Virus record (IMG/VR): IMGVR_UViG_3300025018_003796
Span: 1-43,217 of that record
Length of the DNA stretch: 43,217 nt
Direction: 5' to 3' (one strand)
Source: a virus
Taxonomy: Duplodnaviria; Caudoviricetes
The notes under the pieces were generated by a model. It saw only the letters and a program-made list of their open reading frames with translations. It was not told where the DNA came from and did not search any database. Each line of letters starts with the position of its first letter. The stretch's first letter is position 1. Both the position numbers and the translations under genes were made by a program. Positions 1 through 43,217 of the stretch are shown piece by piece.

Positions 1-1776
1 CGAGGCCGTCGCGTCACTGGCAAGCGGCGATACGTAGTAGTACGTCGGCCCTGATGCCAGCAGCACCTCGTTGGTGCCAGCGGGCGGGAATGTCAGCGAT
101 ATTATTAGCTCGCTGGTTGCCGATCCGGTCGGGAAGTTGAGCGTCACCGAGGCTGGCACCGCGCCCGTTACCGCCTGCTGAATGCCGTTTGCCGCGCTTA
201 TGGTGATGTTGGTGGTGCATGGGATCAGGTAGGGATCGCGGGTTGCGGAAGACCAGCCGCCGGTCGGCCAGTTGGTACGGGTTTCGCCGCCCAGGGAGAT
301 TGCCGGGAAAACCTGGGTTCCACTGTAGGTGTTGGTCGGGGCGTTGAGCGTCGGGAAATTGGTGTGGCTTCCAGTTTCCCAGCCGTTCGTGTCCGCATCG
401 GTCACAAAGTCCGCATGGCTGCCCGTTTCCCAGCCGTTCGTATCGGCCGTAGTCACATAGCTGCCTGCTGGTTGTTTCCCGGCCAGCGCCGTCATCACGT
501 TTGTGCCGCCCACGATCAGTGCGTCCAGGTAGGCCGCCCGCCAGGGAGCCGCCCCGCTGCCTAGATCATACAGGCCGCTGGCGGCCGGTAGCACATGCGC
601 CCGCACGCTCGCGCTGGCCTTCGCCGCCTCATACACCGCCCGCACAAACCCGCTATCATCCGGGAGCGTGGCCACAATCCGGTAATACCCGTTGGTCTCC
701 AGGTCCGGGTAGGTCTCGCTGGTGGGCGTCAGCGTCTGCCAGTCGGCGGGCTCAAGCAAGGCGCTCCACTGCGCCAGCGGCCGCCCGGCCACGCCATTGG
801 TGGATATGTCGATCGTGGCCACCAGCCCGTCCAGCGTCAGCGCCGCGACATTCAGGCCCGTCTCGGTGCCGTCGCCATCGGTAAAGGTCAGTAACTCGAT
901 CCCGCCGCCGCTGATCACCAGGCCATTGGTTGTCGCCTCCACCGCCCAGGCCCCGCCCAGCACGATCCGGTCCGCCTTCACGGGTTCGCTGGCCGGGTAG
1001 GCCGCCCACTGATCGGGACTGGCCGCCACCACGCCGGCCGCTATCGCCGCCTGCATCGTCGCCAGGTTCACCGCCGCGCGGTCATCCGCCGGGGTATCCA
1101 CCAGCAAAACCTGTCCGGCTGTGTCGTTCTGCGTGCCGAAAAGGGCCGGGTGCGTCCAGCTTGTCGCCACGATATTCGAGACTGTCACGGTCGCCTCTCC
1201 GGGGGCGGGCACGGTATTGGTCGCCAGCAGCCGCACCATCATCGCCGTATTGGTCGCCGCCAGGTCACTCCACACCGATCCGTCCGGACTCATTTGCACA
1301 ATCACCGGTAGCAGGCCGCTGGCATCGTACTCGACCGCCGCCACGCCATTGGTCAGCAGAGGGGAAGTCGCAATCACGCCCTCATTCGTCTGCGTGCCGC
1401 CCGCATCGGTCCAGGCCTCGACCGTCGACGAGCGCATCACCGGCAAGCGCAAGCCGTCGGCAATCTGCGTTATTGACGTGGGAATATCCAGCAGCGCATC
1501 CCAGTAGACCGAGAGCGCCGAGTTGGTGTCCAACTGTAAAGAAAGGCGCAGCCGCCCGAGGGAATCCAGGTCCACCGCAAGATCGCCGGCGGCAACCACG
1601 TTATCCAGCCAGAAGGTGGACGGACGGCTCACAACGCCATTGGTGCCCACCAGTACCGTCGTGCCCAGGCGCGAATATCCGGCCTGCCCGTAAACCTCCG
1701 CCGGCGTCCACAAGCACATGGCAAACATCATCAACAAGGCAAACACCGGGAAAAGCCAGCGGTTGGTCATCATCAT
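1..1776 (-). CDS. Tail-region/virion surface protein with N-terminal signal peptide, Thr-Asn rich, 3' partial (592 aa in window)
   Basis: Absent from the ORF track because it runs off the window edge. Hand translation from ATG 1776 (ATGA overlap with upstream stop, AGGAGG RBS) is open to base 1: MMMTNRWLFPVFALLMMFAMCLWTPAEVYGQ... It has a tail-fibre-like YDLGSGAAPWRAAY motif and a duplicated DTNGWETGSH repeat, and lies after the adaptor genes. Confidence 0.75.
   Translation of the reverse strand, partial: MMMTNRWLFPVFALLMMFAMCLWTPAEVYGQAGYSRLGTTVLVGTNGVVSRPSTFWLDNVVAAGDLAVDLDSLGRLRLSLQLDTNSALSVYWDALLDIPTSITQIADGLRLPVMRSSTVEAWTDAGGTQTNEGVIATSPLLTNGVAAVEYDASGLLPVIVQMSPDGSVWSDLAATNTAMMVRLLATNTVPAPGEATVTVSNIVATSWTHPALFGTQNDTAGQVLLVDTPADDRAAVNLATMQAAIAAGVVAASPDQWAAYPASEPVKADRIVLGGAWAVEATTNGLVISGGGIELLTFTDGDGTETGLNVAALTLDGLVATIDISTNGVAGRPLAQWSALLEPADWQTLTPTSETYPDLETNGYYRIVATLPDDSGFVRAVYEAAKASASVRAHVLPAASGLYDLGSGAAPWRAAYLDALIVGGTNVMTALAGKQPAGSYVTTADTNGWETGSHADFVTDADTNGWETGSHTNFPTLNAPTNTYSGTQVFPAISLGGETRTNWPTGGWSSATRDPYLIPCTTNITISAANGIQQAVTGAVPASVTLNFPTGSATSELIISLTFPPAGTNEVLLASGPTYYYVSPLASDATAS
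362..455 (-). repeat. Two-copy 51-bp coding repeat (VTxADTNGWETGSH)
   Basis: gtttcccagccgttcgt occurs twice 51 bp apart; the protein repeat is YVTTADTNGWETGSH / FVTDADTNGWETGSH. Confidence 0.8.
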
Positions 1777-2288
1777 CCCCTCCTGTCCACGCCCAGCCGT
1801 GAGCGGTAAGCCTGGTAATGGATCGTGGCCGCGTTCTGCGCTTCCGCGCCCTCGGCGAACTGCATCTTTGATCGGTAGACCACATACTGCACCAGCGGGG
1901 CCACCATCGAATTGTCATTGATCGCGATCTCGGTTTCCCCGTCGAGCGTCACCCCGTCGGGGGAAAGCGCGGTCTCGGCCTGGTCATCGGGCAGCAGGGG
2001 CACGAAGGTGCCGTTCTCCATCGAGACGGCCACCCAGGCGGAGAGCCCGCTATCCCAGATTTCCAGCCGCCCGCGCCGGATCCGCACATAGGAGCCGCCC
2101 AGGCCGCCGCCGTCCATCCCGCCCGGCTGCATATCGCCATCATTGGACAGCAGCAGGTCTGGGCGCAGGCGCAGCATTTCGGCCAGTCCGTCGGCAATGT
2201 AGCCAAAGAGCACGTTATCGGGCCACTTGCCCGCGAACTCGTCCTGCAGTTCGCGCCGGGCCGGGATCAGGATTGTATTTGCCTGCAT
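1773..2288 (-). CDS. Putative head-tail adaptor/connector protein
   Basis: 171-aa ORF with GGAG RBS. ARRELQD...W...LRPD and LVQYVVYR...A..HY pattern resembles podovirus adaptors; position in the morphogenesis operon fits. Confidence 0.55.
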   Translation of the reverse strand: MQANTILIPARRELQDEFAGKWPDNVLFGYIADGLAEMLRLRPDLLLSNDGDMQPGGMDGGGLGGSYVRIRRGRLEIWDSGLSAWVAVSMENGTFVPLLPDDQAETALSPDGVTLDGETEIAINDNSMVAPLVQYVVYRSKMQFAEGAEAQNAATIHYQAYRSRLGVDRRG

Positions 2289-2297
2289 AACGGTCTC

Positions 2298-2888
2298 CTA
2301 GAAATAGTCCGGCATCGGGTTGGTAAGCGCGGCCACCCCGGCACGTCCGCCGGTCAGCCGGTCCACGTTGGCCTCGTGCAATCCCTGGCGGTAGCGCACA
2401 TACGCCGTTTCCGCCGCCTCGCGGTCATAGTAGGGCCGCCCGGTGGTCACATAGATGTAATGCAAGGCCAGATCCGCAATCGCATCGCCATAGCGCGAGA
2501 GGATCAGGTCCGGCAGTTCGGTAATCGACTGCTGGCTCGCGCCCAGCGCCACGGTCAATACCAGTTCCGCCCCCAGGGCCGGGGCCGGATCAAAGTAGAT
2601 GCTGCCCTGATTGACGATCCAGCGCGGCGAGAGCGAGGGTTCCACCACCGCGTCGATCGTCAGCGAAAGTGCCGAAAGTACGACCGTCCCCGCCTGTAGC
2701 GCGGGCGTGAACGCGGAGAGCGCCATCACCTGCGTGCCGTCCGCATCGGCGGCCAGTGGCAGGGTCCAGGCGTGGGAATCCGCCAGGAACCGCGCCGCCG
2801 CCCGCCGGAGGGCGAACGTCTGCACCCCCTCGGGGCAATCAACCACGAAGGGGGCCACCTGCGGGAGAAGATCGTACAAGGCACCCAT
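2298..2888 (-). CDS. Putative head-tail adaptor / tail tubular protein A-like
   Basis: 196-aa ORF with LPQVAPFVVDCP...ALRRAAARFL..SHAW and YGDAIADLAL..IY..GRPY pattern; structural-operon context. Confidence 0.6.
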   Translation of the reverse strand: MGALYDLLPQVAPFVVDCPEGVQTFALRRAAARFLADSHAWTLPLAADADGTQVMALSAFTPALQAGTVVLSALSLTIDAVVEPSLSPRWIVNQGSIYFDPAPALGAELVLTVALGASQQSITELPDLILSRYGDAIADLALHYIYVTTGRPYYDREAAETAYVRYRQGLHEANVDRLTGGRAGVAALTNPMPDYF

Positions 2889-2891
2889 GGC

Positions 2892-3503
2892 TTACGCCTC
2901 CGGTTTATCGGCCTTCAGTTTGGCCTCGAACTTGGCGACCGCCTCGGCCACCATCGCGCCCGCGTTGGCCTGCTCGATCTCGATCCCGTGCTTGGCGGCA
3001 AAGGCCTGCTTGCCATCGCGTCCGGGCGTCTTGCGGATCGCGTCCGCGAAATCGGCAATCTTCACGGCCAGCGGGTTCACCGGTTCCGGCGTCTCGACCG
3101 GCTCGCCTTCGGGCGGCGCGGTCTCGGCCGGCTCCTGTGTCTCGTCCGGTTCCGGCACAATCTCCGTGCTGCCGGCCTTGACGCCTGACAGGGCCAGGAT
3201 CTTGCTGGGCTTGCCATCATCGCCGCCCGCCATCTTCACCGCCATCATGGCGACGGCGGGTTGGTCGATCAGGGACACCAGGTGCGGCCACTTGCGGGCG
3301 ATCGCCTCGCGCAGCATGGCATCGCTGTTGTCGTCGTCGAGTTTCGTCAAATCGACCTCATCCACGAAAACGCCGCCCTCGAACTTCTTCTCGATCAGCC
3401 GCAGCATCCCCTTGCGGACCAGTCCTTCCAGTTCGGGGCTGTAGGTGAACTCGCGGCCATCCTCGCGCCTTAAAATATTGATAGTCTTGACATCCTTGCT
3501 CAT
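2892..3503 (-). CDS. Hypothetical phage structural-region protein
   Basis: 203-aa ORF with a Pro/Glu-rich linker and protein-like composition. Confidence 0.7.
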   Translation of the reverse strand: MSKDVKTINILRREDGREFTYSPELEGLVRKGMLRLIEKKFEGGVFVDEVDLTKLDDDNSDAMLREAIARKWPHLVSLIDQPAVAMMAVKMAGGDDGKPSKILALSGVKAGSTEIVPEPDETQEPAETAPPEGEPVETPEPVNPLAVKIADFADAIRKTPGRDGKQAFAAKHGIEIEQANAGAMVAEAVAKFEAKLKADKPEA

Positions 3504-3597
3504 GGTCTATTCCCGTCCTTTTCCTTTGGAGTTAAAGCCCCCCTCCCGCCGGGTATTAAGCCCGTATGGCGGGAAGGGAGCGGGGTGTCAGCATCCC

Positions 3598-4050
3598 TTA
3601 CCCGTTGTAGGGGATCATCTCGCACTGCGCCTTGATCTTGGCGGCCGTCAGTCCGGTAACAGCTAGTGCCGTCAGGCAGATGTAGCCGCCGGTCGCGTCG
3701 GTGGCATAGCCCTTCTGTCCCAGGGCAGCCGCGCCGGTCACGCTGTTGGCGTGGGTCAGCGCGTTCACGTCAGTCGCGGCCAGCAGGCCGTCGGCATCCA
3801 CCGCCGTGGTGCCGGCATCGCTGAACGGGCCGACATTCACGGTAGCCGCAGCACCCTCGACCGTCAGCACTTCGAGCTTCAGGTTCACCACGCGGTGACG
3901 GGGCGGCACATAGAACAGCAGCGCCACGTCGTTCTGGGCCATGGCCACGGCAGCCGCGTCCAGAATCGTCTCCACGATGTGGGGCGGGCGCTGCGCATGG
4001 ACGTTAAGGTGAGCCACGGTGGTGGTCACCAGATGTGATTTGATAGCCAT
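3598..4050 (-). CDS. Putative capsid decoration/cement protein
   Basis: Starts MAIKSH at 4050 after AAGGAG RBS; beta-rich 150 aa directly downstream of the capsid gene. Confidence 0.6.
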   Translation of the reverse strand: MAIKSHLVTTTVAHLNVHAQRPPHIVETILDAAAVAMAQNDVALLFYVPPRHRVVNLKLEVLTVEGAAATVNVGPFSDAGTTAVDADGLLAATDVNALTHANSVTGAAALGQKGYATDATGGYICLTALAVTGLTAAKIKAQCEMIPYNG

Positions 4051-4139
4051 ATTCTCTACTCCTTCTTTACTCGTTGTATTCAAAACCGGTGGTGTGCCGC
4101 CCCCCGGTCAGTCGGGAGGCGGCACCCGTTCCGGGCGGT

Positions 4140-5072
4140 TTATCCCTTGCGGATATACAGATGCGCCAGGGCGTCCGGCTGCATCACGGCAAAGCCGAAG
4201 CTCTGCAGCGAGCGGATCAGGTCGCCGTAGTCATCCGGGTTCTTGAGCCGCTCGTTGGCGGTCAACTGCGTCGCGAACGTGATCGCGGACTTGTGCCCCG
4301 CCATCGCGTTCCAGGCCGTCGCGCCGCCGCCATCGGCCACGGAGAGCAGATTACGGCTCGAGAAGATCTCGAAGCGGTCGATCATGCCGATCCGGCCATT
4401 GGTGCGCAGCAGGCTCTTGTCGTCGCCGGTGATGGAAGCATCACGCAGCTCGGACTTCTTGATCATCGCGCACGCCCAGGTGGGCAGCACGATCCAGCGG
4501 CCATCATCGGGGATGTTCTTCTGGTCGAGCACGTCGCCCCAGTTGACAATATCGTCGATGATGGTGGTGGCGGTCAGCGCCTTGGGGGCACCGGCCACAC
4601 CGAGGTTGTAATCGCCCGTATCCGCACCGGCCGTCGCGCCGCTGTTTTCAGCCGCCGCCGACGTGAACACTTCACTAAGCACGATGTGCTCGATGTCGCG
4701 TTTCGTGATCTGGCTCAAGTGGCTGGACCACTGTTCGACAAAGTTCAGGCTTTTCATCGCCTGGGCCTTGTCGATGTAGCTGGCCGGGAACTGGAACGAA
4801 CGGCCACGGTCGATCATCAGCGTGCGCGTGGCGCTCGACAGCTCCGTGTAGTTCAGTTTCTGGCCCTTGACATACTCGTGGGACTCGCCGCCCACCAGCA
4901 CATTCACCTCCACCTTGTCGCCATGCTCCTTGATCTCCCCCTCATAATCCGTGTTGCTGATCGCTGCCAGCACCGTGGACATGTAGAAGTGCTTCAGGAA
5001 CTTCTTCGCCCAGATCGTCGGGATCAGGGTACCGCTATGGCTCTGCGAGCCTTGAGCTACTGGGAATGCCAT
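4140..5072 (-). CDS. Major capsid protein (HK97 fold, P22-coat-like)
   Basis: 310 aa; IPTIWAKKFL...ISNTDYEGEIKEHGDKV, LDQKNIPDDGRWIV and GRIGMIDRFEIFSS are typical of this MCP family; follows the scaffold gene. Confidence 0.9.
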   Translation of the reverse strand: MAFPVAQGSQSHSGTLIPTIWAKKFLKHFYMSTVLAAISNTDYEGEIKEHGDKVEVNVLVGGESHEYVKGQKLNYTELSSATRTLMIDRGRSFQFPASYIDKAQAMKSLNFVEQWSSHLSQITKRDIEHIVLSEVFTSAAAENSGATAGADTGDYNLGVAGAPKALTATTIIDDIVNWGDVLDQKNIPDDGRWIVLPTWACAMIKKSELRDASITGDDKSLLRTNGRIGMIDRFEIFSSRNLLSVADGGGATAWNAMAGHKSAITFATQLTANERLKNPDDYGDLIRSLQSFGFAVMQPDALAHLYIRKG

Positions 5073-5142
5073 TATTCCACCTACCTTCCTCTATTCATCG
5101 GCCATACCAGCCACCGCGCGTACACCAATCCCCGGTGCGCAT

Positions 5143-6195
5143 CTACTTGACGCGCCCTTCGTTGATCGCGGCATCCAGTTCAGCCTCGATTTTCACTGCC
5201 TTCTCTCTCGGGTACCGCCCATGGATGATGTTGTTCATCAGCGCGTCGTACTCCTTGAGCGTATAGACCTTCTTTCCGCCTGGGGCGGGAGAGGGAGCCG
5301 CATCGGGAGCAACCTGCGCATCCACGGGGGTAACGGCCGCCGACTTCGGGGCCGGTTTCGTCCCGCCACCCTTCTGGCGGAACGTATTGAACGCATTTGA
5401 CACGAGCTGTGCATCCAGCGTGTCTTGTCCGTCGTCTATGATTTTCTGCCAACGCAGACCGCTGTTCGGTTCGACCTCCTGGCAGAACGCATGGAATCCG
5501 GGATCGGAGTTGATCGTGCGCCAGTCCGGGGCCAGTCCGTCGAGTTCGCCATAGAACTGTTCCTGCTTGCGCTGGGCCAGTTCCTGGGTGACCGTCTCGG
5601 TCTTGCCGCGTATGTCGCCCACTTCCCGGTCAATGATCTTCTTGGCGATCTTCTCCGCCAGTCCGATCATCTCACCGCCGTACTCGAGTTCTTCCGCCGT
5701 CAACCCGAAAGGATTGGCGGGGTCGGTCGCGGTCGGGATCTCCAGTTCTGCCGGCTTCGCATCGGCCTTGTCCGCCGGTTTCCCGGCTTTCAGGGTGGCA
5801 ATCTCGGCTTTCAGCGCCGTCAACTCCTGTTGCAGGTCCGCTGCGCGGTGCTGCTCGCGCGGCACCTCCGCGTTGTACTTGCCCAGGAGCGTGCGGTATT
5901 GCTGTTCTGCGGTCGTTGCCCGTTGCTCCGCTGCCGCCAGTCGTGTCGCCAGGTCGCCTTCATCGTCTGTGCCGGGGCCGGGTGTCCGTGCATCTGCGGG
6001 TGTCGCAGTGTCGCCCTGGGGCGGTTGCGCATCCGGTGCCGGGTCCGTCGGGGGCTTCGGGGCTGGATCGGTAACGCCGTCCGCCGTTGCGCCTGTCTCG
6101 TCGGGATTCACCCCGCCTGCCAGGAACTCCGCTTCCGCCGCCGCTTCCTCATCCCGTAGCCTTGCCGGTACATTCAGGCTTGTGTCTGCTGCCAT
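5143..6195 (-). CDS. Capsid scaffolding protein
   Basis: 350 aa; acidic/Pro-rich N-terminus, coiled coil with YRTLLGKYNAEVPR, PDWRTINSDPGF, C-terminal AAINEGRV; directly upstream of MCP. Confidence 0.8.
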   Translation of the reverse strand: MAADTSLNVPARLRDEEAAAEAEFLAGGVNPDETGATADGVTDPAPKPPTDPAPDAQPPQGDTATPADARTPGPGTDDEGDLATRLAAAEQRATTAEQQYRTLLGKYNAEVPREQHRAADLQQELTALKAEIATLKAGKPADKADAKPAELEIPTATDPANPFGLTAEELEYGGEMIGLAEKIAKKIIDREVGDIRGKTETVTQELAQRKQEQFYGELDGLAPDWRTINSDPGFHAFCQEVEPNSGLRWQKIIDDGQDTLDAQLVSNAFNTFRQKGGGTKPAPKSAAVTPVDAQVAPDAAPSPAPGGKKVYTLKEYDALMNNIIHGRYPREKAVKIEAELDAAINEGRVK

Positions 6196-6317
6196 TACTC
6201 GTCTCTCCTTGTTTGCGAGCCAGTCGCGTTTTTAGGTGTCCTCTTGCTGGAGGGCCGTATCCGCCGGTCTTCGCCGTTCTCTTTTTGTATGCGGGGGCAC
6301 CAGCCCCACGCGCAAAA

Positions 6318-6635
6318 TCAGTTAAAGTTTTCCTCGTAGGGGTCCGCGAAACTTGCCGGGTGCGCTGCGCTGGCCTGCCGGTGCTTGTCCTTGCGCTGCT
6401 TCTGGATCTGCTCCCAGCGGTCCGCAGCCCCGGCCAGAAAGTCCTGGAGTTCCAGCCACACCTGGGCGCGCCCGCAGTTCTCCTCCCGGTTCTCGGCCGC
6501 CCCGCGCGCAATCGCCACCTTGCGGTCGTTGTCGGCATTCGTGGCCACCATCACCAGCAGGGCGTTGAACTCCTTGCCCATGCGCATCTGCACCATCGCC
6601 GCCGCCTCGATCTCGTTGTCCTGGGGAGTGATCAT
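6318..6635 (-). CDS. Small head-module hypothetical protein
   Basis: 105-aa helical ORF with ATGA coupling, between portal and scaffold. Confidence 0.65.
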   Translation of the reverse strand: MITPQDNEIEAAAMVQMRMGKEFNALLVMVATNADNDRKVAIARGAAENREENCGRAQVWLELQDFLAGAADRWEQIQKQRKDKHRQASAAHPASFADPYEENFN

Positions 6636-6871
6636 CTGGCACCGTCCTTTTCTGGATCCCGGTCCACCGTGGCAATCGGGCGCATCCGGGCGAATACCAG
6701 CCGGACCGCCATGATCAACCGGTGTCCCAGCGGCAATTCGTTCAGCGTCTCGATGAAGGTCACCTCAAGCGCCTGCATCTTCGATAAGGCCACCTGGAAC
6801 ATCCGCCGCGCGTTGTGTTCGGCCCGCTGTACGCCTGCTCGCCGTAGTTTCCTGTGTAGGTTCTGGCTCAT
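6632..6871 (-). CDS. Hypothetical protein (79 aa)
   Basis: MSQNLHRK start at 6871 overlaps the portal stop (ATGA). The longer ORF-track version overlaps the portal out of frame. Confidence 0.6.
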   Translation of the reverse strand: MSQNLHRKLRRAGVQRAEHNARRMFQVALSKMQALEVTFIETLNELPLGHRLIMAVRLVFARMRPIATVDRDPEKDGAR

Positions 6872-8925
6872 TGCTGTCCGTCCTCGATTGGGGGTTGTGG
6901 TTCGCCTGCTGCCGGTGGCGGCTGCTGGTCGGTCGGCAACGGTGCGCCGGCCAATGTCGCGTCCTGCTCGATCTGGCGTTGTTTCATCGCCTCGCGCGCC
7001 CGCCGTTGCAGCACGCTCTTGTCTGGCACGATGTCGGAAGTAGAGAGGGAAAGCTCGTCGGCCACGGCCCGGAGCACTTCGGCGCGGCCATCCGCCCCGA
7101 TAATATCCACGTCGGTCGGGTTGTTGGTGCTGTTCAGGAAGTTCTGCCGCCGCATCATCACGGTTTCCTTTTGGATCAGGTGGAGCGCCCCGCGCGCCTC
7201 GATCCGGCAATCCCCCTTGATGTGCTTCCACTTGTCGTCAGGTAGATACACCAGGTTATGCGCGTAAAGGTCCTGCACCGTGGAACGGATCATGCCGCGG
7301 TCGATGTTGCCCAGGCTACGCTTGATCCCCTTGTGCGAGGCGCTCATCAGCATCGAGAGCCCGGCGGCCGTATCCCCCGCCCCGCCGATGTTCGTCTCGC
7401 CTTGGATGTAGCGCGGCACCAGCGTGCGGTTATCCGCCGCCGTCTCGTAATGCTCAAGCATCTTGAGGTACTGCGAGACATTCACCTGGGGCTGGTAGTA
7501 GTCCACCGGCTTGCGGGTGCTGTTGGCCTGCATCCGTTGTCCGGAGTAGAGCCACTGCTTTCCGGGATAGTCGTCCTTGGTGCAATTCGGGTCCAGCGCG
7601 TCCACGTCCACGATCGAGCGCGGGCGGCTGGCTTCGGCCATCGCGTTCATCATCTGCCGCGATACCGAGTTGTAGCCGCGCTGGGCGTCGGACATCTTCT
7701 CGACCATGGCCCGCCCCCAGATGGAGCCGGAGACCGTCACAAAGCTGCTGGTGTGGTAGGGCCGGTGTCCGAGCGGGTGCGGATTGAGGATACAGCGGAC
7801 ACAATAGCGCCCGATCAGCACGGCCTGCACATCGTAGTGGTGGCTGGCGAGAATATCCTCCTCATTGGCCTTCTTGCCCAGGCCCCACTGCTTGAGAGCT
7901 GCCCCGTTTACCTTGCCCCAGTATTCCACGGCCCACACGGCGGAGGCCGAAGCGCCCTCGTTGATCATCGTGTCGCGGTTCTCCAGTAGCGCCTGCTCGC
8001 TGGCGGAATCGCTCTGGGCCACGGTCAGCATACCGGCCTCCGCCGCCAGTACCGCCTCGATCTGCCCCGCGTTCCAGCCGGGGTTCCCGATCTGCGCCTG
8101 AAGCGTCGAGCGTTCGATCTGCATCAGTTCGCACACATAGCCCTCGTTGGCATTGGCGATATTCGGACCAGGGAAGAACTTGAACGGGTCCACCCGCTGC
8201 CAGGTATGCCGGATCGTATCGGTCACCTGTACCGCCCCGTCGATCCATTCGAGCGTCTTCTCCCGTTTCAGGATCGGCCCCTTGAGGATGCAGGTCGGAT
8301 ACATCGCGTAATCGCGGATGCACTCGTCGAACGCCTCGGAGTAGCCGCCTTCGAGCATCTGGTCGCGCATCTTCTGTTCCATGGCGTTCGCGCGGGCCTT
8401 CGCCTGCTGGTATTCTTCCTCCTGGGCCATGTCGAACATGTTGCTGGCCGCCTCATAGACATCCTTGGGCGTCATCGGGAAACCGCTGGCAATCGCTTCT
8501 TGATAGGCGCGGGCCACTTCATCGACAATCGCGCTCTTGCGGTCCTCGGGTAGATCGGGCACGGGCGTGGGCATCAGCGCGAAGGGAATATCGCCGCCGG
8601 TGTTGACGGCATCGCTGATCCAGGCCTCCAGTGCGTCGGTCTTGGTCTCGGTGATGTTGAAGAAGTCAGCGCACCCGCCCGCCGCCTTGATCTTTTCCAG
8701 CGTAAGCCCGTCGTATTCGCCCGCCTTCTGTTTGCGGCAGGCGATCAGCCTGGGGGTGATGTACATGTCCTTGTGCTGCCGGGCGACGGCATACTGCGAT
8801 TGGATGTGCGAGGCGATTGCCAGCATCGGCGGGGCAAGCGCGGCGCGCTCGGCCTCGGCGGCGCTATCCTGCTGCGCTTTCGCCTGGTCCAGTTCCGCGT
8901 TCGATTTAACGTTTACCAGCGGCAT
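6868..8925 (-). CDS. Portal protein
   Basis: About 685 aa, between terminase and scaffold. VDPFKFFP, RPYHTSSF..VSGSIWG and GDTAAGLSMLM motifs are typical of podovirus portals. Confidence 0.88.
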   Translation of the reverse strand: MPLVNVKSNAELDQAKAQQDSAAEAERAALAPPMLAIASHIQSQYAVARQHKDMYITPRLIACRKQKAGEYDGLTLEKIKAAGGCADFFNITETKTDALEAWISDAVNTGGDIPFALMPTPVPDLPEDRKSAIVDEVARAYQEAIASGFPMTPKDVYEAASNMFDMAQEEEYQQAKARANAMEQKMRDQMLEGGYSEAFDECIRDYAMYPTCILKGPILKREKTLEWIDGAVQVTDTIRHTWQRVDPFKFFPGPNIANANEGYVCELMQIERSTLQAQIGNPGWNAGQIEAVLAAEAGMLTVAQSDSASEQALLENRDTMINEGASASAVWAVEYWGKVNGAALKQWGLGKKANEEDILASHHYDVQAVLIGRYCVRCILNPHPLGHRPYHTSSFVTVSGSIWGRAMVEKMSDAQRGYNSVSRQMMNAMAEASRPRSIVDVDALDPNCTKDDYPGKQWLYSGQRMQANSTRKPVDYYQPQVNVSQYLKMLEHYETAADNRTLVPRYIQGETNIGGAGDTAAGLSMLMSASHKGIKRSLGNIDRGMIRSTVQDLYAHNLVYLPDDKWKHIKGDCRIEARGALHLIQKETVMMRRQNFLNSTNNPTDVDIIGADGRAEVLRAVADELSLSTSDIVPDKSVLQRRAREAMKQRQIEQDATLAGAPLPTDQQPPPAAGEPQPPIEDGQQ

Positions 8926-8936
8926 GATCACCCCAC

Positions 8937-8972
8937 AAAAAAAGCCGATACCGCCGTCGACGGTATCGGCTT
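8937..8972 (-). terminator. Intrinsic terminator immediately upstream of the portal gene
   Basis: 12-bp perfect stem aagccgataccg/cggtatcggctt running into a T tract on the minus strand. Confidence 0.8.
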
Positions 8973-9011
8973 CAAACGCCCCGGTAGCTAATCGGGGTTA
9001 ACGATGGGGCA

Positions 9012-9041
9012 AGCATAAGCTCGGTAATCGCTAAATTGCAA
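9012..9041 (-). promoter_or_regulatory. Putative sigma70-type late promoter TTGCAA-N18-TATGCT
   Basis: Hexamers read directly in the AT-rich intergenic region upstream of the portal gene. Confidence 0.5.
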
Positions 9042-9064
9042 AGTTCTGAAATGAAACAAAGTTG

Positions 9065-9505
9065 CTAACGCGCCGGATAGACCTCGATCTCCCAGCGCGG
9101 CCCCTTGCGTCCGCGGGTCCGCTTGCGTGCCCAGATCCAGGTGATGGAGGGGTATTCCGCGCGCGCCGCATCGAACAGGATCCGCGAATCCCGGCTATGG
9201 ATATGCTCGCCCTTGACCTCCACGGCGGTGCGGCTGTCCTCAACCCACCAGTCCGGCGTGTAGGAATGCGTACCGGCCAGCACATCGAAAGAACGCCCCT
9301 CGAACAGCATCGCTTCGGGCAACCGCAGCACGCGCGCCGCCTCGCCTTCGGTCGCGTTCGCCTCCGGCTGCTTTTTACTCTCACTGGCAACATCACTGCG
9401 TGGTGGTGCTGCTGGCGGTGGAGGCTGTTGTTGTGGCAGACAATGCGTAGGCCCGCCACGCCTGCGCAAGTGCTCCGGTATCGGCATCAGCTTAGACAAG
9501 TCCAT
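9065..9505 (-). CDS. PD-(D/E)xK endonuclease (DUF1064-like)
   Basis: SYTPDWWV...AVEVKG catalytic signature. Confidence 0.7.
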   Translation of the reverse strand: MDLSKLMPIPEHLRRRGGPTHCLPQQQPPPPAAPPRSDVASESKKQPEANATEGEAARVLRLPEAMLFEGRSFDVLAGTHSYTPDWWVEDSRTAVEVKGEHIHSRDSRILFDAARAEYPSITWIWARKRTRGRKGPRWEIEVYPAR

Positions 9506-11057
9506 CCCACACCTCCGCGGCTGTCCTGGCCGCCTTGCCGGTGACGGCGAATCCGTCCGTTGATCGGGTCCGGTCCATCGAGGCGCTTCCCAGTCCCGCG
9601 GCGCTCTCCCGGTCCAGCGCCATCGTCAGGCAGTCCACGAACTCATCATGCCGCGCGAACGGGAAGTTGCAGACCTCATCCAGGAATGTTTCCACCCATT
9701 CGCCGTCCACCAGGATCACCCGGCCACTCTCGATCAGTGGCGAGACATCCCGCGTCCGGCTCACCTTGTCCTTGGTTGGGGCCTTCGAGGCGATCACATT
9801 GAGCTTGGTACGCGCCCGCAGGTTCTGCACCGTGGATATGCCGTTGGCCTTCGGTTCGATCATCAGCATGGACCGGTCGCTGTAGCCATTGGCCATGGTC
9901 CAGGTCGGCAACCGCCGTTCCAGGTCAGGTTGTTCCAGTCTGAACCGCTCCGCGCAGCGAATCGCCACATACGGCCCTATCCGCGAATAGGCCAGGATCC
10001 CGCTCGGGTCGTTGATCTCCTTGGACGTATAGGCCAGATCGGCCGTGAAGTTCCAGGAAGGCGCACCGGGTAGCCACTGGCGGGCCATTCCCAGCACATC
10101 CTCCATCGAAAGCACCTTGAACCAGCCTTTCTTGAGAATGCCGCCTTCCTCGGGTACGGGCCGCTGTAGCATCTGGGCCGAATACCCGAAGCTGCCCAGC
10201 TTGATCTTCTCCCGGTCCAGCACCGCGCGCGAAAGCCGGACCGGATCCAGGAGCCCGTCCTTGTACATGCCCCGCAGTTCCGGCGGCCTCACGTCGGCGG
10301 TATCCTCTGCCGGCAGGCAGATATGCCGGATCTCGCCGGGCCGGATACGCAAGTCATGCCCGCTGGGGTCATCCTCGTGCAGGCGCTGCTGGATCAGGAT
10401 CGTAAGCGTGATGTTCCGGTCCACCTTCCGTCCGGAAAGCGTTTCATTCATCCACCGGTTGGCCGCCTTCAAGTCCGCCTCGCTGGCCGCCTCCTTCGGG
10501 TTGATTGGGTCATCCGGTATCAGTACATGGGCATGCACACCCAGCACCGCACCGCCCGTGCCGCAACTGAACCGCTGGCCGCCCTCCGTGGTCCGGTAAT
10601 TGTGGCGGGCGTTGCGCGTGGCGTGAAGCTGCACATACGGGTAAAGCCGCCGGTAAAGCTCGCTGGTGACGATCTGGCGCTGGTATTCCGCGTGTTCGGT
10701 CGCCAGGTCATAGGCGTATGAGCCCGTAATGAACCGCAGCGTAGGGTCGCGCGTCCAGGCCCAGGCGGGCAGCATCTGCGAGCACACCGTTGATTTCGAG
10801 GAACCGGGCGGCACATTGATAATCAGGTCGTATTCCTTCGGCTCGCGCCGGATAACCCGTTCCATGGCTGTTTGCAGTTCATCGCACAAGAATTGGATAT
10901 GCCAGTTCCAGACCGCTTTCTCCTTGATCACCACATGCCAGAACGTTTGAACGAACTCATAGAAGTCCCGCTTGCAGATTTCCCCCAGCAGGCCGTGGAG
11001 GTCCGCGTCGGGGATTGTCGTCAGCGCCGCCTTGTTAGATAAGCTCATCCTCGCCAC
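9492..11057 (-). CDS. terL: Terminase large subunit
   Basis: Walker A INVPPGSSKS, Walker B LIPDDP, IQQRLHEDD, nuclease domain ending FPFARHDEFVDC. Confidence 0.95.
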   Translation of the reverse strand: MARMSLSNKAALTTIPDADLHGLLGEICKRDFYEFVQTFWHVVIKEKAVWNWHIQFLCDELQTAMERVIRREPKEYDLIINVPPGSSKSTVCSQMLPAWAWTRDPTLRFITGSYAYDLATEHAEYQRQIVTSELYRRLYPYVQLHATRNARHNYRTTEGGQRFSCGTGGAVLGVHAHVLIPDDPINPKEAASEADLKAANRWMNETLSGRKVDRNITLTILIQQRLHEDDPSGHDLRIRPGEIRHICLPAEDTADVRPPELRGMYKDGLLDPVRLSRAVLDREKIKLGSFGYSAQMLQRPVPEEGGILKKGWFKVLSMEDVLGMARQWLPGAPSWNFTADLAYTSKEINDPSGILAYSRIGPYVAIRCAERFRLEQPDLERRLPTWTMANGYSDRSMLMIEPKANGISTVQNLRARTKLNVIASKAPTKDKVSRTRDVSPLIESGRVILVDGEWVETFLDEVCNFPFARHDEFVDCLTMALDRESAAGLGSASMDRTRSTDGFAVTGKAARTAAEVWDGLV

Positions 11058-11748
11058 CTACCCTGCACTTGAGTAGCAGATCGCGCAGCACCTTGGCTTC
11101 CGCGTCCGTCAGCTTGGCGTAATCATATTGGGCCACGGTCTTGCTCGAAACCGTTGCATCCACCTGCACCTTGGTCCCGTACATGCGCGGGTAGTAGCAG
11201 GACACCTGCCACTTGAGCGTGTCGATTTTGATTCTGGCGGCATTGGCCTGCTGGAAAGAAGGCTCTAGCGGAAGGTCGGCCAGCTCCGCCTCGATGTCGG
11301 CCACGATGGATTCCGCCCTAGCCTCGCGGGCACGGGCATAATGCTCATGGAACTCGGGGATTGTCCGTAGCCAGGTCGAAAGCTGCCGCTGGGTCGCCAG
11401 GCCCGCCTTCTCGATCTCGCGCCACGAGACGCCCGCGGAAACCTGGTCGCATATCTGGTCCCGAAGCTGCGAGGAATACGCGCTATGCCGCCCAGGGTCT
11501 TTCGGCTCCGCCGCGCGTGTGTTTGCCTTGCCCTTGGGCTTGCTGGCCTTTGCCGCCGCGCGTGGCGCTTTCTTGACGGCCTTTGACACTTTATCTGTCA
11601 ACGGGAGCGCGCGCGCCTTGCCTTTGGCTACAGGCTGCTTCGTGGCCGCTTTCGCGCTCGCACGCGCGGGCGGGGTTTGCGGTGCCCCTGCGCGCACCTC
11701 GCGTGCCTGTGCGGACTGCTTACGTTTTACCGTCCTTTTCGCTGTCAT
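11035..11748 (-). CDS. terS: Terminase small subunit (Sf6-like) with Lys/Ala-rich N-terminal extension
   Basis: ICDQVSAGVSWREI...WLR..PEFHEHYARARE...RIKIDTLKW...PRMYG; overlaps terL. A TATTGT -10 box lies 7 nt before ATG 11748 with no RBS, suggesting a leaderless mRNA. Confidence 0.85.
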   Translation of the reverse strand: MTAKRTVKRKQSAQAREVRAGAPQTPPARASAKAATKQPVAKGKARALPLTDKVSKAVKKAPRAAAKASKPKGKANTRAAEPKDPGRHSAYSSQLRDQICDQVSAGVSWREIEKAGLATQRQLSTWLRTIPEFHEHYARAREARAESIVADIEAELADLPLEPSFQQANAARIKIDTLKWQVSCYYPRMYGTKVQVDATVSSKTVAQYDYAKLTDAEAKVLRDLLLKCRVGGEDELI

Positions 11749-11829
11749 GGTTGACACAATACGCCCGCCCCCGGCAAAACCCCAAACACCCAAAAAGCAA
11801 CTTTGTTTCTTTTTGCCGTTTCATGGCAC

Positions 11830-11865
11830 AAAAAAGCCCCGGCAGGAATGAACCTGCCGGGGCTT
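11830..11865 (-). terminator. Intrinsic terminator ending the early operon
   Basis: aagccccggcagg/cctgccggggctt stem running into a T tract on the minus strand. Confidence 0.85.
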
Positions 11866-11926
11866 CCGGTATCAGCCAGGCGCGGGCGAAAGGATCAGAA
11901 ACTCCCGCACTCGGCCATATCCTAAA

Positions 11927-12302
11927 TCAATGCACCTGAACCCATGAGTTCGTCGTTAATCCATTGGCCACCCAGACACCATTCGTGCCGGTGCCTGCCC
12001 CGCCAAGGAGTACCTGCCCCACAAAGGCGGGCGTGTAGCCCGTGGTGTCGGTCGTGGTCGTATTCGTATCCGCCTGGGCGAACCGTCGCCCCCTGCAACG
12101 CCGTCGCGCCTACAGCGGCCCCGGCCAGAACCGTCGCTTGCGCCGTCCCGCCGATTGTCGTGGCCGACAGCGTTGTAACCGTCGCCGTCTCGGCCGTCAG
12201 CGTGTGCGTCGACAGCTCATAGATCGAGCGTTTCACCTCATCCCACCCGGAGCACACGGCCACAACCGCGACCACCGCCACCATTGCCAGCATCTTCTTC
12301 AT
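11927..12302 (-). pseudogene. Signal-peptide Thr-rich protein with an apparent 1-nt frameshift near 12081
   Basis: MKKMLAMVAVVAVVAVCSG signal peptide and AGGAG RBS. Removing one base after ATV gives AQADTNTTTTDTTGYTPAFVGQVLLGGAGTGTNGVWVANGLTTNSWVQVH*, which matches the N-terminal composition better than the annotated tail. Confidence 0.6.
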
Positions 12303-12331
12303 GTTCTTTTGCTCCTGTTTGTTTCGGGCCT

Positions 12332-12778
12332 TCACCCACAACTGATAATATGCGTTTCAACATACGCCTTGATCTGCCCAACGTCTAAAGAATTCACGGT
12401 CAATTCACGGTCAATGGAGTAGCACCTGGATTCATACGCAAGCTGCACCTGTTTTTTATGCCAATCAGGATCAAATAAAGGCGGTGGCGTGGAACGAGTC
12501 GTCATCACCTCAATACGCTCCTGCAACTCAAAGTGTTTAAACGTTTGTGGTTCAGGCAAGCGGTTTGTTTGCCGGTTCTGCCAGTTCGTGGGGTTCTTGG
12601 CCCACTTGCGGCGAATACGCTTGCGCTTACTTTGCGGGAACCGAACCTGAACTAAGTCAGGCCGTCTGGCGAGGCTATGCGCAAAACGGAACATAGGCGA
12701 CATTTCCAGCAGTGAACGCACCCATATCTTTACTATTTCCGGCGTCAGCAGCACGGGAGGTATTAAAGGCTCATTCAC
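12332..12778 (-). CDS. Hypothetical protein, lower GC
   Basis: 148 aa, AAGGAGG RBS, contains VRFPQSKRKRIRRKWAK. Confidence 0.65.
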   Translation of the reverse strand: MNEPLIPPVLLTPEIVKIWVRSLLEMSPMFRFAHSLARRPDLVQVRFPQSKRKRIRRKWAKNPTNWQNRQTNRLPEPQTFKHFELQERIEVMTTRSTPPPLFDPDWHKKQVQLAYESRCYSIDRELTVNSLDVGQIKAYVETHIISCG

Positions 12779-12814
12779 GGTCAGCCCCTCCTTGTCGCCA
12801 TCACCCCATCCGTA

Positions 12815-13735
12815 TCAACAGCCCCCACTTCCGCCCCCTTCCGTTTCATCATCCCACCCGCGCACAAACGGCAACACATCACACACAAACCCGGCCGCCC
12901 CCGCGTGCCCGCCCCCGCCAAACATTTCCGCCACCGATCCAGCATCAACCGCATTTATGGCGTGTTCGGGAACATAGAGAGAAACCTTGAGACGGCCATC
13001 GGGCAACTGCACATAGGCGGCCAAAAGGTCTGTACCTACGAAATCTGGCTGGCAACCCAAAGAATCAAACGCTTTGCTGCCGATAAGCCCGCGATTCATG
13101 CACAGCGTATGCAGTTGCAAGTCCTCGCCCGCCGGCGAAACCAACCGCCCACGCCAGGCGAACTCCCGCGCGTACCGCGCACTCTCTGCATCCTCGTAGC
13201 GCAGCACGTCCCGCCCGTGCTCGATCAGCTCCCGCACCAGTGCCGGATCCTCGAACAGATGCACCCAGGCACAAATGTCGCGCGGGTCCCAGTCACCGCG
13301 AGCCCGCATCCCGTACTGGAACGCCATCACGTCCGGGTTCCGGTGGTCCCAAACATCATACCGCCCGATCAGATGCACCGCCCAGGGAATGGTCACCCCC
13401 GCAAAATACGCATAGGTCAGTTCGCACGCCGCACGCCCCACTTCCCGAACCCCTGCAATATCCAGGAACGGGCACTCGCCATGCTGCTTGATCGCGCTGG
13501 CGTGATGATCAATCCAGACCAGCGCGGCACGCCGATGCAGGTCCGCCATCCGCGAAAACGGTTCCAGGCAGAAATCCACCATCACAACATGCTCGCCCCG
13601 TTCAATCCCCAGCTTATCGAAATCCACCTCATCCTGGTAATCCAGCCCAATAAGCTCACACTCCAGGTGCCACATCGCCACGATCGCCGCCGAGCACTTC
13701 CCGTCAAAATCCCCCCGATGATACAAACACTTCAC
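12815..13735 (-). CDS. DHH/DHHA1 phosphoesterase (NrnB-like)
   Basis: YHRGDFDG, VMVDFC, WIDHHASA and GGGGHAGAAGF motifs; GTG start at 13735 after AGGAAAGGATGG. Confidence 0.9.
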   Translation of the reverse strand: MKCLYHRGDFDGKCSAAIVAMWHLECELIGLDYQDEVDFDKLGIERGEHVVMVDFCLEPFSRMADLHRRAALVWIDHHASAIKQHGECPFLDIAGVREVGRAACELTYAYFAGVTIPWAVHLIGRYDVWDHRNPDVMAFQYGMRARGDWDPRDICAWVHLFEDPALVRELIEHGRDVLRYEDAESARYAREFAWRGRLVSPAGEDLQLHTLCMNRGLIGSKAFDSLGCQPDFVGTDLLAAYVQLPDGRLKVSLYVPEHAINAVDAGSVAEMFGGGGHAGAAGFVCDVLPFVRGWDDETEGGGSGGC

Positions 13736-13757
13736 AACCCCACCATCCTTTCCTAGT

Positions 13758-14078
13758 TCAGCAGGGGCACTCGCGCCCCGACTCTGTTGTTCCCACCGCC
13801 CGCCGTTCCACCCACACCCAGCCGCTGCCAACCCCGCCAACCCGCGCCTCGATCCCGACGGAAACCAGCCCATTCACCTGGATCTGGCACCAGTCCGCAT
13901 TCGTCGGCGGGGCACCCTCCGCCGCCCGGCGCACCATCACCGTCTTGCGACACCGGCAGCCGGGCCGGTGGTCGCTGGCGTGATCGATCATCATCCCGCA
14001 GGCCGTACACTGCCTGAACTCCACCGACGGGCTCCCGTCCTCTGGTAATTTCGCCGTGATCCGCACCATCTGCACCAT
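13758..14078 (-). CDS. Small Cys-rich hypothetical protein
   Basis: ATG 14078 with AAAGGAG RBS; CTAC...H..GCRC; its TGA stop lies inside the hairpin element. Confidence 0.6.
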   Translation of the reverse strand: MVQMVRITAKLPEDGSPSVEFRQCTACGMMIDHASDHRPGCRCRKTVMVRRAAEGAPPTNADWCQIQVNGLVSVGIEARVGGVGSGWVWVERRAVGTTESGRECPC

Positions 14079-14092
14079 GTCTCCTTTCCGCG

Positions 14093-15166
14093 TTAATCCG
14101 CGATACCCCGCACAATCTTGAGTTTCTTGATGAACACCCGTGGCCTCGACCGGATATTGCAGTTCGGCTCCGCCAGGTCCGCCCGCAACATGTCCATCGC
14201 CTCCCGGAACTTGGCCGTGCCGCGTTCCTCGCCCATTTCCGCCCGCATCTCCCTCAACGCCTTGGCGAAGCCGTTGCGGTCCCATTCTCCAGTCGCGCCG
14301 GTCAGAACGGCGCAGACATCCAGCGGGGATTTGGAAAAGATTTCCTCACGAGTGACAGAGCAACAGGAAGTTGGTTCCGTTCCCCTGCCTCCCCCGTTCG
14401 GAAACCTCGGAGAAGCATTCCGATGCTTCGATGATATATTCATATCTTTTTCGATATGACTATGGTGACTAGTCACAAATTCCGATTTGTGACTGGTCAC
14501 TCCCTCGGAGATCGAAATCGAAGGGGGAGGCAGGGGAACGGAACCCCCGCCATTACTGGCGTTTTCGCCAGACCCAACCACCTCCACATAGAAGGTGACA
14601 CCATCGACATCACGCAGGAAACCATCGGCGACGGAACGCCGAATAAAATCCTGTGCAAATTTACGACCGCCATTAACCTTTACTTTCAACACCTCGCAAA
14701 TCTCATCGCGCGTCACATAAAGCCCGCGCTTATCGTTCAGAACATCAAAGAAAACCTGCCGCGCCTTCGCCTCGCGGCTCTTGCGCTGGCGTTCGGCCAC
14801 ATCCGAGGGCGGCGCGCCCTGTTCTTCCGCCCAGCGGGCCACCGCCACGATCCCGCCGCGCGTAATCGTGATCAAGCCCGCATCGCGCAGGCGGTCCAGG
14901 CTGCCCGTAGCCCCCGCCGCGGACATTCCCGGCATCGCCCCGATCCATTTGGCAACCGCCGCCTTCTTCGCCCGCTTCGCGCCGCCCAGGCCGATAACCC
15001 CATCGGACGTGCCGTACTCCTGGCGCGTGCGCCCCGCCTGCAGCCGTAGATTAAAATAAACGCCGTGGTCCTGGACCGGAAGCAGCCGGAACGCCTCATG
15101 CCCCGCGATCCAGTTATGATCCAGCATCTGGAATCGGTAGCCCCTGTAAGTCGCGTTATCAGCCAC
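14093..15166 (-). CDS. Putative phage replication initiator / replisome organizer
   Basis: GTG 15166 with GGGAGG RBS. Winged-helix-like N-terminus (LDRLRDAGLITI), RWAEEQ...AERQRKSRE motif, and internal VTSH repeats typical of initiators that carry the origin. Confidence 0.6.
   Translation of the reverse strand: MADNATYRGYRFQMLDHNWIAGHEAFRLLPVQDHGVYFNLRLQAGRTRQEYGTSDGVIGLGGAKRAKKAAVAKWIGAMPGMSAAGATGSLDRLRDAGLITITRGGIVAVARWAEEQGAPPSDVAERQRKSREAKARQVFFDVLNDKRGLYVTRDEICEVLKVKVNGGRKFAQDFIRRSVADGFLRDVDGVTFYVEVVGSGENASNGGGSVPLPPPSISISEGVTSHKSEFVTSHHSHIEKDMNISSKHRNASPRFPNGGGRGTEPTSCCSVTREEIFSKSPLDVCAVLTGATGEWDRNGFAKALREMRAEMGEERGTAKFREAMDMLRADLAEPNCNIRSRPRVFIKKLKIVRGIAD
14465..14500. repeat. Paired palindromes, candidate replication-origin iterons
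   Basis: GTGACTAGTCAC-aaattccgattt-GTGACTGGTCAC, itself an inverted repeat, beside an AT-rich tract (about 14430-14460) inside the initiator gene. Confidence 0.55.
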
Positions 15167-16031
15167 GTCCCGGCCCTCCCGGCATTTGCGCATGGTAGCG
15201 GCCCTTGAGCATCGGCATTTTCGCCACCCGCATATTGGCCTCCATCTGTTTAAGGAAAAAGGGCACGCTGGCGGCGGCGCACTGGTCCCGCAGCGACTCG
15301 AACCACTCGCGGCGCGCAAAACGCCGGTTTGCCCCGCTCTCGCAGCCGGCCACCACCCAGCCCAGGCGGTCCAGCCACGGCGAAAGGTCCAACGGCCCCA
15401 GCAGCGGTTCGGCGGAAATCGCCCTCACGTGCGCGGGTGCGTCTATAAGGAAAGGGATTCGCCCCTCCGCCGCCGCCTGGTTCTCCGCGCTCGTCATCAG
15501 GATCACATTCGGCACGGGCCAGCGCGGCACGCTATCAAAGAGCGAATCCGCCGCCAGCGAGAAGCGCGCCCCCAGCCGATCGCCTGCCATCGCCCGGCAC
15601 AGCGGCGGCGAGAACTCCGCGAAGAACCGCGCCAGACGCTCCGGCCGCTTCGTGCAGACAATAAAGGTATGGCGGGCGGCGGCGGACATCACCCCGAAGG
15701 CCGCCGCAATGTCCGCATCCGCCACCCCCTCGAAGAACAGATCATTCCAGACCGCCCAGACCAGCGGCTTGCGCGTCGTCAGCGGGTTCATTAAATCCCG
15801 TTCCATGAAGCGGCACTGCCCCGAGAACCGCCCGCCATCATCGGTCAGCCCGTCATAGCGCTCCCGGATCAGATCATTAGCCTGGCGGCGGCGAACATGC
15901 GTCGCGCTCGCCGCCCAGCAATTCGCGCACCCGGCCGACACATGCGCGCACCCCTCCACCAGCGACCAAGCCCGGTCCCACCACATCCCCGCCGACAACC
16001 GTTCCCCACCCGTCTCGCGCATAACAACCAT
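15159..16031 (-). CDS. Phage Gp37/Gp68 family (DUF5131) protein
   Basis: WSLVEGCAHVSAGCANCWA, NDLFFE, CTKRPER, ISAEPLLG, WVVAGCESG, VPFFLKQ. Confidence 0.9.
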   Translation of the reverse strand: MVVMRETGGERLSAGMWWDRAWSLVEGCAHVSAGCANCWAASATHVRRRQANDLIRERYDGLTDDGGRFSGQCRFMERDLMNPLTTRKPLVWAVWNDLFFEGVADADIAAAFGVMSAAARHTFIVCTKRPERLARFFAEFSPPLCRAMAGDRLGARFSLAADSLFDSVPRWPVPNVILMTSAENQAAAEGRIPFLIDAPAHVRAISAEPLLGPLDLSPWLDRLGWVVAGCESGANRRFARREWFESLRDQCAAASVPFFLKQMEANMRVAKMPMLKGRYHAQMPGGPGRG

Positions 16032-16117
16032 CCTTTCCTAGATCAGCAGTGGCGCTTGCGCCACGAATCTCCATCAGCAGGGGCACTAGTGCCCCGAATC
16101 TCTGCCCCGAATCTCCA

Positions 16118-16432
16118 TCAGCACTGCCGCCCGCACCCCGACTCAATAACCACCGCCACCAGCGCCCCCAGCCCACTCGCCGACGCCGGGAACCGCCCCT
16201 GCACATGGAAGCGCGACCAGCGCCCCTCATCCTGCTCGAACTGCCGTGCCACGATCACCCGCGTTGGCCGCAGCGAATCCTCCACCGTGATCCGAATAAC
16301 CCGCTCCGCCCGTCGCGGCTCATCAGATTCCAAGGCTCGCCGCTGCCTTGCCTCCCCGCTCGCCAGCCCCATCTTCCGTCCCCGTTCCGAAGCCGCCCAC
16401 GCCCGCCGCCGCAAATACCAATTACTAGCCAC
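16118..16432 (-). CDS. Hypothetical protein
   Basis: 104-aa ORF with basic ASERGRKMGLASGEAR motif. Confidence 0.55.
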   Translation of the reverse strand: MASNWYLRRRAWAASERGRKMGLASGEARQRRALESDEPRRAERVIRITVEDSLRPTRVIVARQFEQDEGRWSRFHVQGRFPASASGLGALVAVVIESGCGRQC

Positions 16433-16477
16433 CTTACACCCCGTATGTTGCTCGCAAGTATCTACAAAACTTCATAA

Positions 16478-16732
16478 TCACTTGTTCGGCACCTGACAAT
16501 TTCGTTTGCGGCAATAATGACACCGAGCATCCGCCTTGATGGTTTCCTGCGTCGCTCGCTCGCTTTTAGTGGCAATGGTTCTGTCTCCGCAAACGGGGCA
16601 ATCCCAAACCCATTGGATCAGGTCATCACCACAAGTAGTCTTGTTGTCATCAGCAGTGGCGGGCCGAACATCAACTTGGACCGTACAGGCGGAAGTGCGA
16701 TCACGGTTAGAGAACAGATCAAGCTGATACAT
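16478..16732 (-). CDS. Cassette gene A: Zn-finger-like protein (CPVC...CHYC)
   Basis: AGGAGG RBS and ATG lie inside the attC-like site at 16663-16767; lower GC. Confidence 0.65.
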   Translation of the reverse strand: MYQLDLFSNRDRTSACTVQVDVRPATADDNKTTCGDDLIQWVWDCPVCGDRTIATKSERATQETIKADARCHYCRKRNCQVPNK

Positions 16733-16767
16733 CGCACTTCCTCCTGCCGGTCAAGTCAGCGTTAGAT
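16663..16767 (+). mobile_element. attC-like site (105 bp)
   Basis: GCCGAAC-atcaa-CTTGGACCG...16-bp inner stem with one mismatch...CGGTCAAG-tcagc-GTTAGAT; extra base in the left arm. Confidence 0.8.
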
Positions 16768-16770
16768 TCT

Positions 16771-16941
16771 TTAGATTGGTATTTCACAAATCCACAATTT
16801 TCCTGTACTAATCGCACTCGGGCACCGCCGAGCATTTTTCCCGTCGCAATACCCGTTGGCTCCACCAAGCGTGCATCCGTATTTCTTTTGCCAGCGGTCA
16901 AATTCTTTTTGGTATTCTTTGGTCGTTTTGATCTTCGTCAT
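16771..16941 (-). CDS. Cassette gene B: 56-aa Cys-rich protein
   Basis: ATG 16941 after AGAAGGA; MTKIKTTKEYQKEFDRWQKKYGC...; low GC. Confidence 0.6.
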   Translation of the reverse strand: MTKIKTTKEYQKEFDRWQKKYGCTLGGANGYCDGKNARRCPSAISTGKLWICEIPI

Positions 16942-16964
16942 AACTATTCCTTCTGGTGCGATAA

Positions 16965-17027
16965 ATCTAACATTCGCGTGGAGCATATCCGGGCTCGCCG
17001 CCCGAAATGCTCACGCTGGCGTTCGGG
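16965..17027 (+). mobile_element. attC-like site (63 bp)
   Basis: ATCTAAC-attcg-CGTGGAGCAT...CGGGC/GCCCG...ATGCTCACG-ctggc-GTTCGGG. Confidence 0.8.
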
Positions 17028-17230
17028 CAAATACGTTTCATCCATTCAATGCGCCGCTGTAGTTTGTGGAATCTCTGCGAATCGCCGCTAAACGTGTAGA
17101 GGAAGAACCCCACCGGAGGGAACATGCCAAACGCAGGATATTTCCTGAAGATTGAATCAATCTCGCCTTCATATCTTGAGATGCAGGCCCGAACAACCGC
17201 ATGGAACCTAGCTCGAATAGTCGTTTTCAT
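16967..17230 (-). CDS. Cassette gene C: hypothetical protein
   Basis: Starts in the loop of site 17188-17275 (AAAGGA RBS), reads through site 16965-17027 and stops on the TAG of its core heptamer. Confidence 0.6.
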   Translation of the reverse strand: MKTTIRARFHAVVRACISRYEGEIDSIFRKYPAFGMFPPVGFFLYTFSGDSQRFHKLQRRIEWMKRICPNASVSISGGEPGYAPREC

Positions 17231-17275
17231 GTATCCAATCCTTTCTCCCTCGCAGGTTCATGCAAGGCGTTGTGC
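17188..17275 (+). mobile_element. attC-like site (88 bp)
   Basis: CCCGAAC-aaccg-CATGGAACCT...AGGTTCATG-caaggc-GTTGTGC. Confidence 0.8.
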
Positions 17276-17436
17276 AGAACACACCCGAAGTCATGATCCG
17301 TGTCGCAACCGTACGCGGCACCATCATCATTGTACGCGTCGATCTTCGTCAGAATCACTCGGCAGCTTCCGTAAGGACGGAAGACCAAGCGAACAAAGCG
17401 GCGGACCGCAGCACAACCCATCACCCATTTTCTCAT
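17227..17436 (-). CDS. Cassette gene D: hypothetical protein
   Basis: 69 aa with ATGA coupling at both ends; its stop is inside the loop of the attC-like site. Confidence 0.55.
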   Translation of the reverse strand: MRKWVMGCAAVRRFVRLVFRPYGSCRVILTKIDAYNDDGAAYGCDTDHDFGCVLHNALHEPAREKGLDT

Positions 17437-17732
17437 ATCTCACCTATTTCCCCGGCTTTTGCTGGCCGGTCAGCTCCCTGCATCCTCACGCCCACACGAG
17501 CAAAGCGCATCCCATCGGCCTCCGTCACAATCAGGTTGCACCCCATAACCTGGAGAAGACGGGCCGAAGTAACAGGCCACTGGCCGATCGGGACCGTTCG
17601 GGCAGCTATACACCACCGGAGGTCCTCTAGCTCGCGAACACCAAGCAGAAGCGCGTTCGGCGCGACATTGTGTTCCTGCCAGTAGGCCTGGTATCCATTG
17701 TCCAGCCTGGTCAACATGTCACAGAACATCAT
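17433..17732 (-). CDS. Hypothetical protein
   Basis: 99-aa ORF tightly packed in the operon, GGGGTGG RBS. Confidence 0.6.
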   Translation of the reverse strand: MMFCDMLTRLDNGYQAYWQEHNVAPNALLLGVRELEDLRWCIAARTVPIGQWPVTSARLLQVMGCNLIVTEADGMRFARVGVRMQGADRPAKAGEIGEI

Positions 17733-17997
17733 CCACCCCGTAATAAACCGCCAGCGCTTTGTCGGCCTTCTTGTAGAGCGCGCACAGCGCGGCCACCTCG
17801 GGAATATTGCTGCCGTCCGGCTTAACCCGGAAGGCCTCCACCTGGTGGATCAGGTAAATCCGGTGCATCCGCAGCGCGTTCGGCACCCGGTTCGCATTAT
17901 GGTTCTCCCGCAAGGCCGGTGTCCGCCCCACTCGCTCCGCCAGCTCGCAACACTCATCCAGCGACAGCCCCAGCATCTTCATCTCGTCCATCATCAA
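17719..17997 (-). CDS. Hypothetical protein
   Basis: 92 aa; starts just after a hairpin-element copy. Confidence 0.6.
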   Translation of the reverse strand: MMMDEMKMLGLSLDECCELAERVGRTPALRENHNANRVPNALRMHRIYLIHQVEAFRVKPDGSNIPEVAALCALYKKADKALAVYYGVDDVL

Positions 17998-18106
17998 CCC
18001 CCTAGCTCACCCTGGCCACTCGCGGCCAGGAAAAGAAGACAGGCGGCGGGGCGCTTTGCAGGGTTCATTAATTGTTCTTAACGATCCACGCCCCGCCGCA
18101 CCGGGA

Positions 18107-18337
18107 TCACACGACCCCGGATTTAAGAGATTCATTCCTAGCCCGCGACAACCGCGGCAACCGCCACAACTCCGCCCCCACCAGGTCCCGGATACGGTCA
18201 AGCTGGGCCGGGGCAATATGCGCCGGAATCCGCGCCTCGCTAAGCCGCGCCACCTGCCGCAACACCGCCAGCGTTTCATGGTCCTGCCCTAGCTCACCCT
18301 GGCCGCTCGCGGGCAGTGGTCCAGCATCACACATCAT
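18107..18337 (-). CDS. Hypothetical protein
   Basis: 76-aa amphipathic ORF overlapping the ASCH gene stop; preferred over the Arg/Gly-rich alternative 18007-18279. Confidence 0.4.
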   Translation of the reverse strand: MMCDAGPLPASGQGELGQDHETLAVLRQVARLSEARIPAHIAPAQLDRIRDLVGAELWRLPRLSRARNESLKSGVV

Positions 18338-18956
18338 CCACCCCCGACCACTCGATCAGCCACCCCAGGAACGGCAACCCATGCGTAGCGCCGAACCAGT
18401 CGCGCATTTCCTCACAATCCTTGAACCCGTCCAGCGCGGCCAGATCCTGTCCATCGACCACCACGCCGCCAACAGACGCAACGCCGTAATCAACCCGCAC
18501 CGGCATCACCGCCGTGCAGACATCCGTGCGCAGCACTTCCTGCTTGCTCCGGTAGGGTTTCCCAGTCCAACGCCGCAGACTCACCCAATCGCCCACCTTG
18601 CACCTGGCCGTCTGGCGGATCGTCTGCCGCTTACTCCCCTCCCGCACCTTCTCCGCAAACTGATCCTGGAACAAAATCACCCTCACGCCCCCACCATCCT
18701 TCCCTTTAAAAGGAATCACGTTCTTAACTGGCAGTGGCTTGCGGCCATGCTTCACGCCCAGCCGATAGGCCCGCATAAGCGCCTTGTCGATTCGACTGGT
18801 CAGCCCCCTCGCCTCCTGGTAGGTTCTGAATGTACCCTTAATGAACACTGGCCCCTGGCCTTTTTCGTCCTCAACAACCTGCAACAACCAGTCACAAGGA
18901 CCAGAGGCGTTTCTTGGTTTAGTCGCCTGCATCAAGAATCCAATCCGCTCTTTCAT
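18327..18956 (-). CDS. ASCH/PUA-domain protein with an N-terminal extra domain
   Basis: ILFQDQFAEKVREGSKRQTIR (GxKxxTxR) and LAALDGF...MRDWF; possible internal GTG start at 18686. Confidence 0.8.
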   Translation of the reverse strand: MKERIGFLMQATKPRNASGPCDWLLQVVEDEKGQGPVFIKGTFRTYQEARGLTSRIDKALMRAYRLGVKHGRKPLPVKNVIPFKGKDGGGVRVILFQDQFAEKVREGSKRQTIRQTARCKVGDWVSLRRWTGKPYRSKQEVLRTDVCTAVMPVRVDYGVASVGGVVVDGQDLAALDGFKDCEEMRDWFGATHGLPFLGWLIEWSGVDDV

Positions 18957-19183
18957 GATCTTCTCTCTCCCATTGCTTTAATAATCGCCTCGGCTTCCTC
19001 GACCAACTCACGGCCATCAAAGGACCGATGAACCACAATCGCTTCCGCAAATGCCTCGCCAGTATCCGGGTCATTGAAGAAGACTCGCGGCGAGCAAGGG
19101 CACTGCGTCCCTTCTTCCTCATGCGGCTTCAAGTCATCAATTGGCAGAATATGGAACATGCTCGCCTTGCCTTTCATGCACAC
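18953..19183 (-). CDS. Small His/Cys phage protein
   Basis: HILPIDDLKPH...CPCSP...IVVHRSFDGRE motif. Confidence 0.65.
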   Translation of the reverse strand: MCMKGKASMFHILPIDDLKPHEEEGTQCPCSPRVFFNDPDTGEAFAEAIVVHRSFDGRELVEEAEAIIKAMGERRS

Positions 19184-19392
19184 ATCGTAAGATGCTGCTG
19201 CTCATAAATCCGGTCATACAAATCCTGCAAGTGCCTCCGTGAAATCACGCACACTTCTGAACCGTCTTCCAGTCCCAGGCGTTCCTGCCACTGCTAGAGA
19301 TAATCCTGCACCGTCATTCGCGTGTCTGTAGCCATCGAGATAACGCCCGCAGTCAGCACCAGGTTTGCCGGAGCACGCATCGGTTTTGCCAT
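19174..19392 (-). pseudogene. 72-codon ORF interrupted by an in-frame TAG (19294-19296)
   Basis: GAGGTG RBS and ATG 19392; MAKPMR...VQDYL*QWQERLGL...QQHLTMCA*, ending in an ATGA overlap with the next gene. Confidence 0.45.
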
Positions 19393-19485
19393 TTCTCACC
19401 TCTTTTCATCCAGTCCTGCCCCGCCGTTCACGGCGGGTCACCGTGTAGGTCAGCCGGGGCACTCGTGCCCCGGCCACCAATCGAA

Positions 19486-20334
19486 TCAGACCATGTTCTT
19501 GAAGTCGCCCGAATACACCGCCACGCCGGTTTCCGTCTTGATCGTGTCGTAGGCCGCCCCCACAACCGCATCAACAAACGCTTTCGGGCGGATAAGCTGG
19601 TAACCCAGCGTCAGGCGAGGCGGCCGCAGGTTGTAGCGGAACCGCGCCTGGATGTTCATCTGCTCGATCCCCCGGAACGGGGCCAGCTTGATCGTCAATT
19701 CCTTGGGGATCGCGATCTCGCCATTTTTACCAAGCGCAACGGCATCGGTTTTCTGGTCAACCACCAGGCCCACGTCGCCATTCTGCAGGTTCAACTTACC
19801 CTTGAAGCCGCAATCCTGCGTCGCGTTCAGGTTCAGGGCCAGTTCCAGCATCGTCGAGCCGTCCGGGTTAACGATGTCGTTCAGGTGGTCCTCGATGAAC
19901 AGCGCGAACGCCACATGGTCAAACATGTTGCCGTTGCTTCCGGTCCAGACCTTCCATTCGTCCGTTTCCGTCAGAACCAGCTTGGCCGTATGCGTGCACC
20001 AGTCCGCCTTCAGCGGGTCGTGGTAGTCGATGATTGCCAGGAACACATACGGCGATTCCAGCACCGAGGCGAATACCGTCGTCTGCGCCGTCTTGTACCG
20101 GTTCAGATACTCGCAGAAGCTCGAAACGCTGTTATGCGTCGTCGCCGCGCGGATCCGGTCCGGCATCTTCGGCTGCCAATCCGACAGATTCATCACCGAT
20201 TGATCACCCGGCACCAGCGCCAGCGGGATTTTCCCGTGTCCCTCGTGCCCCAGTTCCACAATCTTCAACGCCGATGCCGCCTGTGCCAGCTTCGCGATCT
20301 CCTGTACCTGGTACTCGCTAATTATGTCAGCCAT
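19486..20334 (-). CDS. DUF2303 (YfdQ-like) family protein
   Basis: SFCEYLNRY, AIIDYH, WCTHTAKL...EWKVW, FALFIEDHLNDI, LAPFRG...ARFRY; start MADIIS with GAGGTG RBS. Confidence 0.85.
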   Translation of the reverse strand: MADIISEYQVQEIAKLAQAASALKIVELGHEGHGKIPLALVPGDQSVMNLSDWQPKMPDRIRAATTHNSVSSFCEYLNRYKTAQTTVFASVLESPYVFLAIIDYHDPLKADWCTHTAKLVLTETDEWKVWTGSNGNMFDHVAFALFIEDHLNDIVNPDGSTMLELALNLNATQDCGFKGKLNLQNGDVGLVVDQKTDAVALGKNGEIAIPKELTIKLAPFRGIEQMNIQARFRYNLRPPRLTLGYQLIRPKAFVDAVVGAAYDTIKTETGVAVYSGDFKNMV

Positions 20335-20419
20335 CTCACACCTCGCTCTTTCTGTTTTCACCGTTTTCATTCTTTTACCCTCTCCTGAATGACTCACTCC
20401 CGTGGTCATTCAAACAACA

Positions 20420-20767
20420 TCACTCCGGGAATCCGGCATCCTTGCCGAACTCCACCTGGTTGGGATCGCGCCGCTGCAGCGTATTCTTCACCGTCGAGAA
20501 GAACATGCTCACCGCGCGCGGTTCAGGCGGAGGCACGACTTTCAGGTTGTACCCCACGATAATGCGATTCACGTCGCCCTTGAACGGTTCAAAATTCACA
20601 TTGAGTTCCAGCCGCCCCTTCTTACGCGTATCCCGCACCCCCTTAACGATCTTCTCGATCCCCTTCCCCAGGTCGAACACGCAATCCCCTTTCGCGAGTT
20701 CCTTGAGGAAGACAACCGCATCCATATTCATTTCATCCGCATTCGCAACCTGCTGCTCCTTAGCCAT
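20420..20767 (-). CDS. Conserved phage protein typically adjacent to DUF2303
   Basis: IVKGVRDTRKKGRLELNV...FFST..NTLQRRDPNQ. Confidence 0.75.
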   Translation of the reverse strand: MAKEQQVANADEMNMDAVVFLKELAKGDCVFDLGKGIEKIVKGVRDTRKKGRLELNVNFEPFKGDVNRIIVGYNLKVVPPPEPRAVSMFFSTVKNTLQRRDPNQVEFGKDAGFPE

Positions 20768-20802
20768 CCTGCACCTTCCTTTCCTGTTTCACCGTTACCC
20801 AC

Positions 20803-21879
20803 TCAATCCAGTCCCGCCCCGGCATTCCTGCCGGCCATCAACACCCGCCATGCGAGCGCAGCCACTGCCGGAACTTGCCCGTTGCCAAGGGCTTTAAGTC
20901 GGTCCACCCGAGCGGCCACCCCATTAGCCACTCGACCCACGTCGGGTTCAGACTCCCACCAGTCTCTATTGTTGCCGTCTGCGCACACAGAAGCCCCTTC
21001 TCCAGCATGTGTGAATGGCTCTTGCTCCCGATCGGCCCCAAACCTTTCGCGTCCGATGCTCTCGGGGTTCCGAATTTGTTCGATTCCTTCGGTCGGCATA
21101 TCGCCCCGTAAAGGGTGTCGTCCTTCTCCCGGTGCCCGCCCGCGCACTGGCTGTCTTCCGCCCGAGGAGTTGGGAAACGCATATTCACAGCCGCCGCAAG
21201 CTGCATCCCTGCTTTCCCTGCCGCCTGCGGCGGAGTCGGCTTCTTGCGCCGGTTGCTTCCCGCATGGGCAATCGGCGTCGGCCACATATTCACCGCCACA
21301 CAGAGACTTAGCCCGTGCTTTCCCGCCAACTGCGAGGGCGTCAGCCTCGTCTGCCGGTTCTCGTTCGCACTCGCCTGAGGCGTCGGCCAGTTCTGCCGCG
21401 ATCCATATCCGCTCCCGCTTGTGTGGCGCTCCGGCGTCGCAAGCCCCCAGCACACACCACCTTGCATCAAACCCCATCGCGGCCAGGTCTCCGAGAACAA
21501 CTCCAAGCCCCCGAACAGTGAGCATTGGTGAGTTTTCCACGAACACGAATCGCGGTCCCACTTCGCGAATGATCCTTGCAAACTCTTTCCAGAGTCCGCT
21601 GCGCTCGCCTGTGATTCCTGCCCCTTTTCCGGCGCATGAAATGTCTTGGCAAGGGAAACCCCCGCTGATGACATCGACCCGCCACGGCCACGGCCGGCCG
21701 TCGAACGTACGCACATCGTCCCAGATAGGGAATCGAGGTAAACATCCGTCAGCCTGCCGTTGCAGCAGAACTCGGCGTGGGTAATCTTCGATTTCAACGG
21801 CGGCAACGGGGTGCCACCCGTGCAACAATCCTCCGAGGATTCCCCCGCCGGCCCCCGCAAATAATGCCAGCTCATTCAC
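20803..21879 (-). CDS. DNA (cytosine-5)-methyltransferase, alpha-like polypeptide (motifs I-VIII and X)
   Basis: LFAGAGG (I), GGFPCQD (IV), VENS (VI), PHKRERIW (VIII), RLKALGNGQVP (X); motif IX is missing from this frame; GTG start at 21879. Confidence 0.9.
   Translation of the reverse strand: MNELALFAGAGGGILGGLLHGWHPVAAVEIEDYPRRVLLQRQADGCLPRFPIWDDVRTFDGRPWPWRVDVISGGFPCQDISCAGKGAGITGERSGLWKEFARIIREVGPRFVFVENSPMLTVRGLGVVLGDLAAMGFDARWCVLGACDAGAPHKRERIWIAAELADASGECEREPADEADALAVGGKARAKSLCGGEYVADADCPCGKQPAQEADSAAGGRESRDAACGGCEYAFPNSSGGRQPVRGRAPGEGRHPLRGDMPTEGIEQIRNPESIGRERFGADREQEPFTHAGEGASVCADGNNRDWWESEPDVGRVANGVAARVDRLKALGNGQVPAVAALAWRVLMAGRNAGAGLD
20838..21875 (-). CDS. Overlapping +1-frame C5-MTase partner polypeptide (beta-like; motif IX and PTP repeats)
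   Basis: 345-aa stop-free frame with LNPTWVEWLMGWPLGWT (motif IX) and four (W/F)(P/G)TP repeats; analogous to the M.EcoHK31I beta subunit. Confidence 0.8.
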   Translation of the reverse strand: MSWHYLRGPAGESSEDCCTGGTPLPPLKSKITHAEFCCNGRLTDVYLDSLSGTMCVRSTAGRGRGGSMSSAGVSLAKTFHAPEKGQESQASAADSGKSLQGSFAKWDRDSCSWKTHQCSLFGGLELFSETWPRWGLMQGGVCWGLATPERHTSGSGYGSRQNWPTPQASANENRQTRLTPSQLAGKHGLSLCVAVNMWPTPIAHAGSNRRKKPTPPQAAGKAGMQLAAAVNMRFPTPRAEDSQCAGGHREKDDTLYGAICRPKESNKFGTPRASDAKGLGPIGSKSHSHMLEKGLLCAQTATIETGGSLNPTWVEWLMGWPLGWTDLKPLATGKFRQWLRSHGGC

Positions 21880-22094
21880 ATATCCCCCGCCTTCAACAAC
21901 ACCGCCGCCACCGCCAGGCACAGACACACCAGCGCCGCCCCCGCGATCTCGAGTGCCACGCCGCCGTGCCACACCCGCACCCCCGCGAACATACAAACCA
22001 CCGCCGCCGCCGCCCCGATACCGTCCACCGCCAGCTTGCGCCAGCGCACACACCGCCGAGCCACAGAAACCCGCACAACCCGTTCCACGCTCAT
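21876..22094 (-). CDS. Small membrane protein (2 TM)
   Basis: Two hydrophobic stretches; overlap coupling at both ends. Confidence 0.6.
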   Translation of the reverse strand: MSVERVVRVSVARRCVRWRKLAVDGIGAAAAVVCMFAGVRVWHGGVALEIAGAALVCLCLAVAAVLLKAGDM

Positions 22095-22378
22095 ACCCCA
22101 CCATCCTTTCCTAGATCAGCAGGGGCACTCGTGCCCCGAATATCCGTCACGAACACCAACTGCCGCGCCTCCAGTTCCGCCGCCTTCCGCCGCCTCGTCT
22201 TCCATCCCTTCCGCCTGGCCGCCGCCGTTTTTCGCCGGTAATCCAGCGTTGCCGCCGCGATCTCCCGCTGCATCTGGTCGCACCGGTCCAGCGCCTGCCG
22301 CGCATCCGAGAGCGCCAGCGCCGCCCCCGCCACCGCCAGCACACAACAGAGAAGAACCACAACCGCCAGGAACATCAT
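22091..22378 (-). CDS. N-terminal TM, coiled-coil/basic protein
   Basis: AAAGGAG RBS, hydrophobic N-terminus, AARRKGWKTRRR. Confidence 0.6.
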   Translation of the reverse strand: MMFLAVVVLLCCVLAVAGAALALSDARQALDRCDQMQREIAAATLDYRRKTAAARRKGWKTRRRKAAELEARQLVFVTDIRGTSAPADLGKDGGV

Positions 22379-22650
22379 GTCTCCTTTAAAAACGTCAACG
22401 CTTGCGCCAGCATCGAAACATCCGCCCGCCGCAGTCGGTTCGTGTGCGGCACCCGCTGCAACCTGCCCGCCTGGATCCAGCCATAGACCGTCTGCCGGGA
22501 AACCCCCAGCAGCGCCGCCGCCGCCGTCACCGTCACCGTATGCCCATCCTGCGCCTTGCCCGAGAGCGGCGCCGCCGCCGCCCGCAGCCGATCCGGCCCC
22601 GCCGCCATCGCCAGCCGCACAACCTCGACCTTGAGCGCATCCGTCGTCAT
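22375..22650 (-). CDS. Excisionase-like HTH_17 DNA-binding protein
   Basis: VTVTAAAALLGVSRQTVYGWIQAGRL; ATG 22650 coupled to the upstream stop. Confidence 0.8.
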   Translation of the reverse strand: MTTDALKVEVVRLAMAAGPDRLRAAAAPLSGKAQDGHTVTVTAAAALLGVSRQTVYGWIQAGRLQRVPHTNRLRRADVSMLAQALTFLKET

Positions 22651-22856
22651 ACGAAAAGCTCCTCCCGCGACGCCTCCAGCACCTTTACCAGCCGCGCCGC
22701 CATCTTGTCCGTCGCCGCCCACTTCCCGTTCATGATCCGCGAGAAGTAGCTCTTGCTCATCCCGGACTGGTTCGCCGCCTCATTCGCCGTCATCCCCAGC
22801 AGTGCCAGCCGCACCTTGAACGCCCGTTTACGCTTCTCAACCACACTCACACTCAT
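22647..22856 (-). CDS. Cro/XRE-family HTH regulator
   Basis: GMTANEAANQSGMSKSYFSRIMNG...LVKVLE; 69 aa; second gene of the early operon. Confidence 0.85.
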   Translation of the reverse strand: MSVSVVEKRKRAFKVRLALLGMTANEAANQSGMSKSYFSRIMNGKWAATDKMAARLVKVLEASREELFV

Positions 22857-23212
22857 CCCACCCTCCTCATGCGCCGCGCCGCATCCCCTGCCCGATCCGA
22901 CGTCGCCAGTTCCTTCCGCGCCTTCGCCACCTCCACCCGCGGCACCCGCCCGTGCCCGCGCTCCTTGCGCGACATCGGCACGGGGGTAAGCTCGCTATTG
23001 TCCAGATCCTCGATCACCGCCACGTCATACTGTTCCCCGGCCCACAGCCGAACATTGCGGACCGCCTCCATCAGCGAAAGCGTGGGCGGGGGTTCGATAT
23101 ACCATCCGTCATCGGTCTCGATCCGCGTGGTGAACTCATCACCAATGAAATTGATTGTCGCCGTAGCGGACTGGCGGAAATACGAATATAGAGGTCTGGC
23201 GGTCACCGGCAT
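22853..23212 (-). CDS. Hypothetical protein, first gene of the early operon
   Basis: ATG 23212 with GGAG RBS; 119 aa. Confidence 0.6.
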   Translation of the reverse strand: MPVTARPLYSYFRQSATATINFIGDEFTTRIETDDGWYIEPPPTLSLMEAVRNVRLWAGEQYDVAVIEDLDNSELTPVPMSRKERGHGRVPRVEVAKARKELATSDRAGDAARRMRRVG

Positions 23213-23285
23213 TTGATACTCCGAACTGGTTGATTGTAATAATGTGCAAAAATGCAATAAACCAACCGAGATGCTTCTAGGCAAC

Positions 23286-23324
23286 AAAAAGGCGCTCCCC
23301 GGCGAAAAAAAGCCAGGGAGCGCC
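23286..23324 (-). terminator. Intrinsic terminator upstream of the early operon
   Basis: ggcgctccctggc/gccggggagcgcc stem followed by TTTTT on the minus strand. Confidence 0.75.
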
Positions 23325-23437
23325 AAAAACGATCATAGTGCCGCATTGCACCCAGGACGGAATAATCCACAACCCCTAGTGCATTAATTTCAGCCGCGCG
23401 GCTCATAATATATATTATACGACGTGATCTCATTTCG
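23286..23437 (-). ncRNA. Candidate structured leader/small RNA (about 150 nt)
   Basis: Bounded by a promoter (23443-23471) and a terminator. Nested helices gatca/tgatc, gtcgtat/atgcggc, agccg/cggct, tgcactagg/cctgggtgca. Confidence 0.4.
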
Positions 23438-23442
23438 GTGCC

Positions 23443-23471
23443 TTTATAACTGGAGCGGGTTTTCGTTGCAA
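23443..23471 (-). promoter_or_regulatory. Sigma70-type promoter TTGCAA-N17-TATAAA
   Basis: Exact 17-nt spacer and an upstream A/T tract (UP-like). Confidence 0.65.
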
Positions 23472-23500
23472 GCTCTTTTTCAACTTTTTTTCTTTTTAAT

Positions 23501-23529
23501 TTGACGTAGGCGGAAATCAGGCGGAAAAT
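23501..23529 (+). promoter_or_regulatory. Sigma70-type promoter TTGACG-N17-GAAAAT for the moron pair
   Basis: 17-nt spacer, T-tract UP element, AGGCGGAAA direct repeat across spacer and -10, AAAGGGAG RBS downstream. Confidence 0.65.
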
Positions 23530-23557
23530 ACTGGTGTCTTAACAAAGGGAGCTGGTT

Positions 23558-23980
23558 ATGAAGATTACAACAACAATGGTGTGCCTGGTGCTCGGGAGCA
23601 TGGTCGGGGTTGTGTATTTCGCGAACAAGCAACCAGAAAATAGGAAGGCAGTAAGTAACCATGTTGAAGACCGTTGGCGGGATTTGGCAATTCAAGAGAT
23701 CTCTCACAAGGCTGTGCTGCTCGGCATGAAGCACGGACTTGACGCTGACACAGCGACCACGATTGCCACCAATTACCTGATTCAGACGGATAGCGATACA
23801 CGGTGGCTTTTTGATGAAGAATGGTCTTACGGGGATCATCTTGTTATGACAGCTTTTTCAAACTGCGTGCAGGGCATGGACGTGAATCTGCAAGATGCGG
23901 CCGCGTTCATCTATGACCTTGATGTATGGATAAGAACTGAACGACAGATAGAAAATGCGTACAGGGATGATTCTGTATGA
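23558..23980 (+). CDS. Membrane-anchored moron protein, paralog 1
   Basis: N-terminal TM, low GC, opposite strand; C-terminal VNLQDAAAFIYDLDVW. Confidence 0.8.
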   Translation: MKITTTMVCLVLGSMVGVVYFANKQPENRKAVSNHVEDRWRDLAIQEISHKAVLLGMKHGLDADTATTIATNYLIQTDSDTRWLFDEEWSYGDHLVMTAFSNCVQGMDVNLQDAAAFIYDLDVWIRTERQIENAYRDDSV

Positions 23981-24405
23981 AAAAACTATTAATATGGGCG
24001 GCAGTGCTGGCGGGCATGATTCTTATTATCTTTGGCGTTCACAAAGCAAGGGAGCGCAACACGCGTATTGAGGCCATGCGAACTGAGTCGCACAGACGAG
24101 AATATATTGCTTGCGCGGAGTTGTTGACTTCTGATCTGGCGGGGCTTCTTTCGATTAGGTATCAGATCCCCCAGGATGCTGCCAAACGAATGGCGATTGC
24201 TTACGTAACAAAAGACGGCGTGAATTATTTAGTTGATTTCTTAGGAAACCGACTGGTCGATGCCGATACATACTCAATGGTTGTTAGAATCGCCAAAGAC
24301 AATAATGTTAACTTTGGAACCGCCGCCGCATTCCTGCATGATTTGGATGCTTGGCTTTCTGTTCGGGACGTCGTTTATTATCAATATGGAATAAAGACGG
24401 ACTGA
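23977..24405 (+). CDS. Membrane-anchored moron protein, paralog 2
   Basis: N-terminal TM, ATGA coupling; C-terminal VNFGTAAAFLHDLDAW. Confidence 0.8.
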   Translation: MKKLLIWAAVLAGMILIIFGVHKARERNTRIEAMRTESHRREYIACAELLTSDLAGLLSIRYQIPQDAAKRMAIAYVTKDGVNYLVDFLGNRLVDADTYSMVVRIAKDNNVNFGTAAAFLHDLDAWLSVRDVVYYQYGIKTD

Positions 24406-24424
24406 TCGCCGTGACGGGCGTTTT

Positions 24425-27400
24425 TCACCGGTCAGCCTCGGCGGCTGCCCGGCGGGCGGCCCTGATGAGTTCGCGCTTCGGAGGGCGAACCATACTGCGT
24501 TCAACGGCGTTGATTGATCGGTTGTCGTAATACGGTACATTCCCGTAGGCTCCCAGCCCCTTGTCTGTCACCCGTTTGTTGTACGCCTTGATTTCCTCGG
24601 CGATTTTGTCTTTTTCCTTTTCGGATCGCTGTTCTTGCGGGGCCAGCAGCCATTTCCGGTAGCGGGCGGAGATCTCGCTGCGCATGGCGGCATATTCGGA
24701 TTCGATCTTGCGGTCGGCCCATTGTGTCTCGCGCATGGCCGCGATTGAGGCCGGGTTCGCGCCGGCGGCCCGGAGAATCGTTTCCCCGGTGGTGGCCTTG
24801 CGCGGCTTGTCGCCATCGAACAGCGGCATATTGTTTTCGCCAGTGAGACCTTCGCTGGCTTCGCGGTAGGCTTTGACAAAGTTAGCCTCGAATCGCGGCA
24901 ATAGCGTCTCCGCCGCCTTGAGTGCATTCCCCTCGGCAGCGTACTCCCCGGCTTTGATATAATCGAGGACGGCCGATCCGGGGGCACCGAACCAGTCATA
25001 CCACTTATCGAGTTCAAAGGTCCGCACACCGAGCGAGCCTGAAAGATTGATGTTGGCGGCACCCAGCAGCCCGTAACGGGCGGTGCGTCCAGCGGTGCGC
25101 CCGGCAAAGCCGCCAAGCTGTTCGCTGAAGTATTCCTCGATCCATTGATAGTATTCCTCCTCCGGGTCTTCCGGCGGCTCCACGCCGAACGCCTTAAATA
25201 CCATTTTCGCCAGCAGGACGACAAACTGGCGAGGAATGAACGCCTGCGGACCGGCCAAAAGCGCCGGGGCGACCAGCATCCAGGCCAGCGCGCGGAAGTT
25301 TTTCTTATCGACAGCGATTTCCTTCATCAGCAGGTATGTGTTGTGGGCGAATCCCTGGAACATATACATGGACCGCAAGGTCTGCGCACCAACGGACGGG
25401 CCGCGCGTCCATGCCGGAAGATTGGTCTTGCCGAATACCGAGTTGGCCTTGTTGGACACATACAAGCCTTTATTCAATGCCGCCTCGTTGTCTTTTGCGG
25501 TCCACTCCCCTTTGTGCTGCTCCCTGATACCCCGGTAAGTGGCGGCAATCGTGGACATTCGAACGAGCCGTTCCACAACAGAGTAGGCCAGCAAGTGCGA
25601 TTCCGTGAACTTCTGCATCACCATACCGCTGCGGCGCTGTAGCACGGCCAGTGCCTCGTGGTGTATCTGGCTGCTGTCCCACCCGCGGGCGTGGATCTCG
25701 TTGAACAGTTCCGCGCCGGCAGTGTCGAGCCCCTGCCCTTTGCCGGTCTTCTGGTGAATCTGCCAGCGCACATAGTCGGAGGCTGAACGTGTCAGCAGCT
25801 TTGCCGTCTTGAGCATCGGAATATCAGCAAAGGCGCTCATGGCCGGGCCGCTATGCGTGACCAGCGAGGTGAAGTTGACCAGTCCTGAAAACAGACTGGA
25901 CATATACTTTGTGGCCGTAAGTCCCTTGAGTGTCCCGATTACCCGCTCCGAACGTGTCTCGTTGCGCAGCATCTCCCGTGCGTATGAGACCGCCTCATCG
26001 TAGGCGTTGCCCTGTGTGGCGCTGTCGATCCTGTTTTTGGCAACCTCGTCGGCGTAATCGTGATACCAGTCTACAGCGGCTGCATCAATGTCCTCTGCCG
26101 TGACCCTGCTGGCTGTATTCTCGGCAATGAATGCAGTCATTCTGCGCATCCGGTATTGCCGCCACGTCTCGGTCTGCCCGGTAATGGACCGCATGAACTC
26201 CTTGGCGAGCAGCCGTTTGGCGGTGCCGCCGGCAATGCTCTTGCCGGAAAGCGTGATCGCCTTGAGCGCGTCGGTCTCGTATCCCTGCCAGACCTCCTTG
26301 CCGGTGGAACCGTCGCGGGCGATCTTGTGGGACCGGCTACCGCGCTGGTGGATCAGGTCGGCGATGTTTTCGGTAATCGTCTCGGCAAAGGACGAAACCT
26401 GCATCTTGGTGATCTCGTGGCGTAGCAGTGCATTGACAAGGCGTTTTTCAATATCCCCTTTCGGATTGATGAACCGCCATTCCTTCGGCGAATCGTCCAG
26501 CGTCATGTATTTGCCGCCTGCATCCTTCAGGATGCGGTGCTGATGCTTGCTTGTCACGCCGCCCTCAATAACAAAGTGCTTCTCGATTTTCCCGTTGAGC
26601 GTCTTGTAATCCTCCCACCGGCTGGAAATATTGATGGATTCAAGCCCGCGTGACTCTTTTTCAGTCTTCTTGATCTTGTCGAGTGCTTTCTGCAGTTGAT
26701 CGTTAAGGGCGAGCACGGAAACATCCATATAGGAGGTCTCGCTCGGGCGATCGGATACGGACTGGCTGAACTGGTCGTATCCCTGGCGGCGAAGTTCGCG
26801 CATCTTGGCCCAGCGCATCAAGCCCGTGTCGAACAGTTGCAGGAATCGCGCCCCATCACTTGTGCGGACGGCCGATAGCTTGAACTTGCCGCTGCGGCGC
26901 ATACGCGGCATGTAATAGCCCCGCCGGTCGCCCATCTCGCGCAAGGCCTCCCACAGGTCGCCCATTTCCCCGTCGGCCTTCTTGATCTTCGGCATCGGCA
27001 AGCCCAGGTCGTCAAGCTCGTCCTGCGCCGTCTGCACCTCGCCGCGAATCTGTTCATACGCCCGGTCGTTGATCCGGCGGACCGCCAGCAGCATCTCTGC
27101 GGCCTCGGCGCTGTAGCCTTCCTTGCGCAGGTCGTTCGCTTCCAACTGGTGCGCGGCTTCCCATGCCTGGCTCTCGTAGGTGAAGTTATCCTGAAGTGCC
27201 CCACCCTGCTTGACGGGTTTTCCATCCAGGCCGAAGACCATCCAGCCGCCGTTGCGGTCATCCTCTACCGCCCGGTAGCCCTTGGCGTTCATATCGCGGG
27301 TCCAGAGGTATTTCTCCAGGCGTACCCACTCGGGATTCTGCCAGGAAGATATGGCCTTGAGCGCTGGGCGGCCCTTGGTTGTGAACTTGCGCACGGCTTC

Positions 27401-30400
27401 CAGGTCGCTATCCCCTCGCCCGTCATCACCCTGATTGAAGACCAGGCTTTCAAATTTGAATTTATTGTCCATCCAGCGAGACGCGGACTCGACCATGTTG
27501 CGCAGGCCGGGGACTTTCTCGCCGTAATGGTGAATCGTTGACGCCAGCAGGTCAACCCATGTGATATTCGGGCGCTGGTTGGAATCCCGGATATGTGCTT
27601 CGGCCATTGCCGCCGCACTCTTGTAGCGGCTGGGAACGTTGGCATACACATCATCCCACGAGGATTTCGGGTTGTTTCTGCGGTATTCGGCGATTTGCTT
27701 GTCTGTCGCCTTCCAACGGGATCCGTGGCGCTGGAGTCCACCGATAGATGCCATTGTCATATCCATGGCCTGATTCCACATCGTTTCCGCCTTTTCCTTC
27801 TCGAACTCGGCTTCTGCCGGGGGCTTGTCCAGGTGGGCCGGGGGCTTGAACTCCCAGGCGGTGTCGCCATTCTCGGTCTTGACGGCCTGCAGGAATGGCG
27901 CGCCATCGGGCACGTCGTTGGGATCCTCTGTACGGAACACGCCGGGGCGGACCTCCACCGGGCCGGACTGGTCGCCAGCATCGGCGAGGGCAAAGCGGGG
28001 TTCGTCGGTGGCCCTGTCGAACCGCTCGGAAAGCGTCTTCACGCGACCCGAGTCGTCGCGTAGCTCGGTAGCTAATGTCGGCATACTATAGAATCCCTTA
28101 ATCCATTCAGCCGGAACATTGCCGTGGATCTGTATGCCTGAATAGGTGCCATACGTCACGTTAAAGTTCCCGTCCCACGAAAACCTTTCTAGCGTCTTTT
28201 TTATAGGGATTTTAAGATGAATAACAGTATGCGCGTCATTTAGCGCGCTCAATATCCCATCATATCCCATCGCGATGTCATCAGGATCCAAAAACACATA
28301 AACAGACGAATCCCTTGCATTTCCCGTTCTGCCTGACGAGCTTAGCTCTGTTCCGTTTATGCCGCTTGCAAACTTTTCTTTTGGTGCATCTGTGACATGA
28401 TAAGCGTCAACTTCTTTCGCGTCTGTAAGCCTTCTCAACTCACGCATCATAAAGGACATTGAATCTTCATCATATCCCAGAACACCATTGTTGTCATAAA
28501 ACTGCGCCAAGGATTCCAGCGCCTTGGTGGTCATTTCTGGCTGTGGAATATTATTTGTTTTTATCCATGCGCGATTAACCATGCGCTGCGCTTTTTCCCA
28601 ATCTTCTGTCTCCACCGCCGCCAGGTAGGCGGCATCCTGCTCGGCGGTGACGCCCTGTGCCTTATCTCCCCGCGCCGCCGCCAGTTGATTCATCATTGGC
28701 GCATCAGTGTTGTTCTGTTTATCCATGCGGGCCTGTATAACCGAATTGACATAATCCCGCAACTCTGAATCGGTGGCGGAGAGCTTCATGCCGGCGGCGC
28801 GGCCGATCCGGCGGATGGTGGCGACAATGGCGTCGACAAACCGACCCCAGAGGGAGCGGTTGGTCTGGCCGTCGCGGTAGGCCTTGGCGGCCAGTTCACG
28901 GAAGAACTCGACCGATCCGGGTTTGAAGCCGTAATTCTTTTCGATCTCGCGGGCGATTGACTGCCACTTGCCGCCGTAGGTGGCGATTCCAAGCCGCCGG
29001 GTGCGGACGGGATCGGCAAACTCGTTCTCGATCCGGTGGAAGGCTTCCTCGCGAATGTCGCCGGCCAGTTCGCCGGCATTGTTGTAGCGGTCCAGGATGA
29101 ACCAGGACTTGTCGCCCATCGTCACCGCCCGCACCTGCCCTGCCCCATCGCGCATATAGCGGGCCTGGCCCTCGTTGAGGATCGTCGCGCGCATCTTCTC
29201 CGTGACCGGGATGCTCCAGACCTGCTGTGTGGGCCGGATCTCCGCCGCCAGCTTCTCAATCAGAGCATCGGCTTCGGCCTCGGTACGTTTCCGCCAGGTA
29301 TTAGGCCACTGCGTTACGATCCAGCCGTATTGGTCTTTCGCCTTTGTTGCCTCAATTCCGGTGGTATCGCCTTTCAGTGACGGATCAATGCTCGTCTTGC
29401 CCACCGCCGCGTCCTTGTCAAGCTTCTTGAGATACTTGGCCACCTCGGTCGGGAGGATCTTGTCGTAGAATCCCTTCATCCCATCGCCGCCGATTTCGAG
29501 GTCAAGGCCGGACCAGTCCTGCATTCCGTCAGGGGCGGCGACGATCTTGGCGGCTAGTTCCTTCCCAATCACGTCCGGCAATTTTTCCGCCGTTGTTGTA
29601 GTATCGAGCACCGAAACACCGTCTTTGCGGGCTTCTATGCGATACTGCCCGTCTTCTTTGCGGGTACTCGAAACCGTGTCCACCTGCTTGGCTAGGCTGT
29701 ACCGCTCATTCTGCACCTCGCCCGGCGTCCAGGCCACGGCGTCATAGCCCTGCTCGGCGGCCATGCGCAGCACGCGCTTGAACGCCAGCATCGACCACGC
29801 CGGAGTGCGTTTGAACGGGGCGGCGGGGACGCCCTTGCCGTATCCAGAACCGCCGGGAGAGAAGTCGTCGGGTTCTTTTTTGTAACCTTCCTCGCGTCCG
29901 CGCTGGTGCCAGTCGCTCTGTATTTCCTCGATGAACAGGGTCTTGCGAGGGGGCGTGTACGAGGTTCCGTCCGCGCTCGTCACGCGGTCATTCAGCCGCA
30001 TGTGGACAAGGATGTTCGGATCCTCGGGCCAGTGGGAGGATGTGAAAACGCCTGCGTTGCGAATGCTTTTCTGCTTGTTTAGCGTATCAATCGCGGCTTT
30101 TGTTGCGGCTTCTTCCGAAGAATGCCCCTTGGTTAGCGCCGTTTGCCCGGCTTTGTGAATGACATAGTATTTCCCGTCGTTAGGAGATTTAACGGCCCGA
30201 TACTCTCCGGGTAGCTCGGTTATCCGCGTGCGAACAACCGGCAGCCTGATCAACACCTCGCGGTAGTTCTCGCCGCCGGGTAGCTGGTACTGGCCGAACT
30301 TGGTGTTTGCTCCCACAAGCACCTGGTCTCCGTGGGGTGTATCTTCGACATCGGTTGCCCTTCTCGCGTCCTCAATGTCTTCGATTTCAGAAACATACCG

Positions 30401-33400
30401 CTCGGGAATGTCTTTCCGTGCTCCATCCTGGTCCTGATACAGCCAGCGCAGCGGGCGTCCAGACATGTACGGCATGAACCCTGTAGGCACGCCCAACTCT
30501 ATCCCGATTTGGCGAAGGCGCTGCTCTGCCTGCTCGGCTTTGCTCATAACGCTGGCGTCTTCCTTAACGACTTCTTCCAGCTTCGGTCCGCCCTGCTCGA
30601 TGAAGTCCAGCACCTGATCCTTGGTGACCTTGCCCTCGATGCCCTTGAGCCAGTCGGCCAGGCCGATCTCCTCGTACTCGTCGAGCTTGAACGCGCCATT
30701 CTTCTGCGCGCCTTCAAGGCGGGCAACAAGATACTTGGCGGGCATAGCCTTGAAATCCATCCGTTCCACTGCTCGCCCGAGGGCGGAGTAGAACCCGAGT
30801 TTATCCTGGTTGACTTCCGATCTGGCGGCCCGGCCCTCGCCGCGGGCGATTGCCTGGCGGACCGGGGCGGGTAGAGCGTCCAGGCTTTCGACGGCGCTGG
30901 CGTTCTCGCCGGCCCACGGGGTTTTGTCGGCTTCGGCCTGCATTGTCTTCTCGAACGCGGTGCGGGCGATCCCCGCCGCCGCCGCCGTGGTGGCCCCGCG
31001 CGCGGCTTGGGCGGTGGTGCCTGAAACCTGTCCGTTGATGTCGCGCACCCGTTCGATGGCCATATTATCGGACATATTGCCTGGGCTCGGGCGGAACCTT
31101 GCCTTGGATAGAACGGACAGGCGGGCGGCTATCGCCGGGATCTGGTTAACGTCCACCCTGGCGATCATTCGGTTGCCGACGCGGTTGAAGTCGCCGGTAA
31201 TCGCGCGGATCTGGTCGTCGAGGAAATACTTACTGCCGGTCGCGCGCGCTGCCGGTACGGAAATGTTGATCTGCCCGGTGTAGCCTCGCGGCGTAAGGCG
31301 GACAACATCGCTTTCAACGCCGGATCGCTCGGTATCGAGCCATAAGCGGACCGCCGCGCCGTCCACCAGATCCCGGCGGGGATCGCGGGCAAGCTGGCTG
31401 GGAGTCCAGGTCATGGGCATAAGCAGGCCCGTGATGGTTTTGCCTTCGCGCGTCTTGAACGAGACCAGCCGCCCGCGGTTGCCTGCCGCGTTGATCGCCC
31501 GGATTGGATTGCCTGAAATGATCTGGCGCTCGAATCGTCCGCCGGTCTGGTTGACATCGACCTGGCTTTCGTCGGCATAAGCCCGCCCGATGGAGAAACC
31601 GCCATTACCAACCTGCGACAACGGCACGCGCAGCGAATGGCCGCCGGGCTGGTTGGTCATGATATGCAGCACGATACTACCGGGAGACGCCTTGACACGA
31701 TCGGCGGTCTGTTCGGGCAGGGTGATACCGGTGATCATGCCGATCGCGTCGATACCTTCCTGCTCGTTGGTGATGCTCGCATACTCACCAGCCATACGCT
31801 GGAGCGACAACAGTACCGGTGCCACGCGGCTCTGGAATATGGCAGAGGCATTACGCGCATGATCGAGCCGCTTACGGACAGTGGATAGTTCACCAAGCGT
31901 GATGTCGGGATTCGCAACGGTGGTTTCGCTTTCGTCGATGATCTTACTATAAGCCGTTTCAATCTGTTCCACAAAACCGACAATGCGCTCCTGCATGGCC
32001 TCGGCACTGCCGGAACGCTCCTCGAAATCCTTCTGCATTTCCTTGGCGGTTGGCACATGCCGTGTATCCTTGATCTCCCAGCGCTGGATCTTGGTGTCGG
32101 CCTCGAAGATGTTGGCCTCGCTGGTTCCTGGCCGGAGTGTTTCCTCGCTGATCATCACGCCGTCCCAGTCGTCATGCACGGCAATTTCAAGTTCGTACTG
32201 GTCCGTGGCTTTCAAGTAGGCGATATAATCCGTGTATTTCTGGATGATCGCCGCATAGGCCTCTTTCTGGATACGGTTCGGCATCAGGGCCATTCGACCG
32301 GCAAACACGTTGGCGAAGTCTTCCCGGTCGGGAGTGACTGTCCCGGTGCGCTCGTTGACCTCTGGCGACATATCCAGCATATCCTGCAACGCCGGGTTAT
32401 CCTCGAACATATACTGGGCGACGATCTGGTCGCCGTAGCGGTTCATGAAGTCAACCTGGTCGAGCGAGACGCCGCCTTCCTGCGCTGCCGTCGTGTTGGC
32501 GTTGAGGCTTTTCATCTTGCGTTCAAGCACCATGGCCGGACGCCGCTCGGCTTCCAGCGGCAATACCGGCATCGAATACTTGGCGCCGCCTGGAATCATA
32601 CCGGTGCGCTTGATCCGGCCCAGGGTCTGGACCATGACGTTAATATCCCCGTGAGGCTGGGCGATGATCATATTGCGGGTCTTGATCGGGCGTTCCTTGA
32701 ACTTCGGGGAGGCGTGGATCGAAAGGCCCGTTGAACCGGAGGCGTTGAGGATCAGTGCGTCGAGGTCGCCGTTATTGAATCCATTGACCAGGGCATTCTT
32801 GTCCGCCTTCTGCCGCCGCTCGTAGATGCCCGACTTATAGGATGAGTCCGCATAGCGGATCCCGCTTTGCCGTCCGGTAAGCTCGCCGACACGGAGCCCC
32901 TTGGACCGTAGCCCCTGTAGGATCGCATCAATCGGGGAAGTGGGAATATCGACTTCAAGATCATTGATCTGCTCGATGATCCTGTCATAGAAATCCTGCA
33001 ACCCGAGTTCGCCGGCGGTGGTCGTGAAGGTTTCCGCGTTACCTTGCGGGTCCTTGACGGAAAAACGAAGCGTGCGGTCCAGCGCACGCCGGAGCATATC
33101 CCTGAAATCCATCGAGACCGGATCGCCGACGCGCCAGCCGTTCTGCTCGGCAAACTGATCCATCATGGCTTCCTGCGTGTTCATCAGGGCGATGACTGGC
33201 TTTTCCCCGCGCTGGTGGGCGGCGACGGCTTCTTCCACTACGGCGTCGACCTTGGTGGCCAGCAGCATCTGGGAGATGTAATTATGCGCGATCGAGGCGA
33301 AGGGGGTGTAATCCACCTGGGCGTCGGTCATGGCGGTTGCGCGGGCTCCGGGGCCATTGTCCCGTTTAATGGAAGTCCTGACAAGATTGCTGAACATCTT

Positions 33401-36400
33401 GATCTCGCGGAATATCGAGGTCGTGTCGTCAACCTTCGACGCCAGTTCATCCGCCCGTTCCTGCTGGACGATCTTACGCTCGAATACAACGCCGGAGAAA
33501 TCGCGTTCACGGCGGACAAGTTGACCGACCGAAGAAAGGGCTTCGGCGACGGCCTGCTGCAAGGCGACGCCGCCGCGGCTCATGGCCTCTACCAGATCGT
33601 TGATATTATCCGCCGCCCTCCCCAGGAGTGTGCGGAAATAGAGCGGGGCGTTATCGGGCCGCTTGGCGTAGGTGGCCGAAAGGTAAACCACGCCTTTTAC
33701 GCCTTTGCCGTTGAGGATTCCTGAAAGGACGGTCGTTGTCCGGTTGGCCCCGCTGCCTCTCTTGACCTCGCCGCCGCGAAAGAATGCGCCCTGCATCGAA
33801 TCGCTACCGCTGGCCTCGTGCGCCTCGTCCATGATGATCATGACGCGCTCATTGCGGGAAAGGTGCGTGAGCAGGCGCTGCTGGTCATTCTGCACGTTGA
33901 TCTGCGGATAGGTGGCAATAACCGTGTCGAACTTCTGCGACGCGATACCCTTGTCGATAATGCTGTTGATCGCCGTGCGCCTGGCACCGGCCGACTTCGG
34001 GGCCTTGAAAAGCACGCGCCCGGTCTCGTCAACCACATCCGCGCCGCCGTCCGTGGAGCCCAGGATGAACGGATTGAAGGAATAGCCGACATCATTGGCG
34101 TCGCGCTGCAAGTCGGAAAAGAGCTTGGCATCCTTTGTGAAGAATATGGGGATGATCCCGTTCTGCTGGGCATAGCGCATGATCCCGGCGGCCTGGCGGC
34201 CCTTGCCTATGCCGGTCTCGTCGGCAATGATCAGCGCGCCGCCGTTCTCGATCTGGTCGATCGCCAGCGCCACGCCGTCCACCTGCTCGGCGGCCATCGC
34301 CCGGTGCAGATCCGCGATCGTATCGTAACCGAGCTTGTACCGCACCCACTCGTCAATGTCGCCGCCCACCTTGTCACGCAGCTTCTCCAGGGCGGAGGCA
34401 ATGCCGGGGGCCATATTCGAGGGGACAAGGGTTTCGAGGCTGGTCGCGTCGGAGGCCGGAACATAACGGTGCTGACCGGCGTTCTGCGGCTGCCCTAGTA
34501 GAGAAGTGCCTCTAGGTAGGTCCCGAGGTTCAACTCGGTCGCCAGTTCCAGCGCGGTCTCCGGATCTTCCATCGGCGTCTGCGGGCTGTTCATCGCGTCC
34601 CTCGCGCTGGTTATCCATTCCCTTATCGGATGACCCGCGTCCGCCTGGGGCAGAAGTTCTGTCATTAGTGCGTGGACTGAAAAGGTCTTGTTCGTCAGGG
34701 GTTCCGGCGGCAGAATCATCCGAACTTCGTATGGCAGGTTTTCTACGAGGCGGGATTGTTCCTCTCGTAGATCCGCTTCGTCCGCCTCGTCCACCAGCCT
34801 TTGCAGGATTGCTGCCTGGTTGCCCAGGAACTGCTCCAGTGTCTTCGGGGGCGGGCTGTTGCGCTTCAGGACGCACATCAGGTCCGATCTTCCGATCGGC
34901 ATCCAAACTGTCTCGTCTTTTTTCAACTGCATCACGCACCTCCTTGGCTCTGGTATAAATATCATCCCACGACGTTAATCTGTCAACACTTTTTGGAGCC
35001 AGATCCTGCGGCACGGAAGGCACGTCCTGCCGCCGCCCGTCAAGGACGATCACCCGGAGCGGCCATTTGGCCCCCTGCTTGCCGTACAGCTCGCCGTCGA
35101 TCTCGAAATGGTCGGCCACATTGAAGTGGTTATGCAGGTAGTTGAGGAACGTGCGGTCGGCCCCCTGCCCTATTTCGCCGGGTTCGCGGTTCGCACCCAG
35201 GATCATGACGGCACGGCCATCGGCGGCCAGACCGCGCAAGGCCTGCAAGGCGATGACATGCTCGATCTTCTTGATCGCGTACCCGTCCACATTGGTGGTC
35301 GGATAGGAAGCAAACGGCGGATTCATCACAATCGTGGCGTGCGGGCCGCCGGGCTCGCGGGCCGTGGCGTCATCGGTCGTGACGGTGGGCACCCCTAGTG
35401 TGCGCAGATTGGACGCGCGGGCGGGATCCAGTTCGTTCGCGGTGACTTTCGCCTTGTCCAGGCCGATCAGGAGCATCCCGTTGCCGCCGGTGGGCTCGTA
35501 GACGCTGGCGGCCAGATCCGCCGCCGCCATATAGGAGGAAATAAACGCCAGCGGTGCCGGGGTGCTGTAGGCCTGGTTCTCGATACTGGTGGAAGTGCGG
35601 GCGGTAAGCAGGGGCTGATTCTCGTAGAGTTCGACCAGTGCCTTGTATTTGGCGGCCGTATCCAGATTCGCGCGGCTGGCGATCTCGTCGGCGATCTTGA
35701 CCAGTTCAAACTCGATGCGCTCCTGTAGCTGCTTGAGGGTGATTCCCTCGGCGCTGGCCATCTGGCGCATCCGCACTGCTTTCGCCTGGTTGCTGTCTCG
35801 TGAGTTGATTAGCTCGCGAAGGGCCAGATCAGGCTTGACGGCTGTATTCACGTTTTCCGCCGCGGCTTTGTCAATAGCCGAAATCACTTCCCGCGCGTCG
35901 GTCCGGGAGATGTCGTCGAGGGTGTCATCCACCGCGCCGGCGCTCTGCCAGGCCCCGTGCAGGAATACCTTGATCGCGTCCCAGAAGTCGGCCATATCGA
36001 CCGATACGTTATGCGCGAACTGCTTGAAGGTCTTGACGCCACCCTCGGCATAGAGCGCGGCCATCTGCGCCGCCAGCGATACGTTCTCGGGGTCCATCAC
36101 TGGCGGTATCTGAAGCGGGTTCATGCTCAAGGTGCCGTTGTTCTTTGACAGGTTCGCCCGGAGTTTGTCCTGGATCGCCTTGAGCTGCGCCTGCTTCTCG
36201 TCGGAAAGGTTCAGCTTCGCGCTCTTGACTTCCACCTTGGCGCGCGCCTTGGGTGCCGGGGCGGGCGACTGGGCGGGCCGGTTCTGTTCGAGCCATGCAA
36301 ACGCCTCGCTGGCTGTGGCGAATCGCGGCGTCTTGTCGATCGCCTTTCCTTTTTCGTCTTTCGTATAGAAAAACGGTTTCCCGATGACTGCTTCGCGGTC

Positions 36401-39400
36401 TCTAAGCGAACTGGATTGATTCTTCACCCAGTTCTGGATGAAATAATGAGCGAAATACCGTTCTTCCTGTTCTGTCGTCAGCGCGTCAGCGGCTAGCGCC
36501 GGGGTGTTTGGTGCCGGGGCGGCGGGGGTGGCCTCGGCCTTATCCGCGCCCATGTACTTCATGGCCCAGTCGGTCCACTGGTTGTAATTCGTCTCCGGGT
36601 CCTCGTTGGTGGAGTTTACAAACACCCGTGCTTGAGCATAGTCGGGTTTCATCAGGTGCGGGGCGATGTTACCAAGCCAATGCCCCCACGCGGTCCGGAT
36701 CTCGGAAAGCAAGGTGATTCTCAAATTGTGCGGGCTGTTCTTCTGCGTATTCTGGACAATATCCTTCTCGACTATGAGTTCAAGCACATCCTGCCACGGC
36801 TGGAAGATGCGCGCGCCGGCGGCCTTGGCGTTCTGCTGCTGGTTGGCCAGCGGCTTGAGAATGGGTTTTTGTACCGCTGGCTGCTCACCGAATAGATACA
36901 TGTTGGCGGCATCGCCAGCGGCGGGCGGGAAGTTCAGGGCGGACATGGCGGAGAACTGCGTCACGTTAAAATCATCCCCGCGCGCCGCCGCCTCCGCTTT
37001 GGCATTCTCGATCAGCCAGTTGTTCATCTTGATCTGGTCGGGTTTCGTGGTGCGCTTTGTCGAGTATTTCGGATAGGGCGTCGTGGTGCGGCCTGACGAG
37101 GTACGGAACACGTCACCGGGCTTGATCCCGCCCTTGCCGTCGGATACCCTGCCGTCCTCGTCCATCGTGCGGATGTTGGACTGTTCGCCCGCCGCCGCCT
37201 GGGTGGGCGCGGCGCCAGCTTGCTCGACGGCCGCATACAATGCCTGGAACGCTTCGCCGCGGGAATCAAACTCGTTTTCCCCGAGAGCCTGCTTGATTTT
37301 CTCGAAATTGGGGTTCTCGCTTGACGGGATCGCGAACCATTTCTTTGAGGCGATCGCCTGATCCACGATGCCGCCGCGTACAGGGTTGTTGCTTGTTGCA
37401 AGCCCGCCCGGTCGGGATTCGGTCCAGTTGTCGCCTTGTGGTAGCTCCATTGGCCCCAGAAGATCACCGCCAAAGCGCAAAGGTCTCGGGGCGTCGGCCT
37501 CGGCGTCGATGCGTTTCTCGTACTCGGGGTAGGCGTCGGCCAGGTTGGCCATTTGCTCGGACCACATGTTGAAGCCGGCATTCTTCGGGGTGTACTTGAA
37601 TCCCTGCTGCAGGGCATTCTCGTACTCGGCCTTGAACTGCTCGTAGGTCAGCCCGGCGGGAATCGGTGAGTTGGCCGTCATGACTGGCTTGTAGACTTCG
37701 GGTGCGGCAACGGGGGAAGATTGTTGTTTGAATGTCGGAACGTCCTCGCCAAACTCATCGGGGTACGTCTTTGCCAGTTCAGCGGCGTCCATCTGGAACT
37801 GTGGATCAAACTCTAAAGCATTGCGGTCATACTCGATCAGGTCCGACACGCCGTTTTCGCCTTCGCCGGCCAGCGTGATCTTGTCTCCGTCGATCTTTAC
37901 CACGGGTCCGATGAATCCGTCTGCGTCTTGCAGAACCATGCCACGAACAGGCGTATATGGAACGGGTGCTTGGCCGATGCGTCGTTGTTGCTCTGCTGCT
38001 TTGGCTTCCGCCGCCTTCGGTGTCTCGATCCCTGCCAGTTTCGCGGCAAAGGTGATCGCGGCCTGTTCGCCGCCGGGACCGTCGCGGAGGGCATCGAACA
38101 TCTTGAGACGCTCGGCGCGCTGCTTCATGGTGAATGGCTGCTGCTTGATCCAGATGCGCCAGCCCTTGGTGTCGGTGACCTTTACGCGCTCGCCCTTGGC
38201 ATCCTTGTAGAATACGGCTTGCTCGGTGCCGGTGGGGTCGTCGCCCAGCAGGGACATATCCGCCGCCGCTGCCTTGGCTTTGCGCTCTTTCTCGCGCTGG
38301 GCGTCGCGTTCGGCCTGGATGGCTGCATCGTTCCTGGCGGCGCCGCCTGCTAGGTTGAACGGTTCGTCTTTACCAAAGAGGCTCCCCGTTCCAGCCTGGC
38401 CTTGAGTTGCTGCCGTGCCTGTGCGCGTTCCGCCGGCGTCAGGCGCTCGTTCTCCGCGTTGCACTGCATCCCGGCCGCCTCGATCGCTGTCGCCAGCGAA
38501 TAGCCCTTCTGCTGGTACTCCGCCTGGAGCCGTGCCGACTTCCTGCCCATCTCTATCGCGCCTTTGCTGCTCATCGTCTGCCTCCGGTTTGCCTTCATTG
38601 TCAAATGCCGCCACATCAAAGTCAAGATCATCCTCTACTGCCGGGGCGAGCCCCGTCACCTGACCTACGGGAACAGTGAATTTCTGAAAGGTCAGGTTGT
38701 CAGTCAGGTCGTAGTAGAGGCGCATATCATCGCCGACATAGGCGGATTCCACTCGGAAGGTTGACCCTTTGTCCCCCACCCCGTCGGCAACTACATCGGT
38801 CTGTGGCGGGAATATACGACCGGATTCAATCGCCTGCGCCAGTTCAGCGTTCGCGGCGTCAAATGCCTCGTTTTGTTTACCACGGAATTCGTTTTCCTGC
38901 TGGTCGAGCAATTCGGCCTGCTGGTCCTGATCCATGTTGCGCGCACGGGTAGGAAACTGTTTGGTAGCCTTCCAGTGCTGGTAGTCGGCGACTTCCTCGC
39001 GGATCGCGTCCCACATATCGTCAATGCTGGCCCCCTCGGGCAGGAAACCGGCCTCGCCGCCGCGTCCGCCGGTGGAGGATAGGGCGGCAAGCATCTGGTC
39101 CGGGGAGTTGGTGCCGGTCTTGGAGAACACCCCCATGAAGGCGGGCACGGCCAGTTTCTTGCCATCCTCGACAATCCCGTCGTAATTGCCGTCCACCAGC
39201 TTGGCGGGGCCTGCCAGCTTTCCGGGCTTGGTAAACTGGGGCGAGCGCATCCCGCCGCGACTGTTGATCTCGTTGATCAGGGGGGTAACGCGGTCATCCT
39301 GCGTGTAGGTAACATTGCTCTTGAATTGACCTTTTGCCGGGGATTTTTCCAGGGACTTCCGCCGCCGCTCGGTCTTCTTCGCGGCATTCTCCGCCGCCGC

Positions 39401-42280
39401 CGCCTCGATCTTCTGCCGGTTCTCCAGGTTGCCGCGCTCCGCCGCCAGTGCCCGGCGTAGGGTGATCGGGCTCTTGATCGCGTCAATATCCTGCATCTTC
39501 CCGTCATCCCCGCGCAACTCATGCACGCCGAATCTGTGCAACTCCGCCCGCACCGCCGCCGGGGTCATCTTGCCGACGGGGGTTTCCTGCGGGGTGGCCG
39601 CCGGGGTGGCTGCCTGTTGATCGGTCGGATCGGTCCGATCAGTCGGATCAACCGCAGCGCCTGCTTGGCTGGCAATTTCATAGTGCTGCCGGTCCTGCGG
39701 ATTGGGTTTCTGGGCTTCCTGCTCGTTCATCTGGTCTACAGTGGCCTGGAGTCCCTTGCGAGTAACAAGGATTGGCGGATCCTTCCGTTCCCGTTTCTGG
39801 CCGGTGGCGAGCGTATAGAGCGCATCCTCAAGATCCTGTTGTTCCGCCTTGAGTGCGGCCGACCCGTTGCCGGCCTGTTCGTTTTCCTCGATTTCCGCGC
39901 GGATTTCTTGCAGACCGTTCCTGATATTCTGGAGGCGCACCAGTTGCTCCTCTTTCTTGTATGACGGCAATTCGCTGTTTCCAGTGATACGCGCTTCCGC
40001 CTCGGCCTCGTAGAAGCGCCGCTCCTTTGGCGTCATGTTTGGTTCCATCGGGCGATAGTTCGGGTATTGTGGATCTACCGCATCTTGAGCCGCATCGGCT
40101 GTTGACCCGGGGGCAATCCCCGCCGGCTGCTGATCCGCCGACTGTCCTGGCATCCCTTGCAGCGGCATTTGTGCCTGAATTGGTGTTCCGTCCCCTTGTG
40201 CCGCAACGTCTTCCGGTCCTGGCTGTCCCGCCTGTACGTCCTGCTCACCTGCCACCTCCTGTTGTGCCCGTGCCCCCTGTTCTGCCGCCGCCTGCTCGGC
40301 CTCGGCGTCTGCCTGCTGGTCATGCCGGAGGGCGAACATGGCGAGCATCTCGTCGCCGTCGGCCTCCTTGAGATACGCCTGCCACTGGGGCATGGCCTTG
40401 AACCGTGCCAGTTCGGCCTGCTCGTCCGGTCCGGCCAGGGGTTTACCGGTAGCCATATCGAGGGGGCGGGCGGCCTGCTGCTTGACGAATTTGCCGATCT
40501 CGGCATGTTCCGGGGCCACCTGGTCAATCAACGCCGGTTTAGATTCTTCTCCCGTGGTTGCATCTTCCGGCATCTGCACGCCCGCGCGTTTCTGCTGGCG
40601 CTCCTTGTGCCAGCCTTCCTGCAAACCGCGCAGGAACCGCTGCCGGGGGTGCATTTCCTTGTCCTGTTCGGCGAATGCCTGGTGCATGGCGGCAACGTAG
40701 GGACTGTCTGAATCCGGGGTGATGCCGTGTCTGTCAAGAAAGCGGCTGACCTTCTGTAAGCCGTCCTTGAGATTCGTATCGCCGTAAAGGTTGAACAGGA
40801 ACGACTCGACCTCGCGCGCATCGGCTTTCGCTCCATTGGCGGCCAGCGTCATGTGTAGCAGGTTGGCATCCTCTTTAGCGGCCGTCCGGCGGGCGGAACG
40901 CTCGACCGGGGCAACGGCCCCCATCTTGATCACGTTACCAAGGGCCATGGCGGCTATCAGATAAGGCGCGTTCAGACCGAAATCGATTGTCGTGTCCAGC
41001 ATCCGCGTGGAAAGCGGGGTCTTGTCGCCAGCCACGTTCCATAGATCGCGGTTGATGTCCTGTACAAGTTCCTCGCTGACTTCCTCCCACATGTTGCCCA
41101 CGCCGGTGAAACGTCCGGTGGCCTTGTAGATGTCGGACGAACGCACGGCGCGCAACGCTGTGGCCACTTTGCCGCTACGAACCGCTTTCAACAAAGGCAT
41201 ATTTAGTGCTCGAGAGACGGAACGGCCTGCCGCACCCTTGACAGATTGCGGCACGAGAGAGCCCAAGCCGCTAAAGATACCGGCAATAGCCCTGCCAGTG
41301 AGATACTCGGCGGCCACTTCAACGCCCGTGGCACCGTATTCCTTGAGGTAATCGCCCGTGGAAATATCCTTGCCTGCCTCGATGAGCATAAGTCGACCAT
41401 CATCGCCGATGTCGAACTGTGGGCCGCGCTCGCTCTTTGTGGTCACAAGCGGGTCAAGCAGCAGCGTCTGCCCCATTCCAATGGTATTGAACTTTGAAAC
41501 ACCCTCGATCAGTCCACCCATACCGGCACCGACTTTACCGAGTCTGGTCATTTCGCCAGCGCCCTTGTTCCGGTTGGTGACATGCTCACGGATCAGGCGG
41601 TCATCCATGCCGCGCAATTCCTGCGCGATCTGGTCCTCGCTCATACCGGGGAACATCAGATCGGCACTGACTGGATCCTCATTCAGGAAACCGGCCACGG
41701 ATAAGTTTTCGCGGCCTTTGGTTGCCTGGGTCCGGCGGGCTTCAAGTTCTTCCGGCAACTCGTGTTCAATGCGGCCGCGCTGCCGGTCGCGTTCAGACAT
41801 CCGACGTGCAACATCGCGGTAAGTGGTTTCGCCTTGTTCAAAACGTCGCTGCGCATCCTCGAAATCACCGATTTTCGGGCGGGAGAGAGCGCCGCCAAGC
41901 GCAAGATCAGCACTACCAAGCACGGCGTTATCCATGCCCTTTGAATGCCCTTTGAATGTGTGGCCCAGTTTATCGAAGAATCCATCGCGGGGCGGTTCGG
42001 CCTCCGGCATCCGCACACCGGACGGGCGCGCGGTATCGGGAGTTTGCGCGGGGGCGAACGGGTCGTGATCCAGGGGATCGCCGAAAAGCCCGCCGTCTTT
42101 TTCCATGATCGACCGCGCGGAAGGTGGCGCGGGAGTTACGGTTTCCGGTTCCTTCGGCCCCATCAGGCCCCACAAGCGCCGCTTTTGCGGGGCGGCCGGG
42201 GCGGGCGTGTCCGCCGGGGTGAACGGATCGAAGTCAAGCGGTGCACCGAAAAGCCCACCATCGTCGTTGAACGCGGCCAT
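24425..42280 (-). CDS. Giant polyvalent/DarB-like virion protein (N6-adenine MTase + Strawberry-notch-type SF2 helicase + ART-like + PLxRFG-like domains), 5951 aa
   Basis: MTase: YSTP, YEPTGGNGML, MNPPF (about 35.3-35.6 kb). Helicase: ADETGIGKGRQ, MDEAH, LSAT, GSTGLSIHAS, QTLGRIKRTG (about 32.6-34.2 kb). FYSAL..ENYRE..IEEIQSDWHQ domain (29.4-30.8 kb). ART-like YHVT..VYV (28.1-28.6 kb). YYMPRMRRSGKF (about 26.9 kb). Follows an internal virion gene. Confidence 0.9.
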   Translation of the reverse strand: MAAFNDDGGLFGAPLDFDPFTPADTPAPAAPQKRRLWGLMGPKEPETVTPAPPSARSIMEKDGGLFGDPLDHDPFAPAQTPDTARPSGVRMPEAEPPRDGFFDKLGHTFKGHSKGMDNAVLGSADLALGGALSRPKIGDFEDAQRRFEQGETTYRDVARRMSERDRQRGRIEHELPEELEARRTQATKGRENLSVAGFLNEDPVSADLMFPGMSEDQIAQELRGMDDRLIREHVTNRNKGAGEMTRLGKVGAGMGGLIEGVSKFNTIGMGQTLLLDPLVTTKSERGPQFDIGDDGRLMLIEAGKDISTGDYLKEYGATGVEVAAEYLTGRAIAGIFSGLGSLVPQSVKGAAGRSVSRALNMPLLKAVRSGKVATALRAVRSSDIYKATGRFTGVGNMWEEVSEELVQDINRDLWNVAGDKTPLSTRMLDTTIDFGLNAPYLIAAMALGNVIKMGAVAPVERSARRTAAKEDANLLHMTLAANGAKADAREVESFLFNLYGDTNLKDGLQKVSRFLDRHGITPDSDSPYVAAMHQAFAEQDKEMHPRQRFLRGLQEGWHKERQQKRAGVQMPEDATTGEESKPALIDQVAPEHAEIGKFVKQQAARPLDMATGKPLAGPDEQAELARFKAMPQWQAYLKEADGDEMLAMFALRHDQQADAEAEQAAAEQGARAQQEVAGEQDVQAGQPGPEDVAAQGDGTPIQAQMPLQGMPGQSADQQPAGIAPGSTADAAQDAVDPQYPNYRPMEPNMTPKERRFYEAEAEARITGNSELPSYKKEEQLVRLQNIRNGLQEIRAEIEENEQAGNGSAALKAEQQDLEDALYTLATGQKRERKDPPILVTRKGLQATVDQMNEQEAQKPNPQDRQHYEIASQAGAAVDPTDRTDPTDQQAATPAATPQETPVGKMTPAAVRAELHRFGVHELRGDDGKMQDIDAIKSPITLRRALAAERGNLENRQKIEAAAAENAAKKTERRRKSLEKSPAKGQFKSNVTYTQDDRVTPLINEINSRGGMRSPQFTKPGKLAGPAKLVDGNYDGIVEDGKKLAVPAFMGVFSKTGTNSPDQMLAALSSTGGRGGEAGFLPEGASIDDMWDAIREEVADYQHWKATKQFPTRARNMDQDQQAELLDQQENEFRGKQNEAFDAANAELAQAIESGRIFPPQTDVVADGVGDKGSTFRVESAYVGDDMRLYYDLTDNLTFQKFTVPVGQVTGLAPAVEDDLDFDVAAFDNEGKPEADDEQQRRDRDGQEVGTAPGGVPAEGLFAGDSDRGGRDAVQRGERAPDAGGTRTGTAATQGQAGTGSLFGKDEPFNLAGGAARNDAAIQAERDAQREKERKAKAAAADMSLLGDDPTGTEQAVFYKDAKGERVKVTDTKGWRIWIKQQPFTMKQRAERLKMFDALRDGPGGEQAAITFAAKLAGIETPKAAEAKAAEQQRRIGQAPVPYTPVRGMVLQDADGFIGPVVKIDGDKITLAGEGENGVSDLIEYDRNALEFDPQFQMDAAELAKTYPDEFGEDVPTFKQQSSPVAAPEVYKPVMTANSPIPAGLTYEQFKAEYENALQQGFKYTPKNAGFNMWSEQMANLADAYPEYEKRIDAEADAPRPLRFGGDLLGPMELPQGDNWTESRPGGLATSNNPVRGGIVDQAIASKKWFAIPSSENPNFEKIKQALGENEFDSRGEAFQALYAAVEQAGAAPTQAAAGEQSNIRTMDEDGRVSDGKGGIKPGDVFRTSSGRTTTPYPKYSTKRTTKPDQIKMNNWLIENAKAEAAARGDDFNVTQFSAMSALNFPPAAGDAANMYLFGEQPAVQKPILKPLANQQQNAKAAGARIFQPWQDVLELIVEKDIVQNTQKNSPHNLRITLLSEIRTAWGHWLGNIAPHLMKPDYAQARVFVNSTNEDPETNYNQWTDWAMKYMGADKAEATPAAPAPNTPALAADALTTEQEERYFAHYFIQNWVKNQSSSLRDREAVIGKPFFYTKDEKGKAIDKTPRFATASEAFAWLEQNRPAQSPAPAPKARAKVEVKSAKLNLSDEKQAQLKAIQDKLRANLSKNNGTLSMNPLQIPPVMDPENVSLAAQMAALYAEGGVKTFKQFAHNVSVDMADFWDAIKVFLHGAWQSAGAVDDTLDDISRTDAREVISAIDKAAAENVNTAVKPDLALRELINSRDSNQAKAVRMRQMASAEGITLKQLQERIEFELVKIADEIASRANLDTAAKYKALVELYENQPLLTARTSTSIENQAYSTPAPLAFISSYMAAADLAASVYEPTGGNGMLLIGLDKAKVTANELDPARASNLRTLGVPTVTTDDATAREPGGPHATIVMNPPFASYPTTNVDGYAIKKIEHVIALQALRGLAADGRAVMILGANREPGEIGQGADRTFLNYLHNHFNVADHFEIDGELYGKQGAKWPLRVIVLDGRRQDVPSVPQDLAPKSVDRLTSWDDIYTRAKEVRDAVEKRRDSLDADRKIGPDVRPEAQQPAPEDTGAVPGQPGSNPAKAGGRGGRSGSTRGTIPPRRKPAIRSSDDSAAGTPDEQDLFSPRTNDRTSAPGGRGSSDKGMDNQREGRDEQPADADGRSGDRAGTGDRVEPRDLPRGTSLLGQPQNAGQHRYVPASDATSLETLVPSNMAPGIASALEKLRDKVGGDIDEWVRYKLGYDTIADLHRAMAAEQVDGVALAIDQIENGGALIIADETGIGKGRQAAGIMRYAQQNGIIPIFFTKDAKLFSDLQRDANDVGYSFNPFILGSTDGGADVVDETGRVLFKAPKSAGARRTAINSIIDKGIASQKFDTVIATYPQINVQNDQQRLLTHLSRNERVMIIMDEAHEASGSDSMQGAFFRGGEVKRGSGANRTTTVLSGILNGKGVKGVVYLSATYAKRPDNAPLYFRTLLGRAADNINDLVEAMSRGGVALQQAVAEALSSVGQLVRRERDFSGVVFERKIVQQERADELASKVDDTTSIFREIKMFSNLVRTSIKRDNGPGARATAMTDAQVDYTPFASIAHNYISQMLLATKVDAVVEEAVAAHQRGEKPVIALMNTQEAMMDQFAEQNGWRVGDPVSMDFRDMLRRALDRTLRFSVKDPQGNAETFTTTAGELGLQDFYDRIIEQINDLEVDIPTSPIDAILQGLRSKGLRVGELTGRQSGIRYADSSYKSGIYERRQKADKNALVNGFNNGDLDALILNASGSTGLSIHASPKFKERPIKTRNMIIAQPHGDINVMVQTLGRIKRTGMIPGGAKYSMPVLPLEAERRPAMVLERKMKSLNANTTAAQEGGVSLDQVDFMNRYGDQIVAQYMFEDNPALQDMLDMSPEVNERTGTVTPDREDFANVFAGRMALMPNRIQKEAYAAIIQKYTDYIAYLKATDQYELEIAVHDDWDGVMISEETLRPGTSEANIFEADTKIQRWEIKDTRHVPTAKEMQKDFEERSGSAEAMQERIVGFVEQIETAYSKIIDESETTVANPDITLGELSTVRKRLDHARNASAIFQSRVAPVLLSLQRMAGEYASITNEQEGIDAIGMITGITLPEQTADRVKASPGSIVLHIMTNQPGGHSLRVPLSQVGNGGFSIGRAYADESQVDVNQTGGRFERQIISGNPIRAINAAGNRGRLVSFKTREGKTITGLLMPMTWTPSQLARDPRRDLVDGAAVRLWLDTERSGVESDVVRLTPRGYTGQINISVPAARATGSKYFLDDQIRAITGDFNRVGNRMIARVDVNQIPAIAARLSVLSKARFRPSPGNMSDNMAIERVRDINGQVSGTTAQAARGATTAAAAGIARTAFEKTMQAEADKTPWAGENASAVESLDALPAPVRQAIARGEGRAARSEVNQDKLGFYSALGRAVERMDFKAMPAKYLVARLEGAQKNGAFKLDEYEEIGLADWLKGIEGKVTKDQVLDFIEQGGPKLEEVVKEDASVMSKAEQAEQRLRQIGIELGVPTGFMPYMSGRPLRWLYQDQDGARKDIPERYVSEIEDIEDARRATDVEDTPHGDQVLVGANTKFGQYQLPGGENYREVLIRLPVVRTRITELPGEYRAVKSPNDGKYYVIHKAGQTALTKGHSSEEAATKAAIDTLNKQKSIRNAGVFTSSHWPEDPNILVHMRLNDRVTSADGTSYTPPRKTLFIEEIQSDWHQRGREEGYKKEPDDFSPGGSGYGKGVPAAPFKRTPAWSMLAFKRVLRMAAEQGYDAVAWTPGEVQNERYSLAKQVDTVSSTRKEDGQYRIEARKDGVSVLDTTTTAEKLPDVIGKELAAKIVAAPDGMQDWSGLDLEIGGDGMKGFYDKILPTEVAKYLKKLDKDAAVGKTSIDPSLKGDTTGIEATKAKDQYGWIVTQWPNTWRKRTEAEADALIEKLAAEIRPTQQVWSIPVTEKMRATILNEGQARYMRDGAGQVRAVTMGDKSWFILDRYNNAGELAGDIREEAFHRIENEFADPVRTRRLGIATYGGKWQSIAREIEKNYGFKPGSVEFFRELAAKAYRDGQTNRSLWGRFVDAIVATIRRIGRAAGMKLSATDSELRDYVNSVIQARMDKQNNTDAPMMNQLAAARGDKAQGVTAEQDAAYLAAVETEDWEKAQRMVNRAWIKTNNIPQPEMTTKALESLAQFYDNNGVLGYDEDSMSFMMRELRRLTDAKEVDAYHVTDAPKEKFASGINGTELSSSGRTGNARDSSVYVFLDPDDIAMGYDGILSALNDAHTVIHLKIPIKKTLERFSWDGNFNVTYGTYSGIQIHGNVPAEWIKGFYSMPTLATELRDDSGRVKTLSERFDRATDEPRFALADAGDQSGPVEVRPGVFRTEDPNDVPDGAPFLQAVKTENGDTAWEFKPPAHLDKPPAEAEFEKEKAETMWNQAMDMTMASIGGLQRHGSRWKATDKQIAEYRRNNPKSSWDDVYANVPSRYKSAAAMAEAHIRDSNQRPNITWVDLLASTIHHYGEKVPGLRNMVESASRWMDNKFKFESLVFNQGDDGRGDSDLEAVRKFTTKGRPALKAISSWQNPEWVRLEKYLWTRDMNAKGYRAVEDDRNGGWMVFGLDGKPVKQGGALQDNFTYESQAWEAAHQLEANDLRKEGYSAEAAEMLLAVRRINDRAYEQIRGEVQTAQDELDDLGLPMPKIKKADGEMGDLWEALREMGDRRGYYMPRMRRSGKFKLSAVRTSDGARFLQLFDTGLMRWAKMRELRRQGYDQFSQSVSDRPSETSYMDVSVLALNDQLQKALDKIKKTEKESRGLESINISSRWEDYKTLNGKIEKHFVIEGGVTSKHQHRILKDAGGKYMTLDDSPKEWRFINPKGDIEKRLVNALLRHEITKMQVSSFAETITENIADLIHQRGSRSHKIARDGSTGKEVWQGYETDALKAITLSGKSIAGGTAKRLLAKEFMRSITGQTETWRQYRMRRMTAFIAENTASRVTAEDIDAAAVDWYHDYADEVAKNRIDSATQGNAYDEAVSYAREMLRNETRSERVIGTLKGLTATKYMSSLFSGLVNFTSLVTHSGPAMSAFADIPMLKTAKLLTRSASDYVRWQIHQKTGKGQGLDTAGAELFNEIHARGWDSSQIHHEALAVLQRRSGMVMQKFTESHLLAYSVVERLVRMSTIAATYRGIREQHKGEWTAKDNEAALNKGLYVSNKANSVFGKTNLPAWTRGPSVGAQTLRSMYMFQGFAHNTYLLMKEIAVDKKNFRALAWMLVAPALLAGPQAFIPRQFVVLLAKMVFKAFGVEPPEDPEEEYYQWIEEYFSEQLGGFAGRTAGRTARYGLLGAANINLSGSLGVRTFELDKWYDWFGAPGSAVLDYIKAGEYAAEGNALKAAETLLPRFEANFVKAYREASEGLTGENNMPLFDGDKPRKATTGETILRAAGANPASIAAMRETQWADRKIESEYAAMRSEISARYRKWLLAPQEQRSEKEKDKIAEEIKAYNKRVTDKGLGAYGNVPYYDNRSINAVERSMVRPPKRELIRAARRAAAEADR
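34495..34932 (-). CDS. Nested +1-frame gene 1 (145 aa) inside the giant ORF
   Basis: AGGAGGT-5nt-ATG and own promoter; globular acidic helical sequence while the host frame is low-complexity linker. Confidence 0.7.
   Translation of the reverse strand: MQLKKDETVWMPIGRSDLMCVLKRNSPPPKTLEQFLGNQAAILQRLVDEADEADLREEQSRLVENLPYEVRMILPPEPLTNKTFSVHALMTELLPQADAGHPIREWITSARDAMNSPQTPMEDPETALELATELNLGTYLEALLY
34958..34986 (-). promoter_or_regulatory. Intragenic promoter TTGACA-N17-GATATT
   Basis: Perfect -35, 17-nt spacer, -10 ends 25 nt before the nested ATG. Confidence 0.6.
38350..38574 (-). CDS. Nested +1-frame gene 2 (74 aa) inside the giant ORF
   Basis: GGAGG-6nt-ATG and own promoter; helical MSSKGAIEMGRKSARLQAEYQQKGYSLATAIEAAG... 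Confidence 0.6.
   Translation of the reverse strand: MSSKGAIEMGRKSARLQAEYQQKGYSLATAIEAAGMQCNAENERLTPAERAQARQQLKARLERGASLVKTNRST
38597..38625 (-). promoter_or_regulatory. Intragenic promoter TTGACT-N17-GACAAT
   Basis: 17-nt spacer; -10 ends 22 nt before the nested ATG. Confidence 0.55.
40075..40248 (-). CDS. Nested +1-frame gene 3 (57 aa, basic, His/Cys) inside the giant ORF
   Basis: AGGAGGT-5nt-GTG; MSRTYRRD...HKGTEHQFRHKCRCKGC; no promoter seen. Confidence 0.45.
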   Translation of the reverse strand: MSRTYRRDSQDRKTLRHKGTEHQFRHKCRCKGCQDSRRISSRRGLPPGQQPMRLKMR

Positions 42281-42305
42281 ATCGTATTCCCCTGGTATCT
42301 ATCGG

Positions 42306-43217
42306 TTAACGGACGCCGGCGGGTTGTCGCGCCGGTGCCGGTATATTCACGGGACGCCATCCTTGCTCGCTAAGGGCGAACAGTTGATCACCATTCCAGC
42401 GCAATTCCTTCTGCAAGGCCAGTTGGGCCAGTGCTTCCTCGCCAAGCCCCTGCAAACGCGGGTGCATCGCCAACTGATCAACCCGGTTGACAAACTGCGT
42501 GGCTTCCATCGAAAGATTCGGCTTTCCGTTCAGGGCTCCGAACCCTTCCGCATAAGCCTTGCCGCCGGTGGCCTGATCGAAAAACGAAATGAACCGCTCC
42601 GGGTTGCTGCTGGCAATCCCCTTCTTGCGCTCCTGTTGGTTGCGTACGCCCAGATCATGCTCGCGCTCCTGCTTCCTGTCGTCCAGTTCGCGTTCCTTCA
42701 AGCCGAATCCCTTGTCCGCCTGGCGCACGTTCTCATCGAAACCACGGTCGGCAATACGCACATCCTCGCCCAGCTTGCGTTCATCCAGCCCGAAACGCCG
42801 GTCGCCCTGGCGCACGCTCTCATCGAATGACCGGTCGGCCATACGGATACGGCTGTCCACGTCGCGCACATTGAGGTTGTGCTTCTTGTCGTCGAGGGCC
42901 TGCTGGGCATAGCGGCGCACATCCTCATTCTCCGCCAGGCGCATCCGCTGGTCCTGGTGGGCGATGGGCGTTCCCTGCGAGACGCCAGAGCCATTCCAGA
43001 AGAAGCCGCCGCGCTCGTAGGCGTTGGGTTCCTTGACGCCCCAGCCGCCCTGCCCGCCGCGCTTGCTTTCCATGCCGGATGAATCATAATCGAACGATCC
43101 GGGCATTCCCTGCGGCCCCATACCCCAGGAGGGACGCTGGCGCACCAGCGAGCTGCCCGAGTCCTCCACGCCCTGCTGGGCGGCCATACGGTTGGGTCCA
43201 AAGAATTTGAGTGCCAT
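42306..43217 (-). CDS. Putative internal virion/ejection protein
   Basis: 303 aa; Gly/Gln-rich N-terminus and DRxFDExVRQxDxxFGLxER repeats; directly upstream of the giant protein. The start sits at the window edge, so it is uncertain. Confidence 0.6.
   Translation of the reverse strand: MALKFFGPNRMAAQQGVEDSGSSLVRQRPSWGMGPQGMPGSFDYDSSGMESKRGGQGGWGVKEPNAYERGGFFWNGSGVSQGTPIAHQDQRMRLAENEDVRRYAQQALDDKKHNLNVRDVDSRIRMADRSFDESVRQGDRRFGLDERKLGEDVRIADRGFDENVRQADKGFGLKERELDDRKQEREHDLGVRNQQERKKGIASSNPERFISFFDQATGGKAYAEGFGALNGKPNLSMEATQFVNRVDQLAMHPRLQGLGEEALAQLALQKELRWNGDQLFALSEQGWRPVNIPAPARQPAGVR

Follow-up and report, generated by a model that had tools for sequence, protein, structure and literature searches.

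A probably integrase-less array of reversed attC cassettes in a prophage

The prophage analyzed here carries a mobile array of attC sites that is real, is a CALIN by definition, and has a reversed polarity. CALIN have two or more attC sites with no intI nearby; here we found three sites and no intI within the 43,217 bp of the window (the whole stretch of DNA under analysis). The array has no intI beside an attI, as a complete integron would, nor top-strand genes ending before the attC, as a canonical array would. We give a probability of roughly 70% to the reading that this is an integrase-less, reversed cassette array for which an IntI-type enzyme is likely supplied from elsewhere: the joints fall exactly at the cut point of the hairpins and bring in new neighbors, which makes it likely that a borrowed integron enzyme shuffles the cassettes. 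The minus-strand genes run leftwards from about 23.4 kb in the order HTH, methyltransferase, DUF2303, array, DUF5131, terminase, portal, and capsid, and this gene order suggests that the array lies inside an early operon.

A motif scan of the 43,217 bp yielded exactly three sites with a perfect attC-type anatomy (Table 1), which lie on the + strand; the - strand has none. The pattern was AAC-N5-L'' (8 nt)...L' (7 nt)-N5/6-GTT, in which the L stem had to be perfect, and the chance expectation, obtained from 30 order-1 shuffles, is 0.3 such sites per genome. This bears out the three hairpins of the initial annotation, made from the sequence alone, and the four complementary heptamer pairs that it saw bracketing consecutive segments were all found in place. 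In the window, a random GTT has a complementary heptamer 100-300 nt downstream in 13 out of 659 cases (~2%). The block was also rightly described as poorer in GC than its flanks (51.1% against 65.4% and 61.9%), with 21 of the 846 sliding windows of 934 bp being as GC-poor. In each of the three sites the extra base is a G at L'' position 4/5, and since the arm carrying this extrahelical base is R''-L'', the + strand is the top strand. Accordingly, the bulge on the bottom strand is a C in 3/3 sites, and not the conserved, albeit non-essential, G. In the data of Bouvier 2009 (PMC2727003) available to us, replacing this G by C has a 2.7-fold cost in attI x attC recombination with IntI1, and none in attC x attC.

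Table 1. Positions of the array features in the window.
Feature	Position	Strand	Description
attI-like entry site	16459..16490	+	TAAT-N5-G^TT; predicted crossover after 16484; AT-rich, no attC arm
Cassette 1	16485..16761	+	277 bp; heptamers GTTCGGC/GCCGAAC at 16484/16663; assemblies break at 16763
Cassette 2	16762..17021	+	260 bp; heptamers GTTAGAT/ATCTAAC at 16761/16965; occurs in other contexts
Cassette 3	17022..17269	+	248 bp; heptamers GTTCGGG/CCCGAAC at 17021/17188
Segment 4	17270..17417	+	heptamers GTTGTGC/GCACAAC at 17269/17411; retains R'' (GCACAAC), without its attC
attC1	16663-16767	+	105 bp; L''/L' = CTTGGACC/GGTCAAG
attC2	16965-17027	+	63 bp; L''/L' = CGTGGAGC/GCTCACG
attC3	17188-17275	+	88 bp; L''/L' = CATGGAAC/GTTCATG
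Flanking 104-aa ORF	16118..16432	-	~61% identical homologue in an attC-closed unit of another phage
ORF1	16478..16732	-	84 aa, 7 Cys; AGGAGG and ATG in attC1 loop; stop beyond the crossover
ORF2	16771..16941	-	56 aa, 4 Cys; AGAAGGA upstream; ends 3 nt short of the R' heptamer
ORF3	16967..17230	-	87 aa, 3 Cys; AAAGGA and ATG in attC3 loop
ORF4	17227..17436	-	69 aa, 4 Cys; stops inside attC3

We then scored the sites with two covariance models, R1 and R2, which are home-made and small, have no window DNA in their training sets, and give rough E-values. R1, trained on 8 canonical attC of TJE1 and one class 1 integron, had only two hits in the 43 kb, both on the + strand, namely attC1 (24.1 bits, E 0.002) and attC3 (14.8 bits), and missed attC2. 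R2, built from 13 attC of IntI-carrying viral contigs and 3 canonical ones, placed attC3 first (14.7 bits) and attC2 second (12.8 bits) among 10 hits, on the + strand, and missed attC1. Each model thus omits one of the three sites, and three of the four scores have E >0.2. A search of Rfam gave no matches. The identification of attC1-3 as attC-type sites of mobile cassettes is supported by their anatomy and by the changes of neighbors described below. The cassette size of 250-280 bp initially proposed holds for three of the units (Table 1) but not for segment 4, which spans 149 bp up to its R''. Of the two outer sites, both initially called half-sites, the left one instead resembles an attI (see below), and the segment on the right keeps an R'' without an attC. 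In segment 4, 103 nt are identical to a cassette that is closed by a complete 134-bp attC in another phage (contigs L013, L015, and L017), which itself bears a reversed array. They are followed by 37 unrelated nt of equal length and then by the same R''. This replacement (17374-17410 against L015:2611-2647) is in frame and strips a CxxCxxW motif from ORF4, and the version in the window resembles the left arm of an attC. A possible fourth attC at 17385-17490, in an eroded state, did not score as high as background, and this candidate was dropped.

The contigs of seven public runs were compared with the array (run X1 twice). The run with the best coverage of this DNA comes from an aquifer metagenome and is possibly its source. 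In runs X3, X4, X8, and X9, the match to cassette 2 starts at 16758-16768 and stops at 17023, the last T of the GTT. In these other contexts the cassette has at least two other followers and, in X3, X8, and X9 (start at 16758-16760), two other predecessors. Since X8 and X9 come from one sample and the 2017 aquifer runs may belong to one campaign, these occurrences represent perhaps two independent settings. The assembly graph of X1 has a 244-nt branch after 16763, with the window form at a depth of 10.2 and the other form, which may belong to another phage, at 3.7; contig L001 begins exactly at 16763. Near-identical attC2 hairpins close other cassettes, and the hairpin moves with the segment on its left, as predicted by the canonical crossover at R'. 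The same boundary is visible in the proteins, where the crossover heptamer read backwards gives Pro-Asn (PN). ORF1 ends in VPN-K in the window, in EPN-AGVTLCRDERQ in the homologue P0001, and in VPN-ASNERRQEPPERKP in P0124; ORF3 ends in CPN-ASVSISGGEPGYAPREC in the window and in CPN-APHHPSGCSGAEPR in P0122. All three homologues diverge immediately after PN. The neighbors thus change precisely at G^TT, as anticipated for cassettes exchanged at this point, and the changed neighbors at R' and swapped C-terminal tails are direct evidence of cassette mobility.

Other gene modules of this phage are bounded by repeats, and the 37-nt swap in segment 4 is not at a GTT, two observations that would suit a view of the hairpins as terminators or chance repeats and of the mosaicism as the outcome of homologous or illegitimate recombination. 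We find this view hardly credible, as it is largely refuted by the boundaries: those in DNA coincide with GTT, and those in three proteins with PN. Furthermore, the loops of the attC sites are unrelated and hence offer no homology for recombination to use, and none of attC1-3 is among the eight terminator-like hits in the window, a number equal to that expected by chance. The counts of promoters and terminators in the window are also at chance level. As for the circle junction predicted for an excised cassette (17021 joined to 16762), it was not found among the contigs listed for the seven runs, in which rare forms are dropped. Three cassettes of this layout are also chained in L003, a distant 65-71% relative. 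We found no match to the array in GenBank phages or plasmids, and a search with the attC2 motif retrieved no viral contig and a single GTDB contig. Two further joints were left aside: contig L014, in which the shared 103 nt are flanked by the other phage on the left and by this phage on the right, is possibly a chimeric assembly and was not counted, and the joint at 17447 in X8 involves 21 nt, too short to rely on.

The four array ORFs are all on the bottom strand. They are tiny, in line with the first description, and the term "mostly Cys-rich" is fair for three of the four given their Cys counts (Table 1). ORF1 and ORF3 start in the loop of their own attC and receive their C-terminal tails from the neighboring site; the last 17 residues of ORF3 are encoded by attC2, with the stop in its R''. 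ORF4 has ATGA overlaps with ORF3, within the attC3 loop, and with an upstream 99-aa ORF. From this arrangement, the array sites appear to double as translation signals and coding tails. The bottom-strand ORFs are the predicted genes of the array, a prediction supported by the homologues of these frames: a search with ORF1 gave 25 hits at E ≤0.001, and for ORF2 and ORF3 there are close variants, one of which (P0127, a variant of ORF2) retains the frame and the Cys. A competing 82-aa frame on the + strand is absent from the protein collection searched. Among the public runs listed as containing this DNA, none was an RNA dataset.

Four Cys are invariant across the 25 homologues of ORF1, five of which weakly match the zinc-ribbon family PF17283, and ORF1 is predicted to be a zinc-binding accessory protein (WxCPxC...DxxCxxCR). 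Its model (pLDDT 72) had no structural match. None of ORF1-4 matched Pfam, PHROG, or NCBIfam at E 0.01, the ESM Atlas returned unnamed clusters only, and viral searches with the 209-aa, 99-aa, and ORF4 proteins gave no matches. The sole viral match of ORF2, in L012, is spurious and the contig carries no attC. PADLOC, which covers defence systems and not anti-defence proteins, matched none of seven proteins, and an anti-defence function of the array proteins is a guess.

The lack of a tyrosine recombinase noted at the outset was confirmed, for these 43 kb only, by the absence of matches to PF00589 and to an IntI profile (16 kb on the left of the array and 26 kb on its right). We also analyzed viral contigs that carry an IntI. 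In IMG/VR, 344 relatives were confirmed with an IntI alignment as the query, and the best 80 were taken further; being ranked by their likeness to one phage IntI, these loci are a biased sample. Cassette chains were obtained by the strict scan in 25 of these best 80. ORF coverage, used first as a strand test, did not separate the strands clearly (18 bottom, 17 top, 43 ambiguous), and we turned to a codon model. This model assigned 63 of the 76 cassettes of IntI-carrying viral contigs to the bottom strand, 12 to the top strand, and left one ambiguous, with 22 of the 25 loci mostly bottom-strand (some are near duplicates, and L085 scores near zero). In four published control arrays, 14 of the 15 cassettes were top-strand and one ambiguous. 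The model is uninformative on the two window cassettes that were scored, whose ORFs are short, and it called one cassette of L003 top-strand. Bottom-strand ribosome-binding sites within the attC were found in 16 of the 61 sites beside a phage IntI against 0 of 16 in the controls.

These contigs resemble the window array in their reversed genes, read-through tails, starts and ribosome-binding sites in the attC, and the heptamers GTTCGGC and GTTGTGC. They differ in that an intI lies beside a conserved attI (TGTCGTYGAAT-N4-GTT) and in that the bulge on the bottom strand is mostly a G. Neither is seen in the window, where the top-strand bulge is a G in the three sites, versus a C in 55 of the 61 attC beside phage IntI. 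None of the 80 loci has a match to the window cassettes. The conserved attI, which also occurs as GCGGTCGAAT-N4-GTT, precedes intI by 100-250 bp in these phage integrons with reversed cassettes, and the motif is present in L041, L046-L053, L062, L064, L077, and L086-L103. We found no printed description of IntI-carrying viral contigs with reversed arrays. In addition, the GenBank phage L026:4680-10100 (KX853513, Virus Rctr41k) has a full IntI-like gene, 40.5% to Vibrio IntI, among small genes, and attC-like cassettes spaced as AAC-N5...N7-GTT come next in the same direction; this phage was not found in those tables of Qi et al. 2023 that were accessible.

The left end of the array differs from the attI of these phage integrons. 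The 25 nt preceding its GTT are the second most AT-rich among the 1169 GTT sites of the window, and TAAW-N5-GTT, a motif picked after seeing this site, occurs at 5 of the 1169. The spacing of TAAT-N5-GTT is common to the left site and the attI of Shewanella M16-3. On a profile of phage-IntI attI, made of 28 automatically picked sites of which some are wrong, the left site ranks 999 out of 1169. Judged by its spacing, AT richness, and profile rank, the left end may be a host-type attI rather than a phage-type one. The contig of an 85% relative (L002:1-60) also ends at AAC, with an AT-rich site that is not an attC and no 104-aa gene.

Could the phage have, or have had, an integrase of its own? 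The gene might lie in the missing part, or the array might be what is left of a phage integron that was once complete, with an intI just beyond attI as is normal, and then lost this gene; it may by now be largely frozen. The record is classed as a provirus that is 65% complete, and a metagenome contig of 51,579 bp (L016) contains the same DNA, matching at 100% over 10 kb; its last 8.4 kb lie beyond the searched stretch. Moreover, intI in the viral contigs lies ~100-250 bp beyond attI and is co-directional with the reversed genes, the array shows erosion at its distal end, and in a related array one site is missing the GT of its GTT (the attC at L015:2453-2512, which likely locks two cassettes together). 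Yet, neither the window nor eight related loci gave an IntI remnant (best E 0.58), the left site does not fit the phage attI type, and X1, the likely source run, still branches at GTT, although perhaps in another phage. We thus regard an own or lost integrase as unlikely. The null result for IntI remnants, the failure of the phage attI profile, and the host-like left site make the supply of the integrase in trans the simplest reading.

The enzyme could also be a simpler, Xer-like tyrosine recombinase rather than an IntI, acting on a family of attC with a C bulge, since the identity of the bulge and the type of attI are unlike those beside phage IntI. This seems very unlikely to us. Box spacing, bulge position, and crossover at R' are all canonical, 6 of the 97 sites on the array strand of the IntI loci also have G bulges, and IntI1 tolerates the change of bulge in the available data of PMC2727003. 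The search for a host found none, with the best terminase matches being 40-51% identical. An IntI in the bin holding L017 was rejected as host evidence because it is broken into two frames, is on a different contig, and has betaproteobacterial proteins as its best named homologues, against a Peribacteria label for the bin.

In the mechanism that we favor, with the integrase in trans, an IntI-type enzyme from a host integron or from another phage would do the swapping. IntI recombines the folded bottom strand at R' (Bouvier 2009, PMC2727003, in the sections available), so that the unit exchanged is a gene plus the hairpin to its right on the + strand. New cassettes would enter at the attI-like site, at 16484, and would be transcribed by read-through from the leftward operon of the prophage and not from an integron Pc promoter, with the attC loops presumably serving translation through the ribosome sites and ATGA overlaps that they contain. 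Reversed genes would be silent if captured by a normal host integron, and phages may thus draw on a pool of their own. Whether there is a phage-own branch of integrons, with a pool of backwards cassettes, attC loops serving as modules for ribosome binding, coupling, and tails, and an IntI borrowed from co-infecting phages or the host, is in our opinion an even bet. If it exists, only a phage operon expresses the backwards cassettes, and each shuffle alters both gene content and protein C-termini.

Phage CALIN are already known, and the window array differs from those rescanned here in its reversed layout. The accessible part of Qi et al. 2023 (PMC9892861) reports 17 CALIN, including those of TJE1, PH101, and P12002L, and recombination with IntI1 for 5 of the 6 sites assayed; TJE1 and PH101 are described there as typical, and divergent sites are mentioned for P12002L. 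As far as that part goes, these elements and the window array are alike in having at least two attC, no intI nearby, and small accessory genes. However, TJE1 and Shewanella M16-3, which we rescanned, have top-strand genes ending at R''/L'', whereas the window genes are all bottom-strand and two of them start inside an attC loop, with tails from the neighbor. The contrast in polarity is with these two rescanned arrays, and reversed arrays could be present among the 17 CALIN. Relative to bacterial integrons and CALIN, as described in the available portions of PMC4889954 and PMC2727003, the array shares the R''-L''-VTS-L'-R' organization, the bulge arm, the crossover at R', and an attI-like entry, and differs by the lack of intI in the window, the absence of a visible Pc-type promoter, the antisense genes, and the C bulge on the bottom strand. 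Further integron literature was compared in the parts accessible to us (PMC8876359, PMC13108822, PMC13323075, 10.1101/2023.11.21.568050). A search that covered subscription literature thinly turned up no paper describing phage cassette arrays that are reversed throughout.

At this locus, DNA and protein sequences alike bear evidence of swaps placed exactly at the crossover, and the array provides a bench-testable case of a single hairpin that would be at once a recombination site, a translation start, and a coding sequence. Integrons have been treated as bacterial tools and, recently, as stores of anti-phage genes. If phages do have a reversed cassette pool on their side, the same integron chemistry would also serve them, and many small orphan early genes that end in odd "...PN-A..." tails would be accounted for.

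Other repeats were observed in this genome. An intergenic repeat of 45-70 bp with a ribosome-binding site lies between gene modules at 13737-13785, 16008-16111, and 22078-22153, and the stretch between analogous repeats differs by one gene in L003 and L004; it is possibly a second, homology-based swapping system. A 30-bp direct repeat (18000-18029 and 18287-18316) flanks a small ORF. Finally, positions 24425-42280 encode an ORF of 5951 aa, with strawberry-notch/ResIII helicase domains in the 4760 aa that were scanned.

Follow-up and report, generated by a model that had tools for sequence, protein, structure and literature searches.

Small genes in the early operon of a temperate phage are probably integron-type cassettes of inverted layout: the bottom strand of their attC-type sites is the sense strand of the genes, each mobile unit consists of a site and the gene body downstream of it, and exchange takes place at an AAC triplet, likely through an integron integrase (IntI) which the host supplies in trans. 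The array behaves as integron cassettes do, with the features of CALINs and, apart from the weak fold of site 3, the testable features of attC sites, and without the classical layout. That a site and the gene body following it form one unit is largely supported at the sequence level, where it rests on independent natural variation.

The DNA analysed here (the window) is the whole of the IMG/VR provirus record IMGVR_UViG_3300025018_003796, which has 43,217 nt and is 65% complete. The features of the array are listed in Table 1.

Table 1. Sites, genes and units of the array in the window.
Feature	Position	Strand	Remarks
Decayed site 0 (probable)	16424..16490	minus	Downstream of gene A; only the core 16484-16490 is intact
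Gene A	16478..16732	minus	84 aa; zinc-ribbon-like phage protein (CxxC...CxxC); start codon within site 1; C-terminus PN-K
Unit A	16485-16761		277 bp
Site 1	16663..16767	minus	attC-type; minus strand is bottom and sense strand; crossover triplet 16761-16763
Gene B	16771..16941	minus	Probably 56 aa; neither its start nor its stop lies in a site
Unit B	16762-17021		260 bp; recovered whole in other contexts
Site 2	16965..17027	minus	Short, attC-type; gene C reads through; crossover triplet 17021-17023
Gene C	16967..17230	minus	87 aa; begins in site 3 and crosses site 2
Unit C	17022-17269		248 bp
Site 3	17188..17275	minus	attC-type, weak fold; crossover triplet 17269-17271
Gene D	17227..17436	minus	69 aa; site 3 codes for the last 14 residues
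Decayed site 4 (probable)	17411..17480	minus	Heads gene D

Results

Genome context of the array

The genes for terminase, portal, capsid, DUF5131, DUF2303, DNA methyltransferases and HTH regulators are located on the minus strand. The array lies among small genes upstream of the DUF5131 gene, and the early genes with PHROG matches around it are also read from the minus strand. Genes A to D matched no Pfam or PHROG family, and none of the five plus-strand ORFs over the array had a PHROG match.

Elsewhere in the record, a single minus-strand ORF of 5,951 aa (24425–42280) takes up 41% of the sequence; by eye, it resembles a large polyvalent protein in which some parts look like a methylase and a helicase. 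Two ORFs (20803–22104 and 20838–21875) overlap on the same strand in different frames, and both match DNA methyltransferase PHROGs. The 408-aa ORF 14093–15319 contains a perfect 23-nt inverted repeat (14373–14395 and 14523–14545, 127 nt apart), which is possibly a feature of a replication origin. Another repeat family is found at gene boundaries of the early region (13742–13791, 16027–16144, 18000–18029, 18287–18316, 19446–19472 and 22100–22149). On the minus strand, its members show a GC hairpin and, after it, a tail with an RBS; in part they resemble the 5' arm of one attC family and a motif at 16649, just within gene A. This family may be another module for shuffling or for regulation, or a set of decayed sites.

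Anatomy of the sites

Both strands of the 43,217 bases were scanned with a strict definition (AAC, 5–6 nt, an L box with eight of eight pairs and one bulge, 5–6 nt, GTT). Exactly three attC-type sites were found, spanning AAC to GTT at 16667–16763, 16969–17023 and 17192–17271. Among 200 dinucleotide shuffles, which contained a mean of 0.095 sites per window, 19 had one site and none had two. Folding of the minus strand gave z-scores of −5.6 for site 1, −2.9 for site 2 and +0.4 for site 3; taken alone, site 3 thus folds no better than shuffles. A relative of site 3 in another phage (L244) keeps the stem through a compensatory pair change. An Rfam search revealed no relevant match. The three attC-type sites within 0.6 kb, together with no PF00589 match in 43 kb, give the array the composition of a CALIN.

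At all three sites, it is the left plus-strand arm that contains the bulge, and on the minus strand an extrahelical T and an extrahelical C are six bases apart (T-N6-C). Sites of the attC type carry their extrahelical bases on the arm opposite the crossover AAC (PMC5027507). Because the extrahelical bases follow this published anatomy, the minus strand is the attC bottom strand. A first-pass annotation of the DNA had concluded from the bulges that the plus strand is the canonical top strand while the genes read on the minus strand, and the strict scan bears this out at three of three sites. As an orientation control, the same scanner was applied to the Vibrio integron array MK672802, where it placed nine sites antisense to most cassette genes. 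The annotation had further regarded the extrahelical C as a departure from the usual G. The C is indeed present at all three sites, but it is no distinguishing mark, since attC sites of the T-N6-C type are efficient substrates for four integrases (PMC3053210) and both C and G occur as extrahelical base within the family of site 1.

The 7-nt cores are complementary at seven of seven positions in all four units that can be drawn, two outer cores having been chosen afterwards. As in many attC sites, the cores of the array depart from the RYYYAAC consensus. Probable decayed sites flank the array on both sides. The core of site 0 is complementary to that of site 1, no attC fold remains, and a lake contig matches 16424–16487 and then stops there. 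The core of site 4 (17411–17417) is complementary to that of site 3, and its distance is the same as that of an intact site in the related contig L020. Unit D is equally long in the window and in L020, but a block of about 37 nt directly after the core (17374–17410; 2611–2647 in L020) is replaced.

Site 1 contains AGGAGG (16745–16740) in its stem and the start codon ATG 16732, and gene A has its first 22 codons there. Within its loop, site 3 carries an RBS and the ATGA (17230–17227) in which the stop codon of gene D (TGA) overlaps the start codon of gene C (ATG). Gene C (16967–17230) crosses the whole of site 2 and has its stop in GTTAGAT, at the TAG. These three placements had been made in the first-pass annotation and are confirmed. 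Its more general statement, that the sites double as start and stop modules, applies to the starts in sites 1 and 3; site 2, however, has no credible start, and the stop of gene B is not inside site 1 but 10 nt before it. The protein called for gene B has 56 aa and begins at 16941, outside site 2, where the gene has an RBS of its own; a 71-aa form is absent from the protein collection.

Natural junctions and the polarity of the moving unit

We compared the window with contigs from eight of 22 listed sequencing runs. Gene B together with site 2 (0–1 mismatch) ends at 17023 and is followed by foreign sequence from 17024 in runs X2, X4, X5 and X9. In two of these runs the match begins only at 16760 (X4) or 16758 (X9), with foreign sequence before it. 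Of these runs, X2, X4 and X5 are aquifer samples of one year, maybe of one campaign, and X9 is from a hot spring; most junction contigs have a depth of only 3–5. Contigs bridging 17023 as in the window are also present in X3 and X4. The 3' part of gene C begins at 17019 after foreign sequence in the lake run X17. In X4 and X17 the cores of sites 2 and 3 are also found by themselves, flanked by foreign letters on either side, for which bottom-strand exchange does not account by itself. Contig L001 and contigs of X1, the possible source run, and of X3 terminate at 16763. At the A–B junction in run X1 (16757–16786), the depth is 10.2 between flanking values of 17.4 and 19, and the assembly branches at the crossover of site 1, which suggests that some of the population has a second arrangement. 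The contigs L018–L020 share gene D, but it is followed by a different site, G-bulged and partly decayed, which replaces site 3. A joint from 16258 to 17271 was considered as a candidate empty site and rejected, as the contigs have another attC at this place, which is partly decayed.

In all four runs with a changed neighbour, gene B moves with site 2, which is located upstream on the sense strand, and not with site 1. Core complementarity is symmetrical and therefore gives no information on polarity; this is supplied by the natural variants. The joints at 17023, 16758–16763 and 17271 agree with the exchange point of attC sites, G/TT (AA/C on the bottom strand), and the joints in the proteins are at Asn.

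Change of protein tails at the Asn codon

The AAC serves as an Asn codon in genes D, C and A, and five protein families show either a change of tail or an in-frame insertion at this codon. Near-identical proteins of gene A have three different tails after PN (P0003, P0002, P0004). Two tails after PN follow the same head and body in gene C (P0020, P0021). Gene D also has two tails: L019 is 99.6% identical over 489 nt and has the other tail, from another site. A gene of L131 likewise has two (P0031, P0032), and P0016 equals P0015 with a 69-residue in-frame insertion at Asn, headed by a peptide of the site 2 family. Sites present in other phages (L243, L244) match two of these alternative tails. 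The heads coded by the sites remain with their bodies while the tails change.

The swapping of C-termini at the sites, which the first-pass annotation had predicted, is thus seen for genes A, C and D as near-identical proteins with different tails. The unit it had proposed, a site (with any start signal) plus the downstream gene body, is borne out both by the natural junctions and by the retention of heads when tails change at Asn.

Gene A belongs to a phage protein family (25 family hits). Of 23 more distant relatives compared at the protein level only, seven carry the Asn here with a tail that varies; the others seem to be free-standing. The Atlas proteins resembling gene A fall into unnamed clusters.

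The same site-coded head is also found on unrelated bodies (L020/L212 and L216/L226). Such shared heads need joining at the other end of the site, for which bottom-strand exchange alone is insufficient, and they may reflect the genesis of cassettes.

Translation signals within the sites

An ATG is found 1–7 nt after the searched motif in six of six sites of the site 1 family, and the loops of these sites vary in length and sequence. The ATG was not included in the search pattern for this family; the SD-like motif partly was. The five relatives of site 1, all from other phage contigs, retain the SD-like motif and the in-site ATG, and in each of the five the upstream gene stops on this ATG.

In the folded mRNA, the SD sequence of site 1 has an unpaired probability of 0.17, with an RNA fold z-score of −3.1. 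Site 3 is largely open, with unpaired probabilities of 0.59 for the SD sequence and 0.86 for the ATG. Judged from these models, gating of the RBS by the stem, which had been suggested for the sites in general, is plausible for site 1 only and not for site 3. The suggestion that translational coupling is kept upon insertion finds agreement in the stop/start overlap at site 3 and in five of five site 1 relatives, but not in sites 1 and 2 of the window.

Survey of other phages

Arrays of the same polarity were found in L018/L020/L210, L131, the Mu-like L212, L216, L220, L225, L226 and the complete provirus G005. We curated 32 sites from nine phage records, a targeted and not a random sample, as most records were found with array motifs. 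All 32 sites are inverted relative to the genes. An upstream ORF, with an ATG at least 45 codons upstream, reads through the site in the frame of the AAC at 21 of the 32 sites, compared with 0 and 1 in the other frames. Ten sites are preceded by a stop, which lies within 30 nt in four cases and on T-AA-C in six (all from G005), and one of the 32 belongs to neither class. In the G005 array, the crossover triplet overlaps TAA stops, not Asn codons. This provirus also contains a near-exact tandem duplication of one cassette gene (L204 13858–14136 and 14204–14482).

Several candidates had been excluded before the count because they stood alone or lay within long genes (L131 4277 and 9861; L226 3571 and 7777; L220 919). 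A longer overlap at L204 1324, scattered scanner hits and five antisense calls, three of them overlapping a sense call and two not, were dropped as well.

We searched 59 sense ORFs (58 from a list of 87) and all 73 antisense ORFs for PHROG matches. Eight of the sense ORFs had a match (methyltransferases, Lar-like, HTH), but none of the antisense ORFs. Families of sites recur across unrelated phages, one of them Mu-like. Among 80 DUF5131 loci, three, including this phage, have credible sites; such counts are lower bounds since both the strict and the medium scanner miss many true sites (one Vibrio site in the medium scan; site 3).

The consensus AAC-N5-CNTGGA, put forward in the first-pass annotation for surveying phage contigs, failed in this use, as none of its 16 viral-contig loci contained a real hairpin. 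A wider consensus pattern, with 96 loci, seven scanner matches and one convincing case, was also discarded. Family-specific motif searches performed better (two of two and six of 16 loci, one of the six being this phage). Comparison of the sites with INPHARED by blastn gave no real match.

A genome scan with the site motif detected one chance match (L209) and one phage-like contig in a MAG (L210). The latter is a phage region of the L020 type, binned in a MAG titled Candidatus Peribacteria and probably misbinned. Another contig of the same MAG carries an intI fragment (L240) beside an IS91-like transposase (identified by eye), without attC sites. No link can be made between this fragment and the L210 array.

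Discussion

Relation to known integron systems

The array shares with the cassettes of class 1 and Vibrio integrons the AAC/GTT R box, the complementarity of 7-nt cores, unpaired spacers of 5–6 nt, two extrahelical bases six apart, a variable terminal loop, one small gene per unit and exchange at G/TT (PMC5027507, PMC3053210). Unlike classical cassettes, in which a top-strand ORF is followed by a non-coding attC, the gene is on the bottom strand and the site lies upstream of it. Moreover, the phage sites code for the RBS, the start and first residues of one protein and the tail of its neighbour, and the crossover triplet is locked in frame. Unlike complete integrons, this 65% complete record has no intI beside the array. 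A complete integron also includes a Pc promoter and an attI site, for which there is no general consensus.

CALINs in phage genomes have been published (Qi et al., 2023; PMC9892861). Like these, the present array is an attC cluster without integrase, with small hypothetical genes and DNA methyltransferase cargo. The accessible text of that paper calls the arrays of TJE1 and PH101 typical and makes no mention of inversion, read-through or in-site starts. According to our analysis, TJE1 (L128 77–1467) is canonical at two of two tested sites, and genes also enter sites there with AAC as Asn. For PH101 attC1 and attC2 and P12002L attC1, the bottom strand is on the strand of the annotated genes (PH101 record 75500–78000), with the caveat that short plus-strand ORFs may lie in two of these units. 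A search of open PMC and bioRxiv texts, subscription journals being outside its scope, revealed no paper describing the inverted layout.

A further parallel is ORF-11 of attI1, whose frame extends over the crossover and links translation to the arriving cassette; hairpins of attC sites in mRNA are also reported to influence downstream translation (PMC8876359). The attI1 leader serves the first cassette only (PMC8876359), whereas the cassette sites of the phage carry signals anywhere in the array and real proteins change their tails.

The recombinase and alternative explanations

We propose that IntI acts in trans because no tyrosine recombinase was found in the window and nine other incomplete records: PF00589 had no match in the 10 incomplete virus records searched (the window included; nine with arrays or parts of the same phages, plus G011). 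The enzyme would be of the IntI family, inserting and excising single-stranded hairpins by attC × attC recombination, and its source would be the host chromosome or some other element, with SOS induction as a plausible occasion. Of six phage sites, five were recombined by IntI1, which preferred the bottom strand (PMC9892861). As the PH101 sites on which it acts are inverted, IntI in trans is sufficient in principle.

The same units, with the same polarity, could instead be moved by a dedicated phage recombinase, of a phage IntI clade or Xer-like, encoded in the missing part of the genome or by co-infecting phages. The cargo is of phage type, the spread of site families over unrelated phages suggests a phage-to-phage pool, and the window is only 65% complete. 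Such an enzyme is nevertheless unlikely. The search of the 10 incomplete records found no tyrosine recombinase. In G005, the sole complete provirus with an array, the only one is an ordinary prophage integrase of 421 codons, which scores far below the cut-off for integron integrases. A tblastn search with two IntI queries gave no match in the array loci and matched only the Vibrio control, the window contains no resolvase match, and IntI1 already acts on inverted sites in PH101 (PMC9892861).

Homologous recombination between repeated boundaries, formed by the hairpins, might shuffle the genes without any site-specific enzyme; core families common to many genes, and heads found on unrelated bodies, would be expected in that case. 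We consider this very improbable, as the joints, all at plus-strand GTT, share only this triplet and one to three more bases, and neighbours have unrelated sites. In addition, extrahelical bases and spacer lengths are conserved while loops are variable, and changes in the stems are compensatory.

It is hardly credible that ordinary host cassettes entered the phage inverted and are now relics, with minus-strand ORFs and start signals that are accidental or later accretions. The flanking sites are decayed here and in L020, and the purine-rich bottom strands of attC sites (PMC5027507) make chance SD-like motifs likely. However, no PHROG match was found for 73 antisense ORFs, and gene A, on the minus strand, belongs to a phage family. 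The frame bias (21 versus 0 and 1), the in-site ATG in all six sites of the site 1 family and the exchange ongoing between samples also argue against relics. Finally, an enzyme of mirrored strand use, for which the minus strand would be the top strand in canonical orientation and the gene would travel with its downstream site, would suit the symmetrical core complementarity and the canonical look that gene B has on the minus strand, with core, RBS, ORF, stop and inverse core, but can practically be dismissed, as gene B travels with site 2 in four of four runs and heads stay while tails change, unless these are misassemblies.

Proposed mechanism and implications

For inverted cassettes exchanged by IntI in trans, an incoming unit would leave the upstream gene intact, because the crossover triplet is an in-frame Asn codon or follows a stop. 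The upstream gene would gain a short tail from the 5' arm of the incoming site, or become an in-frame fusion, and at many sites the new tail would end in an ATGA overlap with the incoming gene. The starts within the sites would be translated, and the ribosome arriving from upstream would open the stem of site 1. The inversion may be an adaptation which allows the cassettes to be expressed from the phage operon. Recombination of attC is raised when the recombinogenic strand is on the lagging-strand template (PMC5371416); if the genes are co-directional with phage replication, the inversion would also place this strand there.

We lean slightly towards a broader reading, in which phages have their own pool of mirror-image cassettes, distinct from that of bacteria, the Asn-locked sites are plug-in translation modules, an integrase shuffles protein heads, tails and in-frame fusions as well as genes, the exchange is a general, site-specific engine of small-gene mosaicism in phage early regions, and heads on new bodies are cassettes made from ordinary phage genes.

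The usual account of phage mosaicism is recombination, either homologous or illegitimate. In this array, whole small genes are exchanged at one defined triplet. If an integron integrase is responsible, integrons act on phage genomes, and the chemistry does not fix the polarity of cassettes. In that case, many variable ends of phage hypothetical proteins would be recombination-site sequence, which matters for annotation and for the building of protein families. Families with both cassette and free-standing members, such as that of gene A, offer a handle on the question of how cassettes arise.

Follow-up and report, generated by a model that had tools for sequence, protein, structure and literature searches.

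The window, which is the whole 43,217-nucleotide stretch analysed here, is a provirus record that includes terminase, portal, major head and adaptor genes, and it very likely carries a real, unannotated gene, X, that lies wholly inside the intact open reading frame (ORF) of a giant gene (its host gene) and is read in another frame. This conclusion follows from two observations: most related giant genes keep the same layout, and a likely relative of X is found free-standing between separate enzyme genes in some Bacteroidota.

The nested frame and its signals in the window

The features concerned are the following, in order of transcription within the host gene.

24425..42280, minus strand: host gene, encoding a 5951-amino-acid phage polyvalent protein with an N6-adenine methylase and a Strawberry-notch-type SF2 helicase (ORF and family matches)
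35120..35587, minus strand: DNA adenine methylase core of the host protein (PHROG 6263, E 1.1e-5, amino acids 2232-2387; the domain runs on to about amino acid 2450 and an NPPF motif is visible)
34981..34986, minus strand: putative -35 box TTGACA, spelled by host Val-Asp-Arg codons
34958..34963, minus strand: putative -10 box GATATT (4 of 6 match, weak relative to the consensus)
34937..34945, minus strand: Shine-Dalgarno (SD) sequence AAGGAGGTG, a 9-nucleotide match
34489..34933, minus strand: host-frame linker, low complexity and without purifying selection (amino acids 2450-2598)
34495..34932, minus strand: gene X, nested in the +1 frame of the host ORF (145 amino acids, net charge -11, predicted beta-hairpin plus helical fold)
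33461..34237, minus strand: helicase N-terminal lobe, AAA_34 (PF13872, E 1.6e-17, amino acids 2682-2940)
32183..32893, minus strand: helicase C-terminal lobe, Helicase_C_4 (PF13871, E 4.3e-11, amino acids 3130-3366)

The host protein has an N6-adenine methylase followed by an SF2 SWI2/SNF2-like ATPase in one giant phage protein, and in this it is like the Strawberry-notch-type methylase-helicase dyad described in polyvalent phage proteins (Iyer et al. 2017, PMC5512222); the word "overlap" is absent from the main text of that paper, whose description of the dyad mentions no nested gene. With phage P1 DarB the host protein shares a DarB-like layout only, as the two have no detectable sequence similarity and are not alignable. 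The same prophage has a separate C5-cytosine DNA methylase gene (22104-20803, minus strand).

The original prediction was of a complete promoter, ribosome-binding site and gene in the +1 frame between the two enzyme domains, and its motifs are found as described: on the minus strand TTGACA (34986-34981), a 17-nucleotide spacer and GATATT (34963-34958) precede AGGAGGT (34944-34938), five further nucleotides, the ATG at 34932 and a TAG that ends at 34495, which gives 145 amino acids in a frame that is +1 relative to the 5951-amino-acid host ORF (42280-24425). The host protein does turn into the G/R/D/P-rich low-complexity sequence that was reported over this interval, with 104 of 147 residues across the overlap being G, R, D, P, A or S. 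An alternative in-frame ATG lies upstream at 34965 (156 amino acids) and has no SD; database relatives of X align from the 34932 start.

Taken alone, the length of the X ORF and the individual promoter and SD motifs are within chance. There are 6 promoter-like sites between 24000 and 43217 versus 6.3 expected (that of X is joint best, 10/12 sigma-70-like), AGGAGGT occurs 5 times in the window versus 2.9 expected, the +1 frame stays open in 60% of cases when the host linker is recoded at random with synonymous codons (2000 recodings), and the giant gene holds 11 +1 stretches of at least 100 codons. The case for X rests on comparison. The hydrophobic fraction of X is 0.324 versus a maximum of 0.276 in 2000 recodings, and against a profile of relatives from which it was left out X reaches 133.7 bits, the highest score of a recoding being 19.3 (953 of 1000 scored). 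Its SD is the strongest among the long off-frame ORFs of the giant gene, and it is the sole acidic one among the five of these that have an SD of at least 5 nucleotides.

We note two further +1 ORFs on the minus strand of the giant gene. The first (40248-40075) has a GTG start and an 8-nucleotide SD and would encode a basic 57-amino-acid protein with three cysteines that has no Pfam or PHROG match; the other (38574-38350, 74 amino acids, SD GGAGG) lies over a G/R/D-rich host stretch (amino acids 1236-1310), has no family match, and found no relative when used as query. No TnpV Pfam match was found for X or for five other off-frame ORFs.

Conservation and selection at homologous loci

Homologous loci were gathered from 26 viral matches, 80 of 455 metagenomic matches, 80 of 231 genomic matches, the window's own locus and 7 annotated records. 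Of these 194 loci 181 have both anchors, the host frame is without a stop (fused) in 153 of the 181, and 103 of the fused loci, window included, are non-redundant. A +1 ORF was counted if it was at least 90 amino acids long and started within -20 to +15 codons of the methylase end. Such an ORF is present at the methylase-helicase linker in 86 of the 103 loci and none is present in the +2 frame; among other hydrophilic 130-codon host windows, examined as a control, 1 of 44 is open in +1. The 17 fused loci without X include 10 with a linker shorter than 80 codons, one of them with an assembly gap. Among 69 short-linker loci, 63 have the +1 stop placed at codons -2 to +10 relative to where the helicase starts, and all 86 nested products are net acidic (median charge -8, median length 133 amino acids). 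Several loci, L005, L006, L007 and L009 among them, have linkers of 250-340 codons in which X lies at the methylase end and an extra helical segment follows in the host frame after the X stop.

By sequence, 55 of the 86 nested ORFs form one cluster; among the other 31, six join it at >70% probability, one joins the free-standing family described below and five are weakly linked, and about 19 of the 86 have no sequence link to the family. The last group includes an unannotated 119-amino-acid acidic +1 ORF at the same place in the cultured Bacteroides phage BS-TP4 (PQ571277, L002:3579-3938). An iterative HMM seeded by the window's clade reaches only 21 of the 86 at E 1e-4. Exhaustive phmmer with the 145-amino-acid product, the kind of search that had been asked for earlier, gives 63 matches besides X itself, most of them 130-150 amino acids long and aligned from residue 1; one of these, P0164, is a spurious repeat match. 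Another, P0126 (361 amino acids, on a 9-kb contig), has the X domain at its C-terminus behind an unrelated 222-amino-acid region and is possibly in a non-nested context. A word-based homologue search with X found only X itself among 31 candidates, single-sequence scans of viral contigs with the helicase, X and the 74-amino-acid off-frame ORF gave no matches, and blastn of the region against phage records gave none.

The expectation that standard annotation would miss such a gene is borne out, in that the nested ORF is unannotated wherever the record annotation was inspected. Four short relatives of X that were looked up are called only on contigs of less than 3 kb, which is consistent with gene callers overlooking the nested form on long contigs. 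In the 120 host homologues listed, of 258 found, the linker is of low complexity, and among the matches shown it often opens with a dipeptide that is able to spell ATG in +1.

The frame-specific comparison suggested with the original prediction points to purifying selection on the nested frame. When the window and its nearest relative, L030, are aligned on the +1 frame, nucleotide identity in the linker at host codon positions 1, 2 and 3 is 0.47, 0.63 and 0.71, versus 0.84, 0.88 and 0.33 in the helicase; across the linker the +1 products share 55% of their amino acids and the host-frame sequences 34%, and pN/pS is 0.45 for +1 as against 1.52 for the host frame, the helicase having 0.17. In alignments without a bias toward +1, host codon position 1 is the one that varies most in 15 of 15 disjoint pairs when DNA is aligned and in 13 of 15 when the host protein is.

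The signals for independent initiation are also conserved across loci. With codons picked by their host amino acids only, the wobble base that forms the ATG is T in 38/42 and 31/32 cases at two start positions (69/74), versus a 49% background, and an SD of at least 4 nucleotides lies ahead of 39 of 64 homologous starts versus 130 of 957 control ATGs. Of the predicted internal promoter, part holds and part does not. In the window's clade the Val codon at -35 is GTT in 21 of 23 loci versus a 26% background, the strongest bias among 395 columns, and of 26 Val columns only one is more biased than that of the Val at the -10 end; this codon-bias test covered 25 of the clade's 29 loci (four divergent ones were excluded), and its p-values are not independent because the loci are related. 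The last -10 base is T in 20 of 29 loci of this clade, the -10 match is weak in many, and no -35 codon signal was seen in a second clade, with its 35 loci. A putative internal sigma-70 promoter is thus plausible in the window's clade and is not general.

Free-standing relatives and the direction of the overlap

In 10 of the 27 split loci, whose methylase and helicase are separate genes, an acidic gene of 139-159 amino acids comes between the two, and start and stop codons frequently overlap; these 10 loci belong to Flavobacteriaceae, Cyclobacteriaceae and Saprospiraceae, and X is missing from the other 17. (Between L032 and the window there is a one-base gap, in the helicase and not in X, and L032 is excluded from the split counts.) All 10 free-standing copies are acidic. 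In profile comparisons the free-standing family matches the nested core at 91.9% (score 41, versus at most 13.7 in 20 column shuffles), the second clade at 90.8% and the nested L097 at 93.4%, and its direct match to the window's clade is weak (9% and 12%); by these profiles the window's clade is tied to the free-standing family by way of the second clade and L097. Standalone homologues of X, in the sense of this profile linkage, do therefore exist. The free-standing family has 187 database members, almost all of them named "hypothetical". Its profile matches 4 of 5 genomes, 6 times in all, and a further scan of 301 family genomes has matches in 4, one of which is weak. The 4 new strong copies that came from the X profile without other cues are each flanked by both methylase and helicase genes.

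Named, cultured Flavobacteriaceae such as Aquimarina latercula DSM 2041 (L183) carry the free-standing operon, so the function of X could be tested there with three separate genes. We also note that free-standing operons run on into an AAA_5 ATPase gene and a DUF7192 gene (L195:12180-14140, L196:12133-14114), that Mokosh-like genes lie just upstream in L195, and that in a Saprospiraceae genome (L167:183-1859) the split operon is directly preceded by a gene of the thiol-activated cytolysin family.

An AlphaFold model of X, made from an 81-sequence alignment, has a pLDDT of 95.6 and a pTM of 0.89 and consists of a short beta-hairpin and seven helices; together with the net charge this agrees with the folded, acidic, helical product that had been anticipated. 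The model of a free-standing member (pLDDT 92.6) has a similar order of elements. Foldseek at E 0.001 gave no structural match for X in PDB or BFVD, VIA best Z values for the nested and free-standing models are 2.8 and 3.4 (results that do not establish a new fold), sequences of solved structures gave no match to X at E <0.05, and an Atlas search gave no usable match for X or the free-standing member. X has no significant Pfam, PHROG, NCBIfam or PADLOC family (there is one weak Med7 match below the cut-off), and free-standing members have no family match. The core of the original prediction, an independently initiated nested gene, is upheld by its conservation in 86 of 103 loci, by selection on the +1 frame, by the conserved ATG and SD, by the confident fold and by the free homologues.

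That prediction also called the gene overprinted. X does overlap its host; the host-frame linker, however, is the unconstrained frame, so that the linker and not X could be the later of the two and the term may be the wrong way round. Such an origin, a polymerase spacer arising over a pre-existing small gene, has been proposed for hepatitis B virus (Pavesi 2021, PMC8227390). In our trees (FastTree, 129 rows; IQ-TREE, 46 rows) the free-standing loci fall in one clade among Bacteroidota-type loci, and in a tree without an outgroup a branch that sets the fused loci apart from the rest is not rejected by the AU test (p 0.547). The test thus allows the opposite rooting, and the two forms may reflect either a fusion laid over an older gene or a later fission.

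Possible roles of X and known systems

X sits between methylase and helicase in every copy examined, and it probably acts on the methylase-helicase module. Its most attractive role, which we put forward tentatively and at somewhat less than an even chance, is to hold its cognate helicase-methylase in check as an acidic, separately translated partner. A partner that inhibits the helicase is favoured because X is acidic, has separate start signals, and has distances that track those of the helicase more than those of the methylase (across 42 loci, with relatedness and physical linkage ignored, r is 0.72-0.79 and partial r 0.48-0.61 for the helicase, and 0.63 and 0.00-0.16 for the methylase). In such a mechanism translation of X would begin within the mRNA of the giant gene, at the internal SD and ATG, and in the window's clade probably also on a shorter mRNA from the internal sigma-70 promoter; by these two routes X would be made apart from the giant protein and probably in excess of it. 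X would then occupy a DNA-contacting surface of the helicase, so that the enzyme would neither translocate on nor methylate DNA during lysogeny or virion assembly, and packaged giant protein injected without X would work on the incoming phage DNA. Virion packaging and injection of the giant protein are carried over here from what is described for P1 DarB (PMC5512222, PMC12810830) and may hold by analogy. Against this reading, the enzyme domains of X-bearing loci are not net basic (median charges -2 and -5). Methylase and helicase motifs can also be recognised in nearly all loci that lack X (17/103 fused, 17/27 split), which means that doing without X does not make the enzyme harmful in every case.

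X might instead help the giant protein to fold or be packaged, as a chaperone, or be injected with it as an accessory subunit, with a role like that of P1 Ulx and not that of an inhibitor; we consider this possible but on the unlikely side. The linkage of X to the module is equally strict on such a reading, a stoichiometric subunit or a chaperone would equally well account for the translational coupling of X to methylase and helicase in split operons, and P1 carries a 146-amino-acid accessory gene beside darB whose product is assigned to the Dar system (PMC12810830). On the other hand X has no similarity to Ulx (probability 0.5%), it is missing from many Bacteroidota loci, and a separate promoter-like signal, as seen in one clade, would be superfluous for a co-expressed subunit.

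It is unlikely that X is an anti-defence or superinfection factor, such as an acidic DNA mimic, that acts on some other target (a restriction enzyme of the bacterium or another of its defence enzymes) and lies in the linker only because coding space is free there. The uniform acidity of X would suit such a factor, as would its fast evolution (mean distance 0.78 versus 0.51-0.56 for the enzyme parts), start signals of its own that would permit early or lysogenic expression, and the joining of the X domain to an unrelated N-terminus in P0126; yet none of the 4 new strong copies recovered by the profile-only search is an orphan, and X remains between the two enzyme genes even where it is free of overlap. 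Access to the +1 frame by programmed frameshifting, which would make X an alternative C-terminal domain of a truncated methylase, is very improbable: many loci do have a stretch of open +1 frame ahead of the ATG, but the window has a +1 stop 14 codons upstream of it, the ATG wobble base and SD are conserved, split loci give X its own start overlapping the methylase stop, and none of 6 longer database matches checked has a host-like N-terminus. That the ORF is an unexpressed by-product of a hydrophilic linker, whose poverty in Leu, Ile, Met and Val leaves +1 open in most recodings and whose promoter and SD motifs are individually unremarkable, is hardly credible, since selection favours the +1 frame (which largely refutes it already), recodings fall far below X on the relatives' profile, and free-standing homologues exist.

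A restraining partner of the module, if that is what X is, would be a new control point on DarB-like antirestriction. X adds a widespread, unannotated protein family without structural match to the phage antirestriction machinery, and what passes for a "disordered linker" in these giant proteins is a shadow cast by another gene. The widest picture, of an old methylase-X-helicase module that occurs as an operon or as a two-frame fusion, in which the linker would be a frame invented over a pre-existing gene of new fold and X a dedicated off-switch hidden in its target's gene in many bacterial phyla, is doubtful as a whole.

P1 Ulx is like X in size (146 amino acids) and in adjoining a methylase-helicase antirestriction gene, and unlike it in being a separate, downstream gene without sequence similarity; as a relative of X it was rejected, the hhalign comparison (against the single P1 sequence) covering 15 columns. 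The acidic antirestriction proteins Ocr and ArdA act by DNA mimicry. They are like X in being small, net acidic and encoded on mobile elements, and differ from it in that X is tied to a cognate enzyme pair; the matches listed by the family and structure searches include no sequence or fold match between X and either of them. Both are named in PMC5512222.

The listings returned by our search of mostly open literature showed no description of the nested family of X. Rz1, within Rz of phage lambda, is nested out of frame on the same strand, has an SD of its own and is believed to act in concert with its host gene's function. Same-strand nested genes are of a known kind (PMC11230408, PMC8227390), and comS in srfA and gndA in gnd, as described, are like X in lying on the same strand and out of frame inside a larger gene, with their own SD and a function thought to be host-related (PMC11230408). 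X (median 133 amino acids) is larger than the 36-amino-acid GndA (PMC11230408), and unlike comS and gndA it has a predicted globular fold without structural match, and its own frame, not the host's, dominates selection. Close parallels in arrangement are the movement protein of apple stem grooving virus and the hepatitis B virus spacer, where an internal overlap also lies in a domain linker and the two frames evolve asymmetrically, that of the linker being unconstrained (PMC8227390). The cases described there are from small eukaryotic viruses, whereas the X layout occurs in phages, prophages and plasmids of many bacterial phyla, and for X, set against those viral cases, an un-nested operon form is known; nested and free-standing forms within one family make X a rare natural test of overlap gain and loss in prokaryotic elements.
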